DNA of 62,021 nucleotides, taken from positions 1 to 62,021 of the IMG/VR virus record IMGVR_UViG_3300021964_000060, one strand, 5' to 3'. Below the pieces are notes generated by a model, which ran no database searches, was not told where the DNA came from, and worked only from the letters and a program-made list of their open reading frames with translations. This DNA comes from a virus. Lineage: Duplodnaviria > Caudoviricetes. Below, piece after piece: positions 1-62,021 of the stretch (positions are counted from its first letter, which is position 1; each line of letters starts with the position of its first letter). A program made the translations under genes and the position numbers.

Positions 1-1032
1 ATTATCAATTGAAAAGGATCCCAGTTCATTTGTTTGTGTGTTCGCAAATGCATAAATTTCGGCAGTTTGTGCCGAAAGCGTACCTACAGGGAATTGTACA
101 GTAGGTATTGAAGAATAATAGCCACCGCCACTATCGATAGAAACTGAAGATATATTAGTGTTTGATCCAACTGCGCCGCCGCCTGATGCAGTTCTTATGT
201 CAGGTGCAGAAAGAGTAGCTGTTGCTGTTTCATATGCATAACCCGGATTTACTATTTGAGCAGCATTAATTTGACCTGCAAGCGTGGTTGTTGTTGCAGT
301 TGCCCTTTCTCCCGTCAAAATATTTGTAGGTTGTCCATCTGATGTTAAACCTGGTTGCGAAGTTATAGATGATAACTCTGTTTCTGAAATAGAATCTTTA
401 ATGGGTGTATCAATAAACTTAATAACTTTTCTGTTAGTCATTGGCCCAAAATAATAGCCACGCACAGTAAATCCTAACGTATATGTTAAAGATCTACGAG
501 TCAAAAAGTCACCTTCGTATTGGTCATCCATTACAACGTTATTCAAAATGATAGGAACATCTACTTGTAATTCCATATCATCAATTAATTGAACAGACAC
601 TGTTACATCAGGTTTGAAAAATGGTAATATTTGCTCAAGTATCTTTGTACCATCTTCTTGATATTTGACCATGATATTAAGTTGAAATTCAAGATCATAT
701 GGGGCAGGTACAAACTGAGATATTTTTGAATTTGCATCACTAGATTGATAATTGTTTCTTGTTAAAGACGTTAATTTTCTTTCTGGCGAAAAATTCATAT
801 TTACAATTTCAAACGACATACGAGGCAATGTCATTGCAGGAGCATTTAAACTCGGATCACCTTCCAACCTAGCTAAAACTTTTTGCATGGGTGCGTAGTG
901 AATTGGAACTTTCATTTTCTGAATGAGCTGCTTTTGATTATCCTTTCGCTCAATAACAATATCGTTGAACAATGTGCCAAACATTGCAACGTATCGTCTT
1001 GTAGTTTCATGGTAAAATCTATTGCCGAACAT
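1..1032 (-). CDS. gp15: Tail sheath stabilizer / tail terminator gp15-like, with C-terminal repeat extension; runs off the window (3' partial)
   Basis: Not in the ORF track; translated by hand. ATG at 1032-1030 overlaps the gp14 stop (TAATG). Reads MFGNRFYHETTRRYVAMFGTLFNDIVI...KVPIHYAPMQK...TLPRMSFEI...PAPYDLEFQLNIMVKYQEDGTKILEQILPFFKP...DDQYEGDF...GYYFGP, all gp15 hallmarks. Follows gp13-gp14. Confidence 0.93.
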   Translation of the reverse strand, partial: MFGNRFYHETTRRYVAMFGTLFNDIVIERKDNQKQLIQKMKVPIHYAPMQKVLARLEGDPSLNAPAMTLPRMSFEIVNMNFSPERKLTSLTRNNYQSSDANSKISQFVPAPYDLEFQLNIMVKYQEDGTKILEQILPFFKPDVTVSVQLIDDMELQVDVPIILNNVVMDDQYEGDFLTRRSLTYTLGFTVRGYYFGPMTNRKVIKFIDTPIKDSISETELSSITSQPGLTSDGQPTNILTGERATATTTTLAGQINAAQIVNPGYAYETATATLSAPDIRTASGGGAVGSNTNISSVSIDSGGGYYSSIPTVQFPVGTLSAQTAEIYAFANTQTNELGSFSIDN

Positions 1033-2018
1033 TAGTAATTATTCTCTCCAAAAGGATTTTCTGCTGTAAAATCAAGGATATTATCAGCCTCTGACTCAAT
1101 AGTAAAGTTATCAGCAAACGGATCTGCCGTTTCAAGAGCTTGGTTGTTTGCAACAAGTTCATCTGAGGTTGTATTGTAAGGAACAAATATATCATCAACT
1201 TCAGGTATTCCTGTTTCAAATCTTTCATTGCTGTACTCAAATAATTCACATCTTAGATCATATGTTTGCAATGAACCCATTTGATAGAAAATGGCCTCAT
1301 GCTCAACATGCATAATTTTAAATATTTTTTTATTGAGTGGGAAATATATTAAATCACCTTCAAACGGTCTTTCAGGCACACCTTCTAAATTTTTACCAAC
1401 TTCTTGGTCCCAGGATCTAATTGCGACTGTTAGTGTCATCGAATCTCGAATCTGTAATCCGAATTTAGATAAGAAATCACCCTCACCTTCAAACCCATCA
1501 ACATTCTTAACATACATTTCAATTTCAAGTGCGTCTTTATACAACGGCAAATCGTCTTCGTTGAGAAGTTTATCGTATCCGCCTCCCTCAATAAGAACAA
1601 TGCCTAATCTATCAGCAACTTCTTGTGGCGACTCAATGGTAACAGTAGGATTATCAGATTGTAAATAACCTGTACCCGGGCTTGTTATTTGAACATCAGT
1701 GACAACACCACGAGTTAAAACTGCTGTTGCAGTTGCCGTTGTACCTGAAACTGGATCGGAAATTGTAATATTAGGAACACCCGGATAACCCAATCCGTTT
1801 TCCCTAATAGTTAAAGAAAATACTGTGCCTGACGGATCGTCTATGAGAATATCTATGGCTGCTGTTTTTTTAACGACAATCCTATTGTCTGGGACTCTAT
1901 ACTTAGGAATGTAATAACAATCTACTCCGTAAATCTTAATAGATTCTATAACAAGGTCTTCAATTAGACTTTGCTCCATAGAATTTTGAAAATTTTCGAA
2001 GTAATAATTCTTAGCCAC
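1032..2018 (-). CDS. gp14: Neck protein gp14, with an inserted repeat domain
   Basis: EQSLIEDLVIESIKIYGVDCYYIP, EIEMYVKNVDGFEGEGDFLSKFGLQIRD, RPFEGDLIYFPL, CELFEYSNE and ENPFG motifs; lies between gp13 and gp15. Confidence 0.95.
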   Translation of the reverse strand: MAKNYYFENFQNSMEQSLIEDLVIESIKIYGVDCYYIPKYRVPDNRIVVKKTAAIDILIDDPSGTVFSLTIRENGLGYPGVPNITISDPVSGTTATATAVLTRGVVTDVQITSPGTGYLQSDNPTVTIESPQEVADRLGIVLIEGGGYDKLLNEDDLPLYKDALEIEMYVKNVDGFEGEGDFLSKFGLQIRDSMTLTVAIRSWDQEVGKNLEGVPERPFEGDLIYFPLNKKIFKIMHVEHEAIFYQMGSLQTYDLRCELFEYSNERFETGIPEVDDIFVPYNTTSDELVANNQALETADPFADNFTIESEADNILDFTAENPFGENNY

Positions 2019-2022
2019 TTAA

Positions 2023-2766
2023 TTACCCAATCATGTCGTTTACAGGAAGTGAGTAAGAACTAATCATTTCTTCTTCCATCCTGCGAATTTCATCCTCTGC
2101 ATCTTTTAAAATTTGTTCACCGTTAAACTGAATATTCCCGGGTAACTGCATACCATTAAACTTTGTTAAATTAGAACCCCATTGATATTTAATTTTAGCA
2201 GTAGCGTAATTCTGTAACCAACGGTCTTTCCACACATTTGTGTAGGTTTCTGGATCAACAATTGAATAGCATTCTGCAACAAGATATGTACCAGGTGAAA
2301 TTGCATCCCAGTCATGGTCAACCCATAATTTGTTTACGTGTCTATTATATCTTATTGGCTGCATACCTGATAAGATTTCTTCCATAAATTGAAGATACTG
2401 CATTGACATGTAAAAATGTGTCAAATTATAGTTCGTCATTTCATGTAGATGATTTAAGATAAATTGATATTTGGCACTAAACATATTAGAGCTAAATGCA
2501 GGACTAGATGATAAATTGAAAACGTTAATAGTCCCTATAATATTTTCTGGAACCTCAATATATCTATTATCAATGTCCTGCTGTGTTAATTGACGTTTTA
2601 AATAGATTTTTTCTGTTCCATCAAAATGATAGTCCCAATAATATGAAAGGGCTTCATCAACCCTATCATCCACTTGATCTGGATCTACATTAATTTCAAT
2701 AACTGGTTTACCTAACTTTCGTAAACACCATTCTTTAAATTCTTTGCGTGTGGTCGGCTGAGCCAT
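2023..2766 (-). CDS. gp13: Neck protein gp13
   Basis: PTTRKEFKEWCLRKLGKPVIEINVDPDQVDDRVDEAL..HFDG and WLQNYATAKIKYQWGSNLTKFNGMQLPG are gp13 signatures. GGAG ribosome-binding site and a late promoter lie upstream. Confidence 0.96.
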   Translation of the reverse strand: MAQPTTRKEFKEWCLRKLGKPVIEINVDPDQVDDRVDEALSYYWDYHFDGTEKIYLKRQLTQQDIDNRYIEVPENIIGTINVFNLSSSPAFSSNMFSAKYQFILNHLHEMTNYNLTHFYMSMQYLQFMEEILSGMQPIRYNRHVNKLWVDHDWDAISPGTYLVAECYSIVDPETYTNVWKDRWLQNYATAKIKYQWGSNLTKFNGMQLPGNIQFNGEQILKDAEDEIRRMEEEMISSYSLPVNDMIG

Positions 2767-2792
2767 AGACTATCTCCAATACAGTATATACG

Positions 2793-2800
2793 TATTTATA
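2793..2800 (-). promoter_or_regulatory. T4-type late promoter TATAAATA upstream of gp13
   Basis: Plus strand tatttata at 2793-2800 is TATAAATA on the minus strand, intergenic, 26 nt before the gp13 ATG. Confidence 0.85.
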
Positions 2801-2814
2801 AAATAAACAATAGA

Positions 2815-2979
2815 TCACTTAGTAATCAGTCTACGTAATTTTCTTTGTCTTTCGGCTAAATGTTTATTATCAATACCTTTAATGATATTTGATTTCTTTT
2901 TAGAATCAAGAGACTCTAGATACATACCTAGAGCCTCTCTTTCTAGTTTACTTTTAGCTATTTGCTCTTTACTTTGCAT
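2815..2979 (-). CDS. Small basic hypothetical protein (54 aa, MQSKEQIAKSKLEREALGMYLES...)
   Basis: The ORF track starts it at 3072 inside the upstream gene. The ATG at 2979-2977 lies 1 nt after the upstream stop and fills the gap exactly. Confidence 0.55.
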   Translation of the reverse strand: MQSKEQIAKSKLEREALGMYLESLDSKKKSNIIKGIDNKHLAERQRKLRRLITK

Positions 2980-2980
2980 A

Positions 2981-5900
2981 TTACGCCTGTGATTCTGACC
3001 ATGTGATACGAGCTGAACATTGGAATGGGTTAGTTGACCGAATATCAGACGTGTCATTAACTGTAACAGCAACTGTTAATATGTCTGGCCCATTCGGAAA
3101 TACTCCATCTCCGCCTAAAATTGAATTACCCATATCGACAACAGCGGCTAGACTGAAGTTTGTAGCGTTTGTAATTCTTTTACCGTTGCTATCTTTTGTA
3201 CCACCTGCGGCACGGAAAGAAAATACCTCTGCCCCACCATCGATAGTTTCACCAAACGAATGCTCATATAATTGAGATAATGATGGCGATCTAACATTTT
3301 CCCAACCTGTGGTTGATAAGTTTGCATTAAGCAATAACTTAACAGTACAGTCGTGCGTCAATACTAAACCAACTTCGGCTAATTTCAACTGCATACGATT
3401 GATGATATCTCTTTGCCCTAATAGTCCAGTCAAGTTACTATCAACTGATGGTGCAAGTCTTAATGATACCAATGGAATTAAATCATTTCCTAATGAAACA
3501 TTTTCTTCGGCTGCACCACCACCAATTGTAATTACCGTACCGGATGGCACACTTGGTACTTTAGGCTGTGATGCATTAAAGGCCCTTGATGCGACATACA
3601 GATATGCGTTAAAATTACCATTTGAATAATCAGTATATACAACCGGTTTACTTTCAAGGTCCCCTAAAATCCCGGTAGATGTTTCAAAAATTGTACCAGC
3701 ACCAAAAGATCCAGCAGTTGAAGTATTGAAAGGTATTTGTAAATAATAGTCATATTGAAAAGTATTGTAATTTACTACTCGGACTCTTACTGCAGCTCCA
3801 TTAGTCGTTACAGTTGCACTATCACCACCTGTAAAGTTAAAAGTTTGTGACTCAGCAGTAAACAAATAGGCTTCGTCTTCATCAAATTTACCATCCATAA
3901 TGACTGATGTACCCCAGTGGAATAATGTTGGGGCATAAGTAGGCAGTTGGTCATTTATAATTTCATATTTAGCAGGCAAGTTACCTGACCTCATATATGC
4001 CTCATCTAATCTATTATTATGTATAAATTCATGTACATATCTTACATGGCCTTTTGTATCTTTAAATCCAAAGCGAATCTTACCGGCCCCATACCAAGAA
4101 TAATCCATATAACACATTTGAATTGCGTTAATATCTAGTAAAAAGCCTTCTGGGCCTGATCCATCACATCTATCAATATTCCAATCGATTTGCGGGATTT
4201 TTAAATCTTCTGTTTTTGTTAATATAACTTTAGAGGCACTAACTCCTCTATATTCTGGCTGAACATACATTTTAGTTCTAGATTCAATTTTTGTGATTTT
4301 GTGCGTCTGCCCTCTAATCACAACAAAATCGCCAACAGTTAATTGTCCGGTAAAGTTTGTATCCGTTCCATTAATTTCATTGCTTCTATTTGCAATATCA
4401 ATAGATCCTGATAATTGAGTTGTAGATGACCTCCTTACGCAATAAACCGTATTGCCATCATACTCAAAGAAAAATCCATTTTGAAAATCAAACATTCCAG
4501 ATCTAATAGCAGATCCTGAATAACCGTTAAGATTATATTTAATGATACCCGAAGGAATAGAAGTTGCGGGTGTTTGAGGTAAAACAAATGTAAATGTAAA
4601 ATCATCAACTTTAGTTATTGTAAATATACCATTATATGTAGTATCGGTAGAATCTTTTACTTTAATAGATTGACCAGTACTCATCCTATGAGGATAAGTT
4701 GTTTTACCAGTTGCAGTTGTTCCTGCCGCTGTTAAAGTCTGAAATATAGTTGGTGGATTAAAATTAATAGCTAAAGATGTTTGAATACCTTTACCGGATT
4801 GATAACGGAAATATTTACGTGTTTGTCTTAAAATTTGTGAAAACGGTGCTGTTCCCGCAGCAATTTCAACGCCACCATCGAATGGTCTATGCACAGCATA
4901 TCCATCAGGTCTTGCATATACTTTTGTTGTGGTATATGCTCTAGCTGTTTGTTCGGATGTAGCCGCACTAGTTGTAAGAGTAAGTTCAGTATCAGATGTT
5001 ATACCTGAAACTACATATGTTTCAAAACTACCAACAGACTGTGCAGTTTCTACCCTAAAGGTTATTGTGTCCCCGGGTTTAAAATATCTTGTAAACAATG
5101 TACTTGTTCCAAATACATGATCTTGACCTTCAACGAGTTCGCAGGTTCCGGGCATTTTAACATACCCGCTTATAGACTCAGATTGAATCTCATGGGTTCC
5201 TGTGGCAGCAGTTAAAGTTACTCCTAATCCATTAATAGCGTTTTCATACGTATTTGCAACCTGGATATTTTGGTCATCTACAGGAATAGTATAATATTGG
5301 GAACCAGAACTCAATCCACCTATAGGTGAATTGCCTTTTGCATCATATGCAATTAAACTTCCTGGGACTAAATGATGATATAAATCTCCAGAAACCAGAG
5401 GTATTGTATCATTTAAAACCGTACTCGAATCAAAGCTATAATCAATAGGACTAACTAAAACATTTGTATTAAAGTTTATTAAAGTGTCTGCTACAGAAGC
5501 AGCAGTATACGCACCATCTAAAACTCCAGGAGTTGCAGCTGTTGCAAATTGTAGGGTTTCTGTGCCAGAATTAGTAATATCTACTTCAACATTATCTTTT
5601 GTTAATCTAAATCTGTTTGGTGTAGTAACTATTACTCCATAAGTGTCTCCATCATTCACAGTAGGTTTTGTCATGGCATCGGATGCTGCTGTGACTAATG
5701 CTCTTCCAAAGCTTTCAAATTCTGTAGTACTATCAAAATCAGCAGTATTGCTCATTTGGAAAAAGCCAAGGACTTGAATTCCGTTTTCTAATAAAGCATC
5801 ATATTGTCTTAAACCGTTATAAGTACTACCCGTCAATGTGAATTGATACATATAATTGTAATTGGTGGATGTTGCTGCCGGGTATGCTCTAAGTCCAAAA

Positions 5901-8566
5901 AGAACAACTTGTCCACCATTTCTTGCCAAGCGGGCGGTCGTGATATTGCAATACCAACTACCGTTAGATGTAGTTGTTATAAAGTTTCGACCGTTTCTTA
6001 AACTTGATGGGGATGGATTACTCCATAGTATTCTTATCTCAAGAGGGTCTATTCTTATCCAATCGCCACCAGATGATCTATCAAGATAAGAAGTCAACGG
6101 GTTAACGTCATATTGCAACATCCAACCGTAATGAGACCCTGAAGTAAGATCTTTTGTCATAAAGTTTGGACTGAAGTCACTGAACAGTACATTGTCATTG
6201 ACTGGAGAGAAGCCATCAGTAGCTGCTGCTAATCCTAAAGACCCTGCAATATTAACCGATACCGAACCTTGAAAATTCCCGCCAGTATAGCGAGAAACGC
6301 CCAGGTTATAAGGGAAATAAATTTGGTTAAAACTGTTTCCCCACCAAGTTGGGTCTGTAGTCAAAACTCTTCCAGCGTTCCAATCATTAATAGTTGGGGT
6401 TGGTATGAATTCTATACCTGAAAGACCCCCCAAATATGTTTCCATAGCAGTATTAATAGCATCATATTTAGTTCTACTGGTGTTAGGAACAGCAGTATCT
6501 ACAATTCCCGTGGCTGTTGTTGGCACAACACCTCCAGTTCCAAGACTAAAAACTACGTTTTGTCCATCAACCAATCCATGACTTTCATTGTAAAAAGTAT
6601 TTCTATTTGGATCTTCAGTTGAAACATCAAAAGTATAACTACCTGTTGCATAGGAAAGTCTTTGTGTCACACCTGATGTATTTTTCAATCTGATACGATC
6701 TTCAGATAGAACTTCAGATAACCAATTTGTAGTTGTTGTAGTTTGAGTACTATAAAAATTCTGTAGAGCAATATTACCTGAATTATAAGTTATAGTTAAA
6801 GGAGTGTCGTCAACAGCTCCATGATTTGCAACATAAAAGCTATCAGCTTCAGGATCTTGAATTAACGGAACCATAAAGAAATCATTATGACCATAACTAG
6901 TAAATGCATTATTACGATAAGTGGTAGATCCTATGTATGCACGGAATGTTCCATCGCTTAAAGGCTGCCCAGAGTAAAACAAGCTATTCTGGTTGTAAAA
7001 ACTTTCTGAGGTTCCGTATCCGTTTTCAATGAAATTATAACCGCCAGGAACAGTTCCTGTTTGCCCTAGGATGTAATTTGCATTTTCGGAACTTGAGAAT
7101 ATAATAGGATAATATACCAAATTTGCAACATTAAGAGCCCTGTAAGCGTCTGTTCCATTTTTAGAAACATAAAGCATAGATCTTACATTGGTGGCATTCG
7201 ATATACCGGCTTTAAAATATCCCCGTAAATTACTATCATAGGTCGCCGCATCCCACCCAGAACCTGTACCCAACGCTCTATATGTTGTTTCGCCAAATGT
7301 GTATGAACCTGTGTTTCTGCCTTGATATATTTCATATACAAGCCCTAATAAAGCTCTACCGTAGTTAAATGTTCCAGTAGAAGTAATATTAATCTCAGAT
7401 CCATTGTATGAATTAGATAAACTTATGGTATCAGCGGTTTTATAGATAACATAATAAATCTGAAAGTTTGTCAATCCTCCGATAGCAGTGTCACCTGCAG
7501 AGTGTTGATAAATTACGCAGTCGTTTGTTCTTAGATCGTGCGATTCCCAAGTAATAGTATTATCGTTAACATTTATATCACCTGATGAAAATTTAACATT
7601 ATATGGAGGTATCCATTTTTTAGTTTCTGTAAGTTGTAAATTTGGCGATACAGAAGTTGCAATAAAATCATCATAATGAACATACCTATCGCCATCAGGT
7701 GCTGTCGAAGACGTAACATTAGAAATTTCGAATGTTTTTCTTCCAATAGAGTTTACAAGATAAAAATTAGAATTTGGCTGAAATCCGTGAGGAGTTGGTG
7801 TAGTTACGGTTAACGTACTTTGTGTACCTTCAGTTGTTGAAATGCCTAAATCTTCTCTATAACTTATTTGTGATCCATTAAAAAATTTTCCAGGGGCAAT
7901 TTGAGTATATAACCCAGATATTGTTCCTGTTACGGTTTGAACGGATGCAGCATTATATGAAAAAGTTGTTTCTGTGACAAATTTTATAATATATTTACCT
8001 TCAGCAGTTCTAGATGATAAACCTTGAACATCGATAGGCACTCCTACATCTAAACCGTGAGGCGATTGTGTTGTGACCGTAATAACATCAGATCCAGTTC
8101 TGGCTGTGACTGATAATACATCCGAAAGATAACCCTGTCCGTCACCAATATATGTTGAAGGAATATTGTTTGAAAGCTCTAACGTTTCCCATTTTGTGGG
8201 CTGAAGGCCATATTCAAAATCGGTATCAATTAAGTTTTGTGGATTAGAAACACGAAGTTTATGAACTGGATCTAATAATGAATCAGAAACATCCATTTTT
8301 TGTTCCGGTTCATCAACAAAAATTTGAAATTTATCTACATTATTACTTCCAGGTGCGGGACTATCTAAAACAATTGTTGTGGTTTCTGAATTAGGATCCC
8401 ATGTTACTGTTGCACCCTTTTGGTCATCCGCAAAATTATATACAATAGTATTTAAAGTAACATTTGTAACAATTAATAACTCTTCGTGCTTAACGAACTT
8501 AGGAACGGTTAAAGTTCCGGATGCACTATCATATTCGTAATAAGCCTGTAATAGTTTTTTCGCCAT
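2981..8566 (-). CDS. Giant virion structural / fibre-associated protein (1861 aa) with a split FRYQ..YSWYG beta-sandwich domain and repeated small beta modules
   Basis: Long ORF, Thr/Gly/Ser-rich. Contains RVSNPQNLIDTDFEYG, RQTRKYFRYQSGKG, WNIDRCDGSGPEG and YSWYGAG motifs, plus repeated 'T..PHG/H.L' modules. Located in the late structural cluster. Confidence 0.75.
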   Translation of the reverse strand: MAKKLLQAYYEYDSASGTLTVPKFVKHEELLIVTNVTLNTIVYNFADDQKGATVTWDPNSETTTIVLDSPAPGSNNVDKFQIFVDEPEQKMDVSDSLLDPVHKLRVSNPQNLIDTDFEYGLQPTKWETLELSNNIPSTYIGDGQGYLSDVLSVTARTGSDVITVTTQSPHGLDVGVPIDVQGLSSRTAEGKYIIKFVTETTFSYNAASVQTVTGTISGLYTQIAPGKFFNGSQISYREDLGISTTEGTQSTLTVTTPTPHGFQPNSNFYLVNSIGRKTFEISNVTSSTAPDGDRYVHYDDFIATSVSPNLQLTETKKWIPPYNVKFSSGDINVNDNTITWESHDLRTNDCVIYQHSAGDTAIGGLTNFQIYYVIYKTADTISLSNSYNGSEINITSTGTFNYGRALLGLVYEIYQGRNTGSYTFGETTYRALGTGSGWDAATYDSNLRGYFKAGISNATNVRSMLYVSKNGTDAYRALNVANLVYYPIIFSSSENANYILGQTGTVPGGYNFIENGYGTSESFYNQNSLFYSGQPLSDGTFRAYIGSTTYRNNAFTSYGHNDFFMVPLIQDPEADSFYVANHGAVDDTPLTITYNSGNIALQNFYSTQTTTTTNWLSEVLSEDRIRLKNTSGVTQRLSYATGSYTFDVSTEDPNRNTFYNESHGLVDGQNVVFSLGTGGVVPTTATGIVDTAVPNTSRTKYDAINTAMETYLGGLSGIEFIPTPTINDWNAGRVLTTDPTWWGNSFNQIYFPYNLGVSRYTGGNFQGSVSVNIAGSLGLAAATDGFSPVNDNVLFSDFSPNFMTKDLTSGSHYGWMLQYDVNPLTSYLDRSSGGDWIRIDPLEIRILWSNPSPSSLRNGRNFITTTSNGSWYCNITTARLARNGGQVVLFGLRAYPAATSTNYNYMYQFTLTGSTYNGLRQYDALLENGIQVLGFFQMSNTADFDSTTEFESFGRALVTAASDAMTKPTVNDGDTYGVIVTTPNRFRLTKDNVEVDITNSGTETLQFATAATPGVLDGAYTAASVADTLINFNTNVLVSPIDYSFDSSTVLNDTIPLVSGDLYHHLVPGSLIAYDAKGNSPIGGLSSGSQYYTIPVDDQNIQVANTYENAINGLGVTLTAATGTHEIQSESISGYVKMPGTCELVEGQDHVFGTSTLFTRYFKPGDTITFRVETAQSVGSFETYVVSGITSDTELTLTTSAATSEQTARAYTTTKVYARPDGYAVHRPFDGGVEIAAGTAPFSQILRQTRKYFRYQSGKGIQTSLAINFNPPTIFQTLTAAGTTATGKTTYPHRMSTGQSIKVKDSTDTTYNGIFTITKVDDFTFTFVLPQTPATSIPSGIIKYNLNGYSGSAIRSGMFDFQNGFFFEYDGNTVYCVRRSSTTQLSGSIDIANRSNEINGTDTNFTGQLTVGDFVVIRGQTHKITKIESRTKMYVQPEYRGVSASKVILTKTEDLKIPQIDWNIDRCDGSGPEGFLLDINAIQMCYMDYSWYGAGKIRFGFKDTKGHVRYVHEFIHNNRLDEAYMRSGNLPAKYEIINDQLPTYAPTLFHWGTSVIMDGKFDEDEAYLFTAESQTFNFTGGDSATVTTNGAAVRVRVVNYNTFQYDYYLQIPFNTSTAGSFGAGTIFETSTGILGDLESKPVVYTDYSNGNFNAYLYVASRAFNASQPKVPSVPSGTVITIGGGAAEENVSLGNDLIPLVSLRLAPSVDSNLTGLLGQRDIINRMQLKLAEVGLVLTHDCTVKLLLNANLSTTGWENVRSPSLSQLYEHSFGETIDGGAEVFSFRAAGGTKDSNGKRITNATNFSLAAVVDMGNSILGGDGVFPNGPDILTVAVTVNDTSDIRSTNPFQCSARITWSESQA

Positions 8567-8579
8567 GAATCTTTCCTAA

Positions 8580-8816
8580 TTAATATGCTAAAGCAGTTGC
8601 GTATGCAACAACTGTTGGTATGTCAGTACCGCCGCCGCCACCACCGCCTTGAATATTTCCGCCTGTTAATGTCCCACCTACATCTACATCACCGTCAATG
8701 TCTACATCATTTCCGACATATAGGTTTAAAAATCTTTTTGTATTAGCTCCAATATCACCTGTATTATTTTCTGAAGGCTCAATTCCATTGTCTACTCTAA
8801 ATGCTTGCTTTGCCAT
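8580..8816 (-). CDS. Small fibre-like structural protein (78 aa)
   Basis: AGGAG ribosome-binding site and CATAAATA box upstream. 'P..NNTGDIGANTKRFLNLY' resembles a fibre repeat motif; Gly linker near the C-terminus. Confidence 0.7.
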   Translation of the reverse strand: MAKQAFRVDNGIEPSENNTGDIGANTKRFLNLYVGNDVDIDGDVDVGGTLTGGNIQGGGGGGGTDIPTVVAYATALAY

Positions 8817-8837
8817 TTTAATCTCCTATAATGTATA

Positions 8838-8845
8838 TATTTATG
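8838..8845 (-). promoter_or_regulatory. Late-promoter variant CATAAATA overlapping the upstream stop codon
   Basis: tatttatg at 8838-8845. The same CATAAATATATA context occurs before gp25. Confidence 0.6.
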
Positions 8846-11741
8846 ATTCTATCATTGTATACTGTATTTTTACTGTCATAGTATTTGTATTACTTCTGGT
8901 CATAACTAAAGAAGTTGTTCCGCTTGAAAATGAAACATCAAAATCCATTATAGGTTGACTCCCGGTATAAATATTAGCGTAAGAAGTAATTTGCGGTAAA
9001 GCTCCATTTGTTAGTATAAGAGCTTCTTGAATTTGTTCTTCAGCCGAAGTATTATCTCTAACATGTATTAATAATTTAACACCTTTATAATTGTTTGAGG
9101 TATACGTAAATGTTGGATTTGCGGGAGTTGCAGTTACATTAAAAGATGCTGTTCCTTGTTGTGCAATACCGTAATTTACATATCCAGAAAAATCAGCATT
9201 TGTTCCATAAATATCGCCGGTTATTGTTAAGTCACCTGTATTAGCAACAGATAACAAATCAACATTTTCTAATACACTAGAATTGTATGTATAAATTGTT
9301 ACATCAGCACCCGTTGTTGGTGCAGGAGTAATTGTAACAATACCTGTTTGTGAATTTGCAGTAAAATTACTATCATCGACCAAACTTCCGTTAACAAATG
9401 GTTGAAAATATAACCATTTATTTGTTGCCGTACCGAATGTCGAAGATCCGGAAGATGTAAAGTTATAAACTTCAACAGCCACAAACCCGGAGCCGCCTCC
9501 ACCTCCACCGCCAGTGACTGTTGTAAATGAGAAATTGCCATTTCCGTCTGTCTGTAATACTTGTCCTGCATTACCATCTGAAATATTAAAATCTAAAAGT
9601 GATGTAGGCGTATTAGTAAAATTAGTATAATCTAAATAATGTGTTCCATCTTGTCCATCTAATGTGTCTGCATCAAGCCCTGTTGTAGACGATGTTAAAA
9701 TATTTGATCTTGTGGTACCATCACCTACTACCCATACATCATTTGACTCATCCCATTCGATGTAAGAATCAGTAGAAGAACCTCGATTTACGACAATCGC
9801 AACATTTGAAGTTGGAGCTACGCCACCTAAATCTGAATTTAATGTAATAACAGTGTCAACACCTGTCAAATCAAGAACAGGAGCTGTTAACTTTCTGCCT
9901 GAACCGTTATTAACCGTTATAGAGCCATTAGTAGCAACACTTTGAAACGTTACGATACTTGAAGTTGCAACGGCTTGACCGATAGAAATGGTGCCACTAC
10001 TTATTGTTACACCAGTTCCTTGTGAAAATGCACCTTGAGCTAAACTGTCTGAAAAATATTTATTTGTAGTTCCTTCTATTAAATCATCAGTTGTAAATCC
10101 GCTTAAATTATGATTAACAACACTTACGCTTGAACCCATATATGAATGGACGCCACATTGATAATACAATTTACTAGGAGTAGAATCTGTAACAATTAAT
10201 TCAGCGTAAGCTCCAGGGGAACCTGCAGTACCAACATATGTAAAGTTAGTTGTATATCCTAGAGATTTTGCTGCATCAAGGTAAAAACCTAAAGGGTGGT
10301 TAGTGTTGGTTGAATCTGACTGGTCAAACTGATAAGTCACATTGGGAATAAATGATATATGCGGACCTTCTATACCGTCAATAGCATATCCATTTGAGGA
10401 TCCTTGTCCAAAGAAAATATGGTCAGCAGTTTTACCTTGAACAGTTACAGTATAGGTTACGATTTTGTTATTGTTAATCGCATCCATTTTTTTACTATCT
10501 GTGACTAATGTGTAACCATTAAGTATGTTTACAGTTTTGTTTTTACCATTCAAGGTAACCGCAGGATTATTAACGCCCGTGTCATCTCTAACCACAAACT
10601 CTAATCCTCCAGTCCATGGATTAGCAACAACTGGATCTGTAATAGTACCTCTAATATGAGAATATAGCGCCTGTCCCCCAATGAATCCGCCTGACGTACC
10701 GGAACCGTAAAACAAAATTTCACCCGTCCGAGTTCCAACAACCGGTAAATTTGCATTAGTCATATTGTGAGCAAACGTTAATTCTGGGCTGTCTATTGTA
10801 TCAGTAAGATTAAGGTCTAGGAATGTTGGTTGAGAAGTTGTGCTTAAATTATATGCTGTACCTGAAACTGAAAGTTGACCAGAAAGATTAATACCAACCC
10901 CCGTATTTAACGCTCCCTGTGTTGTGGTTGTCGTTGATGCACCGGCAACGGCAACTGTACCTGAATTATCTGGTAAACTAATTGTTCTATCAGTAGATGG
11001 GTTTATTACTGTTAATGTTGTTTCCCAACCATCATCGGTTGCACCCTCAAAAACAATACTACTGTTAGCATACAAATATAAATCAGCATTTCCTCTTACT
11101 TGCACTTGAGGTTTAATTGCACCTAAACCAGTTAATGATAACACTGTTGTATCGAACTTTTGATGTGCAACAACAAAATCCATTATGCCATATTCAGAAC
11201 CTGCAAGACTGTTAAACCCTCGCTGTTGGATTCTTCCATACGCCATTAGGCTTCCGCCATTATCATAACCTATAAAATCAAAATCAGCTATGCTACTGTG
11301 ATTAGACTCAATCCAGAAATTAAATCCGCCAACACCTTCATTAACAAACTTTGCGCTATAATCTACAATTGGAGTATTTGCTGTGACTAATAAGTCATCT
11401 TTTAAAGAAACTGAACCTTCAACTTGAAGTTTATTTACACCATCATCGGTACCTGTACCGATTAATGTATTGCCTTTAAACTCATTAAGGTAAATTGTAC
11501 CGTTAGAATCAACTTCAATAATAGGTACATTGTTAGCATCGTTTGCAGAAAATACAATTCCGCTTAATGAATTTGTGATATTAAATAAATCACCAATTGA
11601 ACTAGAAAAGTTTAAAGAACCGTCATCCTCAACTGTTAGTGTAACAGGATTATTTGACCCACCCGTAAATACAATGGTGGGATCTGCATTTGCATTGCCC
11701 GTTTGAGGCGTAATTAATATGTTCTTATCTGAATCTGCCAT
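8841..11741 (-). CDS. Tail fibre-like protein (966 aa) with an internal cupredoxin-like domain
   Basis: Fibre modules (FEGATDDGWETTLTVINPSTDRTISLPD, TTDDLIEGTTNKYF, LDADTLDGQDG, GQVLQTDGNGNFSF) and an NHP...LYYQCGVHSYMG segment. Confidence 0.8.
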   Translation of the reverse strand: MADSDKNILITPQTGNANADPTIVFTGGSNNPVTLTVEDDGSLNFSSSIGDLFNITNSLSGIVFSANDANNVPIIEVDSNGTIYLNEFKGNTLIGTGTDDGVNKLQVEGSVSLKDDLLVTANTPIVDYSAKFVNEGVGGFNFWIESNHSSIADFDFIGYDNGGSLMAYGRIQQRGFNSLAGSEYGIMDFVVAHQKFDTTVLSLTGLGAIKPQVQVRGNADLYLYANSSIVFEGATDDGWETTLTVINPSTDRTISLPDNSGTVAVAGASTTTTTQGALNTGVGINLSGQLSVSGTAYNLSTTSQPTFLDLNLTDTIDSPELTFAHNMTNANLPVVGTRTGEILFYGSGTSGGFIGGQALYSHIRGTITDPVVANPWTGGLEFVVRDDTGVNNPAVTLNGKNKTVNILNGYTLVTDSKKMDAINNNKIVTYTVTVQGKTADHIFFGQGSSNGYAIDGIEGPHISFIPNVTYQFDQSDSTNTNHPLGFYLDAAKSLGYTTNFTYVGTAGSPGAYAELIVTDSTPSKLYYQCGVHSYMGSSVSVVNHNLSGFTTDDLIEGTTNKYFSDSLAQGAFSQGTGVTISSGTISIGQAVATSSIVTFQSVATNGSITVNNGSGRKLTAPVLDLTGVDTVITLNSDLGGVAPTSNVAIVVNRGSSTDSYIEWDESNDVWVVGDGTTRSNILTSSTTGLDADTLDGQDGTHYLDYTNFTNTPTSLLDFNISDGNAGQVLQTDGNGNFSFTTVTGGGGGGGSGFVAVEVYNFTSSGSSTFGTATNKWLYFQPFVNGSLVDDSNFTANSQTGIVTITPAPTTGADVTIYTYNSSVLENVDLLSVANTGDLTITGDIYGTNADFSGYVNYGIAQQGTASFNVTATPANPTFTYTSNNYKGVKLLIHVRDNTSAEEQIQEALILTNGALPQITSYANIYTGSQPIMDFDVSFSSGTTSLVMTRSNTNTMTVKIQYTMIES

Positions 11742-11766
11742 TTCTAATTCCTAATTGAGACACTAT

Positions 11767-11774
11767 TATTTATG
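11767..11774 (-). promoter_or_regulatory. Late-promoter variant CATAAATA overlapping the upstream stop codon
   Basis: tatttatg at 11767-11774, 25 nt before the ATG at 11741. Confidence 0.55.
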
Positions 11775-12756
11775 AAACATTTGTGCTAGGGAAAGCACGA
11801 TTTTCTCCCCAAATAATTCTGACACCTCCGGGAGCTCCCCTTGCAGAACCAGATCTATCAGCAGCACCGCCACCACCATATTCACCACCTCGACCTTTAT
11901 CAGTGTTAAACCCGGTACCGGTTATGCCGTCATCGCCATTTGACCCACCTTCTCCAAAATTACCACCTTGACCGGTTGTTGATTGACTTCCTGGATTGCC
12001 GCTAGTGCCCTCACCAAAAAGACCTACACCACCGCCGCCACCGCCGGTATTGACAGAACCACCACCGCCGCCACCACCAGCGCCTCCGGATCCACCTGTG
12101 CCTGCTTGACCTTGACCTGTTGAGCTGTTACTTACGCCACCATTACCACCATTGCCCGAATATCCTCCAGCACCACCGCCACCTCCGCCTCCGGAACCGC
12201 CTTGGTCACCACCTGAACCCCCAAAGCCACCGCCTTGGGTACTGCCTGTATCTGTTAATGCAGCGTATTGTCCACCACTCCCACCGACTCCATTACCGTA
12301 AACAGAAATTACGCCTGCATTTCCGCCGTTTGCTAAAACAAATGTAGTTCTTCCAGAGGAGACTATGGATCTTAAACCGCTACCTGCATACATAGGAAAA
12401 TCTGAACTTAGACCTGGAGATTTTCTTACATCTTCTCCACCACCGCCAACAGTAATATCAAGAACTTGACCCGGAAAAACATCTATATCATTTTTCCAGT
12501 GCAAAGCGCCGCCACCGCCACCGCAACCACCATTGTAACCATAACCTGCGCCGCCTCCGCCAACAGCAACAATACATATACTCCACACACCTTGAGGAAC
12601 TGTCCAAGTGTAGTATTTTGAGTCATACGGTACTGCTGGATCAACCTCAAATAATCTTGAACCAAAAGGCACGGGTAATTTGGTCGCAGGGTATTTTGCG
12701 TTTTTATCTCTACCTAGATTTGATGTTGCTACTCGAGGCCCAGAATGTCTTCCCAT
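11770..12756 (-). CDS. Glycine-rich adhesin-like virion protein (328 aa)
   Basis: YTWTVPQGVWSICIVAVGGGG...GGGGG tracts...GGVRIIW; paralogous to 12882..14057; AGGTGA ribosome-binding site. Confidence 0.8.
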   Translation of the reverse strand: MGRHSGPRVATSNLGRDKNAKYPATKLPVPFGSRLFEVDPAVPYDSKYYTWTVPQGVWSICIVAVGGGGAGYGYNGGCGGGGGALHWKNDIDVFPGQVLDITVGGGGEDVRKSPGLSSDFPMYAGSGLRSIVSSGRTTFVLANGGNAGVISVYGNGVGGSGGQYAALTDTGSTQGGGFGGSGGDQGGSGGGGGGGAGGYSGNGGNGGVSNSSTGQGQAGTGGSGGAGGGGGGGSVNTGGGGGGVGLFGEGTSGNPGSQSTTGQGGNFGEGGSNGDDGITGTGFNTDKGRGGEYGGGGAADRSGSARGAPGGVRIIWGENRAFPSTNVS

Positions 12757-12771
12757 GTTTTCACCTTTATA

Positions 12772-12873
12772 TTAATTAGGCCAAGGAACATGAGAATACT
12801 TGGGTGCTTTGAGATTCCTATAATTAGGAAACCCTTCAATTCTTTTAGTTCTTTTACCTAGATGTACGCCCAT
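12772..12873 (-). CDS. Unannotated 33-aa microprotein MGVHLGKRTKRIEGFPNYRNLKAPKYSHVPWPN
   Basis: Translated by hand: ATG 12873-12871, TAA 12774-12772, preceded by AGGAAG. Fills the gap between two genes, and its N-terminus matches theirs (MSLHYGKR, MGRHSGPR). Confidence 0.65.
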   Translation of the reverse strand: MGVHLGKRTKRIEGFPNYRNLKAPKYSHVPWPN

Positions 12874-12881
12874 TTTACTTC

Positions 12882-14057
12882 CTAATATACAAACAATGTG
12901 TTATTTTTCCTATAACGAATAAATTCCACATTTGTAGAAGGAAATTCACATACTAAACCGGTTGATGTGGGAAAAGCACATATTCTAACAACGCCATCAC
13001 CGCCATGACCACCGTAAAGACCATCTTCGCTACCTGCACCGCCTCCCCCATAATGTCCAGTTCCTTCGGACCAACCTAGTGTCCTACTAACCGCATTTAC
13101 TGAACTTCCGTTAAGACCACCACCCCAAAAACTTATTTGAGAACCTCCAGTTCCAAAACCAGCAACAAGTCCGGTGTTGGTGTTGGTTTGCCCCGCACCA
13201 CCCGTTCCGCTAGCACCTTCTCCCCAAATTCCCGTTCCGCCACCGCCTCCGTGGTTACAGGAATTAAAATGTCTTCCACCCCCGCCGCCACCACCACCGG
13301 CACCATCGAATCCACTATTTCCTCCTAGAGTGGAACCTGGATTTGAACCAAGAAAAGCACATCCGTCACCACCATTGCCCGAATAACCTCCAGCACCGCC
13401 GCCACCGCCACCGTAGTTATAGCACCCACCTCTACCACCATTGCCGCCACCCATACCGGTATTATTACCATAAGTAGTAGTTTGTGAAATACTTCCATCA
13501 AATCTAGGCTTAGCAGCTAATTCCGTTGTATTAGTATTGCGTGATCTTGCTCCAAGACCGCCTTCGGCCTGAACCCTAAAATTACCAAATGCCTCGAGGC
13601 GGTCATCCCAAGTTGAGTCTTCGCCTTCCTGTGCTAAAGTGGTTCCGCTCTGAATAGATATGGCTTGACCGCCTGAACCAACCGTTATATAATATGTGCT
13701 CCCCGGAGTAACATCAATTCCATTCATATAAGCTAAGGCACCGCCAAAGCCTCCTGCCCCGTATGAAGAAGCGCCTCTTCCGGCTCCACCGCCGCCAATA
13801 CATAAAACTGATATTTTACTAATTCCATCTGGGCATATCCAAGTATAATTACCAGGAGTTTCAAATACCCAATCTAATCTTTCTGAGTTTGCACTTGCAG
13901 TCTCATTACCATTGGCACCTTGCAGATATCGAAACGGAATATTCCTAGTAATTAATTCTGCCGTTGCTCGGGCTTCTTCACTCTCATTGAGTCTTTTAGC
14001 AACTTCTTTGTTCGAACTATCAATTACTGAAGCTCGTTTTCCGTAGTGTAGGCTCAT
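12882..14057 (-). CDS. Glycine-rich adhesin-like virion protein (391 aa)
   Basis: FETPGNYTWICPDGISKISVLCIGGGG...GGGGGAGGYSGNGG...GDGVVRI. Start overlaps the upstream fibre stop (ATGA). Confidence 0.8.
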   Translation of the reverse strand: MSLHYGKRASVIDSSNKEVAKRLNESEEARATAELITRNIPFRYLQGANGNETASANSERLDWVFETPGNYTWICPDGISKISVLCIGGGGAGRGASSYGAGGFGGALAYMNGIDVTPGSTYYITVGSGGQAISIQSGTTLAQEGEDSTWDDRLEAFGNFRVQAEGGLGARSRNTNTTELAAKPRFDGSISQTTTYGNNTGMGGGNGGRGGCYNYGGGGGGAGGYSGNGGDGCAFLGSNPGSTLGGNSGFDGAGGGGGGGGRHFNSCNHGGGGGTGIWGEGASGTGGAGQTNTNTGLVAGFGTGGSQISFWGGGLNGSSVNAVSRTLGWSEGTGHYGGGGAGSEDGLYGGHGGDGVVRICAFPTSTGLVCEFPSTNVEFIRYRKNNTLFVY

Positions 14058-17000
14058 TTTGCATCATACTCCACAACCATCTTGTCGATGTCTTTACGCT
14101 CGCCATACACGGTGTAGAAACAATTAATCTCCTTGCTTAATAAATTATCATTGCCAACAAGAACTGCATTGGCAGCAATGTCTTTGACAAATAACTTTTG
14201 ATGTTTACCAATAGGTGTTAATTCAACTGTAATTGTATCCTCATCAACCAAACCTAACCAATACTCAGGCAATTCAATAATGTTATTGCCTTTTAGACGA
14301 CCACGAACATAAACACCGTTTTCCGGTCCTTCTAATGAACCGTGCTTTAACTTCATGCCCTCTTTTGTTGGGTGGTCAATTAAGAATGATTTTGCTGTTG
14401 CTGTTAATGTGCCGGTAACATCAACTCCACCAGAATTTGTTTCTAGTTTTGGGCTTCCGTTGTAGTTCAGTTTAACATTATTAGTTGAATCCCCCATGGC
14501 GATATAGGTAACACCGCCTCTCTTAAGTGAGAATATTCCGGTTGATGTATCTTTAAGTTCTATGTTAGCATTATGATTGTTATATTTTTCAAAAATAAGC
14601 GACCCAGTTCCACCAAGCATCTTTATTTCTTGTGGCTTCAGAGTTAAAGTACTCAAAGATATTTGATTATTCAATGGGTTATATTTCAATCCGCTATCTG
14701 ATTTACCTTCCTGAGCTCCTGACGCACTGTCAACAAAGGTAATAAATCTTTCTGCATCTGAAGAATTATCTTTGGAAATATTTTGCAATACATCAGTGCT
14801 AGATACAGAACCCCATGAAAGTTCGCCTGTTGCAGAGTTTGCAACTTGTAATACTTCACCATCTGCACCGATTTGTTTAGGGAAAATTTGTCCTTCAATT
14901 TTAACAACGCCGTCTGTTGTCGAATTGCCGCCAGAAATTTCAACATCACCACCCACAACAGTGCTTGATGATCCATCACCACCTTTGATAATAACGGGTG
15001 TGGGTACTGTCCCATCTGTTTCATTAGGACCAGAAATTTCCATTGTGAGGGTGCCAGGAGCAGCTGAAAGCAAGAACAAACCGTTATCATAGTTTGTAAT
15101 AACATCTGTGTATAATGTTGAATTAGAATCTACGAAAAGATCACCGTTAATAGTTGTGTCGTCTGAAATAGTTACTGAACTTGCGCCAACAGTAACTTTA
15201 TCAGTGCCCCCAACGCTCATTACAAGGAAGTTATTTGCATCTTCTACTAATAATTCTACATTTGCCGTTAGACCCGAATGAACTACTATCGACTGATTAG
15301 ATGAATATGAGGATCCAATCCTTAGATAGTTTAAGCTGCTACTTGTTGCTGTGCTTCCACCTTCAATTATAATAAATGATTTGGTCGAATAACCTTGAGC
15401 AGGAAACCCTCCGGTTGCGATTCCTCCAGCTCCAATGTTCATATCGTTAATATCAAAACCTTGAGTTTCAGGATTTCTTGTAAACCACAATTCCGAAAGT
15501 TTCATTCCTGCCAGACTGGTTGACTGAACCAAACCATTTGTAATAGTTCCGTCACGGACTAAAATAAATCTACTTCTATCATCATCCCAAGCAAGGAGTG
15601 CTTGGTTAGATGTATTTGCAGCAGTATTAAAATAAGGAAACGCAATACCACGATCTAGGCCATCGTCCGCATTTGTGCCTACTGTAATGATGTTATCTTC
15701 AAATGTGACATTTCCGGATACATCTAATGTACCGTTAACAGATAATCCGGATACATTTGCGTTACCGTTAACAGATAATCCGGATACATTTGCGTTACCG
15801 TTAACGGATAATCCTGCTGAATCAATTGTTACTACAGTAGTATTTGCAGCATACAATTTAATATTGTTATTTGTGCCGTCAAGGAGAACCTTTTCAGTTT
15901 CACTATTTTCAATTTGTAAATCAGATGCGCCAAAAGTAGATGATGTTGAAAGGATTAAGCTATTTCGATTTCTTGTATCAAAGTTCCATCTAGCGGCAGC
16001 GCCACCAATAGTCAGCGCATTGAGACCTGCAGTCGCAAAAGCAATTGTAGAGGAGTTTCTAGAATTAATTCCAGCTACAAGTAAATCACCTTCACCAAAT
16101 GAATTCTTTGTAATAACGCCATTAGATTCTGAAACATCATCATATAATACGAATGAGCTTTCACTATCATCCCAACCCATGAATCCTTGTTTAGGGTCAC
16201 CGTCATTGTAACTAAATACAATACCACGATCTAAATTATCATCAACTGAATTATTAGAATTTCCTATGAAAATGATAGGATCTTCAATTTCTAATGATTC
16301 TGCTGTGATAGTAGTTGTATTTCCATTAACAAGTAATCCGCCTTCGACAGTTAAGTTTCTAAAAGCGGCATCACCCAAATTACCTGTTGCAGACATGTCA
16401 TTATAAGTATCATTATTGACTATAGTTGCATCTGGAATATATTTAAATTTATTATCTGACTTATCTACACCAAAGAATGCACGCTTTTGACCTGAAGTCG
16501 GTGCAGCAATACCGGTTCCTGTGCCTGCACCAGTTGCAGTAAATATAGTTCCTACTGTGTTATTAGGTGAACCTATAGATGTCCATGTTGTATCGCCTGC
16601 ATCAATAATTTGATATTCAACACCAACTTGTATATTAGATGCGGTTACGTTTGCCTCATCATTATATCCAATAATAACACCCATATCAGAATTTGTTTGA
16701 TATAGTGCAACATTATGACCTAAGTTAATATATTCTGGGGCAACATCAACAACATCATAAAGATTAATATGACCTTGTCCGTTACCACGGATAGTGATAT
16801 CAGTATTTGTCTGTGTTGCTTGTATAAGATCAGCGGCTACATAGCCACTAAATGAAACAATATTTTGACATTGAAGTGTATTAGTTCCGGGATTAAAAAT
16901 TAAGCCACTATTATCAACCATAGCAGCTCGACCTGTGGTTGCGCTACCTCCAGGTAATGTTGTTCCGCCTGACGTTGCTTGCATTAATAATACATTGTAT

Positions 17001-17596
17001 GCATTATCATCGTCTGTTGATTCATCAACCTGCAAATAACCTGCCACTGCATCAGTTGGATCTAATTTATATGAAGATGTTCCGTTTGTTACATAATAAT
17101 CATAACCTGTTAAAGGAGGATCTCCGGCATATACAAGATTTCCAACACCTGTTGTTAATAGTTCTCCAGATGCATTGGGTAATGTAATTGTTCTTGCCGC
17201 TGTTGCTGTAGCGGCACTTAATGTTGTATTAAAAGATCCTGTATCAAATACAAGATTAGAAGTATTTAAAATAATATCGTTTGTTGTAATATTTCCAAAA
17301 TCAGTTGCTGTTTGCAAATCTGTATTCGAAATACTTTGGTTAACAATTGTTTGAATTACTTCAAGGTTTGCTGTATCAACAGTTAATTCACCATTAGCAA
17401 CAGAAATACCCGAACCTAATTGAACCCATTGTCTTAAACCAATATCTGACGATATAAGCATTCCATTATTTGCTGTAGGAGATCCTAAGTTAGGCTCCGC
17501 ATTTTCAAGACTTAAATATGAGTAACGATCCGCATCTACTGATGTAGGCGAATTAGCTTTTACTCTACCGCTAAGATAATGACCAGGTTTACGCAT
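14054..17596 (-). CDS. Long tail fibre (1180 aa) with a C-terminal KSFLIDHP..H.SLEGPE domain (putative chaperone)
   Basis: Repeated 'ED.II..G...DD.LDRGI.F.Y...WDD' modules and beta-shaft repeats. C-terminus KSFLIDHPTKEGMKLKHGSLEGPENGVYVRG...YGERKD recurs at the ends of phage fibres. Confidence 0.85.
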   Translation of the reverse strand: MRKPGHYLSGRVKANSPTSVDADRYSYLSLENAEPNLGSPTANNGMLISSDIGLRQWVQLGSGISVANGELTVDTANLEVIQTIVNQSISNTDLQTATDFGNITTNDIILNTSNLVFDTGSFNTTLSAATATAARTITLPNASGELLTTGVGNLVYAGDPPLTGYDYYVTNGTSSYKLDPTDAVAGYLQVDESTDDDNAYNVLLMQATSGGTTLPGGSATTGRAAMVDNSGLIFNPGTNTLQCQNIVSFSGYVAADLIQATQTNTDITIRGNGQGHINLYDVVDVAPEYINLGHNVALYQTNSDMGVIIGYNDEANVTASNIQVGVEYQIIDAGDTTWTSIGSPNNTVGTIFTATGAGTGTGIAAPTSGQKRAFFGVDKSDNKFKYIPDATIVNNDTYNDMSATGNLGDAAFRNLTVEGGLLVNGNTTTITAESLEIEDPIIFIGNSNNSVDDNLDRGIVFSYNDGDPKQGFMGWDDSESSFVLYDDVSESNGVITKNSFGEGDLLVAGINSRNSSTIAFATAGLNALTIGGAAARWNFDTRNRNSLILSTSSTFGASDLQIENSETEKVLLDGTNNNIKLYAANTTVVTIDSAGLSVNGNANVSGLSVNGNANVSGLSVNGTLDVSGNVTFEDNIITVGTNADDGLDRGIAFPYFNTAANTSNQALLAWDDDRSRFILVRDGTITNGLVQSTSLAGMKLSELWFTRNPETQGFDINDMNIGAGGIATGGFPAQGYSTKSFIIIEGGSTATSSSLNYLRIGSSYSSNQSIVVHSGLTANVELLVEDANNFLVMSVGGTDKVTVGASSVTISDDTTINGDLFVDSNSTLYTDVITNYDNGLFLLSAAPGTLTMEISGPNETDGTVPTPVIIKGGDGSSSTVVGGDVEISGGNSTTDGVVKIEGQIFPKQIGADGEVLQVANSATGELSWGSVSSTDVLQNISKDNSSDAERFITFVDSASGAQEGKSDSGLKYNPLNNQISLSTLTLKPQEIKMLGGTGSLIFEKYNNHNANIELKDTSTGIFSLKRGGVTYIAMGDSTNNVKLNYNGSPKLETNSGGVDVTGTLTATAKSFLIDHPTKEGMKLKHGSLEGPENGVYVRGRLKGNNIIELPEYWLGLVDEDTITVELTPIGKHQKLFVKDIAANAVLVGNDNLLSKEINCFYTVYGERKDIDKMVVEYDAK
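15713..15814. repeat. In-frame 33-bp tandem repeat (two exact copies plus partial flanks) encoding SGLSVNGNANV
   Basis: accgttaacagataatccggatacatttgcgtt at 15731-15763 and 15764-15796 are identical. Partial third copy at 15797-15814 (1 mismatch) and partial tccggatacat at 15713-15723. Confidence 0.95.
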
Positions 17597-17921
17597 CTAC
17601 AGTTTCCAAATAGCTCAATGTTAATTTAAGAGAAGCACCTGTAGAAGCAAATCCTTTTAAGGAATCTCCGGATTCTAATACAATTTTACCTGTAGTCAAC
17701 GCTGTTGCATCATGGGCCGGAATAGTTAATTCGTCTACAAGTTCTGTTTCTGTTCCGCCCCTTTCATGTAAAAATGTAACTGTGTGATCTGCATTTGTTA
17801 CATTCACACATTGTGCATTAAGAATAATAGATGTCCTTCCTGCAGGCGCTGTGTACACAGTTGCATTTGTGCCTGTAAAGATATAGGTTGTGGTTTTAAA
17901 CTGATTAAGTGAACTTGCCAT
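17589..17921 (-). CDS. Small conserved fibre-associated protein (110 aa, predicted beta-sandwich)
   Basis: VYTAPAGRTSIILNAQCVNV...GKIVLESGDSL...LTLSYLE pattern. Tightly coupled to both neighbours. Confidence 0.75.
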   Translation of the reverse strand: MASSLNQFKTTTYIFTGTNATVYTAPAGRTSIILNAQCVNVTNADHTVTFLHERGGTETELVDELTIPAHDATALTTGKIVLESGDSLKGFASTGASLKLTLSYLETVDA

Positions 17922-17922
17922 T

Positions 17923-19773
17923 TTAATTACCTTCTAAAGCGAGAATGTAAGGAGTCATAATTGCGAATAGTGATCTATCAAACGTTTCACCCTCGATGAT
18001 ACCGTCTGTTCTATTAATCGACAAATCACCGCCAATTCTAAAATCGCCCCTTTGGTCTGTTGATGTGAAATATACCTGTCCTTGATTATTTGTATCTTGT
18101 TCAACTTCATGTTGTTGAATTGGGAAAGCCCCAGCTTGTGGGGTATCATACAAACTAACACCTGTGCCTACATATTCAAATGTAATTGAAGATGCAGCAA
18201 TTAAACTTCTTTGATGAAATGTAATTGACAATGATGAAGAAATATTATCAACTAGTGTTTCTCTAAATCCTATTTTATAATTTCCATTTTGCAATTCAGC
18301 CACAGTTTCAACAGTATAATAAGTTGAAATTCCTTGAAATTGCATTACATCTCCATACCTTGGTTTTTGTGTAGGAGAGCTAATTGTAATACTTGTATCT
18401 ACATTGGCTACCGAACTTGATTGTGTTGTACCTGTATATAGTGATGGGCCTGCACCCGTTGCTCTTAACCCATAATTACCGAATCCACAATTTGAGTTTG
18501 TTAAAGAGCATTGTCCGCCTGATTCAGCAAGAATTCCTATATGACATGAAACAGTAAAGATTGATACTAATTGTGCATAACCGCCATTTAATAGGTGTAC
18601 ACCAATTCCGCCTCCAGAAATTTCTGTGGGCAATGATGATAAACCATTATTAATCACATCAATTATGATTTGAACATTAGACACCGATTGTGCTGAAGAA
18701 CCTGCTTCAGCATCTGCTCCTGATGTATTTTGAGTTGAAGAGGCTTGATATGTCCCATCTGAAGGGGATGTTTTTAGCAACGCATCTTCAATCAAATCTC
18801 TAGTTTTTTGAAGAGCAGCCGCAGTTTCATCTTGTTGTCCAGAAATTCTACTAACTCCATTTGGGGCATAATATAATTTCGCAGCAATTATTGAATGGGC
18901 ATTTGATGATACATATTGAGATTCTTCTAAATCTTTAATTATAGCATCTACAATCAAACCTGTATCTCTATAGCATTTTTCTTCATCATATACAAATGAG
19001 GAAGTAAAAGGAGCTGTATTTGTCCCAATTTGTTCATTAATCCATGCAATAGTTTCATCCTGTATCCATTCTCTATTGTTTGCAAGTAGAGTAGTTGCGT
19101 TAGGATGATTTGATGTTGGTGCACCATTTATTTGTGTGAATGAATCAGAAACCATTGATTTCAATCCTGATGAAAGATTTCCGTCAATTCTCATTCCTGT
19201 TCCACCATTTTGTGTTAATGATGTACAATTTTCAATATAAGGAGAAACGTATACACCGGAAGTAGTCATACCTCCAGGAGGAAAAGATATTGCAGCAGCA
19301 CCTGATGCCATATTTCTGAATGTGAAGTTTGTTAAGTAACATGCTTGATTTACGTAAAATAAATCATTTGTTACGTCAACACCACTAATAGAAGTTGTTC
19401 TTAAGTTATCGCCATATAATGATACATTGGAAGGTATTTCGATGCCACCGTTAGAGTTATCGAGTACATAATCTCCGCTTTTTACAAAAATGGTTGTGCC
19501 TGATGATGCAGCAGAAAGAGCTGCTTCAATTGTTAGGAATGATGTTGAAATTGTTGCACCATCGTGTGCATCATTTCCAGTTTTTGATACATATAAAACA
19601 TTTGATGTTGAATCTGGCTTACCTACCTCTATGATAGACACAGCGCCATTAGCATCTCTTTTGAGATACATTTTACCATCATGGGTATTGATGGCGACTT
19701 CGCCTAACTGTAAATCCCCAGCAGCAGGCACCCGCCCTGCAATGGCACTTCTTTTTAACTTAACGGTTGACAT
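17923..19773 (-). CDS. Tail fibre/tailspike (616 aa): gp37-like N-terminus, pectin-lyase-like beta-helix, inserted helical C-x-R-D domain
   Basis: N-terminal KLKRSAIAGRVPAAGDLQLGEVAINTHDGKMY resembles the T4 gp37 N-terminal motif (recalled as [24 protein letters not shown]). LYVSKTGND..G...FLTIEAAL..A.SGTTIFVKSGDY is a typical beta-helix cap. Confidence 0.8.
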   Translation of the reverse strand: MSTVKLKRSAIAGRVPAAGDLQLGEVAINTHDGKMYLKRDANGAVSIIEVGKPDSTSNVLYVSKTGNDAHDGATISTSFLTIEAALSAASSGTTIFVKSGDYVLDNSNGGIEIPSNVSLYGDNLRTTSISGVDVTNDLFYVNQACYLTNFTFRNMASGAAAISFPPGGMTTSGVYVSPYIENCTSLTQNGGTGMRIDGNLSSGLKSMVSDSFTQINGAPTSNHPNATTLLANNREWIQDETIAWINEQIGTNTAPFTSSFVYDEEKCYRDTGLIVDAIIKDLEESQYVSSNAHSIIAAKLYYAPNGVSRISGQQDETAAALQKTRDLIEDALLKTSPSDGTYQASSTQNTSGADAEAGSSAQSVSNVQIIIDVINNGLSSLPTEISGGGIGVHLLNGGYAQLVSIFTVSCHIGILAESGGQCSLTNSNCGFGNYGLRATGAGPSLYTGTTQSSSVANVDTSITISSPTQKPRYGDVMQFQGISTYYTVETVAELQNGNYKIGFRETLVDNISSSLSITFHQRSLIAASSITFEYVGTGVSLYDTPQAGAFPIQQHEVEQDTNNQGQVYFTSTDQRGDFRIGGDLSINRTDGIIEGETFDRSLFAIMTPYILALEGN

Positions 19774-19795
19774 CTGTCCTCACCTTATGTATAAT

Positions 19796-19862
19796 CGCTA
19801 TATAGCGCAAAAAACAATAAACTTTTGAATAATTTGTTATATAACAAATGTGCTATTCAAAA
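19796..19862. promoter_or_regulatory. Palindromic leader: 12-bp palindrome plus a 40-nt extended hairpin, both centred on TATATA
   Basis: cgctatatagcg at 19796-19807. atttgttatataacaaat at 19832-19849, extended by ttttgaata (19823-19831) pairing with tattcaaaa (19854-19862). Confidence 0.7.
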
Positions 19863-19863
19863 A

Positions 19864-19871
19864 TATTTATA
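19864..19871 (-). promoter_or_regulatory. T4-type late promoter TATAAATA
   Basis: tatttata at 19864-19871, immediately after the stop of 19872..21785. Confidence 0.8.
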
Positions 19872-21785
19872 TTAGTATGTTCCACCATCAATTGTATCGA
19901 CTGTAACATGGCCTACCGGTGTAACATCAAAGTTTGTAGAATCAAATGATGCAACGCCAGGAAGTCCCGGAGTCACGCCTGCATTTCTAGCATCAATAAC
20001 ATATAACCCACCTTCCGTTTGTGCGTTACTAGTTGTTACTAGAATTCCATTATTTCCAGAAATTTCAGCGGCGTAATTACCTGTTGTGTCAGTCCCTAAT
20101 GCAACACTATCAGCTTGAATAGTTGTTGTAATTACTGCATTATTCGAACCATTAAACGATACAGTACCTGAAACATCTCCAATTAATTGAATATCTCGAG
20201 CCGTTTCTAATGTTGTTGCCGTACTTGCATTGCCCGTTACATTACCTGTAAATGTGGCATTTGTTCCGTTTGTTCCGCTTTCTAAAACTTTTACGCCATT
20301 ATCAGCAAGAATATCACCAGTCAAATCACCAGTTACGTCACCTGTAAATGTAGCATCAGACCCATCGGTACCACTCTCTAAAATTTTAGTTGAACCGTCA
20401 CTTGCGTAAACATCACCTACTAAATCACCAAAAACTGTACCGACCTGTATATCTGCAAAAGAATAACTCGGATCCGTATCATCAATAAATGCACCAATTG
20501 TTAAAGACGCATCATAACCATCGAATATTTTGAATCTAGATGTAGACGCATCATAATACAAACCAGCATTTTCAGCAAGAGATGTGTTCGCAGGGAATAG
20601 GTTATATGTTCCAACAAAACCTAAATCGGGTGATGTTGATGTACTATTCGCATTTAAGAAAATAATGTTATCGTCAACAGCAAGTGTTGATGTACTAATC
20701 GCAACCGAGTTACCTTGAACGGTTAAGTCACCTACGATAATTGTATTGCCGCCAACCTCTAAATTATTATTAATTTTGGTTGTGCCTGTACCAGACGCTT
20801 TACCAATTTGAATATCTTCGTTATCAGTAAATACTGTTACAGGTGATGTGTTATTAGTTGAAACAATATTTGTTGTTGTGACCGTAGGTGCTGTTACTGA
20901 AGTTGCACTTACTGTGTTAAATGATGCAGCACCTGCTGAATCAGTTGTAATTAAAATTTGGTCATCAGTTACTGCAGTTTTAATGCCCGCATCACCTTTA
21001 ACATTTAAAGTTCCATTTAAAAGAGAAACTGTGTCTGTTCCGGTATTACCTGCAATTGAAAGTGACGTAGAAATTGATACAGTATTTGCGGCAGTTAATC
21101 GACCTTGTGCATCAACTGTAAATGTCGGAATATTTGTTGCATCACCATATGAGCCTGCAGTAACCGCTGTATTATCTAAAACAATATCAATTTGATTATC
21201 AGTAACAGTAGTAGAAATTCCTGTGTTACCGGAAAGTGTAAGTGTTTGACCTAATGCAATTGTATCATTAGTGCCATTATCTGCAGATAGTGTTAAACCA
21301 CCTGATGTTAGTCCTGTAATTTGGTCATCAACGTACTTTTTGTTAGCTGCTTCAAAATTACTAGATGGTGTTGCTAGGTTAATAATCTTATGATCTGTAA
21401 CATCAATTCTATAAATTTGATTATTTGATGTTCCAAATTGTAAATTATTTGTACCTGTTGACGCAACTTTAATACCGTTGATATCAATATTATCAACTAA
21501 TAGTTGGTCAATTTTCTTGTCAGATCCTGTGATTATTGCTGCACTAGCAGTTAATGTACCTAATTGATGATCTAGTAAGCCCGTATAGTATGCACCACCA
21601 ACAGTAACGATATTTGATGCATGACCATTTGCGTCCTCAACACCTGAACCGATGTAAAGTTTTTGACCACCTGTCCATGGTGCCGTATTTGCTGCATACG
21701 GATGATATGAATATGCTAATTCACCACTCGCTAGATTGCTAGGTGCTCCGCTTACACCAGATCGTTTTATCTTGATGGTGCTCAT
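19872..21785 (-). CDS. Tail fibre protein (637 aa)
   Basis: N-terminal IKIKRS....P..L.SGELAYS, NLATPSSNFEAANKKYVD, VTAGSYG..TNIPTFTVDAQGRLT, GNASTATTLETARDI and C-terminal IDGGTY fibre motifs; internal duplications. Confidence 0.85.
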   Translation of the reverse strand: MSTIKIKRSGVSGAPSNLASGELAYSYHPYAANTAPWTGGQKLYIGSGVEDANGHASNIVTVGGAYYTGLLDHQLGTLTASAAIITGSDKKIDQLLVDNIDINGIKVASTGTNNLQFGTSNNQIYRIDVTDHKIINLATPSSNFEAANKKYVDDQITGLTSGGLTLSADNGTNDTIALGQTLTLSGNTGISTTVTDNQIDIVLDNTAVTAGSYGDATNIPTFTVDAQGRLTAANTVSISTSLSIAGNTGTDTVSLLNGTLNVKGDAGIKTAVTDDQILITTDSAGAASFNTVSATSVTAPTVTTTNIVSTNNTSPVTVFTDNEDIQIGKASGTGTTKINNNLEVGGNTIIVGDLTVQGNSVAISTSTLAVDDNIIFLNANSTSTSPDLGFVGTYNLFPANTSLAENAGLYYDASTSRFKIFDGYDASLTIGAFIDDTDPSYSFADIQVGTVFGDLVGDVYASDGSTKILESGTDGSDATFTGDVTGDLTGDILADNGVKVLESGTNGTNATFTGNVTGNASTATTLETARDIQLIGDVSGTVSFNGSNNAVITTTIQADSVALGTDTTGNYAAEISGNNGILVTTSNAQTEGGLYVIDARNAGVTPGLPGVASFDSTNFDVTPVGHVTVDTIDGGTY

Positions 21786-22006
21786 TAGTAATTGCCTCCG
21801 TTAATCTTTGTATTTATGTTTTCGATTGTCTGTGTGGACTCCCATTTTCCGGTCGACTCACTATAAACTAGCAACGCACCATCATTTACGTTATTCGTAT
21901 CAACATCAAATAGATCACCGATTCTAATAGAACCGCCGCTAACATTATAATTAGTTACGAGCAATTTTTGTTGAGGATTAACTGTTGCTTTTATTTTATC
22001 AGCCAT
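21785..22006 (-). CDS. Small fibre-associated protein (73 aa)
   Basis: IGDLFDVD..NVNDGALLVY...GKW repeat motif. Ends INGGNY, like the neighbour's IDGGTY. TAATG coupling. Confidence 0.75.
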   Translation of the reverse strand: MADKIKATVNPQQKLLVTNYNVSGGSIRIGDLFDVDTNNVNDGALLVYSESTGKWESTQTIENINTKINGGNY

Positions 22007-22007
22007 T

Positions 22008-22343
22008 TTAGATCCTTGTAATACCAGGAGTTACTACAACTGTTCCTTCAACAACACGAGTTGTCGTATTGGCAGAACTAGTTATTTCAACATCGTATAA
22101 GTATCTTCCTGGCTCTAATTGATTTGTATATTGTCTATCTAGCGATAAAGTTATTTGACCCGCAGCCTGATTGTTACTTGTCACAAAGGTTGCGGCAGGT
22201 GAAGAAGATGCATAGTTTTTTCTCATTTGAGACGCAACTAAATGTCCAGTAAGGTCATAAGGATTACCATCCACATCGCTTAAATCAATAGTTGCTTCAA
22301 AATCTGTACCTTGGTCAATGGTAATATTCGCTTTGATAGCCAT
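22008..22343 (-). CDS. Conserved small virion structural protein (111 aa, Ig-like)
   Basis: ANITIDQGTDF...DLTGH..ASQMRKNY...LEPGRYLYDVEI...TRVVEGTVVVTPGITR pattern. GGAG ribosome-binding site and late promoter upstream. Confidence 0.8.
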   Translation of the reverse strand: MAIKANITIDQGTDFEATIDLSDVDGNPYDLTGHLVASQMRKNYASSSPAATFVTSNNQAAGQITLSLDRQYTNQLEPGRYLYDVEITSSANTTTRVVEGTVVVTPGITRI

Positions 22344-22370
22344 TATTTTCTCCAGTTTAATATCAATTAG

Positions 22371-22382
22371 TATTTATAAATA
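22371..22382. promoter_or_regulatory. Bidirectional late promoter: palindrome TATTTATAAATA
   Basis: TATAAATA on the minus strand (22378-22371) and on the plus strand (22375-22382), lying between divergent ATGs at 22343 and 22416. Confidence 0.85.
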
Positions 22383-22415
22383 ATCATATCACCAATTCTA
22401 ATATTGAGAGGAAAA

Positions 22416-24989
22416 ATGGCCGTAAGAAATAAATATTCCAGATTTGGTCTAAGAGCTGATAAAAACTTATCAGATTTGCCAGACAGTCAGGTAGCTTTAG
22501 GTAATGTCTTAGACGATTTAGTTACGGGCACCCCTTTTAGTGGATTTGATTTAAAAGTTATTGATGGACTCAGAAATACGAATACAACAAAAAGTGACCT
22601 TGCGGAACTTGCAGGGCAAGAGTCTAAATATACCCCAATAACACAACAATTGGGTGAAACAGTTATTGGTGATCCAGAAGTAACAACTCCTGTATTAACA
22701 ATACAAAATGTAATAGACAATAGGAAAACAATTTTAGGCGACCCACCCATTTTTAGAGGCGGTGATGGGCCTAGAGCAACCGTTTTTCCTGGAACAGCTG
22801 TGTCTGCAAATTCTCATATTGGTGTTAGACCTATATTTGATGATACAAACGATTTTAATGTTGTTAGTAAAGATTATTGGTTAGATGGATATTTTGGATT
22901 TAGTGATGGAATACACCCAACCTTTGAGGACAATTTTGGAGGTATTCAATGGGAAGGGTATCTAGGTGTAGCGCAAGATGAAACTATTGGATTGAGAACT
23001 AATGGATACTTCTTAATTGAAAAAGAAGATGGATTAAAAAGATTTGTTCCCATACTATCTAACACAGCAAGCAATAGAACAATTACTCTGCAAGAAAACG
23101 TAACTGCAAATTTAGAATTTAATGTATCAGTAACTTCGAATACAGCTTTTGTTGATGGTGTTGACGAATATAAAAATAGATGGATAGGAAACTGTGTTTT
23201 TGTAAATGATATATTTGTTGCCAATGGAACTACGTATGAAGTAACATCAGTTGAATATGATTTAGATGCAGAAAGAGCAACATCACAGCCCACAATTGGT
23301 ATAACAAAAATTGATGGACCTGAAAATGGTGTTACGGGTATTATCGGTGACGAATTTACTTTACGGAATAAAGTAATTGGCTCTGAAGTACAAGAATTTG
23401 TCATTCCGGGTGATTTATTATTTGATGGGGAACTAAGAGCTTATAAAATGTCACTATGGTGGCCCAAACCTAAAGATATCGACCCAACAGATAACAGGCT
23501 AAACTATCCGTCTAAATGGGCAACTTTTGATTTTGCTGATAATACGAGTTCTAACCCTGCACCTTATGTTTATTGGTATGAAAATCATCCTAATTTAGAT
23601 GGAACATTGTTTTCATATCAATATTTTATTAACAATAAGATTTCTAACAGAAACGAAAGGACAGAAACATTCGTTGAAAGTTCTAAACAAATATTCACAC
23701 AATATAATGCACCCATATTTTGGAAAGATGCTTGGTTGTCAATGGATTTAAGATGGCTAGGTAGAAATAAATTTGAGATTCTTAATAAAGAAACAGGTAC
23801 TGCTACATCTGAAATAGATATTCAAGCGGGTGATAGACTTGTTATTAGCGGGTCTGTAGGCGGTCAAATATCCTTCGTACACTTTACTGTGTATCAAGTT
23901 AATGGTGATATAATTTGGACAAATCCTGTAGGTGAGTCAACACCAGATCAAATTTGGGATTCACTTAGTTTTGTTTGTAATAGTCCAGACGGACCTATGC
24001 CCGTATTAAACGGCACATGCTTTGCGTTTGTGCTAAAAGCCGATGGCCTGCAAGGTATCTATATGGCTAATACTGCCGTTGTCGCAGCTGGGCGTGAAGA
24101 AACCTTTCAATTAATTAATCCATCAGATGCTCCTAATTGTTATAATTTCCCAGGAACTACGAGGTATTCATTAAATAATATTAAAGGTGATAATATAATC
24201 CATTATCCTTATAATCCACCCCAAGTATCTTTTAACGATACCTATATAGCAAATCGTATTGTATCATCTTTCGCAAATACATTAAATGATAGCACGGAAA
24301 GTGCAGATGTTGTTGTACACCCAGTTGACCCAGCCTTTGGAAACTCGGTTGGATTAACAAGTGCAAATAGACCCGTTGCTGTGTATTCACATAGAGGTTT
24401 AGATGACGCATCTGTTACATTACAGTGTGTTGGTGTATTTGGTAAAGAAGTTAAAAACTTTCCGGAGGCACCAGCTGGTACAAATCGAATAGCAGTGGAT
24501 AGTATTGAGGGTATTGATGTAGGAGATTACGTGGAATATAAAGGCATTATTCCCACACCTACTACTGTGACTAATATTATTCAAACTCCGGTAACAATAA
24601 ATGGCGAACAATACCACGAAATTGAGTTGAGCAATAACTTATTCGCTAACCTACCTAACGCATTTACAATTCTATTTATTAAAAATTCAGAAATTAATCG
24701 ATATTCATCACAGGGTGGACTTGTTATTCAAGATGTTAGTTTCTGTGTATTGCCATTTAATACGGCCCCACCATTTTTGGGAACACCTCAAGGACTGTCA
24801 ACATCACTTGAATATCCGCATGTAGACACAGCGGGTGGTAGATTTATTATGGAACAATTTGAATTAGAAGCGAATACATTTCCTATATTTGACCCAGAAA
24901 CCGCAAACTATAATAGAGGCGTGAGAATACAGGATGGGCAAGGAAATACATTCTTTATGATTGGATCTACTATACCTGAAAACCCTTAA
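22416..24989 (+). CDS. Virion structural protein (about 857 aa), possible PA14-like segment; the only plus-strand gene
   Basis: Long ORF with no competing minus-strand gene. ATG 22416 follows GAGAGG (the ORF track uses TTG 22404). GLRADKNLSDL..S..AL.N.L fibre-type N-terminal motif; GGIQWEGYLG..IGLRTNGYFLIE is PA14-like (weak). Confidence 0.8.
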   Translation: MAVRNKYSRFGLRADKNLSDLPDSQVALGNVLDDLVTGTPFSGFDLKVIDGLRNTNTTKSDLAELAGQESKYTPITQQLGETVIGDPEVTTPVLTIQNVIDNRKTILGDPPIFRGGDGPRATVFPGTAVSANSHIGVRPIFDDTNDFNVVSKDYWLDGYFGFSDGIHPTFEDNFGGIQWEGYLGVAQDETIGLRTNGYFLIEKEDGLKRFVPILSNTASNRTITLQENVTANLEFNVSVTSNTAFVDGVDEYKNRWIGNCVFVNDIFVANGTTYEVTSVEYDLDAERATSQPTIGITKIDGPENGVTGIIGDEFTLRNKVIGSEVQEFVIPGDLLFDGELRAYKMSLWWPKPKDIDPTDNRLNYPSKWATFDFADNTSSNPAPYVYWYENHPNLDGTLFSYQYFINNKISNRNERTETFVESSKQIFTQYNAPIFWKDAWLSMDLRWLGRNKFEILNKETGTATSEIDIQAGDRLVISGSVGGQISFVHFTVYQVNGDIIWTNPVGESTPDQIWDSLSFVCNSPDGPMPVLNGTCFAFVLKADGLQGIYMANTAVVAAGREETFQLINPSDAPNCYNFPGTTRYSLNNIKGDNIIHYPYNPPQVSFNDTYIANRIVSSFANTLNDSTESADVVVHPVDPAFGNSVGLTSANRPVAVYSHRGLDDASVTLQCVGVFGKEVKNFPEAPAGTNRIAVDSIEGIDVGDYVEYKGIIPTPTTVTNIIQTPVTINGEQYHEIELSNNLFANLPNAFTILFIKNSEINRYSSQGGLVIQDVSFCVLPFNTAPPFLGTPQGLSTSLEYPHVDTAGGRFIMEQFELEANTFPIFDPETANYNRGVRIQDGQGNTFFMIGSTIPENP

Positions 24990-26179
24990 GGTAGCGGAAC
25001 GTTATTAGCGGTCAATAGTAAGTACATTGTTTCGCCATTAATTTCAACTTCCATTTTATGTGTAAATCCGCCAAATTGTGGTAACTCAACTACGGGTGTT
25101 GAGGCTGCCGTAACTAATATGTCTGAATCATAAAAATTAAATGAAGGTCTAGGGCCTACCATTTTTAGTTTTAAAACTTGAACATCGGTATCACCAACAA
25201 CATTGCTATCAACATATAGCATATCTAAAGTTAATGATGTTCTAGGATTTGTTCTTCTATTTTCTTCCTGGTTCCAAGGATTTGTTGTATCACTAAAGGC
25301 TCTCTTTGATATGCCATTTGCAACAATATATAATCCTGGGAATGTTGTATCATCAAACTCTGGATCTTCTGGATCGAATGAAATATTATCATCATTTGTT
25401 ATTTTTACAAATCCATCTAATGTTAAAGGCCTTGTATAAGAATTATGCCTATAGCTCAATATGGATGAAGATTCTTTAAAATAAAATTGATTGAATGAGT
25501 CATCAATATCATCTGTATATGTAGCGTATGAAGTTGCCTTTAAAAAATTATTATCTGGATCAACTGCGGTTAATACGGCAGGCGTGCCGCCAATGGCTGT
25601 TGGGTCGTCTGTTAAATCCGGATCAATAGGTACAAATGATGCTTCTGGGTTAGACCCATCATTCAAAACTGGCCTATCTTTAGAAAAATTAGTCATATTA
25701 GCCAATAAAACACTATCATCTCTATATAATGTTTTATTTTCCAATAAAGAAAAATCTGCCCATGAATTTCTAGTTCCTACAGTAACACCATCTAAATTAA
25801 AAAGTTGAAATTCTTTTAACGTGTCACTGTTTTTGACAATATGAAATCTTCTGGATCCATCATTGTCAATAACAAAAAGTACTGTATCATTAGAAAAAGG
25901 TACTATATCTCTTCGATTGGTTGCAACAACAAATCTATAATAATCTGTTATATCACCCCCAGAAGTAGCAACAGTATTATTTCCCGTATATAAAACATCT
26001 TGAGCATTTTCAATATTATACTCTGTGATATTAACTTCTTCTCTAGTATTTAAATTATTTGCAAACAACCTAACATCAAGGTTAATGCCTGAACCTGCTA
26101 AATTATCTAAAATAGATCTAGCAGATTTAGCATCTTGTGATTCAAATAAATTTAAAGCTTCTACAAAACCTCTTGCCAT
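24986..26179 (-). CDS. Hypothetical virion protein (397 aa)
   Basis: Long ORF. N-terminal RGFVEALNLFE....A..IL.NL resembles those of the adjacent genes. Stop overlaps the stop of the convergent gene (TTAA 24986-24989). Confidence 0.75.
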   Translation of the reverse strand: MARGFVEALNLFESQDAKSARSILDNLAGSGINLDVRLFANNLNTREEVNITEYNIENAQDVLYTGNNTVATSGGDITDYYRFVVATNRRDIVPFSNDTVLFVIDNDGSRRFHIVKNSDTLKEFQLFNLDGVTVGTRNSWADFSLLENKTLYRDDSVLLANMTNFSKDRPVLNDGSNPEASFVPIDPDLTDDPTAIGGTPAVLTAVDPDNNFLKATSYATYTDDIDDSFNQFYFKESSSILSYRHNSYTRPLTLDGFVKITNDDNISFDPEDPEFDDTTFPGLYIVANGISKRAFSDTTNPWNQEENRRTNPRTSLTLDMLYVDSNVVGDTDVQVLKLKMVGPRPSFNFYDSDILVTAASTPVVELPQFGGFTHKMEVEINGETMYLLLTANNVPLP

Positions 26180-26188
26180 TTTCTTATC

Positions 26189-29100
26189 CTAGTTTATATT
26201 GATTTGCCAACCAGCTATTTGTCTCAAGAATGTTAATTTATTAAAATATGTACTGTTCTGAGATATTTGGGTTTCATTAATTAACGGGTTACCTAATAAA
26301 TCAACTTTAACACCTGATCTGTTATTATTATTGTAATTCGTTTCCATATCATCTAAAATTCTAAATGCATCTTGTAATGTTAAAGCGTTATTTGAGAGAT
26401 TTAAATCTCTCAAATTTAAACAAGTTGCTAAAGAATTAGCTGTATAAGCATTGAATTGGTTTGCAGACATATTTAAATCTTTTAGGAAAATAGAAGATGA
26501 AAAACTAGGAATAGTTCCTCCTAAAAGGTTAGTAGAACAATTAAAATATTCAAGACTTGGCAAACTGAGTTCACCTAAAGAGGTAAATTTATTTTGGCTA
26601 ATATCGAGTATTTTTAAATCATCTAAACTTGTTGCGGGAAAAGCTCCACTAAATAGATTATCTTGAATTTTAATTGTTACTGCATTTCCAATCTGATTTA
26701 AATCTACAGGCCCAGTCATATTTGTTCCGTATAATTCAAATGTTCTAAGCACATTGAAGTATTGCATATCCGGCATCTTTCCTTCAATAGTCCGTGTACC
26801 CCCAACAGAAAATGAATCTAGAGCAGGGAACATAGCAAATGCTTTAGATGACGCAGGAACTTCAAATGGTTCAAAAATAGGTTCCGCACCATCAAACTGC
26901 ATTATATCTACGCTTGGCATGTAGGAATACGCCCCAGTATTAGATTCGAGATTTCCGTATCCTGCAGAAGTAATTTCATAGGTAAATGTTCGGCTGAGGT
27001 GACCTTTGTGCGCTAGGTAAGTAATTAAAGGACCACCCTCAACTTCTCTAAATTGCCAAAAGTATAAATCACTTGCAAAACCTTCACGTTGACCTGGATC
27101 TAGAGCATCGTCATCTTCAAACCCGATAGTGTCTAATAATGTCCCGTCACTTAGATATAACTCAACTGTTGAGCCGTAACCAGTAGTTGGTGTCGGACCG
27201 TAGTCCGAATACGATGTACTTGCCACCGCAATAACTGTATTTCCATCGTCTAACTGTGCAATAGCAGCAGCTCTTCCAAAATTTCTACTGTACACATCTT
27301 GGCTTAATCCCGAAGGTAAATTTGTAGATCCTGGGAATATTCTAGTTATGTCATCTGTAGATTTATTGATAACAAAAACAACACCCGAAAGTGTGTTTGC
27401 TCCAACAGTAGAACCTTGGGCACCCAAAACTATATAATCCTCACATTGTTTCATCGTTGTAAAGACTGTTCTGGGTGTCTCTGGATTAATATTTGTTTGA
27501 TCTATTTCTGCTGAGGTTAGCACTCGCCCTCTATCAACAAACCCTTGCTCAGATCTAAATTTTCTAAGGATTCTGTCTCCATCATCCATTACCCAAATAA
27601 ATTCATTATCGCAAATAACATCACTCCCGTAATGTGATGATCCAGATAATCCGCTAGGTTCTCTTAACCCATTTGGATTAGATGGAAGTTCAGTACCATT
27701 GCTTCTTCTATGGATTGAAACTGTTCCTGCCTGCGTAAATCTTGTTATAAATGCACCGGGAAATCCCACAAATACATAATCATCATTCATTGCAACACTG
27801 GCGCCAAATTCACTATGGCTAACTGAATATCCTCCAAAAAATCCTCTTTCGCCCCTTTCGGGTATATAAGATTCACTAACTTCTAATCTTCTAACCACCG
27901 CTCCGTTTGCGTTGTATAATACACAAGCGCCCTCAACATCATAATCCCAACCGTTTTGGCTCGAAAAGCCGCCACTTTGTGAATTTTGATAATAATCAGT
28001 TTCTTTGGATGTGATAGCAAATCTTCCTTGACTTGCATCATTAAAGAAATCACCTTTAACGTTAGTAGCCACATCAGTGAAATCTTGAACAGCACCTACA
28101 CCTATACTCAATGTGGAAGCAAAGTTATTATCTGTTATAGTTGTGAAAGAATCATTTTCGGCTGCCGAAGGTACAGATAAAAATAAAGGATAAACGGTAG
28201 GATTTAGTGCCTTAATGTATGTAACTTGGTCTCTAGAGCCATTTATATAAGCGACTGAACTATAAAACGCTTCTCCAAAATCAGTAACAATAGGATCTTC
28301 ATCATTTCCAAAAAAGTTATTTGCGGTGTCAACCGTTGTATTAAATGTACCACCACTAAGTTTAAAAGTAGCTAAACTTGATGCGAGATTTGAAACAATC
28401 TCTTGATACTCTGCGCCTTCTGTTGCAAACGCTCCAGCCAGCTCTAATTCAATTTTACGCTTGCCGGCAGCTGCTAATGGTTGAAATGTTCCGTTTATTC
28501 TTGTGTTTGATAAATTTAATTCTTCTAAACTAGGACATCCTTTAAAGGCTAAGTCAAACCTGCCCGTCACATAAGAATCCGAAAAATCTACAAACCTTAA
28601 AGAACGGCAACCTTCAAAATATCCATGTGTATTAGAACCATATATATTTGCTTCACCTATGTTTACAGTTGCACCGTTGAAATTTTGATTATGCGAATAT
28701 TCAACGAGTTTTTGTGAAGAAAGCGTAGAAAGGGCATTGTTACCTGATGCCGGACCACCGAAACAGATAGGTTCAACACTATTTTGATCTAAAATAACAG
28801 TAGTAATTTCAACATCCACAGGATTACCTACAATAAATGGATCGTTTTCAATTACTTCACCTTCTTCTTTCATTGACCTTATATTATTATTAAAAAGATC
28901 TATTATCTGGATAGATTTACCCGTTTCTAACAACGAAGTGCTTAAAAATCTATAACTTTGATCTTGAACTCTGTAATTTAATAAAGAACTATTAATTTTA
29001 GGTGTAACACCTGCATATGTATTTCTTCTAATATTACCTCTACTCCAAGAAGAGTTAAATTTAAAATCTATTAATTGTTGATAACCTGATAAATCTATAT

Positions 29101-30208
29101 CACCTGAATTTGTAAATGTGCCTGAAATATCTAAAAAAATTAGATTTGAAGCACCTAAAGAATTTATCTGAGTATTTGCATCAGGTGTATTAGATAAAGG
29201 ATTACCGGCAAAAATTAAGGTATTTAAATTGGGAGTTCTAGCCGATAAGGGCGGATTATCCGGAACATTTTGAAAATTATTTTGAGTTAAGTCAAGATAG
29301 TTTAAATTAGGCAAAGTTGCTTTGGGAAAACTAGAAATATTTAAGTTCTTTAATGTAAAATTAAAGAAGGCATCAGGTCTTGCATAGAAGTCAAGACGTT
29401 TAGATCCGTTAGTCGTAAAATTAAATTCTTGTTCAAATACTGTTTCGGGCAAATCTCTAAATATATATTCTATGGCCGGATCAAATGAATTATCCAAAAT
29501 AACTAATGTAGGTTTAACACCTGCTGTTGTTTGAAAAGTTAATTCCGAATTTCTGAAAAATGCATCAAAAGATAAAGGAATATTTTGCATTGCATAGAAG
29601 AAATACGGTTGCCCATTTATAGATAATTGTACTTGAGTTGTTGGTTCTTCAGCATCAAATCTTTTTTCTGTTATAGGGCCTTTGAATACAAGAGAATCTG
29701 TAAAAATATAAGAATCGTTAGGATCTGCATTTAGACCCGTACCAGGATCTACAGGATTAATAGAAAGCTCTGCTCCATAAAAAATAGTGTTACTTGTATC
29801 GCTGTTTATCGATGACCAAGATGATACACGGCTTGTTGAAATGTCTGCCTGCACTGTTTCATAATAAGGAGAGGATTCACCGTATTGGAGGAAATTATAT
29901 TTAATTGCTGAAGCACGAACCTGACTGTTGACAATGACATTTGAATCATAGGCAGGTTGATAGATATCAACTAAACTTCCTGCTTTTGATGCCATTTCAA
30001 AAGCGGATCTATATGCAGAATATGTTGCTTTTTCCTGGTCATCATTTAAATTACCCAACAAGTGTAATTCTTGTGTTGTTATTTCTTCAGACAAACCTCT
30101 AATTTTGTTTAGGTCACTAATATTTAAACCTAAGTTAATTAGAGAGTCAGCAAGGTTATCAACATCACCTAAATATAGGAAAACATTTAATCCTCTAAAG
30201 ATTGCCAT
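26189..30208 (-). CDS. Leucine-rich-repeat protein (1339 aa) with an inserted FG-GAP-like propeller region
   Basis: LPNLNYLDLTQNNF, PSLEELNLSNTRING, LPSLEYFNCSTNLLGGTIP and NLRDLNLSNNALT are LRRs. EFGASVAM..YVFVGFPG..AGTVSI and NFGRAAAIA are FG-GAP-like. Confidence 0.85.
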   Translation of the reverse strand: MAIFRGLNVFLYLGDVDNLADSLINLGLNISDLNKIRGLSEEITTQELHLLGNLNDDQEKATYSAYRSAFEMASKAGSLVDIYQPAYDSNVIVNSQVRASAIKYNFLQYGESSPYYETVQADISTSRVSSWSSINSDTSNTIFYGAELSINPVDPGTGLNADPNDSYIFTDSLVFKGPITEKRFDAEEPTTQVQLSINGQPYFFYAMQNIPLSFDAFFRNSELTFQTTAGVKPTLVILDNSFDPAIEYIFRDLPETVFEQEFNFTTNGSKRLDFYARPDAFFNFTLKNLNISSFPKATLPNLNYLDLTQNNFQNVPDNPPLSARTPNLNTLIFAGNPLSNTPDANTQINSLGASNLIFLDISGTFTNSGDIDLSGYQQLIDFKFNSSWSRGNIRRNTYAGVTPKINSSLLNYRVQDQSYRFLSTSLLETGKSIQIIDLFNNNIRSMKEEGEVIENDPFIVGNPVDVEITTVILDQNSVEPICFGGPASGNNALSTLSSQKLVEYSHNQNFNGATVNIGEANIYGSNTHGYFEGCRSLRFVDFSDSYVTGRFDLAFKGCPSLEELNLSNTRINGTFQPLAAAGKRKIELELAGAFATEGAEYQEIVSNLASSLATFKLSGGTFNTTVDTANNFFGNDEDPIVTDFGEAFYSSVAYINGSRDQVTYIKALNPTVYPLFLSVPSAAENDSFTTITDNNFASTLSIGVGAVQDFTDVATNVKGDFFNDASQGRFAITSKETDYYQNSQSGGFSSQNGWDYDVEGACVLYNANGAVVRRLEVSESYIPERGERGFFGGYSVSHSEFGASVAMNDDYVFVGFPGAFITRFTQAGTVSIHRRSNGTELPSNPNGLREPSGLSGSSHYGSDVICDNEFIWVMDDGDRILRKFRSEQGFVDRGRVLTSAEIDQTNINPETPRTVFTTMKQCEDYIVLGAQGSTVGANTLSGVVFVINKSTDDITRIFPGSTNLPSGLSQDVYSRNFGRAAAIAQLDDGNTVIAVASTSYSDYGPTPTTGYGSTVELYLSDGTLLDTIGFEDDDALDPGQREGFASDLYFWQFREVEGGPLITYLAHKGHLSRTFTYEITSAGYGNLESNTGAYSYMPSVDIMQFDGAEPIFEPFEVPASSKAFAMFPALDSFSVGGTRTIEGKMPDMQYFNVLRTFELYGTNMTGPVDLNQIGNAVTIKIQDNLFSGAFPATSLDDLKILDISQNKFTSLGELSLPSLEYFNCSTNLLGGTIPSFSSSIFLKDLNMSANQFNAYTANSLATCLNLRDLNLSNNALTLQDAFRILDDMETNYNNNNRSGVKVDLLGNPLINETQISQNSTYFNKLTFLRQIAGWQININ

Positions 30209-33200
30209 TTACTGTTCCCTTGTTGTAATTGTAAATTGCATTTCACCAAAATTTGTTGGACTTTCTGGCAATGCTGTTGCTTTAAAATATATAGCTCTAT
30301 TGTTATACAAACCTATGCTAATTTTATTTCTATCAAAATTAAAAATATTCGATAAATCAATTTCTTCATTTTGATTACCGGGTACAAAGAAAGAATAAAT
30401 TGTCTTACCGTCTCTAATTGGGTTTAAAGCTGCTGTATCATAACCAATACCCGATAGTCTATTTTGTGAAATAAACGATGATGGAGGAAATACTGCAGAT
30501 ACACCTGTGTCTGCACTTTCAGTCGCATCAAATCCTATTCCTGTTCCAGCAAAAGTTGGAACATGTGTTACACTCCCATTTACATTTATTTGTTCAACTA
30601 TGATATTATTTATTTCAGCATTACTTCTCATTCCTATAAACAAATGTAATGGATCCTGTCTAAACGGTAATACCCTTTTTAAAGGCCCAAAGTTTCTCGG
30701 ATCATCTGGACCCGATTTAGTCAGTTTATAATCGTCTGATAATGTAAATTCTCTAACCAAAATTTCAGTGATTGTAGATGGGTCAATGTTAGGTGGATTA
30801 CCGCTATTATCATTTATAACGTAAACAACATTTTTAGGTAGTCCTAAAACTGTTTGTATTCTAGGAATTGTTGTAAATTTAAATGTTGTTTCATTATCGT
30901 TTGCCCCAAATGTAGAATAATTTAAATCAATTTCATTTATGGGAGGTGCATCACCTTCAAAAACAACTAGGTAATCACCACCGGATACGTCAGGGGTATC
31001 TAATTCAATAATTTGTTCTACAGCGTAGGTGTTAATGTCTATTTTACCCTTTAGACAACTTAACAATCCAGTAAAGTTTCCTTTAGGTAATTCATCACCT
31101 CTTATTCGGTCATCCTGCTCTAATCTATATCCGCCCGAAAAATCTGTTTCACCGGATTCAGCATTTGTTGTTAACTCATAACCATTTTCTCGGTTTGTAA
31201 ATTCTCCATAAAGCTCGGTGTTATAATCAAAGTATACTTCACCTACAGGTGGTAAAGTTTGATAGAACCTTTCTCCTCCAAATTGTAAATATGTTTCACC
31301 TACAGGTACCTCAGGAGTTTTAGTTGTAAATCCTAATAAGAAATCATTAAATCTTCCATTTGTAACATTTCTGTCAATAGGGTTTAAAAAATGAACTTTA
31401 AATTCATTAGAAGTAATTTCTGTTGTATCGCCAACAAACGTACTGTAGTTATGAATTTCTGCATCAAATCTAGAACTCGGCAATGCAGTGAGAATGGAAC
31501 CGTTATCTCTCCTTGTTTTGAAAGGAACGGGTAATCTAGTTTCAGTAATTTCATAATTAGATCTTCTGTATATTTTAGAAAATCCATCATCTGCCGGATC
31601 AAAATTTGCATATATGTTATACAAACCATCTCCAACTATTTTAGAATTTACGTCTAAAATATCAAAAGAATTCTGAGATGTGCTAGTTAATAATATACCT
31701 GTATTATCGTCTACAATATTAAAACTTATATTTTTATTTTGGTTGAATGTGCATCTTAATGAAATTGATTTAGAGCCATGTTGACCATCGGGTGAAACAT
31801 TAACCTCTTCAATGTCAATTCTTGTATCTTTACTAGAAAACACAGAAATAGTTTGCGGAAATGCTGACTTTAAATTAATATTGCCATCAAACGGATTATT
31901 TTCATCATCTAATCCCGTTGAATTTACAATTTTATTTTTAGGGTGTATACCGACAATAGGTGTTTTTACATTAAATGGTTTTGTTGGGGATTGTAAACTG
32001 GTAAATGTTGTTGTGCCTTCATCGCCACCATCAATATAATAAGATGCACCATATTTGTAAATGTAGATAGGTTCAAATAAATTCGAAGTATTTTTATTAT
32101 ATACCATATATCTAAATTTAAAATCTGGGTTTTGTAAAACAGGAACTTCCATCTGATTTTCAATAATCATTGTGTGGAGCCTGACCCATCTTGCTTCTCC
32201 GGCGCCAACAGGTACGTATGCATAAAATCTTGCACCAATCGCACCATACCAAGAGTATTCAATTTTATACATTGTAACTTTTTCAAAATCTATAATGTAT
32301 CCAGATGGCCCCGAGCCATCTAACGGATCACCATTCCATTTAGATCTTGGAATTTTTAATTCGTGCATAGGCACTGAATTATCTTTACCTGGAGGAAGTA
32401 CCTTTGTTGGTTGTGAATTTTCATCAACGCTCATATATAAACTATACGGCGCTAAGTCGTATCTATCTTCAACAAGATTTATTGGTCTCTGTACTGTAGA
32501 CCTTACAATGATACTCCATTGTGTCCCTGCAACTTGAAACATATACTGATCTGTGGGATTAGCGGCGCCCCATTCAACGAGATCGTTTGTTGAACCAGGG
32601 TTGTTTCTCAATCGTAAACCGAATGTAAATCCGGAAATACGACCAGGCTGATATCTAAATGTTTCTTTACTTTCTAAAATACCTATAGATTCATTTTCTG
32701 CCGAATCTCCAGGTCTTGTATATTCTGGGTCACAATATCCCACAATAAAATCATAATTACCTGCATAATCATTTGTACTGTCAAATATAATTTGCTCGGG
32801 TAATTGAGTAGGTGAAGGAGGAACATTAAATATCGGATATGTTTCTGTGCCAGCTCTAATTTTTTCATAAAACACAGTCCAGTTTTCAATAGCATCCATT
32901 GCATCTTGCACAGTTGAATTTTCTGTACCTGATCTGTATTCAATTTCATAATATAGCTGCTCATTATAAAATCCTGCAGCACCACCGCCTAATCGTAACC
33001 ACGAATTAACAACTCCTGGCGTCCCTCTTTTTACTCCTATAATAGGTATCTCATCACCATCTTGAGTCATTATTCTTACGTAAGGTGGAATGAAATTTTT
33101 TCTAGCAAATTCTCTTCCTTGAGCATCTGCATTTTGCCATATTTCATACATCCATCTACCTAAGGCAATAAACCTTATATACTTGTAGAAATTATTTGTT

Positions 33201-33715
33201 AATTCACCGTTGGTGTATGTAGGCCCAAATGGAAAGGTATATTGTGTTGGGAATGATTTAAAATACAGAGCCTGTTCAGTAGTTCCTTCATAGAACTCCG
33301 CAGCAGCTCTTTTACCAAAGATTGGATGCTGTCTGTTGTACCACTCATACGGTTCATTGTTAGGAGCAACTGTATAAAAATTCCAATTATCTTTATCAAT
33401 TCCATATGATGATACATCGGAGAACAAAGAAAGTTGCTCTTCGGCACGAGGAATACCTAATAAACTAACCGATACTTCAGAAAAATCGCTAAATTCTTCT
33501 TCTATAGGGGCAGGCGCCCCTGTTTCCTGGTTAACAATAACCGACATTGCGTTAGCTCTTCTGTTATAACTATCTAATGTTGTTATAACAGAAGTTATCA
33601 GCCTATTGCCTGCAACGTCAGTTAATGGTAACCCTTGAATATCAACTAATTCTGGAAAAGTTTCAATTAAAGGGGCAGGTATCTTATCGAATCCAACCTT
33701 GACTTGTTTTGTCAT
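30209..33715 (-). CDS. Large virion protein (1168 aa), FRYQPGR..YSWYG family; paralog of 33716..37939
   Basis: SLLGIPRAE, FRYQPGRISG, KVTMYKIEYSWYGAIGA, GEARWVRLH and KYGASYYIDGGD are shared with the upstream gene. Confidence 0.8.
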   Translation of the reverse strand: MTKQVKVGFDKIPAPLIETFPELVDIQGLPLTDVAGNRLITSVITTLDSYNRRANAMSVIVNQETGAPAPIEEEFSDFSEVSVSLLGIPRAEEQLSLFSDVSSYGIDKDNWNFYTVAPNNEPYEWYNRQHPIFGKRAAAEFYEGTTEQALYFKSFPTQYTFPFGPTYTNGELTNNFYKYIRFIALGRWMYEIWQNADAQGREFARKNFIPPYVRIMTQDGDEIPIIGVKRGTPGVVNSWLRLGGGAAGFYNEQLYYEIEYRSGTENSTVQDAMDAIENWTVFYEKIRAGTETYPIFNVPPSPTQLPEQIIFDSTNDYAGNYDFIVGYCDPEYTRPGDSAENESIGILESKETFRYQPGRISGFTFGLRLRNNPGSTNDLVEWGAANPTDQYMFQVAGTQWSIIVRSTVQRPINLVEDRYDLAPYSLYMSVDENSQPTKVLPPGKDNSVPMHELKIPRSKWNGDPLDGSGPSGYIIDFEKVTMYKIEYSWYGAIGARFYAYVPVGAGEARWVRLHTMIIENQMEVPVLQNPDFKFRYMVYNKNTSNLFEPIYIYKYGASYYIDGGDEGTTTFTSLQSPTKPFNVKTPIVGIHPKNKIVNSTGLDDENNPFDGNINLKSAFPQTISVFSSKDTRIDIEEVNVSPDGQHGSKSISLRCTFNQNKNISFNIVDDNTGILLTSTSQNSFDILDVNSKIVGDGLYNIYANFDPADDGFSKIYRRSNYEITETRLPVPFKTRRDNGSILTALPSSRFDAEIHNYSTFVGDTTEITSNEFKVHFLNPIDRNVTNGRFNDFLLGFTTKTPEVPVGETYLQFGGERFYQTLPPVGEVYFDYNTELYGEFTNRENGYELTTNAESGETDFSGGYRLEQDDRIRGDELPKGNFTGLLSCLKGKIDINTYAVEQIIELDTPDVSGGDYLVVFEGDAPPINEIDLNYSTFGANDNETTFKFTTIPRIQTVLGLPKNVVYVINDNSGNPPNIDPSTITEILVREFTLSDDYKLTKSGPDDPRNFGPLKRVLPFRQDPLHLFIGMRSNAEINNIIVEQINVNGSVTHVPTFAGTGIGFDATESADTGVSAVFPPSSFISQNRLSGIGYDTAALNPIRDGKTIYSFFVPGNQNEEIDLSNIFNFDRNKISIGLYNNRAIYFKATALPESPTNFGEMQFTITTREQ

Positions 33716-36700
33716 TTATTGCTCTTCCCATGTTATCCCTACTGCAATTGGATCAGTGTTTTCTCCGACAAGCGTATCACTATCAACAGCAATATATAAA
33801 GATTCAACTTCATCAGTTAACGGGTAAGACAAATATTCTTTATTATAATCAAAATACGTATTCAATTCTATTTGTTCAGTACCTTGTGTCAAATATAATG
33901 TTGCAACAGATGTTCCTGTACCAGGTATTGGTAATACAGGATTATTAACAACATTAATAGATGTTAAACTGTCTTGAGAAGGCAAAATAGTCCTTGTTTC
34001 ATCCGAATATGTAATCACATTAACATCGCCAGTTACTGTATTTGCTTGATAAGCAAATCTATCATCAGGTAAGAATTCACCTGTTTTTAATGTAACAGTA
34101 TCTGTAAATGTATCAAACATATCGAAATAATATGAATTAGCTAACTTATATAACCTACCAAATACTGTGACTTCTTCACCTAAAACTCTTGCTTGGAACC
34201 ATCCATATTTTTCAGCATTATTTAATAAGAATGGATCGGGAGCAGCGGATTCAGTTACTGTTAATGGCAGTCCCTCAGCGGATATAGTATATTCTGCTGA
34301 AAGATTTAGAGTACCATCTATCACATCTTCTGTTTGAAATACTGGTGTCTTTTTCATTCTCATTCTTACAGGGTTATTTCCTAAATTCGCTGTTGATAAT
34401 TTTGTAGGATAAACCTGTACACGGTTTCTTACTCCAGAAGAATTTACGGCAGATACAATAACATCTTTTGTTTCTAATCCGTATGCTGTAGGAGCTCTAT
34501 CTGTTACAAGTGTTATACCTTGACCTACAGGCTGTCTTGTGAACTCAACGAAATTTCCATTAACCCAATTAACTTTGATGCCCTGGTCTCTCGCATCACC
34601 AGTCTGTAATTCCGCACCCATAAAGAATGTTTTATTGCTTGGAATTGGAACTCCATCTGTAGTGGTCAACTCAGTTATTTCATATTGTCTTGAGGCAGCA
34701 GCGCCTGTGGTTGTTATTTGCCACTTTTTACCTACTGCATCAACTGTTGTGTTGTTATTATGAGAATATAACCTGACTGTACCACGGTCACCGCCATCAA
34801 TATAATACGATGCACCATACTTGACAATATGATGAGAGGCATTACCATAATTGTATGTATCAGTTTGATATTCTAAATCACCACCCGTTATTTCAGAACC
34901 CCCACCCCATACATTGTATGTAATAGGTAATGTTGCGTTACCTAAAGATGCAATTTTTAATTGGTTAGAAGCTCTTAAATGGTGTACACGAACCCATCTT
35001 GCTTCACCGTTATCAATGGGAACATACGCTAAGAATAATGCACCAACCGCACCGTACCATGAGAACTCAACCTTAAGCATGGTAACTTTTGTGAAGTCAA
35101 AGTTATATAGTGATATTGCATCTTCCCATAGTCCATCTTGATCTTGAACATTAGCGCCGGGTCTAACAATACCTGTAGGTCCTGTTGCTACATCAGAATA
35201 AACTCGCTTACTAACTTTGCCATCTAACTTATCATGCGAGAATCTAGATCTAGGAACACGATATTCGTACACACCCCAATACTCTGGATTAACATTATTC
35301 TTAATCCAGTTAATATATTCTATATTAAAGTTAATATTGTCATATTGTCTTCTTATTTCTGACAAATTTGCATTGACATTAGAATCTAATGATGTGTCGA
35401 TATATCCTAAGTATACAGCTTCAGCATCATCTAATTGAATATTAGATGAATACTTTAGAGGGAATTGCATACCTTTAATAAACGGATCTGAATCATCATC
35501 ATAATTTGTAGATATATTTACTCCATCAATATTGGTAATTGTACCTGCTTCTCTTGTATCAAATCTGTAATATTGTGGATCATAAACCTCTGGAACTTCA
35601 AAAGGAGTCACCAACTCAAAGTATACGTAATTATCACCATCATCATTTGTTTGTGGTGTAAAGTCTTCTCCTGTATCCGGATCAATTGTAAAAACTTTTT
35701 GACCTTCAGGATTGTTAGAATATTTGTATGCTCTAATAGTAAATTGATTACCTTTTGCACCAATTACTCTATCAACTGTAAATATTGCTCCATTTTGCCA
35801 TCCTCCAACAGATTCACCCGATGTTCCTGTAACAACAGGCCAATCTTGACCATTACCTGTATACATTCTTACTTTTTGACCGAATGTAACGATTCCTTTT
35901 GTTAAAGTAAATACAGTTTGATATCCATCAAGTCGTGCATTGTTCATATCGTAATCATCGGGTCCAGGACCAGCCGTACCATCATTATTAAAATCAATAA
36001 ATTCAAATCTTGTATGAGCTTTAATTTTTTCAATCGGTTTAAGCAAAGATGGATCATTAACAGCGGCATGGATCATAGGCAACCCATCTCTAAATGCAAC
36101 TAAGTTAGCAGCAAATCCACGAGTACCGTATTCTACTGCAATAGTTGATTCAGAGTTAAAGTTTTCGATTAGATCACCAGCAAGCGATATGATTTTACTT
36201 TCAATTGGATTTGAAGTATTCATATTAAAAGGTGCTTCTTTTAAATCTTCGAGAATCATATCTCTTAGGTGTGTATGCCTTGATCTTTCGGATACTTGTG
36301 AGTTTCCGTCTTGACTTTGACTATAAATTGATTGTCCATCACCCTTATAATACATTGACATATTATATTTTGTTTCGGCATTTCCTCCGCCAACAATATC
36401 ATTTTTATATCCATCAATCACATATAACAAATCTCTAGCACACTTATATTTGATATTTTCGTAAAATCTGTTAAGTTCTAATGCCATCGTAGCACTCACA
36501 TCAGTTCCATACAATTGAGTGAGTGGAGGGACATATCCTGGAATAACTTGATTTACCATAAAATCAAGACCATCGCCTGGCCCGTTAATAGGATTGTATC
36601 TATAATTTACTGCGTTTGATGTGCTATGTATAGCTGTATTCGAATAAGGAATAGTTGCACCTGCATCGACATCACCAGCGCTATAACTAGATACAAAATA

Positions 36701-37939
36701 AGACCAATAATATTTTCTGGCATCAAAAATAGTATCTATTCTTTCTTTATTGCCCCAGTCAACTGTAGCACAAAGAGTTTGCCAGTATGTCTTAACAGAA
36801 GCAGTGTTTTGACTGAAAAGATCTAGTGTAATATCTGTTAAGGTATCTAACTTGTTATATGCTCCACTACCTATTGAAAACTCAGCAAGAATTAAATCCT
36901 TTACAAATGAATATAAGAATTTTTCTCTTTCTGGGTTAGGCAATAAAGCGGTTCTATAGTTTTTACTGTTTAATCTTGTGTGAGCATCTCCTCCCCATTC
37001 AAGATCCATCATATACATTTCAATTGCAAATTGTACATCTCTATGACATTTATCTCTAAAGACAAACATATCTCTGTCTTCATATTGTGTCACAGCATTT
37101 TGGCCACCATATTGTGTATTAAAGTTATCACCATTAGTGTCTGTCCATGTAGTATTTGCGAGAGCTTGTTCAAATGCTGATTCCGCAATTGCAATTTTTT
37201 TATCGGTTAGTATATCTCTTTCTCTAACAAACAAATTACCTTTCGGAATTTTAAATCCTTTTCCGCAAGCTCTATAATCATCCGTTTGCTGTTTTGTAAT
37301 AAATTGTTCATCATTAAAGTTTGTAGCTTTCCTAATTCCTTGCCCGACATTACCAAAGGGTGAATTTGGAAAATTTAACAACGATTGTGTTCTACGAACA
37401 ACATTAAAGTTATCACCTTCACCAGATTGACGATGCTCCCAATAATACCCATCAAAATTATCAAAAATTCCGTATTTACGTATAGCGGGATTAGGTGCAA
37501 AATCTGCAGTTGATACTGTTGCTTTAACACCAAATGTTGCTGCTGAAACACGACCTGGTTGATATCTAAAGAAACGCTTTGACGTTAAAATAGCATTTTT
37601 ATCTCTAACTGCTTCAACTAATGCGCCAGCTTCATTAGGTAAGTGTTTAATACCTAATCCTGGAGTATATATAGGTGGCTGAGAAGACCATTCTGATGGG
37701 TTAACATCATAGGTGTTAACATCAGCAAAAATACCTAATGCAACTTCAGCACGTGGAATGCCCAAGAGTGAAAGTGATACTTCCGACTGTACTTTGTTTT
37801 GCTCCTCAACAGGAATTGGTTGTTGATCTGAAGCAAGTACAACAGGAATGGATCTCGATGCAGGCTGTTGTCCTGGTGATACAGGAGTTGTACGACCAAC
37901 GTTTACAACACTGCTATTTGAATTAATTCTAGTTGACAT
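33716..37939 (-). CDS. Large virion protein (1407 aa), FRYQPGR..FSWYG family, with two helical KC.RD inserts
   Basis: SLLGIPRAE, FRYQPGRVS, KVTMLKVEFSWYGAVGA, GEARWVRVH and KYGASYYIDGGD motifs; KCHRD and KCARD segments. Confidence 0.8.
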   Translation of the reverse strand: MSTRINSNSSVVNVGRTTPVSPGQQPASRSIPVVLASDQQPIPVEEQNKVQSEVSLSLLGIPRAEVALGIFADVNTYDVNPSEWSSQPPIYTPGLGIKHLPNEAGALVEAVRDKNAILTSKRFFRYQPGRVSAATFGVKATVSTADFAPNPAIRKYGIFDNFDGYYWEHRQSGEGDNFNVVRRTQSLLNFPNSPFGNVGQGIRKATNFNDEQFITKQQTDDYRACGKGFKIPKGNLFVRERDILTDKKIAIAESAFEQALANTTWTDTNGDNFNTQYGGQNAVTQYEDRDMFVFRDKCHRDVQFAIEMYMMDLEWGGDAHTRLNSKNYRTALLPNPEREKFLYSFVKDLILAEFSIGSGAYNKLDTLTDITLDLFSQNTASVKTYWQTLCATVDWGNKERIDTIFDARKYYWSYFVSSYSAGDVDAGATIPYSNTAIHSTSNAVNYRYNPINGPGDGLDFMVNQVIPGYVPPLTQLYGTDVSATMALELNRFYENIKYKCARDLLYVIDGYKNDIVGGGNAETKYNMSMYYKGDGQSIYSQSQDGNSQVSERSRHTHLRDMILEDLKEAPFNMNTSNPIESKIISLAGDLIENFNSESTIAVEYGTRGFAANLVAFRDGLPMIHAAVNDPSLLKPIEKIKAHTRFEFIDFNNDGTAGPGPDDYDMNNARLDGYQTVFTLTKGIVTFGQKVRMYTGNGQDWPVVTGTSGESVGGWQNGAIFTVDRVIGAKGNQFTIRAYKYSNNPEGQKVFTIDPDTGEDFTPQTNDDGDNYVYFELVTPFEVPEVYDPQYYRFDTREAGTITNIDGVNISTNYDDDSDPFIKGMQFPLKYSSNIQLDDAEAVYLGYIDTSLDSNVNANLSEIRRQYDNINFNIEYINWIKNNVNPEYWGVYEYRVPRSRFSHDKLDGKVSKRVYSDVATGPTGIVRPGANVQDQDGLWEDAISLYNFDFTKVTMLKVEFSWYGAVGALFLAYVPIDNGEARWVRVHHLRASNQLKIASLGNATLPITYNVWGGGSEITGGDLEYQTDTYNYGNASHHIVKYGASYYIDGGDRGTVRLYSHNNNTTVDAVGKKWQITTTGAAASRQYEITELTTTDGVPIPSNKTFFMGAELQTGDARDQGIKVNWVNGNFVEFTRQPVGQGITLVTDRAPTAYGLETKDVIVSAVNSSGVRNRVQVYPTKLSTANLGNNPVRMRMKKTPVFQTEDVIDGTLNLSAEYTISAEGLPLTVTESAAPDPFLLNNAEKYGWFQARVLGEEVTVFGRLYKLANSYYFDMFDTFTDTVTLKTGEFLPDDRFAYQANTVTGDVNVITYSDETRTILPSQDSLTSINVVNNPVLPIPGTGTSVATLYLTQGTEQIELNTYFDYNKEYLSYPLTDEVESLYIAVDSDTLVGENTDPIAVGITWEEQ

Positions 37940-37942
37940 AAC

Positions 37943-40900
37943 TTATTCTATCCTTCCCGCTGCAATAACAACATCCTTTCTGGACATTAATTTACCCCCG
38001 TAACCACCAACTGCTGTTTGTCCTTGTACTGGGTCAATATAATTTGCCCACTTCCATCTAATTACCACTTCTAAAATGTTATTTGGTAACTCATTACTAT
38101 TTATAATTTCTCCAAAACCTTCTGGAATATGTTCAATGTTTCCTGGGCCAACGTAAGTGGTACCTGCACTAAATCCCAAGTGGGCATTTAATCCACCTGA
38201 TTGAGGTGTGACAATTTGTGTATTCGATACAGATTCATAATTTTGTAATCTAATTGTATAATCCGAATAATATACACCCGATCCAACAGGATATTCATAC
38301 GGAACAGTCCATTGTCCTCTACCTGCTTGGTCAGATGTATTAATAATGTTAGATGTTTCTACGAATTTAAATATTGAAGAAAGCCATCCTAATCCAATAT
38401 GGTTAGCGTTACCGTTAACAGTTCTTCCTGCACCAACTGGAATGACATTATCTGTATTTCTCATAAATTCTTGTGCATACACACCGCCGACCGCTTTAAC
38501 AGAAAATACTGCTCCTGCTCCCGCCCCGGTTGTATTCCATCCGCTAAAAGAAGTGAGATTTTCATATGTCTTAGATTGGATAATTGATTGTTGTTGACTT
38601 GCAACCTCAAATGCTTCAATTGATCCAGTTGCAACGTTAGCAACTAGTACATTTAAAGTTATGTCATTAGATCCTGTATTGCCACCCAAGAAGTTTCCTT
38701 CAATCGTAATAATATCACCGTTTACAAAATCTTGACCAGGATTTGTCATCAATACATCTGTGTATCTTCCGGAGTTAGACCTTAACCTTTCAACAGAATC
38801 TGAAGAAATTGTAAATGCAAATCCTCCTTCAGATAAAGGAGATGCTGTTGACGGATCTCTATTGATAGCGAAATAATCTTCAGCATTATCGATGAATACC
38901 CATTCTGTTTCTGTACCTGTTAACGGATCTTTCGCAATACCGTATGCCTGATATGATAGTGTAGAACCTGTTAAGTCAAAATTTTCACCATTTTCTTGAT
39001 AAACAAACTTATCAGATTCAAATAATGTGAATCCGCCTGCAATTGTACTATTACTTAGATCAATATTGATTTGGTCATATTGTGAATTAAATGCATCTGG
39101 GTTAGGTAAAAATTCTCCTGCAGGTCCGATAAGAATATTTGGCTCTGCGACTAAGAATCTAGATCCATAAGTCAATAACCCAGATCCGCATGCCACAATA
39201 ATATTACCAGAAATAACACCTTTATCGGTAACAGAAGTGTTTACATTATCTGTAAAGTTTTCAAATCTATTCGATACAATTGATGTATTTTCTCCGCCTT
39301 GCAATTGCAAAGGTGAGAATAAGTTTCTATCTGTTAATCCAGAATCCTTTACCTCAGATGCAAAAATTTTAAAATTAGATCCGTTGTTTGCATAGATGCC
39401 GCCACCAATCATTGAGTTCACACGCACCTTATCAATAAGAATTGAGTCTGAGCCCTCACCAAAATCTAATGCATAGTTTTTTGCATCATCATTTACATCA
39501 TTGAAAAGAATTTGATTGACTGCATTACCTTGTATATCAAAACCTACAAAAGATATATTCCTAGGAGTTCCTGAAGATGCTCTTAATATTTTATTAGATG
39601 GATTATCACCATAACCCGACCAAGGCATTTTCGTTATACTTGTATTATACGCAAATCCATTAATACCAAAATCGTTAGGTATTGTCAATCCGGATACAAT
39701 ATAATTCTTAGGGTTTAACTGAACGGCTTTTCTTCCGTTTGTTGCATTGAAGTTAATTGCTTGTTGAATTTTAGTTGTATCATTGTGACAAATCCAGCAT
39801 CCGTCCGATTCACCTTGAACAACATCATCTAGGTATAAATCAATATATTCACTTTGTTCAAAATTGTTTGGGTTTTGATATCTAACTTCGGTTATAGTTC
39901 TATCTATCCAACCCTTTCTTGGCGAAGAAGGCTCTGATTTAGGTCTAAATAAAACTGTTTCTTCTGGAAGATACTTATTAGCCGTACCGCCTGTTACTAA
40001 TTGGAACTTTTTATTATATGTAAGGATATCATCTGAATAATAATCAATCCATGCACCTAGAGCAATTTCCCTTGGACCTAATACAGCAACTAATTCATGT
40101 GAACCCGAAGCATTAGCAATATCGTTATTTGCATTTTCCCAGGCACCTAAGAATCTTCTGTAAATTAAAAGACCTCTATCGCCACCTTCAGGTAATCCTG
40201 TAAAGTTTAATTGAATAAAGTTTTCAACACTAAATGCATCTAGGAATCTTTGAGCATCATATTCAGTAAATTCTGGATCCAGTTCATCAATAAATTCCGG
40301 TACACCAATGTATACTTCAACAGGTGATGATCCGACTGCGGATTGTCCTGTCTCTAAACTCCATTCAGCAACTCGATACGAGAAACCTAAATGTGGTCTG
40401 TCAGGTCCCAGGTCATTAGTTCTTTGTTCTGTTCTAAATCCTATCACTAAAGGATTTATATCTGCTGTACCTGTAATGGATTGTGAAGCGTTTCCGTCTG
40501 CTCCAAAAATTCTAATGTTCTGATCTTTTCTATAACCTAAGAATCTTTCGTTTTGGCTTGTTCTTTCAGCGCCTGCACCACCAGGAATAGTACCAATTCG
40601 ATTAATTCTAATTACATTTGTTTCTGATTCAACAACGCTAGGTAAAATAAATTGACCAATAGTATCGGTATAAGAATCTTTAACATTACCTTCATCGAAT
40701 GTTGCAGCAAATGAATTATAAAATCTACCAAAATTATCATCAAAAAATGTTTCTACACGGTTATCGGTGTAATATAGATTATCGCCTTCTTTTAGTGCGG
40801 TTGTATCAATAATCTGACCGTCTGATATCACTCCATTTTGTTTTGGTTGGTATACTAATTCGACACCAGCTTCAGTTAATGTGTTAACCCTAAACCGTAC

Positions 40901-41278
40901 AAATCCTCCCGAATCCTGTTCATCAAAGTTATTAAGTTGATGAACGTCTGTAGGAATAAATGGAGTGTTTACATGGTTATTATAGTTTAAAAGAAATGCT
41001 AAATCTACAGGTGTAATAATTCCTGTATTAGCATCTAAACTTTGAATTGTAGTAGCTTGTAATTCGTTTAATCCTGTAACAGGATCTCTATAATCATTTA
41101 CAGCGTTTACGATTAAATCAGCATTTTCACTAAATGTAGCTTGGTCAACAATGATGTTTTTTAAACTACCAAATGTAATACCGGACGTTACGCCTTCGCT
41201 AAAATCAGCTACCGCAAAGACATCTGTGTTAGCAAGAGCGGTTAACCTGGGTTGTAGTTCAGTAATTTTTATTGACAT
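37943..41278 (-). CDS. Tailspike-like protein (1111 aa) with a right-handed beta-helix (putative depolymerase)
   Basis: MSIKITEL..L..L...DVFAV.D fibre N-terminus. NDTTKIQQAIN...VQLNPKNYIVSGLTIP is a pectate-lyase-3-like cap, followed by beta-helix rungs (NISFVGFDIQGN, SILIDKVRV, IVSNRFEN, ISGNII). Confidence 0.75.
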   Translation of the reverse strand: MSIKITELQPRLTALANTDVFAVADFSEGVTSGITFGSLKNIIVDQATFSENADLIVNAVNDYRDPVTGLNELQATTIQSLDANTGIITPVDLAFLLNYNNHVNTPFIPTDVHQLNNFDEQDSGGFVRFRVNTLTEAGVELVYQPKQNGVISDGQIIDTTALKEGDNLYYTDNRVETFFDDNFGRFYNSFAATFDEGNVKDSYTDTIGQFILPSVVESETNVIRINRIGTIPGGAGAERTSQNERFLGYRKDQNIRIFGADGNASQSITGTADINPLVIGFRTEQRTNDLGPDRPHLGFSYRVAEWSLETGQSAVGSSPVEVYIGVPEFIDELDPEFTEYDAQRFLDAFSVENFIQLNFTGLPEGGDRGLLIYRRFLGAWENANNDIANASGSHELVAVLGPREIALGAWIDYYSDDILTYNKKFQLVTGGTANKYLPEETVLFRPKSEPSSPRKGWIDRTITEVRYQNPNNFEQSEYIDLYLDDVVQGESDGCWICHNDTTKIQQAINFNATNGRKAVQLNPKNYIVSGLTIPNDFGINGFAYNTSITKMPWSGYGDNPSNKILRASSGTPRNISFVGFDIQGNAVNQILFNDVNDDAKNYALDFGEGSDSILIDKVRVNSMIGGGIYANNGSNFKIFASEVKDSGLTDRNLFSPLQLQGGENTSIVSNRFENFTDNVNTSVTDKGVISGNIIVACGSGLLTYGSRFLVAEPNILIGPAGEFLPNPDAFNSQYDQINIDLSNSTIAGGFTLFESDKFVYQENGENFDLTGSTLSYQAYGIAKDPLTGTETEWVFIDNAEDYFAINRDPSTASPLSEGGFAFTISSDSVERLRSNSGRYTDVLMTNPGQDFVNGDIITIEGNFLGGNTGSNDITLNVLVANVATGSIEAFEVASQQQSIIQSKTYENLTSFSGWNTTGAGAGAVFSVKAVGGVYAQEFMRNTDNVIPVGAGRTVNGNANHIGLGWLSSIFKFVETSNIINTSDQAGRGQWTVPYEYPVGSGVYYSDYTIRLQNYESVSNTQIVTPQSGGLNAHLGFSAGTTYVGPGNIEHIPEGFGEIINSNELPNNILEVVIRWKWANYIDPVQGQTAVGGYGGKLMSRKDVVIAAGRIE

Positions 41279-41311
41279 TTAATGAATATCCTAAAATATT
41301 ATTGTTTGTTT

Positions 41312-41319
41312 TATTTATA
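41312..41319 (-). promoter_or_regulatory. T4-type late promoter TATAAATA heading the 41278-24986 cassette
   Basis: tatttata at 41312-41319, overlapping the upstream stop, 33 nt before ATG 41278. Confidence 0.75.
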
Positions 41320-42070
41320 TTGCTTGCGGATCAAATTCAGCAGTTTCCCACCAATCACCCCAAACATTATCGCCTAAAGGTTTTAATCTTTTTCTTATTT
41401 GAAATGTTGATCTAAGGTAATTCACCTCAGATGTTGTAGCATCAGAAACAGATTGCTCAACATTATTACCTGACACATTTTCTTTATATGTGTTAGATCT
41501 ATTATAAACTTTATAAGTCTTTTCCGGAACAACAGTTTCTACGCTATGTGTTATAGTAGAAATTCCTTTAGGAAAAATTCTAGACATTAAACCTAACTCA
41601 TTCACTCTTTCTTCTTTAGTTTGAATCCAAACAATTTGTCTATTAGAAATGTAATCATCAACAGTTTCTTTAATATATGTATAACAATCATCTAATGAGG
41701 TAAAATTTCTAGATATTACTGTATCATCAGTTTCTGCAGTCATTCCTGGATGATTTACGATGTACTCCCCAGCATCTTCTATATTTTCTTTTCCAAAAAT
41801 TAATCGTAAATACTGAACGTTAGATAAATATCCTAACATTCCCTGTCTCCAGAATTGAGGAATTGAGTGATCTGTGTGTAATAAGTGCAAGTGTTGTTCC
41901 GGATCTTGGCTTCTTGGGTCACCTAGTTCTGGATGGTTTTTAAAATATTCGACCAAAAATTTTCTGGACTCAACACACCCATCACCTTGAACTTCAGCAT
42001 CAGGTACAGTTACACTAAATAACTCAATCATGCGCTGCATTTTAATTAAATCAATTCTATATTTGCTCAT
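41315..42070 (-). CDS. Hypothetical protein (251 aa)
   Basis: ORF coupled to the upstream Gly-rich gene by a 4-nt overlap. Globular composition with no recognised motif. Confidence 0.7.
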   Translation of the reverse strand: MSKYRIDLIKMQRMIELFSVTVPDAEVQGDGCVESRKFLVEYFKNHPELGDPRSQDPEQHLHLLHTDHSIPQFWRQGMLGYLSNVQYLRLIFGKENIEDAGEYIVNHPGMTAETDDTVISRNFTSLDDCYTYIKETVDDYISNRQIVWIQTKEERVNELGLMSRIFPKGISTITHSVETVVPEKTYKVYNRSNTYKENVSGNNVEQSVSDATTSEVNYLRSTFQIRKRLKPLGDNVWGDWWETAEFDPQAI

Positions 42071-43302
42071 AGTTCAGATCCTAATCTTACTCCGCCAATA
42101 TCAACGACTTGAACATTTGCATCCGTTCCGGAAACTCTAACTGCCTGTCCTCCGGCGCCGCCCCTGCCGCCGCCAGATCTGGTACTATCACCTCCCGGTT
42201 GGCCCCAGCCGCCACCACCACCAGTTTCACTACCATTAGAGCCATCGCCGCCCCAGGCTCCTCCGTTTCCGCCACCATTATTGTCACCGGTGCCTCCTGT
42301 TGCGGTTTGTCTCCAGTCACGGCCTCCGCCACCGCCACCACCGTATAGTGTAGAAGCTTTGGTTCTTGTGCGTCTTCCGCCACCGCCGCCGCCAGCAAAT
42401 CCGCCAGCTCCCGGTTCGTTACCGCCACCATTAGCGCCTCTTAGAATATTTGCATCGTTTCCTTCATTACCAGATATAGCTCCTGCACCGGTACCCGTGC
42501 CGCCTGCTCCGTTATATGCTCTTCCGTTTCCACCGCCAGCGGCACCGCCGCCGCCTCCGCCAGAGCCAACATCGGATCCGCCACCGCCGCCTCCGCCAGC
42601 TAAAATAAACCCTGCATTAAGAACTCGGACTAAAGGTAAAACACTATCTGGATCATTGACGTTTTGCCTACCTGCATTTACTTCTATAGCATCGCCGCCA
42701 ACTTGACCGGATCCTCCATCACCTCCGCCTTGACCACCTTTTCCTAATATAATTCCTCTTGAATCAACTGTAATAGGGTTTACCCAAGCAGCTCCACCGT
42801 TGGGATTATTAGTGGCTTTATCTATTTTAATTGTAGGATTTTGTACTGATGTTCCATAGATAATTACATCTGCAGGTATGAGAATAACTAATTCACTAAA
42901 TCCATTCCATCCTTGTGCAACTGCATTTGATAATAAATCATAGTTTGATGTTTGATAGGTTCTGTATGTTTGACCTCCAGCGGTTGTGAAAGTGTTAAAA
43001 TCACTTGGACCAGGAAGTTGTCCATCAGGATATCCAATTGCCGCATCTTCAGGATTACCGCCAAAATACCATGTGTGTATATTTTCTGCCCCATAGAAAT
43101 CACTTAATGAAATAGGGGAACCTTTTGAAGGTATATCTCTGTCAGCTGAAAAAAATTCTGAAATAGCAGTAAACCCTACATCATTAAATTCGGCCCTCAC
43201 ATCACCCAGAGAAATAGGTACGCCATTTCCTTGAAGAATACTAGTTTGAATATTATCAGTACTAGTATTAGATGAACCAACAATAAAATCCGTATTAGCC
43301 AT
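42067..43302 (-). CDS. gp38-like glycine-rich adhesin (411 aa)
   Basis: GIILGKGGQGG...GGDAI...VRVLNAGFILAGGGGGGG, polyglycine tracts and C-terminal GGAGGQAV...GGVRLGSEL match the T2/S16-type gp38 layout. Directly follows an S74-bearing fibre. Confidence 0.75.
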   Translation of the reverse strand: MANTDFIVGSSNTSTDNIQTSILQGNGVPISLGDVRAEFNDVGFTAISEFFSADRDIPSKGSPISLSDFYGAENIHTWYFGGNPEDAAIGYPDGQLPGPSDFNTFTTAGGQTYRTYQTSNYDLLSNAVAQGWNGFSELVILIPADVIIYGTSVQNPTIKIDKATNNPNGGAAWVNPITVDSRGIILGKGGQGGGDGGSGQVGGDAIEVNAGRQNVNDPDSVLPLVRVLNAGFILAGGGGGGGSDVGSGGGGGGAAGGGNGRAYNGAGGTGTGAGAISGNEGNDANILRGANGGGNEPGAGGFAGGGGGGRRTRTKASTLYGGGGGGGRDWRQTATGGTGDNNGGGNGGAWGGDGSNGSETGGGGGWGQPGGDSTRSGGGRGGAGGQAVRVSGTDANVQVVDIGGVRLGSEL

Positions 43303-44729
43303 TACTTTGTTCTTTTTAATTCTTCAATTTCTTGTTTTAACTCTTTAATTGCTTCTACTAAAAGTCCAACAACGTTGCCGTATCTAATAGCTTTCATTTC
43401 ATCTGGGGTTTCATAAACTGCTTCAGGCAAAACTTTTTCTAATTCTTGAGCTATAAGACCTGTTGTTCTTATTTCAGGTTTATCTTTATAATTAAATGTA
43501 ATACCCTGTAAGGTTGAAACCTTATCCAATGCGTTAGGTATAACATCAATATTTTCTTTTAATCGAATATCTGAAGCATCCGTGAAAGCCGTAACATCGC
43601 CGTCTGCATAGATAGAGCCATCAGACATATCGAAATATACTTTTGTAGTATCAATTCCTAATGCAGCGTCAAGATATTTAAAATTAAAGAAATTAGGAAC
43701 AGAAAAATTCATTTGACCGTAAGTCTGTCTAACAATAAAGTTTTGACTCAGTCGGTTGTATTGCATTTTAACAGCATCTTCTCCTGCTGCCTCTGTCCAA
43801 TTAGATCCAAAAATTAACTGTGTATCATCACGTAAAGCCATTCCACCCTGTACGATTTCTGATACAAAATATTCACCAGCATTGTCTGGATTTTCTGTAG
43901 GTTCTGTTCTAACGTATCGTGTGTCGCCATCAGATATAGATGTAAAGTTATTATCAATTTCAGTTCGTGTGTAATACCTTGTATCGTGGAAGTGAGAATC
44001 ATCTCGAACTTTTAAGAATGCCTTAATGTCACCTGATCCATCTATAATCATTTCACCTGAAACATGACCTTGGGTTCCGACTGAAATAGGTCCTTGGTCA
44101 TCATCTGTTAATAATTTAAAGTCATCTGAAAATTGTATAGTTCTTGCTGTCTTCCATCTGTCGGCTGTACCAACATTTGAAAATCTTATTTCTTCTGGGA
44201 AAAGCGCATCATCAAAAAGAATATTAGTACCTGTAACGATACCAGGATTTGCATTTCCTGTTAGTACATTTCTAGAATTTGATCTTTGAATTATAAGTTT
44301 TGTCGTAATAGGATCTACACCCACATCACCTGGATAGTACCCTGTAAATACTAATGACTCGCTGTCAACACCAGTTCCTATTGAAAATGTTTCATCAGCA
44401 GTTGTTTCACCAAATCTAAACTGTATTGCATTTTCTATGCCACCTTCAGGTACAAATATTTCTTGCATGTATGTTCTAAATACAGGGGAAGAAGCTAGAG
44501 TTCCGACTGTAATTCTATTTGTTGCACCATCTAAAGGATATAATTCGTCAGAATATAACCCACCAGTTGTTTTTATATCACTATCAATATATAACTGTGC
44601 GTCATTATTTGCGCTAGGACCACCTAGCGTAGCAACATTTGAAAGTGACGTAATAATTTCGTTTGTACGATTTTTCCACGTATCAAACGTATTTGTATTT
44701 ACTACTGCTTGTAAATTTCTAATTGTCAT
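43302..44729 (-). CDS. Tail fibre (475 aa) with C-terminal peptidase S74 intramolecular chaperone
   Basis: SDIRLKENI..IPNALDKV..LQGITF...GLIAQELEKVLPEAV...YGNVVGLLVEAIKEL; HFH motif in the shaft. Confidence 0.9.
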   Translation of the reverse strand: MTIRNLQAVVNTNTFDTWKNRTNEIITSLSNVATLGGPSANNDAQLYIDSDIKTTGGLYSDELYPLDGATNRITVGTLASSPVFRTYMQEIFVPEGGIENAIQFRFGETTADETFSIGTGVDSESLVFTGYYPGDVGVDPITTKLIIQRSNSRNVLTGNANPGIVTGTNILFDDALFPEEIRFSNVGTADRWKTARTIQFSDDFKLLTDDDQGPISVGTQGHVSGEMIIDGSGDIKAFLKVRDDSHFHDTRYYTRTEIDNNFTSISDGDTRYVRTEPTENPDNAGEYFVSEIVQGGMALRDDTQLIFGSNWTEAAGEDAVKMQYNRLSQNFIVRQTYGQMNFSVPNFFNFKYLDAALGIDTTKVYFDMSDGSIYADGDVTAFTDASDIRLKENIDVIPNALDKVSTLQGITFNYKDKPEIRTTGLIAQELEKVLPEAVYETPDEMKAIRYGNVVGLLVEAIKELKQEIEELKRTK

Positions 44730-44907
44730 TTTGTTCTAGCTTCCGTAATTTATTAGATAGTTCAAGCACACATTCTTCGAGTTGTGCTACACGTTTAGTT
44801 AAATTTTCAACCATATTAACATTTTTATTTCTTAACTTAGCAGCTTTATATTCGGCATAATCGTTTGCGACTAAGGCTTTACTATTTGTTCTTGTTAACT
44901 TTTCCAT
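44719..44907 (-). CDS. Small coiled-coil protein (62 aa) following VrlC
   Basis: Overlaps both neighbours; SKALVAND..EYKAAK followed by a heptad tail. Confidence 0.7.
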   Translation of the reverse strand: MEKLTRTNSKALVANDYAEYKAAKLRNKNVNMVENLTKRVAQLEECVLELSNKLRKLEQNDN

Positions 44908-47900
44908 TATGTTAATGCAATAGCTCTATAATCATATACGTGGCAGAATAGATTCTTTCCTCTTGTAATATTAAACAAATCAAATTCATTTAATTCAAGA
45001 TCAGTTGCGTGTCTCATAACGATCTTCAATTGGAAAGAAGTATATTCATTAGGTATAGGATTACCTAAGTCATCTAAATCATCACCGAACTCATTTTCTA
45101 ATGTGTATGTAAACTCTCTATAGTCAGTAATATTAGATGTTGTTGAATATAAATCTGGACTTCCATTAGCAAGTTTTACCCAGTCAGAATATTCTTCAAC
45201 ATTTGTTGGGTAAACAAATCTAGAGTATACATCAATAATTGTACCAGCTGGACGATACGCCGCTAAGATAACTTTGAGTCCTTGAGCTTCCATTTCAGGT
45301 TGTAATACAACTTCTTTAGATACATATTTAGAAGAACTTAATTCCGATTGGCCAATATCATATTCGTAGCATTGAAGCAGCGATAAGTTATTGTCAATTG
45401 TTGGTGTAACTAATCTGAAGTTTTGGTTAGTTAAGTTTAATCTAAATCTAAATCTGTCAGGCGACCCACTGCCATCAATAGCAAAGATTTTTGATTGCTT
45501 TGAAGGAATGAATCTTTGCTCAGAAGTCATATAAGCATTGTCAAAGAATGGAATGCTCTGTCCTTGAGTATCAAACGCAGATTGATAATCACCCTCATCT
45601 TGATGCAATGTCATATCCGTTCTTGTACGAATAGTGTTGGTTTGCATTATAAATGGCTGGAAATAAGAAACGGGTGCGTCAAAAATACCATCCTGTGCAA
45701 TAGTAGCATATGCTCCAGAATCAGCACCCCTAATCACTTCGGTACCGTCTAATTCATATGCTAATAGAGGTATATTATTGTTCTCATCAAATCTAACTGA
45801 GCTTCCAGATAGATGTAATCTTCCATTGTTTCTAGGATCCCAGAAAGATACTTTACCACCAATACACAATGTTATTGTACACGCACCGACTTCCAATGGT
45901 GGCGGCTCATACAATCTAATCGTATACAGTCCATTATTTTCGTTAAGTTCAGCAACTCGACCTACAGAAAACTTACCCAAATTAGCCTGATTAACATGAA
46001 TGATATCACCTTCAACTATTGCAAAGGTTGAACCAGCTGCTACAGTTAGTAATCCGTCAGATTGTAACGTGGCTGAATATACATCGTCTTGGAATACATA
46101 AGCGTATTCATCTTTTAAGAAATTGCCTGTTGGGTTTTCAACAGTTAAGAATTCCATATCATTAGGTATTAAATCTACATAAGATGCATCTGTTGAAAAC
46201 GCTAACTTATAAAGTGTAAATTTCAAATCTTCGTTATCATATGGCTTCCAAGCGCTATTATTTGTTGATGAGAATAGCATTCCATCACCCCAATCCGAAG
46301 ATACATTAAAGTCTTCATTTTGCAATTCGGGCTCACCTACAACAGCAGTAAATGCTAAATAATCTGGGTCATTCGCATCAGGTATTAAAACGATACAATA
46401 TTCTGTACCTACTTTTAATTTAACCGGGTCATCAAATTGAATTGTGGTTGCGACAGAACTATCATCAGAAACATTAATATCCGCCCAATCAATATGCTTA
46501 CTTCCAAAAGGAACAACTTTAGGACTAGGGTAACCATTTGCAGTTTCTCTAATCTGTACAGTTAATCCATTTCTTGCAGAAGCTTTTGATTTACGCTTCA
46601 AGTAAATATCCAAGTCCCTAGAGAAAATATATGATGCTTCTTCATCTTGCCCAGGCCTAACAATAAATGTTTGTGCTAGCGGATCAGGTCTCGGAATACG
46701 GATACGTCTTTCTCTTGTATCTGTCCACACATTTTCATCAATGTAAAAATCCGCTGTTCTAACGTCCGATGATATTCCTTGTCTGTTGACAGCAAAAGAG
46801 TAGGCACGATAAATTTCTGTTCCTGTAGAAGTTGAGCCAGATTCTATAGAAGAGAATTGGTCAACGTCTGCAATTTGAATTTGTGCTTCACCAACAAAGA
46901 ACGTTTCTGGCGGTAATGCAAAAACAGCGTATAATTTACCAAAAGCATCTGTGCTTACAGCAGTACCCTTTTCACCTTTTCTAAATACATCGGAAGCTTT
47001 AACAGTTGTTAGATCTGCATTAACTGCTCCAGGATAAACATGTGAATTAATATCAACACCATCAAAATAAAAATAATGTCTTGTATTTGGTCTTAAACCC
47101 GATACAGCAATCTGTATATTTCTAGAATTCATGTATGGAGTAATTGAAAAATCAGTAACAAATGTTCCCAAATCTTGCTGAATGTTATAAACATCTGAAG
47201 TCAAGAAATCTGTTCTGAACGTATCGAGCATTGGCGTTACACGGAACCCGCCTTGATTCCTTGTCGGACCTACTGCTTGTGTATTTGTTCTAACTGTATT
47301 TGTTAGAGGAACATATCTTTGAATACCCTCAACTAAGTCAAGTAAAGGTGTTGCAAGATCAATATCTAGAGTGACACCGGGATCTGTTGTAACATCATAC
47401 TCTGCATCAAACTTAGGATTAATAAGAACATTACCCTTGTATTCATAATAATTAGAAACTAGGTTTCTAAAACTTGTCGCATATTCTTGTTCAATTAATG
47501 TTTCAACACCTTGAACGCCTATAGTCGTAATATTATCAAAGTTTGTAATGTTACCAGGTCCGATACATTCCGGATCAACTTTTAAGTCTACAGGAAACTG
47601 TGTGACAAGAGGTGTTAATACTGTTGCACCTCTTTCAATTGAGGCTCTGTATTCATCATCTAATAAATCTGCAATATATAAATCTTTAAATTGATCTACG
47701 ATAATTCCATTTTTAAATCTATTTAATCCATTAGCATCAGGTATAAACAAATCTTTTGTTTGTTGCTCTAATAAAGTTAAAGCTAATACATCAACAACAT
47801 TATCTACACGTCTTTCAATTCCACGAATTGCTTCCATTGTATAATTTTTGACTGTGTTTGTTGTTGCCTGAACACTATTGACTCCATTAACACTTAAATC

Positions 47901-50327
47901 GTCACCAGGAATATAGATATCAGCCAATCCAAATATAGAACTATTTGTAATTTTACTAGGATTATCAGAAGGCTGACCTTGCATAATCGTAAAGTCACCT
48001 TGGTCGTTGATAGCAACTTTATCAAATCTAGGTAAGTAATATTTTAAATTTGCCGTAATAGCCGAATTATTAGATAAAGGTATAGGCGGTTGTACGGATG
48101 CTGCAGACAAGTCAGTATCAACCGTCACAGGATTTGAGGCCGATGTTGTATACGTGACTGCAGGTCTTTGATAAGGTCTAAAGTCATAGCAATTTGTAAT
48201 TGCGTATGTTGTGCCATTTTTAGCTGTAAATGGTTTGACTAGTGTTAAATCAACTTGTGCGTAACTATCTGCTGTAAGAACTCCGGACAATCCAGTAAAT
48301 GATCTTTTCAATGCAATCATATTAACTTTAAGACTGACTGAGTTTCCTCCGCCCGTTGCAACCGTTTCACCAGATTTCAACGTTAGATAAGATAAAGCAT
48401 AATAACCATCTTTCTGATTGTTAACTAATCTAAATTTAGATGTAACATCTTCGTTAGTGTCAGTATCAACAATACTATTAATTTTAATAACGTTAGGTAT
48501 ACCTAAGTTAGCTCTATTTTTGTCAACTGCATATGTTGTATTAACCCAAACACTAACTTGTTGTAGAATATCTGGAGTTATTCCGTTTGTTGTTGCATCA
48601 TAATAAATCTCAGAAATGTCTTGTGCATTTGCAGAATCAAATGTAACAACTATTTGTGCTAATCCAGAATTAATATCAGCACCTTGATTATATTGTGGAG
48701 AAATATCTACTGCACGAACCACTTGGTTTACGCTATCAACACCATATATGCCTGAACCTAATGGCGTAGTTGTAATATTACCTGAAGTGGTGGATGGAAT
48801 AGTAACCTGGTTGTTTGCATTTACTGTTAATCCGCCAACACCAATTCTTTGATTGAACTTTCTTGTTAGGGTAATATTTTCAGTAGAAATCATACCCGTT
48901 CTTCCAGTATCAAATAATGCAGCTCCTAAATTAACTTGCTTTATTTGTCCATCTAATACAGGGGTTTCACCAATATGTGAGATTCTAGCTTGTTTGTAAT
49001 CAGCGTCTTTTTCAACAGCGTAAATATAAATTTTACCTCGACCATTTTCTGGACCAGGTTCAATATTTCTAATCGAACATGCACCTATTCGTGTCTTTGC
49101 ATCCGTTGGTCCCAATGTTGCATATAAAATATATCTGTCAACAAAATTGTGATTTTCTAGTATTGCAGGATTGCCGCCTTCTCTATTAGACATATCAAAT
49201 TCTAAATAGGCACCGTATATAGCACCAATTGTTTGATTTTGTCTTGACCCCTCTAAAGTACTGGGGGTTAATTCCAATCTTCTATTATTTAAATTATTTA
49301 CTTCATATCCAAATGCATATGCTTTACCTGGCCCAATAACTGCGTTTACAGTGCCATTTGTATCTTGTTCAACAGAAACTTTTAATCCGTTAACAACATA
49401 AGAACCTGATTCATCGAATGTTCTTTTTGCCAATTCCCTACCAACAGAGTTAAAAGCAGTCTCAGATCTAATGTAAATAGGTTTGCCACGTTCTAACCTA
49501 ATTAAAGTAAAGAAGTTAATAGGTCTTGTATCAGTAGGATATGCAATAAGCACAGGTCTTAATTTTAATCTATCTGCGCCAGGAGCATTTAAATTATTAA
49601 AACCTTGTGCATTATCTAATAATGTAATATCAATAGCAGTGTCAACAATAGATTCTTCAATATCGAATCCTATTGATAAATTATCTGGAACATTATTATA
49701 TTTTGAAACAATAATTAATTGTGGCTCTACATAATTGAAATGTCCACGCTGATAGATAATACCATCTGTTACTTGTACAGCGTATGAGAATCCTGCATAA
49801 TTATTTGTTGAAGAAGCAGTAATTGTTTCAACAGTAGTCCCATCACTATCTTCAATTGAAAGCAACTCCCCTTGAATAAATTGCTTTACTTCTGGGTTAT
49901 TAATATTAGGTTGTGCCGAAACTAAGTATCTAATAAAGAATGTTTTTAAATCAGGCTCTCTAGTTTGGAATCCATTTGCCGAGGCGACAATTTCAGCATA
50001 CAACCCAGAAGATCTTCCTCTTAAATAAAACTTTGTATCTTCGTCAACAGGATTATAGATTGTCAAATCATCAAAATCAACCTGGTCATTAACCTTGATG
50101 TAGTTTAAATCGGAACGTACAGAAGGGTTTACGCCTTCAATAATAGTTCCTTCTTGATAAATGTTACTCCCAAATCTCTCAACTTGTGTCTGTAACATTG
50201 TCTGCAATTGTGTAAGCTCTCGAGCTTGAACCGCCCTTGCAGGCTTAAAAAGAACCCTTACATACTGCTTATCCGGATCGTAATCGTCAAAGTAAGGTGA
50301 TATATTTAAATTAGTATTGATTCCCAT
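44907..50327 (-). CDS. vrlC: VrlC-like / DUF4815 large baseplate-associated structural protein (1806 aa)
   Basis: NLNISPYFDDYD...RVLFKPARAVQARELTQLQ, APGADRLK, LAKRTFDESGSY, RFKNGIIVDQF, DPLAQTF, EDLKFTLY and DYRAIAL motifs; follows gp8. Confidence 0.9.
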   Translation of the reverse strand: MGINTNLNISPYFDDYDPDKQYVRVLFKPARAVQARELTQLQTMLQTQVERFGSNIYQEGTIIEGVNPSVRSDLNYIKVNDQVDFDDLTIYNPVDEDTKFYLRGRSSGLYAEIVASANGFQTREPDLKTFFIRYLVSAQPNINNPEVKQFIQGELLSIEDSDGTTVETITASSTNNYAGFSYAVQVTDGIIYQRGHFNYVEPQLIIVSKYNNVPDNLSIGFDIEESIVDTAIDITLLDNAQGFNNLNAPGADRLKLRPVLIAYPTDTRPINFFTLIRLERGKPIYIRSETAFNSVGRELAKRTFDESGSYVVNGLKVSVEQDTNGTVNAVIGPGKAYAFGYEVNNLNNRRLELTPSTLEGSRQNQTIGAIYGAYLEFDMSNREGGNPAILENHNFVDRYILYATLGPTDAKTRIGACSIRNIEPGPENGRGKIYIYAVEKDADYKQARISHIGETPVLDGQIKQVNLGAALFDTGRTGMISTENITLTRKFNQRIGVGGLTVNANNQVTIPSTTSGNITTTPLGSGIYGVDSVNQVVRAVDISPQYNQGADINSGLAQIVVTFDSANAQDISEIYYDATTNGITPDILQQVSVWVNTTYAVDKNRANLGIPNVIKINSIVDTDTNEDVTSKFRLVNNQKDGYYALSYLTLKSGETVATGGGNSVSLKVNMIALKRSFTGLSGVLTADSYAQVDLTLVKPFTAKNGTTYAITNCYDFRPYQRPAVTYTTSASNPVTVDTDLSAASVQPPIPLSNNSAITANLKYYLPRFDKVAINDQGDFTIMQGQPSDNPSKITNSSIFGLADIYIPGDDLSVNGVNSVQATTNTVKNYTMEAIRGIERRVDNVVDVLALTLLEQQTKDLFIPDANGLNRFKNGIIVDQFKDLYIADLLDDEYRASIERGATVLTPLVTQFPVDLKVDPECIGPGNITNFDNITTIGVQGVETLIEQEYATSFRNLVSNYYEYKGNVLINPKFDAEYDVTTDPGVTLDIDLATPLLDLVEGIQRYVPLTNTVRTNTQAVGPTRNQGGFRVTPMLDTFRTDFLTSDVYNIQQDLGTFVTDFSITPYMNSRNIQIAVSGLRPNTRHYFYFDGVDINSHVYPGAVNADLTTVKASDVFRKGEKGTAVSTDAFGKLYAVFALPPETFFVGEAQIQIADVDQFSSIESGSTSTGTEIYRAYSFAVNRQGISSDVRTADFYIDENVWTDTRERRIRIPRPDPLAQTFIVRPGQDEEASYIFSRDLDIYLKRKSKASARNGLTVQIRETANGYPSPKVVPFGSKHIDWADINVSDDSSVATTIQFDDPVKLKVGTEYCIVLIPDANDPDYLAFTAVVGEPELQNEDFNVSSDWGDGMLFSSTNNSAWKPYDNEDLKFTLYKLAFSTDASYVDLIPNDMEFLTVENPTGNFLKDEYAYVFQDDVYSATLQSDGLLTVAAGSTFAIVEGDIIHVNQANLGKFSVGRVAELNENNGLYTIRLYEPPPLEVGACTITLCIGGKVSFWDPRNNGRLHLSGSSVRFDENNNIPLLAYELDGTEVIRGADSGAYATIAQDGIFDAPVSYFQPFIMQTNTIRTRTDMTLHQDEGDYQSAFDTQGQSIPFFDNAYMTSEQRFIPSKQSKIFAIDGSGSPDRFRFRLNLTNQNFRLVTPTIDNNLSLLQCYEYDIGQSELSSSKYVSKEVVLQPEMEAQGLKVILAAYRPAGTIIDVYSRFVYPTNVEEYSDWVKLANGSPDLYSTTSNITDYREFTYTLENEFGDDLDDLGNPIPNEYTSFQLKIVMRHATDLELNEFDLFNITRGKNLFCHVYDYRAIALT

Positions 50328-50341
50328 TTAGCATTCTTTCC

Positions 50342-52207
50342 TTAAAAGTCAAAGACTAATTTTACTTTTTCTCTACGATCTTCTGTTCTCTCAATCGGAT
50401 CGAAATTCACAAAATGTAAAACTTTACCTGAGTATGGTTTAAATTTTTCCGTCTCAACATTATTTATAATGAATGTTTCAACGTCCTGTGAGTCTGCATT
50501 TGCTTTAACAGAAATTTGTCCAGAAAATGCTTGAACAGGAGGCGTCTGTGTTAAATCTTCTACAATTTGAGCTGTAAAAGATTCACTATACGGACCCACT
50601 GTATCATATAACCAAACATAAGTTTTACCCTCTTGTGCATCATACATAACTTCATGTACATTTGCAGTAATTTCTTGTCCGTTTTTAATTTGTGACACAA
50701 AATAGTTTTGTACAAAATTAGCTTCTACATCTGCATTAAATGTTAACTTAACTCTATTATCAAATGTTTGAGGAGTTAATCCAGAATAAAACTCAGGATT
50801 TTTCACAAGAGCAACTTTAGTATACGTATTTGTCACCGGAGTATTTCTTAAAGCATCTCTAAAGAAGTTAGTACTTACTGCTATTTCAGACATAAACAAT
50901 TCTGTAATCGGATTAGACCCATGACCCCCAATTGGTGACATAATACATCTAAACGAATTGTTCTCTGCTCTATCTTCGATTGCTGCAGGTAAAGCTAAAG
51001 TAGCTAAAGCAGTTTTATAACCCGAGCCTTTTTCTCTAAATTGAACTTTTCTAATAGTACCTGTATAATCCAGAATACCATATGCAATTGCTCTTGTTCC
51101 TTGCAGATCTGCATCTGGAACAGATATTTCAATCTTAGGAACTATTTCTATTTCTAGACCTACACGACCTAATATATTAGTTTCAGTTTTTACAAATAAA
51201 ATTAAAACTTTATTTAATGATGGGTCTTCAACCCCATTAGGTATTTCAGAATTTAAAATATCAAAAATTTCCCCTGTGCTTGTAATTCTTGCATATAGGT
51301 TTCTATATGCACCTGCTGTATTACGAACAATATTTTCGGAAGTAAAAGTAATCCTATATGTGTTATCAGGCACCGAATCTATTTCAACAGAATCAATAAC
51401 AGCAGAAGTTGGATTAAGAGAGTTTTCTTCTCTACTGCCAATAAGGTAATCACTGAAAATACCAAAATCAGTATTGTTAATAACTATGTCAGATATTCTT
51501 TCTCTTGCATTTGTTGAAACACCTGTTTCAGCAATATAAGGTAATGTAGATGATGTTGCAAATATTAAATACTCGGAGGCAGGTACCTCAAACATATATT
51601 TCCATACATATCCATCTTCGAGTGTTGTTTCAAAATAGATATCAAGATTAGAAGTAGATGGCCTAACAACGGAAGGTGCTCTATTATTATTTCTTATGCA
51701 TTTAAATACTTTAAAACTTGCTTCACCTACATCTCCATCAAGCACTGTAACATAGAAGTTTGTAGTTTGCATATCAATGGTATCATCAAAAGAGTCATAA
51801 ACAGTTCCAGATATCCATTGATTATTTCTAAACATATAACGAACATTAGTTTCGTCTAGTTTATTTCCAAATAAAACTCTTCTAGAAAATTCACGCTGCT
51901 TAAATTGTGAATTATTAACATCACCATCATCAGTTACGCTAGAAGCCATAACGTAATATGTATTCTGCGGAAGAATAGTATTAATATTTTGTCTTGCAAT
52001 AGCAGTAATAGATTCAACTTGTGCATCAGTTAATCTTTCACCGTCTTCCTCATCTTCCTCTGGAATAAAATCTAAAGGTAAATCACTATTGTAGCTTTCT
52101 AAGCCTGCTTGGAAAGACCTGACAACTGCTTCATTATTTGTTCTATATGATTTAACAAACTCATTTGCAGTTTCCACTCTAAAATTTTCTGTAATTATTT
52201 TTGCCAT
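50342..52207 (-). CDS. gp8: Baseplate wedge subunit gp8
   Basis: IITENFRV..A..F, WISGTVYDSFDD, FYV...VFKCIRNN..PS..P, DGYVWKYMF, SPIGGHG and C-terminal SGKVL...PI.R.....EKVKLVFDF. Confidence 0.9.
   Translation of the reverse strand: MAKIITENFRVETANEFVKSYRTNNEAVVRSFQAGLESYNSDLPLDFIPEEDEEDGERLTDAQVESITAIARQNINTILPQNTYYVMASSVTDDGDVNNSQFKQREFSRRVLFGNKLDETNVRYMFRNNQWISGTVYDSFDDTIDMQTTNFYVTVLDGDVGEASFKVFKCIRNNNRAPSVVRPSTSNLDIYFETTLEDGYVWKYMFEVPASEYLIFATSSTLPYIAETGVSTNARERISDIVINNTDFGIFSDYLIGSREENSLNPTSAVIDSVEIDSVPDNTYRITFTSENIVRNTAGAYRNLYARITSTGEIFDILNSEIPNGVEDPSLNKVLILFVKTETNILGRVGLEIEIVPKIEISVPDADLQGTRAIAYGILDYTGTIRKVQFREKGSGYKTALATLALPAAIEDRAENNSFRCIMSPIGGHGSNPITELFMSEIAVSTNFFRDALRNTPVTNTYTKVALVKNPEFYSGLTPQTFDNRVKLTFNADVEANFVQNYFVSQIKNGQEITANVHEVMYDAQEGKTYVWLYDTVGPYSESFTAQIVEDLTQTPPVQAFSGQISVKANADSQDVETFIINNVETEKFKPYSGKVLHFVNFDPIERTEDRREKVKLVFDF
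50461..50468 (-). promoter_or_regulatory. Candidate late promoter TATAAATA inside the gp8 3' end, upstream of vrlC
   Basis: tatttata at 50461-50468, 133 nt before ATG 50327. Intragenic, so it may be a chance match. Confidence 0.45.
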
Positions 52208-52219
52208 TTCGTTTTCCGC

Positions 52220-53824
52220 TTAACCTGTGTTTGTTATTGTTAAATTGTTTACCGTAGTAGGATTTACTTTTTGATACTTACTGGGAAAATATGCAATTCT
52301 GTTATTGCCGCCTTGAATACTATCTTGGTCGTCCCAGTCATCAATAGCACCTTCGTATAAAAGATTTTTAGTACTGTTATTAGCTAGCCATTTTTTCATC
52401 TCTGCGGGAGTCATTCCCGGATTCATTTCCAGTACACATGCAATTAGTCCAGCCACATGAGGGGAGGCCATTGATGTGCCGCTTATCTTCATCAGATAAC
52501 TACTACCATCTAATGGGTGTTGCACTCTTGTATATCCACTTTGTTGTATGTTGTTCGTGCCGGAACCATTGTCCGTACTACTCACGCTAATAATCTCTGT
52601 CCCGGGAGCATATATATCAACACCTGGACCACATTCACTTGATTCTGATTTGTGCTCAAATCCACCTTGATATGTTATATCTATATTTCCTACAATAATT
52701 GCTTTATCAGAATAGGGTGAGGATCCTCTATGATAATAAATTGTTCCTGCATCCGTACTCATACTATTATCATAATCAGGCCCACCTTCTACATCTATTT
52801 TATGATACCCGTTGCCGGCAGATATACAAACGTGTACACCAGCATCAATCAATTCTTCTAAATCTATATCAATTGACGAAATCCTGAGCTTACTTCGGTA
52901 GCTAAACTCATCCGAACCAATGAGTGGGACTATACCGTAGTTTTGCCATCTGTATGTTGCATTTGTAGTAGTGCTAGAATCTGTGAACGTATTGCCTCTA
53001 AATGTAACTGATGAAACAGAAGTAGCAGTATACTCAGAGTAATAACCCCAACTCATATTTACAACTGTGGGACGTTTGTATCCAGTTTGTGGGTCTATAG
53101 GTTTATTATTATGAAACGCTTTTATAAGGTCAAATGCAAAAGTGGGAGATATTCCTCCGCCTTCACCTCCATCTAAACCCGCAATCTTTTGCGAATAAAT
53201 TCTTGCACCACGAGCCATACCCATTGTGCGTCCTGCTGCAGTTCCTGCGACATGCGAACCGTGTCCATCATAATCAAGGTTATGGTTTGCGGGTAAAGGA
53301 TCTGCGAACCCGCCTTCATCATACCAATTTATTGATTGAAATCTTGAAACGCCATTTTCATCTGTGAATTCTATATTGTCTGCATCTATCCCACTATCTT
53401 GAATAACGATATCAACACCCTCACCTGTTGCGGTGTAATTGTAAACACTATTAAGAGAAATAAGTGCATCGAATGGATCTGCTTGGCTTATACATCTAGT
53501 TATTGTCCAAGGATATTCATTCGATTCTATAGCATTTGTTTTTCTGTATGTTCCGGGTTGTGATGCATCTGTACCAATAATAGCGGTTGGATCATTCTCT
53601 GGCGGTATGTGAATGTCATACACTCTTTCGTCATTTTTTAATTCTTCTACTTCTTCATCTGTTAAAGAATAATGTGTCATTCTACGACTATGTGGTCTAG
53701 GATTAGCTACCTCAACAGAACGACAGGGAATATTTCCCGCACCTGTTTCTTCAATCATTTCTTGATTGAATGCTTCGTAATCTACATCTTTTTTTAATAT
53801 AACAATATATTCTTTTTCAGACAT
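52220..53824 (-). CDS. Subtilisin-like serine protease (peptidase S8) with N-terminal prodomain
   Basis: Complete catalytic triad: VDIVIQDSG (Asp), DGHGSHVAGTAAG (His), SGTSMASPHVAG (Ser); oxyanion Asn in SAGN; VVNMSWG and VDIYAPG motifs. Confidence 0.93.
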   Translation of the reverse strand: MSEKEYIVILKKDVDYEAFNQEMIEETGAGNIPCRSVEVANPRPHSRRMTHYSLTDEEVEELKNDERVYDIHIPPENDPTAIIGTDASQPGTYRKTNAIESNEYPWTITRCISQADPFDALISLNSVYNYTATGEGVDIVIQDSGIDADNIEFTDENGVSRFQSINWYDEGGFADPLPANHNLDYDGHGSHVAGTAAGRTMGMARGARIYSQKIAGLDGGEGGGISPTFAFDLIKAFHNNKPIDPQTGYKRPTVVNMSWGYYSEYTATSVSSVTFRGNTFTDSSTTTNATYRWQNYGIVPLIGSDEFSYRSKLRISSIDIDLEELIDAGVHVCISAGNGYHKIDVEGGPDYDNSMSTDAGTIYYHRGSSPYSDKAIIVGNIDITYQGGFEHKSESSECGPGVDIYAPGTEIISVSSTDNGSGTNNIQQSGYTRVQHPLDGSSYLMKISGTSMASPHVAGLIACVLEMNPGMTPAEMKKWLANNSTKNLLYEGAIDDWDDQDSIQGGNNRIAYFPSKYQKVNPTTVNNLTITNTG

Positions 53825-53833
53825 TTATTATAC

Positions 53834-56026
53834 CTATACAATATTAATCGTATTACCCATACCGCTATGAGTCACACACTGGTAATACAACGTTGCTGGC
53901 GCAGACATTGGAACAGTAAACTTAATTAATCCTGTTGATGCTCCGTTGTTTGTAACACCTACGCTATATGCTGCACCTCCAGAAGCAACACGAATTTCAA
54001 AAGGATGAGACCCACCTGAATTATTTTCAAATATATATGTTTCACCTCTACGTAAATATAAAACTGGATCATTTTCCGTAGTTGGGAACCAAGCATTTTT
54101 ACTATCACTAAATGTAAAATCAGATGTTCCGTTAGCGCCTAATACAAATACATGTGTTGTACTACTTGCACCCCAACCTGCTGAGCTATAGGATTCTATT
54201 CTTTCATATTCATTATTATAAATCATGTCCCCTAAAGTTGGGGCAAGACCATTTCTTTCTGTGGTTGTAAATGAACCCAATCTAATTGGAGCACCCACTA
54301 CTACAACAGCGTTACCTGCTTCTAAATTAAGATTTTGTGAAGCAACAATTTCTGTATCACCTGTTCCGCCTGTTGTTATTCCTGTACAAGTGATAGCGCC
54401 AACAGAGATATTATTTGTTGTTGTTCCGCCTCTTGTTGTAACAGCATCTAATGTATCTGTTTCAAGGTATGATGTTAAATATCCTGCTGATGAGTGGTCA
54501 CCCCAACCATATGCAGTATCCCAGTTGCCAACTTTAGCGTCAGTAATAACATTTGTACCCATGTCAATTTCGTTGCCGTTGGCATCAAGTGTACCACCCA
54601 ACTGTGGAGTAGTATCATTAACCACATCACTAATTGCATTTGCAGGAATCCAGTTTGCACCATTCCAAGATAAAACTTGACCGTTTGTTGGTGCTGCAGA
54701 TGTTGTATCAACATCTAATAAATCATCAATGTAAGCAACATTAGATGAGCCTGCTGTTCCTGTCTGGACGTTAACAGTCGGTGTCGATCCGTAAATTATA
54801 AATGTAAATGGACTGAATGAACTTGGTGTACGGCTTTGTGTATCATCATAAAACTCTGCCGTAAACCCGGTTGTTGTTTTGTTTGTTATACCAACAAAGT
54901 AATTGTCAAATGTTTCACTGTCTGTGATAATAGAATAGTTTGCATCAGGTTGTGCGCTATCAAAAGTAAAATCCAGTGTTGCATTTCCACTGTTCCAACT
55001 GCCCCAACTGATACCCGTGCCTGTACCGTCAGCAGTATCATCTACAAATCCAAATGCAATTGGAGCAATAATAGATGTTTGTCCTCCGCCTGGAACAAAT
55101 TCGTTTGCATTAGCGTCCCAAACGAGAGCTTGACCGTCCGTAGGAGCGACTGAAGAAATATCAACATCAGAAAGGTCATTAATAGATCCAACAGACGAAC
55201 TTGTACCCCATTCTAATTGTCCTGTTGTCCCATTCGCTATTTTTAATACTGTACCTGTTGCACCTTTTGTAGAAGGCCATATAACATCCGCAACAGTAAT
55301 TACGCCACCAGCAGCTGTGTTTGCTACAATGTTTAATTGACCGCCACCGGAAGACAAAATTAGTCCACCCGTGGTATCATTATCTGAATCACCTGCTATA
55401 GTAACTTGACCTTGACTCGATAATGTAACTTGTGATTGAGCAGTTAATTGTAAAACACCTGCAGATCCTAAAACTTGAATAGCGAAATTATCATCTTCAG
55501 GAGCAACAATATCATTACCGTTTGTGTCTAAGTTTGCTCCTAACTGCGGTGTAGAATCATTTACTAACTCAGCAGAAACTCCGCTAAGTGCTGTTTGAAT
55601 AGAAGTATTGACAAAACTTTCTGTTGCATATCCTGTTAAGTCAACTGATAACCCAGACAAGTCAACTGTATTACCGTCACTAATTGTTAATTCATTTGTA
55701 CCAGAATTGAAAGTAAGTGTTTGAGAATCGCTATCAGTTAGTAAGCCTATTGATGTATCAATATCTGCTTGTGTAACATAGTTGTTTGCTATTGTATCAA
55801 CCGTAGCGCTAAGCGCATTGACAGTACCTGGCAATGTAACTAGAGGCGCTACATTAGCAGATAACTGTTGCAGCGTTGCATCAAGTGTGACGATATCAGC
55901 TTGTGCTACGCTAATATCATCATAAACCTCTATGAAGTTAGCATTTATTTTTGAACCTGCCGCTCTAACTGAATCTCCCAATCCATCATTAGGTGCATTT
56001 CCTGTTTCTATGACTTGTCTTGCCAT
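53834..56026 (-). CDS. Baseplate-anchored fibre with gp9/gp10-like N-terminus and C-terminal cupredoxin-like domain (730 aa)
   Basis: QVIETGNAPNDGLGDSVRAAGSKINANFIEVY resembles the T4 gp9/gp10 N-terminal motif. Duplicated ND.TPQLG..LD.NG and DL.DVD....PT.GQ.L.W repeats; HPF...LYYQCVTHSGMG at the C-terminus. Confidence 0.8.
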   Translation of the reverse strand: MARQVIETGNAPNDGLGDSVRAAGSKINANFIEVYDDISVAQADIVTLDATLQQLSANVAPLVTLPGTVNALSATVDTIANNYVTQADIDTSIGLLTDSDSQTLTFNSGTNELTISDGNTVDLSGLSVDLTGYATESFVNTSIQTALSGVSAELVNDSTPQLGANLDTNGNDIVAPEDDNFAIQVLGSAGVLQLTAQSQVTLSSQGQVTIAGDSDNDTTGGLILSSGGGQLNIVANTAAGGVITVADVIWPSTKGATGTVLKIANGTTGQLEWGTSSSVGSINDLSDVDISSVAPTDGQALVWDANANEFVPGGGQTSIIAPIAFGFVDDTADGTGTGISWGSWNSGNATLDFTFDSAQPDANYSIITDSETFDNYFVGITNKTTTGFTAEFYDDTQSRTPSSFSPFTFIIYGSTPTVNVQTGTAGSSNVAYIDDLLDVDTTSAAPTNGQVLSWNGANWIPANAISDVVNDTTPQLGGTLDANGNEIDMGTNVITDAKVGNWDTAYGWGDHSSAGYLTSYLETDTLDAVTTRGGTTTNNISVGAITCTGITTGGTGDTEIVASQNLNLEAGNAVVVVGAPIRLGSFTTTERNGLAPTLGDMIYNNEYERIESYSSAGWGASSTTHVFVLGANGTSDFTFSDSKNAWFPTTENDPVLYLRRGETYIFENNSGGSHPFEIRVASGGAAYSVGVTNNGASTGLIKFTVPMSAPATLYYQCVTHSGMGNTINIV

Positions 56027-56029
56027 TTC

Positions 56030-58432
56030 TTATTCCCTATCAAATGTGATACTGTCGTTATCGAAAGTCAATAATTCTTCATCAAATGTATCTAAGTTGT
56101 AATCTTGTCCTATTGCCAGCGGAACCGAATTATCGAAAAATGGTAATTCAATTCCTGTAGTTGCGTCAAAGTTAACAATTACTGCATTAAGTATTTCACC
56201 TTGCTCAGTTGTAATTGTTACACCATTTTCATCTTCTTGCTCAACTCTTAACGGCAATTCAGCAAACGTATATGACTCAATGGCTACATCCGCATTAGGT
56301 CTTGTATTATTAATTGTATTTATCAAAGGACTGCTAAACATTTTTGTCCCAGCAACATGAACAGTGTCCTTTACGATATTTTCATATTTTGAAGGATCTA
56401 ATAAAGATGAAATATCGTATGAATACTCTTGATAATAATTATTATCTTGAATATATTTACCTGGATCATTTAAATGAGAAGTTGTTGTAAACCATTGTCC
56501 GTTTGTTTCACCCATGCCCCCAACAGAAAGTTCAGCAAATGCTACTGTTTCACCTGATTCTTGATTTACAAGAGCAACCTTTTCTTTGTCTCTGTATTTA
56601 AACCCGGACTGCAAAACATTAATTCTACGAATTTGACCAATAAGTAATTCTGAATTACCTCTAATATCAGCGTTATAACCCATAGGTCTTGAATTTAAAT
56701 CCTCACCAACATCTTCAATTACAAGTTCCCTTCCCCTAAACTCAACTTCTCCTCTTTTTGGCTGAAAGAAAGTAATAGGTCTAAAATAGAATATACTTCC
56801 TTCACGTCTTAAGAATGTTGCCTTTGCATCATAAGGTCTAAACCCTGTAGGGAAGGCATCTGTATTATAAGTTAAATCTTCAATTTCAATTCTTTGTGTT
56901 AATACATCACCTGCCTGAATAATAAAATCACTTCTATCGAATCTAATGGCTAAATCTCTATAATCATATTCAATTAAATCTGGAAACCTTAAAATAGTTC
57001 TAACGTTATTTACATAATCTGTTCCAGTGTCTAATACTCTCAATCTTCGAACACTGCCAATTTCATATGTAGTAGGTGTAAACGCATCTTTTATTTGCGT
57101 ATTAATATTCTCTAGACCCGGACCTGACATTCCATAGTTTTGCGAGTCTAGCCTTACGCTCAGAAAATCTTCAATCTTATCTGTAATAACACTAATCTCT
57201 TCTTGATTAGAAAAGACACCTATATCAAAAAGAGCAGTATCGTTATATTCCGCATGTCCATCAACTTGTATTCTTAATCCATCATTTAATGTGACAGTTG
57301 TTGACCCCTGTGTTGGATAAGGAACAAATGCCGTATTTCCAATGGCGACAAAAGCTCCGTTTGCAGGCGATACATTGTTAGGCGGTTCAACATCTAAGTA
57401 AACAATAGGATGTTCATATGCGACAACAGTTCCTCTTCCACTAAATACGTTATTACTGTCCGCATCTGATAATGGGTTTTCCGGATCTCTTGTGAATATC
57501 TCTTCTGACTCTGCTGTTAAGACGTCAAACGGTTCTATGTTATACGCTGTGTTACCACTTAGAATTAATACCTGTGTCGAAATAATAAGTTCGTTTTGTG
57601 TTTTATCGACAGAAAATCCAAAACCACCATCTGCAATTTCCCATTCAATAATACCTGATGGTTTAAGAGATACATCTTCAACAACAGCAGTCGCATCTAC
57701 CCCAAAGGCATCAGATATAAGATTTAACCTATCGCCCACTTTATTGTTAGGTCTGGAACCTTCTCTTAATATTGTGGTGCCTTGTATTGATCCATAAATT
57801 AGAGGACCCGGATAAGAAACAACCCCATCTCTTTCCCGTATAATCCCGTCATCAGCTAAGAAGGAACCGAATACGTTTGAAACATATCCTACGGGAACAA
57901 TTGCGCCATTAATATTATAAAATACAATATCATCAATATATGCATATGCCTTTGATAAATCTCCTCTAATAACATCACCTTTTGATAGAGGAAATTCATC
58001 AACTGTTGAAACAGATTTGAATTCTATAAATTTAGTAGATACAAATTTAGAATCTGATATTTTTAATATTGCATTTGATGGATAAAATAATTCAACCTCT
58101 TCTTTAAAAAACATATTAAAGAGAAGTTCGACCGATTCAGGTGTTCCTTTTCTAGTATATAAATCAGCGATATGCTTTACAATAAATCTTAAGTCATCAA
58201 AAGAAGTATTTACAAAAGGTAAATCTTTTAAAAACTTTCTTTTATAATATATTAAAAACTGATTAAAGGTAGTATCAATATCACACAGTTCAGAAAAGTT
58301 TCTATGGGTTTGATTATCTAAAAACTCATAATACGCTTTAGTAAACTCGACAAAGAGTTTACCATCTTCCCTATAAAACTCCGGGAACTGGTCAGGTATA
58401 AATGGAGCTATGGAAGGTGCAGCATATCTCAT
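56030..58432 (-). CDS. gp7: Baseplate wedge initiator gp7-like
   Basis: QFPEFYRE...FVEF.KAYYEFL, IADLYTRKGTPES..LLF, IQDNNYYQEYSY and HVAGTKMF motifs; follows gp6. Confidence 0.8.
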   Translation of the reverse strand: MRYAAPSIAPFIPDQFPEFYREDGKLFVEFTKAYYEFLDNQTHRNFSELCDIDTTFNQFLIYYKRKFLKDLPFVNTSFDDLRFIVKHIADLYTRKGTPESVELLFNMFFKEEVELFYPSNAILKISDSKFVSTKFIEFKSVSTVDEFPLSKGDVIRGDLSKAYAYIDDIVFYNINGAIVPVGYVSNVFGSFLADDGIIRERDGVVSYPGPLIYGSIQGTTILREGSRPNNKVGDRLNLISDAFGVDATAVVEDVSLKPSGIIEWEIADGGFGFSVDKTQNELIISTQVLILSGNTAYNIEPFDVLTAESEEIFTRDPENPLSDADSNNVFSGRGTVVAYEHPIVYLDVEPPNNVSPANGAFVAIGNTAFVPYPTQGSTTVTLNDGLRIQVDGHAEYNDTALFDIGVFSNQEEISVITDKIEDFLSVRLDSQNYGMSGPGLENINTQIKDAFTPTTYEIGSVRRLRVLDTGTDYVNNVRTILRFPDLIEYDYRDLAIRFDRSDFIIQAGDVLTQRIEIEDLTYNTDAFPTGFRPYDAKATFLRREGSIFYFRPITFFQPKRGEVEFRGRELVIEDVGEDLNSRPMGYNADIRGNSELLIGQIRRINVLQSGFKYRDKEKVALVNQESGETVAFAELSVGGMGETNGQWFTTTSHLNDPGKYIQDNNYYQEYSYDISSLLDPSKYENIVKDTVHVAGTKMFSSPLINTINNTRPNADVAIESYTFAELPLRVEQEDENGVTITTEQGEILNAVIVNFDATTGIELPFFDNSVPLAIGQDYNLDTFDEELLTFDNDSITFDRE

Positions 58433-60180
58433 CTAGAAGCCTTTATATTTACAACTACATCTTGCTGTCTGATCTTAACGATTCTATCTTTTGTTCCCAC
58501 AACATCAGAATCTTCTGTGTGTGCAATAATGCAAATAGCACTTCCCGTAAATGATTGAACACTTATGTCTTTAAGAGATACAATACCTCTTGTATAATCT
58601 ACGCTGCCAAGTTTCTTTTTAAATATTTCTCTATTATTTGTATTTGATGTAATGGCTACAATCTCACCTGCACCATCATCTTGCAATGTTACTGCTTGAC
58701 CGTCTAATACAAATTGAGAAGAAACAAACGATGGTTTGAAATCTGTTAACCCAATACTATCATTATAAGGATATGGTTTTATTAGAGGTGTTGCAAAAAC
58801 AAAAGAAGGACTTTCGACTGTTCCTAAAGACGGAACCCACTCAATAACAGGCTGTGAAACAATCGATACTGAATCAACTGATGGATCAGATGTTAAGAGT
58901 TTAGATTCAAGAGCAGATGTGATTAGGCCAACATTAAAATCATCTAGATTATCAGACGAATAGTCACTAATATTTTGTCTAATAATATCTTCTAATTGAC
59001 CAACCGATAATAATATATCATTTTTGTTGTACTTAACATTAACATTAAGATCTGCATATAAAAATTTAGCTGATCTTAGAATTGGTTCAATCGAAATAGG
59101 TGCTTTGGATTTAATAAAATCTTTAAACTGTTCCAATTCAGATAATGATGCACCATCCCGTCCTTGCACATCCACAACAATGATAACACGACCGAACTGT
59201 GGAGGCTCATCATCCTCTCCGCCGAACACGGAAATTGATTGTATTTGTGGATATCTTTGTCTTAATAATATCTCATAATCTTTACTTGTTACTGCTCTTT
59301 CTTGTACCTGAAATGCTGCAGGAGCAAATCTACGAATTGATTCGGTTGTTTCATATTCTGTTCCGCCAGCACTACAACCTTGAGGTATCACCGTTATTGA
59401 TTGTGCACCATATCTTAATGCATCAATAGTGTATGAGTTGACTCCGTTGCCATCAACTCCAGATGATATTCTATATCTTACAGTTATTCTATCTGTATTC
59501 GTTGGCTGTAATCCAAAAATGTTTTCACCAAATTGAATAGAATACTTATTGTTAAGTTCTGGCTGAATATAGAAAACCGCATCATCTGTATCCACGCCAA
59601 ATATATTTGACTTGTATTGATACTCAACACCATTAACAAATACTTGCAAAGAGCTTGTATCTATAAAACTATTATTAATAATTGTATTATTATAAGGAAG
59701 GACTTCGTCAAATAGACGACCTTCATATACTTCAACACCTTCAACTTCAAATAAAGTTCCGCTAACACGAGAGGCGGCGTATGCTCTATCAGTTATAAAT
59801 TCATATGTAATATTTCCACATCGTCCTAAGAAGATAGAAAACTTAGGAAGTATGTATGTATTAGATTGTTGATTACTTCTAATTTGTAAATTAACAGTAC
59901 CTTTAGATGATCTTCTAGATCTAGGAATATAATTTAATTCTTTAGCGTGACTAACAACTGAATTTTTTAATTGAGCCGAATCTAAAAACATTTCACCAAT
60001 AGACATATTATAATATTGTAATGTGTTATACGTATTATATGCCAATAAATCGACTAACACAGATATATTAGATCCGTCAAAATCATAATCTTTAAATCGA
60101 TTTTGATTTTTTAGGAACTCAACTAAATTAGATTTAACATCAAAGAAATCTACTTTACTATAAGGGGCTATTTTCGCCAT
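58429..60180 (-). CDS. gp6: Baseplate wedge subunit gp6
   Basis: DFFDVKSNL..FLKNQ..FKDYDFDGS.ISVL.DLLAYNT...EMFLDSAQL..SVVSHAKELNY.P.S, Q.RAVT..DY and FGGE...PPQFGRV. Confidence 0.95.
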   Translation of the reverse strand: MAKIAPYSKVDFFDVKSNLVEFLKNQNRFKDYDFDGSNISVLVDLLAYNTYNTLQYYNMSIGEMFLDSAQLKNSVVSHAKELNYIPRSRRSSKGTVNLQIRSNQQSNTYILPKFSIFLGRCGNITYEFITDRAYAASRVSGTLFEVEGVEVYEGRLFDEVLPYNNTIINNSFIDTSSLQVFVNGVEYQYKSNIFGVDTDDAVFYIQPELNNKYSIQFGENIFGLQPTNTDRITVRYRISSGVDGNGVNSYTIDALRYGAQSITVIPQGCSAGGTEYETTESIRRFAPAAFQVQERAVTSKDYEILLRQRYPQIQSISVFGGEDDEPPQFGRVIIVVDVQGRDGASLSELEQFKDFIKSKAPISIEPILRSAKFLYADLNVNVKYNKNDILLSVGQLEDIIRQNISDYSSDNLDDFNVGLITSALESKLLTSDPSVDSVSIVSQPVIEWVPSLGTVESPSFVFATPLIKPYPYNDSIGLTDFKPSFVSSQFVLDGQAVTLQDDGAGEIVAITSNTNNREIFKKKLGSVDYTRGIVSLKDISVQSFTGSAICIIAHTEDSDVVGTKDRIVKIRQQDVVVNIKASR

Positions 60181-60181
60181 T

Positions 60182-60586
60182 CTATCTTACCCTATCTAAA
60201 ACAATATTGAACGAAACAGGTTCAACAGTATTTATGAGTGTGAAAACAATTGTTATTGCTAACTCATTTGAATCAGCTGCTCCAGTCACATCAACTCCGA
60301 TTAGATTACATCTGGGTTCATATGCCTCGATAGTAGCTTTTACTGTTGACTTAATTAATTCAATAGTTTGTGGTGTTATGTTTTCAAACAAAAGTTGTCT
60401 AACGTCACAACCCAAGTCAGGTTGAAACGGTCTTTCGCCACGGTTAGTTAAAACAAGGTTACGTATAGACTCTTTGATTGATTCTTCATTGACCTTACGT
60501 GCCAACATTCCCTTTCCTGGAACCAAAGAAAGGTCTCTGTGAAAATCAGATGATATGACTTGTTTAGTAGTATCCGGAGAAGGCAT
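60182..60586 (-). CDS. gp25: Baseplate wedge subunit gp25
   Basis: NEESIKESIRNLVLTNRGERPFQPDLGC.V..LLFE...YEPR; immediately precedes gp6. Confidence 0.95.
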   Translation of the reverse strand: MPSPDTTKQVISSDFHRDLSLVPGKGMLARKVNEESIKESIRNLVLTNRGERPFQPDLGCDVRQLLFENITPQTIELIKSTVKATIEAYEPRCNLIGVDVTGAADSNELAITIVFTLINTVEPVSFNIVLDRVR

Positions 60587-60603
60587 ACGTGTTCCTTTTT
60601 ATA

Positions 60604-60611
60604 TATTTATG
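60604..60611 (-). promoter_or_regulatory. Late-promoter variant CATAAATA upstream of gp25
   Basis: tatttatg at 60604-60611, intergenic, followed on the minus strand by an AAGGA ribosome-binding site and the gp25 ATG. Confidence 0.6.
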
Positions 60612-60613
60612 TT

Positions 60614-62021
60614 CTATCCAACAGTAGCGTACTGTGATAAGTTAGTAATTCGAGAAGATCTTATTTGCTCAACAGGTAGGTTACCTGATGCAAGAATCCA
60701 CTCGCTCTTTTGATGCTTTTCAAGAGCCGCTTCTATATATGTTGTTGCGAAGAATGAACCAATAGAACCCGGGAATGAGGCTTTTATCTTTCCGGTGTCT
60801 GCTAGTATAACTTGATTGAATCCTTCAACATGTATCTCTGAGAATCCAGCTCTTGATGCTGCAATAATTAAATACAAAATAGAATTTTCTCCATTTGTTA
60901 CTATTGCAACTGCTCTTCCTGTTGATAGATGTGGATGATTTGGATTGAATCCGTCCGATACAATTTGTGTATATCCAATCTGTTCATAAACTCTTAACAG
61001 TTTAACCCACACGGAATCATTAACATCTTGCCAACCTGGACCTTGATTGTTTGTTTCAACTCCGTCTTTTCTAGTTGTGACTTCAAATATAGGTCCTGCA
61101 AAAACAATCTTTGGTGGACAACCTGTAGAGAATGGTCGTTGTAATTTCTGTACATCATTAATTTCATTGGGTGTAAAATCTGTCAGCGCAGTGTATGGTT
61201 TTATTTCAACTGTATCAAACCAATTGACTGTACCTGCATTAAATTGTTGTATACCTTCTGAAAAAGCAAGTCCTGCGTTTTCAATGACTTGGTCAACAAC
61301 AGAAGAAGGATCTGAACCATATAATGGATGCTGTGTAACACCTAATGATTGTCTTTCATTTTGTGTTGAAATTTTTTGTCTTGCTGTTGCTTCATTCTCT
61401 CTTGCAATCCTAACAATTGCTTGAGGAGATTGTGCTGCACTATTCATTGCAAGAGCTGCTTCACGTCTTGCTGTTCTCTTTTCCTGGTCATCAAATCTTA
61501 AAGCGTTTGCGGATACGGCTTCTTTTCTTCTTATGTTTGAAACATTTGCAAGAACAATTTGTGATCTTACCATACCTTCTGCAAATTTCTGCAAACCATC
61601 AACTGGATTTTTCATAAACGCTTGAAGTGCATTTGTTAATTGACAGAAGCGATACATCAACATTCCGATAATCCATGGATCTAAACTTTCGAAAGCAGAG
61701 GCTGCTGCTGTAATCATCCTTTCAATATACTGCTTTAACGAATCCATATTATCATTAGAAAAGAATTCTTTTACATCATTCACACGGCGCTTGATTGCTT
61801 GTGAGATTGCAGCTGCTCCTTCTTCGATGTCTGCCACAACTTGCTTTAGACCTTCTTCAATAGATTCAACAGCTTGTAAAAATGCTTTTGCAAGGTTCTC
61901 AATTGTTTTAATAATGGAATTAATTACATTAATGATAGGACCAAACACTGCTTGTAATATTCCCGCAATAATATCTTCTGGATTTGCATTTTGTAAATCA
62001 TTAACAAAAGATGCAATCTGC
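60614..62021 (-). CDS. 5'-partial baseplate-region protein: helical N-terminal part, C-terminal degenerate peptidase M15-like domain
   Basis: The frame stays open from 61948 to the window edge, so the true start is outside the window. C-terminal IVSDGF...HLSTGRAVAI...LIIAASRAGFSEIHV...ILADTG resembles M15A. Confidence 0.65.
   Translation of the reverse strand, partial: QIASFVNDLQNANPEDIIAGILQAVFGPIINVINSIIKTIENLAKAFLQAVESIEEGLKQVVADIEEGAAAISQAIKRRVNDVKEFFSNDNMDSLKQYIERMITAAASAFESLDPWIIGMLMYRFCQLTNALQAFMKNPVDGLQKFAEGMVRSQIVLANVSNIRRKEAVSANALRFDDQEKRTARREAALAMNSAAQSPQAIVRIARENEATARQKISTQNERQSLGVTQHPLYGSDPSSVVDQVIENAGLAFSEGIQQFNAGTVNWFDTVEIKPYTALTDFTPNEINDVQKLQRPFSTGCPPKIVFAGPIFEVTTRKDGVETNNQGPGWQDVNDSVWVKLLRVYEQIGYTQIVSDGFNPNHPHLSTGRAVAIVTNGENSILYLIIAASRAGFSEIHVEGFNQVILADTGKIKASFPGSIGSFFATTYIEAALEKHQKSEWILASGNLPVEQIRSSRITNLSQYATVG

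What the first reader, a model, noticed from the sequence alone, without database searches (positions are those of the whole stretch)
18620..19110. Phycobiliprotein-like helical domain with a C-x-R-D chromophore motif inserted into a tail-fibre beta-helix
Seen: an apparently helical segment of about 160 aa interrupts the beta-helix between SDSFTQING and GGIGVHLLNGGYAQLVSIFT. It reads ATTLLANNREWIQDETIAWI...YDEEKCYRDTGLIVDAIIKDL...QQDETAAALQKTRDLIEDAL...VSNVQIIIDVINNG (Cys267, codon 18975-18973). Known: phycobiliproteins attach bilin at Cys84 in a C-x-R-D motif whose Asp is the chromophore counter-ion. From memory, allophycocyanin alpha reads roughly A.TLT.NRERIVKQA...YGEE...TCLRDLDYYL, followed by two more helices. 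Inference: the order and spacing of helices here fit that globin-like fold, so the virion may display a bilin-binding module (light sensing, photoprotection or host mimicry). Marine T4-like cyanophages encode bilin enzymes (ho1, pcyA, pebS) and CpeT-type lyases that could supply such a target, but none is in this window. The alignment is by eye.
Basis: partly seen in the sequence, partly recalled or inferred. Interest (0 to 1): 0.88.

Follow-up and report, generated by a model that had tools for sequence, protein, structure and literature searches.

The report
Phycobiliprotein-like module in phage tail fibre
A marine phage tail-fibre protein carries an inserted domain that looks like a cyanobacterial light-harvesting pigment protein and keeps its pigment-attachment motif, so such virions may carry a pigment.

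Summary
Residues 218-387 of a 616-aa tail-fibre-like protein (17923..19773, minus strand) form a helical insert in a beta-rich fibre. The P-SSM2 orthologue reads straight through that point.

The fold inference is supported by independent tests:
- A 55-sequence profile of the module finds phycocyanin alpha in 21 of 22 PDB hits, with its Cys-x-Arg-Asp on Cys84/Arg86/Asp87.
- The AlphaFold model (pLDDT 93.8) has phycobiliprotein-family chains as the top 8 of 48,161 structures (Z 10.8-13.4).
- hhalign against authentic CpcA/CpcB gives P 1.3e-5 and beats 400 of 400 shuffles.
- Pfam PF00502 passes its cut-off in two homologues, though not in the window's own copy.

The insert is one copy of a widespread, essentially viral repeat: 734 representative proteins, with up to 34 copies per protein. 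About 1,520 copies keep Cys 96%, Arg 96% and Asp 99%. The Cys is usually the only one in the module.

In 26 phage genomes the bilin-lyase homologue CpeT never occurs without the module (12 both, 4 module only, 0 CpeT only, 10 neither). Module presence matches published light-dependent adsorption in 6 of 6 phages.

Bilin binding itself is untested; I put it near 45%. I found no prior report in seven literature searches.

The parts
17923..19773 (-). 616-aa tail-fibre-like protein (P0001) that hosts the module
   Evidence: Searches give the ORF and translation. PHROG 17885 'tail fiber protein' matches at E 9.6e-85. tblastn finds relatives in 190 phage records, mostly cyanophage tail-fibre genes, all below 60% identity.
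19123..19599 (-). N-terminal beta-rich part (about residues 59-217), ending in SDSFTQING
   Evidence: The full-length model shows short strands only at 94-216, with pLDDT 64-84 in that stretch. PF07602 (DUF1565) matches the equivalent stretch of homologue P0003 at 21.1 bits, cut-off 20.3. One PL6 alginate lyase match covers 245 columns. The beta-helix assignment is therefore only weakly supported.
18613..19122 (-). Inserted phycobiliprotein/BBAG-type globin module (residues 218-387)
   Evidence: AlphaFold2 mean pLDDT 93.8, pTM 0.90. VIA top 8 of 48,161 chains are all phycobiliprotein family, Z 10.8-13.4. Profile against PDB sequences: 21 of 22 hits are CpcA. hhalign P 1.3e-5 over 125 columns. 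The module HMM scores 140 bits on this copy.
18964..18978 (-). K266-C267-Y268-R269-D270, aligned to Lys83-Cys84-x-Arg86-Asp87 of CpcA
   Evidence: Searches give the alignment. Conservation over about 1,520 copies is Cys 96%, Arg 96%, Asp 99%. The Cys is the sole Cys in 637 of 834 near-full copies.
17926..18612 (-). C-terminal beta-rich part (residues 388-616), starting at GGIGVHLLNGGYAQLVSIFT
   Evidence: Strands at 390-522 in the full-length model. PHROG 5342 'tail fiber protein' matches residues 383-591. Many invariant columns are shared with homologues.
17589..17921 (-). 110-aa ORF directly downstream, in conserved synteny
   Evidence: phrog_1276 matches at E 5.6e-11. P-SSM2 has a small ORF (PSSM2_294) at the same position after its orthologue.
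36317..36451 (-). Second, divergent module core (KCARDLLYVIDGYKNDIVGGGN...) in the 1407-aa ORF 33716..37939
   Evidence: Local hmmsearch with the module HMM: 27.3 bits, domain E 3.4e-8.
36953..37057 (-). Third, weaker module core (KCHRDVQF...) in the same 1407-aa ORF
   Evidence: Local hmmsearch: 14.1 bits, domain E 3.8e-4.

Best explanation
SHOWN. The insert is a globin-fold module homologous to phycobiliproteins, within the wider clade of bilin-binding globins that share the CXRD motif. It lacks the N-terminal X/Y helix hairpin that phycobiliproteins use to pair. It sits in a loop of a beta-rich tail-fibre protein. It is one member of a repeat family that decorates the giant baseplate-wedge (gp7-like), tail-fibre and 'short tail fibre' proteins of marine T4-like cyanophages.

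INFERRED. Cys267, helped by Lys266, Arg269, Asp270 and Tyr262 (the equivalents of Lys83, Arg86, Asp87 and Tyr74), binds a linear tetrapyrrole by a thioether link while fibres are assembled in the infected cell. The bilin would come from host or phage heme oxygenase and bilin reductase. Attachment would be autocatalytic, as in BBAG-1/-3, or helped by the phage CpeT protein. The virion would then display a pigment.

MOST SPECULATIVE. The pigment acts as a light sensor that gates adsorption, or as a photoprotectant.
For: Homology:
- PF00502 passes its 22.2-bit cut-off in homologues P0007 (41.5 bits, E 1.8e-10) and P0006 (25.0 bits). It is the only recurrent Pfam family among single modules, hitting 11 of 55, with no other family above 2.
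- PF00502 hits exactly the 5 of 11 phage genomes that hold the module, in the same giant ORFs.
- The A1 profile against 177,635 PDB sequences gives 22 hits, 21 of them phycocyanin alpha, best E 8.9e-4, with Cys on Cys84.
- hhalign against authentic CpcA/CpcB scores 38.2, P 1.3e-5, over 125 columns spanning helices B to H. None of 200 column shuffles (max 22.4) and none of 200 block shuffles (max 37.1) reaches it; the reversed profile scores 10.1.
- Fold.

Functional site:
- Cys 96%, Arg 96%, Asp 99% over about 1,520 copies.
- The Cys is the only Cys in 637 of 834 near-full copies.
- Tyr74, Lys83 and Gly89 equivalents are also shared.
- In the passages I read, Rockwell et al. 2023 (PMC10151467) report that the CXRD motif is shared by many phycobiliproteins and by the BBAG-1/-3 proteins they examined, and that representative BBAG-1/-3 bind bilins without lyases.

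Context:
- CpeT (PF06206) is present in 12 of 26 isolate genomes, and all 12 hold the module. The table is 12 both, 4 module only, 0 CpeT only, 10 neither: Fisher p 2e-4. Within the 20 T4-like cyanophages p is 0.014.
- In S-PM2, cpeT lies 1.45 kb upstream, on the same strand, of a 3,779-aa module-bearing fibre gene.
- The role of phage cpeT is called 'unresolved' in PMC3037559. The benefit of phage bilin genes is called 'unclear' in PMC2984593.
- Adsorption phenotypes in PMC6628666: the light-requiring P-HM1, P-HM2 and S-PM2 hold the module, while the dark-adsorbing P-SSM2, P-SSP7 and P-GSP1 do not.
Against: - No bilin binding was tested.
- The window's own copy does not reach PF00502 (0 families at E<=10), and a six-frame PF00502 search of the record finds nothing. 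Its 'GGN' turn is replaced by ESQYVSSN.
- Foldseek E-values are only 0.018 at best, with 0 at E<=0.001. The VIA tool warns that helical models can reach Z of about 13-14 without true kinship.
- The window has no ho1, FDBR or cpeT, though it is a fragment estimated at 36% complete.
- P-SSM2 has heme oxygenase and a bilin reductase but no module. Phage bilin synthesis therefore has another purpose there.
- Four module-bearing genomes lack CpeT at threshold: ACG-2014d, ACG-2014f, S-T4 and S-SKS1.
- T-type lyases are described as serving the Cys-153-type site of beta subunits, not Cys84 (PMC10452541 passage).
- The module's strongest invariants beyond CXRD are not phycobiliprotein residues: Asp281 is 100% conserved and Tyr301 98%.
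- The co-occurrence and phenotype tables are small and share phylogeny, and several genomes were picked when their module status was already known.
- The phage's gp6-like protein is closest to Sinorhizobium phage phiN3, and 0 of 10 IMG/VR gp6 relatives hold the module or CpeT. The host may not be a cyanobacterium.
Confidence: 0.45

Rival explanations
1. Structural relic. The module descends from a phycobiliprotein/BBAG-type globin but now serves only as a rigid spacer or decoration bead in fibres and baseplate proteins. The conserved Cys, Arg, Asp, Asp and Tyr hold the fold or the contacts between copies or chains. No pigment is bound.
For: - Up to 34 tandem copies occur per protein, as expected of a building block.
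- The 100% Asp at Cys+14 and the 98% invariant Tyr (Tyr301 here) are not phycobiliprotein residues.
- The X/Y hairpin is lost.
- The model folds with pLDDT 93.8 with no ligand present.
- Four module-bearing genomes lack CpeT, and P-SSM2 makes bilins without the module.
Against: - A lone Cys kept in 96% of about 1,520 copies, with no partner Cys in 637 of 834 near-full copies, is unusual for a purely structural residue.
- The residues kept are exactly those called the CXRD attachment motif (PMC10151467).
- CpeT never occurs without the module in 26 genomes.
Confidence: 0.35
2. Different chemistry at the same site. The conserved Cys forms inter-chain or inter-module disulfides, or another covalent cross-link that stabilises the fibre outside the cell. 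Alternatively the cleft binds a ligand other than a bilin, such as a host surface molecule.
For: - The thiol is unpaired within the domain.
- The protein is an extracellular virion protein and is probably oligomeric. Its family annotation is tail fibre or baseplate.
- The module-specific invariants Asp, Tyr, Thr and Gln suggest a site remodelled relative to phycobiliproteins.
Against: - No second conserved Cys is available in the flanking parts for a fixed partner. I checked this only within module copies.
- There is no conserved His (maximum 11% at any position), which argues against haem.
- The co-conserved Lys-Cys-x-Arg-Asp is the bilin motif.
Confidence: 0.12
3. Convergence. The helical bundle and the short motif resemble phycobiliproteins by chance or by convergence, without common descent.
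For: - Pairwise identity is 10-18%.
- Single-module PF00502 hits are weak, best E 0.0026, with 44 of 55 showing no hit.
- Block shuffles that keep the motif already score a mean of 22.7, and one reached 37.1 against the real 38.2.
- Helical folds give middling Z-scores easily (note).
Against: - Four independent methods agree on the same family and the same register: the Pfam HMM, the module profile against PDB sequences, hhalign across helices B to H, and two structure aligners.
- The top 8 of 48,161 chains are all phycobiliprotein family.
- 0 of 400 shuffles reach the real score.
Confidence: 0.05

Closest known systems
Phycobiliprotein subunits (Pfam PF00502), especially phycocyanin alpha (CpcA)
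   Same: - Globin-like core, helices B to H.
- K-C-x-R-D aligned to Lys83, Cys84, Arg86 and Asp87; Tyr74 and Gly89 equivalents are also shared.
- PF00502 passes its cut-off in two homologues.
   Different: - No X/Y N-terminal hairpin.
- It is a domain inside virion proteins, single or in up to 34 tandem copies, not a free 160-170-aa subunit.
- It has its own invariant Asp and Tyr.
- It is essentially absent from cellular genomes: 4 loci among 185,579 species genomes, all in environmental assemblies.
- Bilin binding has not been shown.
BBAGs, the bilin biosynthesis-associated globins of Rockwell, Martin and Lagarias 2023 (PMC10151467; passages read)
   Same: They are phycobiliprotein paralogues outside the light-harvesting antenna. 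BBAG-1 and BBAG-3 carry the CXRD motif, and representative members bind bilins without lyases. Their function is described as not yet known.
   Different: - BBAGs are stand-alone cellular proteins encoded beside HO and pre-PcyA genes. This module is viral and structural, and in this window it is not next to such genes.
- I held no BBAG sequence, so relative placement was not tested.
Bilin-binding domain of the phycobilisome core-membrane linker ApcE (PDB 4xxi and the phycobilisome structures 7eyd, 9wg7, 7sc7)
   Same: A phycobiliprotein-type domain embedded in a large multi-domain protein. The structural matches are Z 12.4 (rmsd 2.4 A, 115 residues) and Z 11.2-11.4.
   Different: ApcE is a cellular antenna component with one such domain followed by linker repeats. 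From memory, not from a call, its attachment Cys is at a different position.
T4-like cyanophage giant fibre and baseplate proteins (S-PM2 p091 and the 3,779-aa 'short tail fiber protein', P-HM2 gp7)
   Same: They hold the same module: 9 matches in S-PM2 and 4 in P-HM2 (annotations). The flanking parts of P0001 match cyanophage tail-fibre PHROGs.
   Different: The window protein is short (616 aa) and has a single copy inserted in the beta-rich core rather than a tandem array. The phage's gp6-like protein is nearer to Sinorhizobium phage phiN3 than to cyanophages.

Membership tests
Phycobiliprotein (Pfam PF00502, Phycobilisome protein) | Sequence match to the family HMM above its curated cut-off (22.2 bits), window copy itself | tested here: not met
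   0 Pfam families for P0001 at E<=1 and for the isolated module at E<=10. The six-frame PF00502 search of the record found nothing at E<=10.
Phycobiliprotein (Pfam PF00502, Phycobilisome protein) | Sequence match to the family HMM, at the level of the module family | tested here: met
   P0007 scores 41.5 bits and P0006 25.0 bits, both over the cut-off. P0004 scores 10.1 bits. 7 of the 10 homologues scanned have no hit. 11 of 55 single modules hit at E<=10. An S-PM2 giant ORF reaches 30-31 bits when neighbouring hits are summed.
Phycobiliprotein (Pfam PF00502, Phycobilisome protein) | Globin-like all-helical fold closest to solved phycobiliproteins | tested here: met
   VIA: top 8 of 48,161 chains are phycobiliprotein family, Z 10.8-13.4, rmsd 2.4-3.3 A. 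Foldseek: 28 of the 31 listed rows are phycobiliproteins by title, TM 0.46-0.60, but the best E is 0.018. The result is repeated with an independent full-length model.
Phycobiliprotein (Pfam PF00502, Phycobilisome protein) | Cys-x-Arg-Asp at the position of Cys84, Arg86 and Asp87 | tested here: met
   HMMER alignment to PDB CpcA chains, to A. marina CpcA and CpcB, and the hhalign residue map.
Phycobiliprotein (Pfam PF00502, Phycobilisome protein) | N-terminal X/Y helix hairpin that forms the alpha-beta monomer | tested here: not met
   Model residues 1-158 align to chain residues 26-184. hhalign starts at phycobiliprotein position 34. The beta-rich fibre sequence directly precedes the module.
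Phycobiliprotein (Pfam PF00502, Phycobilisome protein) | Covalently bound bilin chromophore | not testable with these tools
   No bilin ligand is offered by any tool and model coordinates are not readable. This needs expression with a bilin pathway, or virion spectroscopy and mass spectrometry.
BBAG-1/-3 type bilin-binding globins (PMC10151467) | CXRD motif in a phycobiliprotein-paralogous globin | tested here: met
   The motif and fold are as above. The definition comes from passages of PMC10151467.
BBAG-1/-3 type bilin-binding globins (PMC10151467) | Gene neighbourhood with heme oxygenase and a (pre-)PcyA-type reductase | tested here: not met
   There is no PF01126 or PF05996 match in the 62-kb record, but the record is a fragment estimated at 36% complete.
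BBAG-1/-3 type bilin-binding globins (PMC10151467) | Phylogenetic placement inside the BBAG-1/-3 lineage rather than with phycobiliproteins | not tested
Haem-binding globins | Conserved proximal histidine | tested here: not met
   No module position has His above 11%. Haemoglobins rank far below phycobiliproteins, at Z 5.6-6.5.
T4-like phage tail-fibre or baseplate structural proteins | Match to phage tail-fibre families and location in a structural gene block | tested here: met
   PHROG 17885 matches at E 9.6e-85. Neighbouring genes match tail-fibre and baseplate-wedge PHROGs, including a gp6-like protein at E 4.2e-127.

The most novel reading that the evidence does not exclude
Marine T4-like cyanophages build a photoreceptor into the virion. 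Arrays of phycobiliprotein-derived modules on baseplate and fibre proteins carry bilins. The phage CpeT protein loads them, which would make these modules the missing acceptor of that 'lyase'. Light absorbed by the bilins changes fibre or baseplate conformation. This would explain why phages such as P-HM1, P-HM2 and S-PM2 adsorb only in the light. It would be, as far as I know, the first light sensor carried by a virus particle.
Probability: 0.2. Interest if true: 0.95.

Novelty: new variant of a known kind. Interest (0 to 1): 0.85.

Why it matters
Three open questions in cyanophage biology would become directly testable with one protein domain.

1. What is the phage CpeT protein for? Its role is called 'unresolved' in PMC3037559. 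From memory of Gasper et al. 2017, which was not held here, it binds phycoerythrobilin tightly but does not hand it to the host phycoerythrin subunit.
2. Why do phages make bilins at all, including phages of hosts without phycobilisomes (PMC2984593; PMC11480375)?
3. How can adsorption of some cyanomyoviruses need light yet be independent of host photosynthesis (PMC6628666)?

A pigment-bearing module on the adsorption apparatus would link the three.

Even if no bilin binds, the result matters. It shows that a phycobiliprotein/BBAG-type globin was captured by phages and multiplied into one of the commonest building blocks of their giant fibre proteins. That adds a viral branch to the bilin-binding globin family. 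It also gives a name to a domain that public records list only as 'tail', 'structural' or 'uncharacterized' protein.

Tried and rejected
Searches that led nowhere:
- phmmer of the whole protein against PDB sequences gave only noise (3 hits, E>=0.29).
- The ESM Atlas gave no usable hit and holds no model.
- The full-length AlphaFold2 model is poor (mean pLDDT 56.4, pTM 0.48, 12-row alignment). I use only its secondary structure and the fact that its helical part again finds phycobiliproteins. The beta-helix label for the flanks rests on weak evidence.
- The IMG/VR sampling by gp6 gave mostly short fragments. The 10 contigs of 60 kb or more had neither the module nor CpeT, so they say nothing about co-occurrence.

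Ideas considered and dropped:
- A haem globin: there is no conserved His.
- An intradomain disulfide: the Cys is usually alone.
- A link between the heme oxygenase next to PSSM2_293 and the module: that orthologue and the whole P-SSM2 genome lack the module.
- A complex prediction (module trimer, or module with CpeT): not run, because I do not claim binding and no bilin ligand is offered.

Literature. Seven searches found no paper describing a phycobiliprotein-like or globin domain in phage virion proteins. The library lacks most subscription journals, and supplements were closed, so a mention in a supplementary domain table cannot be excluded. Gasper et al. 2017 and Jia et al. 2010 are not held. 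What I say of the first is recalled. What I say of the second is as cited in PMC6628666. For PMC6628666, PMC10452541, PMC2984593, PMC13198022, PMC3037559, PMC10151467 and PMC11480375 I read only the passages returned by 'find'.

Selection caveats for the 26-genome table.
- Panel 1: P-HM2 and S-PM2 were chosen knowing they held the module. P-SSM2 was chosen as holder of the orthologue. The others were chosen for adsorption phenotype or morphotype.
- Panel 2: ACG-2014e, S-CAM4 and S-RIM2 were already known to hold the module. S-SKS1, S-SRM01 and S-CAM9 came from the whole-protein hit list. The other nine came from the gp6 list.
- CpeT status was not known from any call beforehand, but I recalled that S-PM2, Syn9 and P-HM1 carry cpeT.
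- ACG-2014d and ACG-2014f had CpeT candidates that did not pass E<=1e-3.
- Fisher tests ignore shared ancestry.
Full report
WHAT IS THERE. The finding lies inside a 616-aa ORF on the minus strand (17923..19773). The protein matches cyanophage-type tail-fibre families (PHROG 17885, E 9.6e-85). The helical stretch has its own match, residues 225-335 to phrog_4527. It sits in a run of minus-strand structural genes: fibre-like ORFs of 637, 616, 110 and 1180 aa, and further along gp6-, gp7- and gp8-like baseplate wedge proteins. tblastn finds relatives in 190 phage records, all below 60% identity and mostly Synechococcus and Prochlorococcus phages.

THE INSERTION IS REAL. The P-SSM2 orthologue (PSSM2_293, 617 aa, same gene order) reads ...DSYTQYNVSGIGVSV... 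at the point where the window protein has ...DSFTQING, then 170 residues, then GGIGVHLL.... Homologues P0006 and P0007 are also uninterrupted there and carry their copies elsewhere. A full-length AlphaFold2 model is poor overall (mean pLDDT 56.4). It does show short strands at 94-216, six helices at 224-376, and strands at 390-522.

IT IS A REPEAT MODULE, NOT A ONE-OFF.
- An exhaustive phmmer search with residues 218-385 found 734 representative proteins at E<=1e-3 (451 at 1e-10, 177 at 1e-30). Many are giants of 2,000-6,400 aa with up to 34 matched stretches.
- A local HMM found 1,614 domain hits in the 162 stored proteins.
- Conservation over about 1,520 copies is extreme for a structural repeat: Cys 96%, Arg (Cys+2) 96%, Asp (Cys+3) 99%, Asp (Cys+14) 100%, Tyr (Cys+30) 98%, Tyr (Cys-5) 85%, one Thr 87% and one Gln 83%.
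- Of 834 near-full copies, 796 keep the Cys, and in 637 it is the only Cys in the module. No position has His above 11%.
- The window holds two more divergent cores in the 1407-aa ORF 33716..37939.
- The module is essentially viral. A scan of 185,579 species genomes gave 61 pattern matches, of which 4 loci encode a relative. All four are in environmental assemblies.
- In the BFVD library the fold recurs in proteins named only tail, structural or uncharacterized.

IT IS A PHYCOBILIPROTEIN-TYPE GLOBIN. Five lines of evidence agree.
1. Pfam PF00502 (Phycobilisome) passes its 22.2-bit cut-off in homologues P0007 (41.5 bits, E 1.8e-10) and P0006 (25.0 bits). P0004 scores 10.1 bits and 7 of the 10 homologues scanned have no hit. 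Among 55 single modules it is the only recurrent family, with 11 of 55 (best E 0.0026) and no other family above 2. The window's own copy gives nothing.
2. A profile of 55 modules (A1) searched against 177,635 distinct PDB sequences returned 22 hits at E<=10, of which 21 are phycocyanin alpha subunits (best 6jpr_A, E 8.9e-4). Module positions 5-61 lie on CpcA 37-104, and Cys-x-Arg-Asp lies on Cys84-x-Arg86-Asp87.
3. I fetched authentic CpcA and CpcB genes from the Acaryochloris marina plasmid pREB3. hhalign of A1 against these four sequences aligns 125 columns (module 6-147 to phycobiliprotein 34-171) with score 38.2, P 1.3e-5 and probability 81%. The reversed profile scores 10.1. Two hundred column shuffles have mean 12.4 and maximum 22.4. 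Two hundred shuffles of 12-column blocks, which keep the motif, have mean 22.7 and maximum 37.1. None of the 400 reaches the real score. The motif therefore contributes a large share of the signal, and the collinear order of the other helices adds more.
4. The AlphaFold2 model of the module (mean pLDDT 93.8, pTM 0.90) was aligned by VIA to 48,161 representative chains. The top 8 are all phycobiliprotein family: phycoerythrin beta (Z 13.4, rmsd 2.8 A, 143 residues), far-red allophycocyanin (Z 13.4), the ApcE bilin-binding domain (Z 12.4), a phycobilisome core-cylinder chain (Z 12.3), three ApcE-type phycobilisome core chains (Z 11.2-11.4), and phycoerythrin alpha (Z 10.8). RsbR-type and photocobilin globins follow at about Z 10, and haemoglobins at about Z 6.
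5. Foldseek lists phycobiliproteins in 28 of its 31 shown rows, with TM 0.46-0.60. Its best E is only 0.018 and none is at or below 0.001. The independent full-length model again finds phycobiliproteins first.

The residue map gives Tyr262=Tyr74, Lys266=Lys83, Cys267=Cys84, Arg269=Arg86, Asp270=Asp87 and Gly272=Gly89. The module's own invariants Asp281 and Tyr301 fall on non-conserved phycobiliprotein positions. The N-terminal X/Y hairpin is absent.

WHAT THE LITERATURE ADDS (passages only).
- Rockwell et al. 2023 define bilin-binding globins (BBAGs) as phycobiliprotein paralogues. They state that the CXRD motif with the attachment Cys is present in many phycobiliproteins and in the BBAG-1/-3 proteins they examined. 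They also state that representative BBAG-1/-3 bind bilins without lyases (PMC10151467).
- Sullivan et al. 2010 find cpeT in 12 of 16 cyanomyovirus genomes and call its role unresolved (PMC3037559).
- Clokie et al. 2010 call the benefit of phage bilin genes unclear for Prochlorococcus phages (PMC2984593).
- Liu et al. 2019 report that P-HM1 and P-HM2 do not adsorb in the dark, that P-SSM2 does though less, and that P-SSP7 and P-GSP1 do. [quoted passage not shown]
- Seven searches found no report of a phycobiliprotein-like domain in a phage virion protein.

GENOME-LEVEL TESTS. In 11 phage genomes the module profile matched P-HM2 (4 places), S-PM2 (9), P-HM1 (4), Syn9 (3) and P-SSM4 (3). It matched nothing in P-SSM2, P-SSP7, P-GSP1, Syn5, P-SS2 or S-TIM5. 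Pfam PF00502 itself hit the same five genomes and no other. I confirmed the absence in P-SSM2 by a full-sensitivity local search of the whole genome (best 9 bits, E 0.17).

CpeT (PF06206) was present in exactly the same five genomes. Bilin reductase was found in P-HM2, P-HM1, P-SSM2 and P-SSM4. Heme oxygenase was found in P-HM2, P-HM1 and P-SSM2.

A second panel of 15 isolates gave 7 with both, 4 with the module only (ACG-2014d, ACG-2014f, S-T4, S-SKS1), 0 with CpeT only, and 4 with neither (phiN3, ME01, S-SRM01, S-CAM9). Together the counts are 12, 4, 0 and 10. Fisher p is 2e-4 for all 26 genomes and 0.014 for the 20 T4-like cyanophages. These tests are not corrected for ancestry, and some genomes were chosen with module status known.

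In S-PM2, cpeT lies 1.45 kb upstream of a 3,779-aa module-bearing 'short tail fiber protein'. Module presence matches the six published adsorption phenotypes, 6 of 6. That comparison includes the T4-like P-SSM2, which lacks the module and adsorbs in the dark.

WHAT SPEAKS AGAINST A PIGMENT.
- Nothing here shows binding. I could not read model coordinates, so the cleft and the exposure of Cys267 are unexamined.
- The window copy is a diverged member, with no PF00502 hit and an altered GGN turn.
- The window fragment, estimated at 36% complete, has no bilin genes.
- P-SSM2 makes bilins without the module.
- Four genomes have the module without CpeT.
- T-type lyases are described as acting on the Cys-153-type site (PMC10452541).
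- The phage's gp6-like protein is closest to Sinorhizobium phage phiN3 (38% identity, E 1e-113, against 26-28% for cyanophages). None of 10 long IMG/VR relatives has the module or CpeT. The host is therefore uncertain, and the fibre genes may have come by exchange with cyanophages.

VERDICT. The fold and motif inference is supported, with homology at about 90%. It is a new variant of a known kind: a bilin-binding-globin-type domain in a viral, structural and repetitive setting. It bears directly on three open questions of cyanophage biology.

Noticed in passing
window 33716..37939 (-), cores at 36317..36451 and 36953..37057: A second structural gene (1407 aa, PHROG 1645 'virion structural protein') holds two divergent partial copies of the same module core (KCARD..., 27 bits; KCHRD..., 14 bits).
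   Followed up: partly
window 58429..60180 (-): The gp6-like baseplate wedge protein is closest to Sinorhizobium phage phiN3 (37.9% identity, E 1e-113), well above any cyanophage (26-28%). The best IMG/VR relative is 47% identical. This phage is not a close member of the known T4-like cyanophages, and its host is uncertain.
   Followed up: partly
window 12882..14057 (-) and 42067..43302 (-): The two G+C peaks of the window (0.48 and 0.42 against about 0.36) are glycine-rich proteins of 391 and 411 aa with long poly-Gly runs.
   Followed up: partly
L018 (P-SSM2, NC_006883.2 213709-220597): The orthologous fibre gene cluster in P-SSM2 lies directly after the phage heme oxygenase gene, with only an HNH endonuclease gene between. 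That orthologue, and the whole P-SSM2 genome, lack the module.
   Followed up: yes
L136 (S-PM2, NC_006820.1 162500-178500): cpeT (S-PM2p217) lies 1.45 kb upstream of the 3,779-aa module-bearing 'short tail fiber protein', with a 2OG-Fe(II) oxygenase gene between. The record also lists 16 tRNA features inside that CDS under the same locus tag, which looks like an annotation coordinate artefact.
   Followed up: no
L012-L015 (genome contigs): The only cellular-genome hits for the module are in four environmental contigs labelled Sphingobacteriaceae, Gammaproteobacteria and Rhodobacteraceae (two contigs of about 50 kb). These are probably phage contigs binned with bacteria.
   Followed up: no
window 22404..24989 (+): This is the only large plus-strand ORF (861 aa, TTG start) in a window of minus-strand structural genes. 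It has no PHROG match at E<=1e-5, and the GC skew flips sign there.
   Followed up: no
window 17589..17921 (-): A 110-aa ORF follows the fibre gene with a 1-base gap (phrog_1276, unknown function). P-SSM2 has a small ORF at the same place, so it may be a fibre assembly or accessory factor.
   Followed up: no
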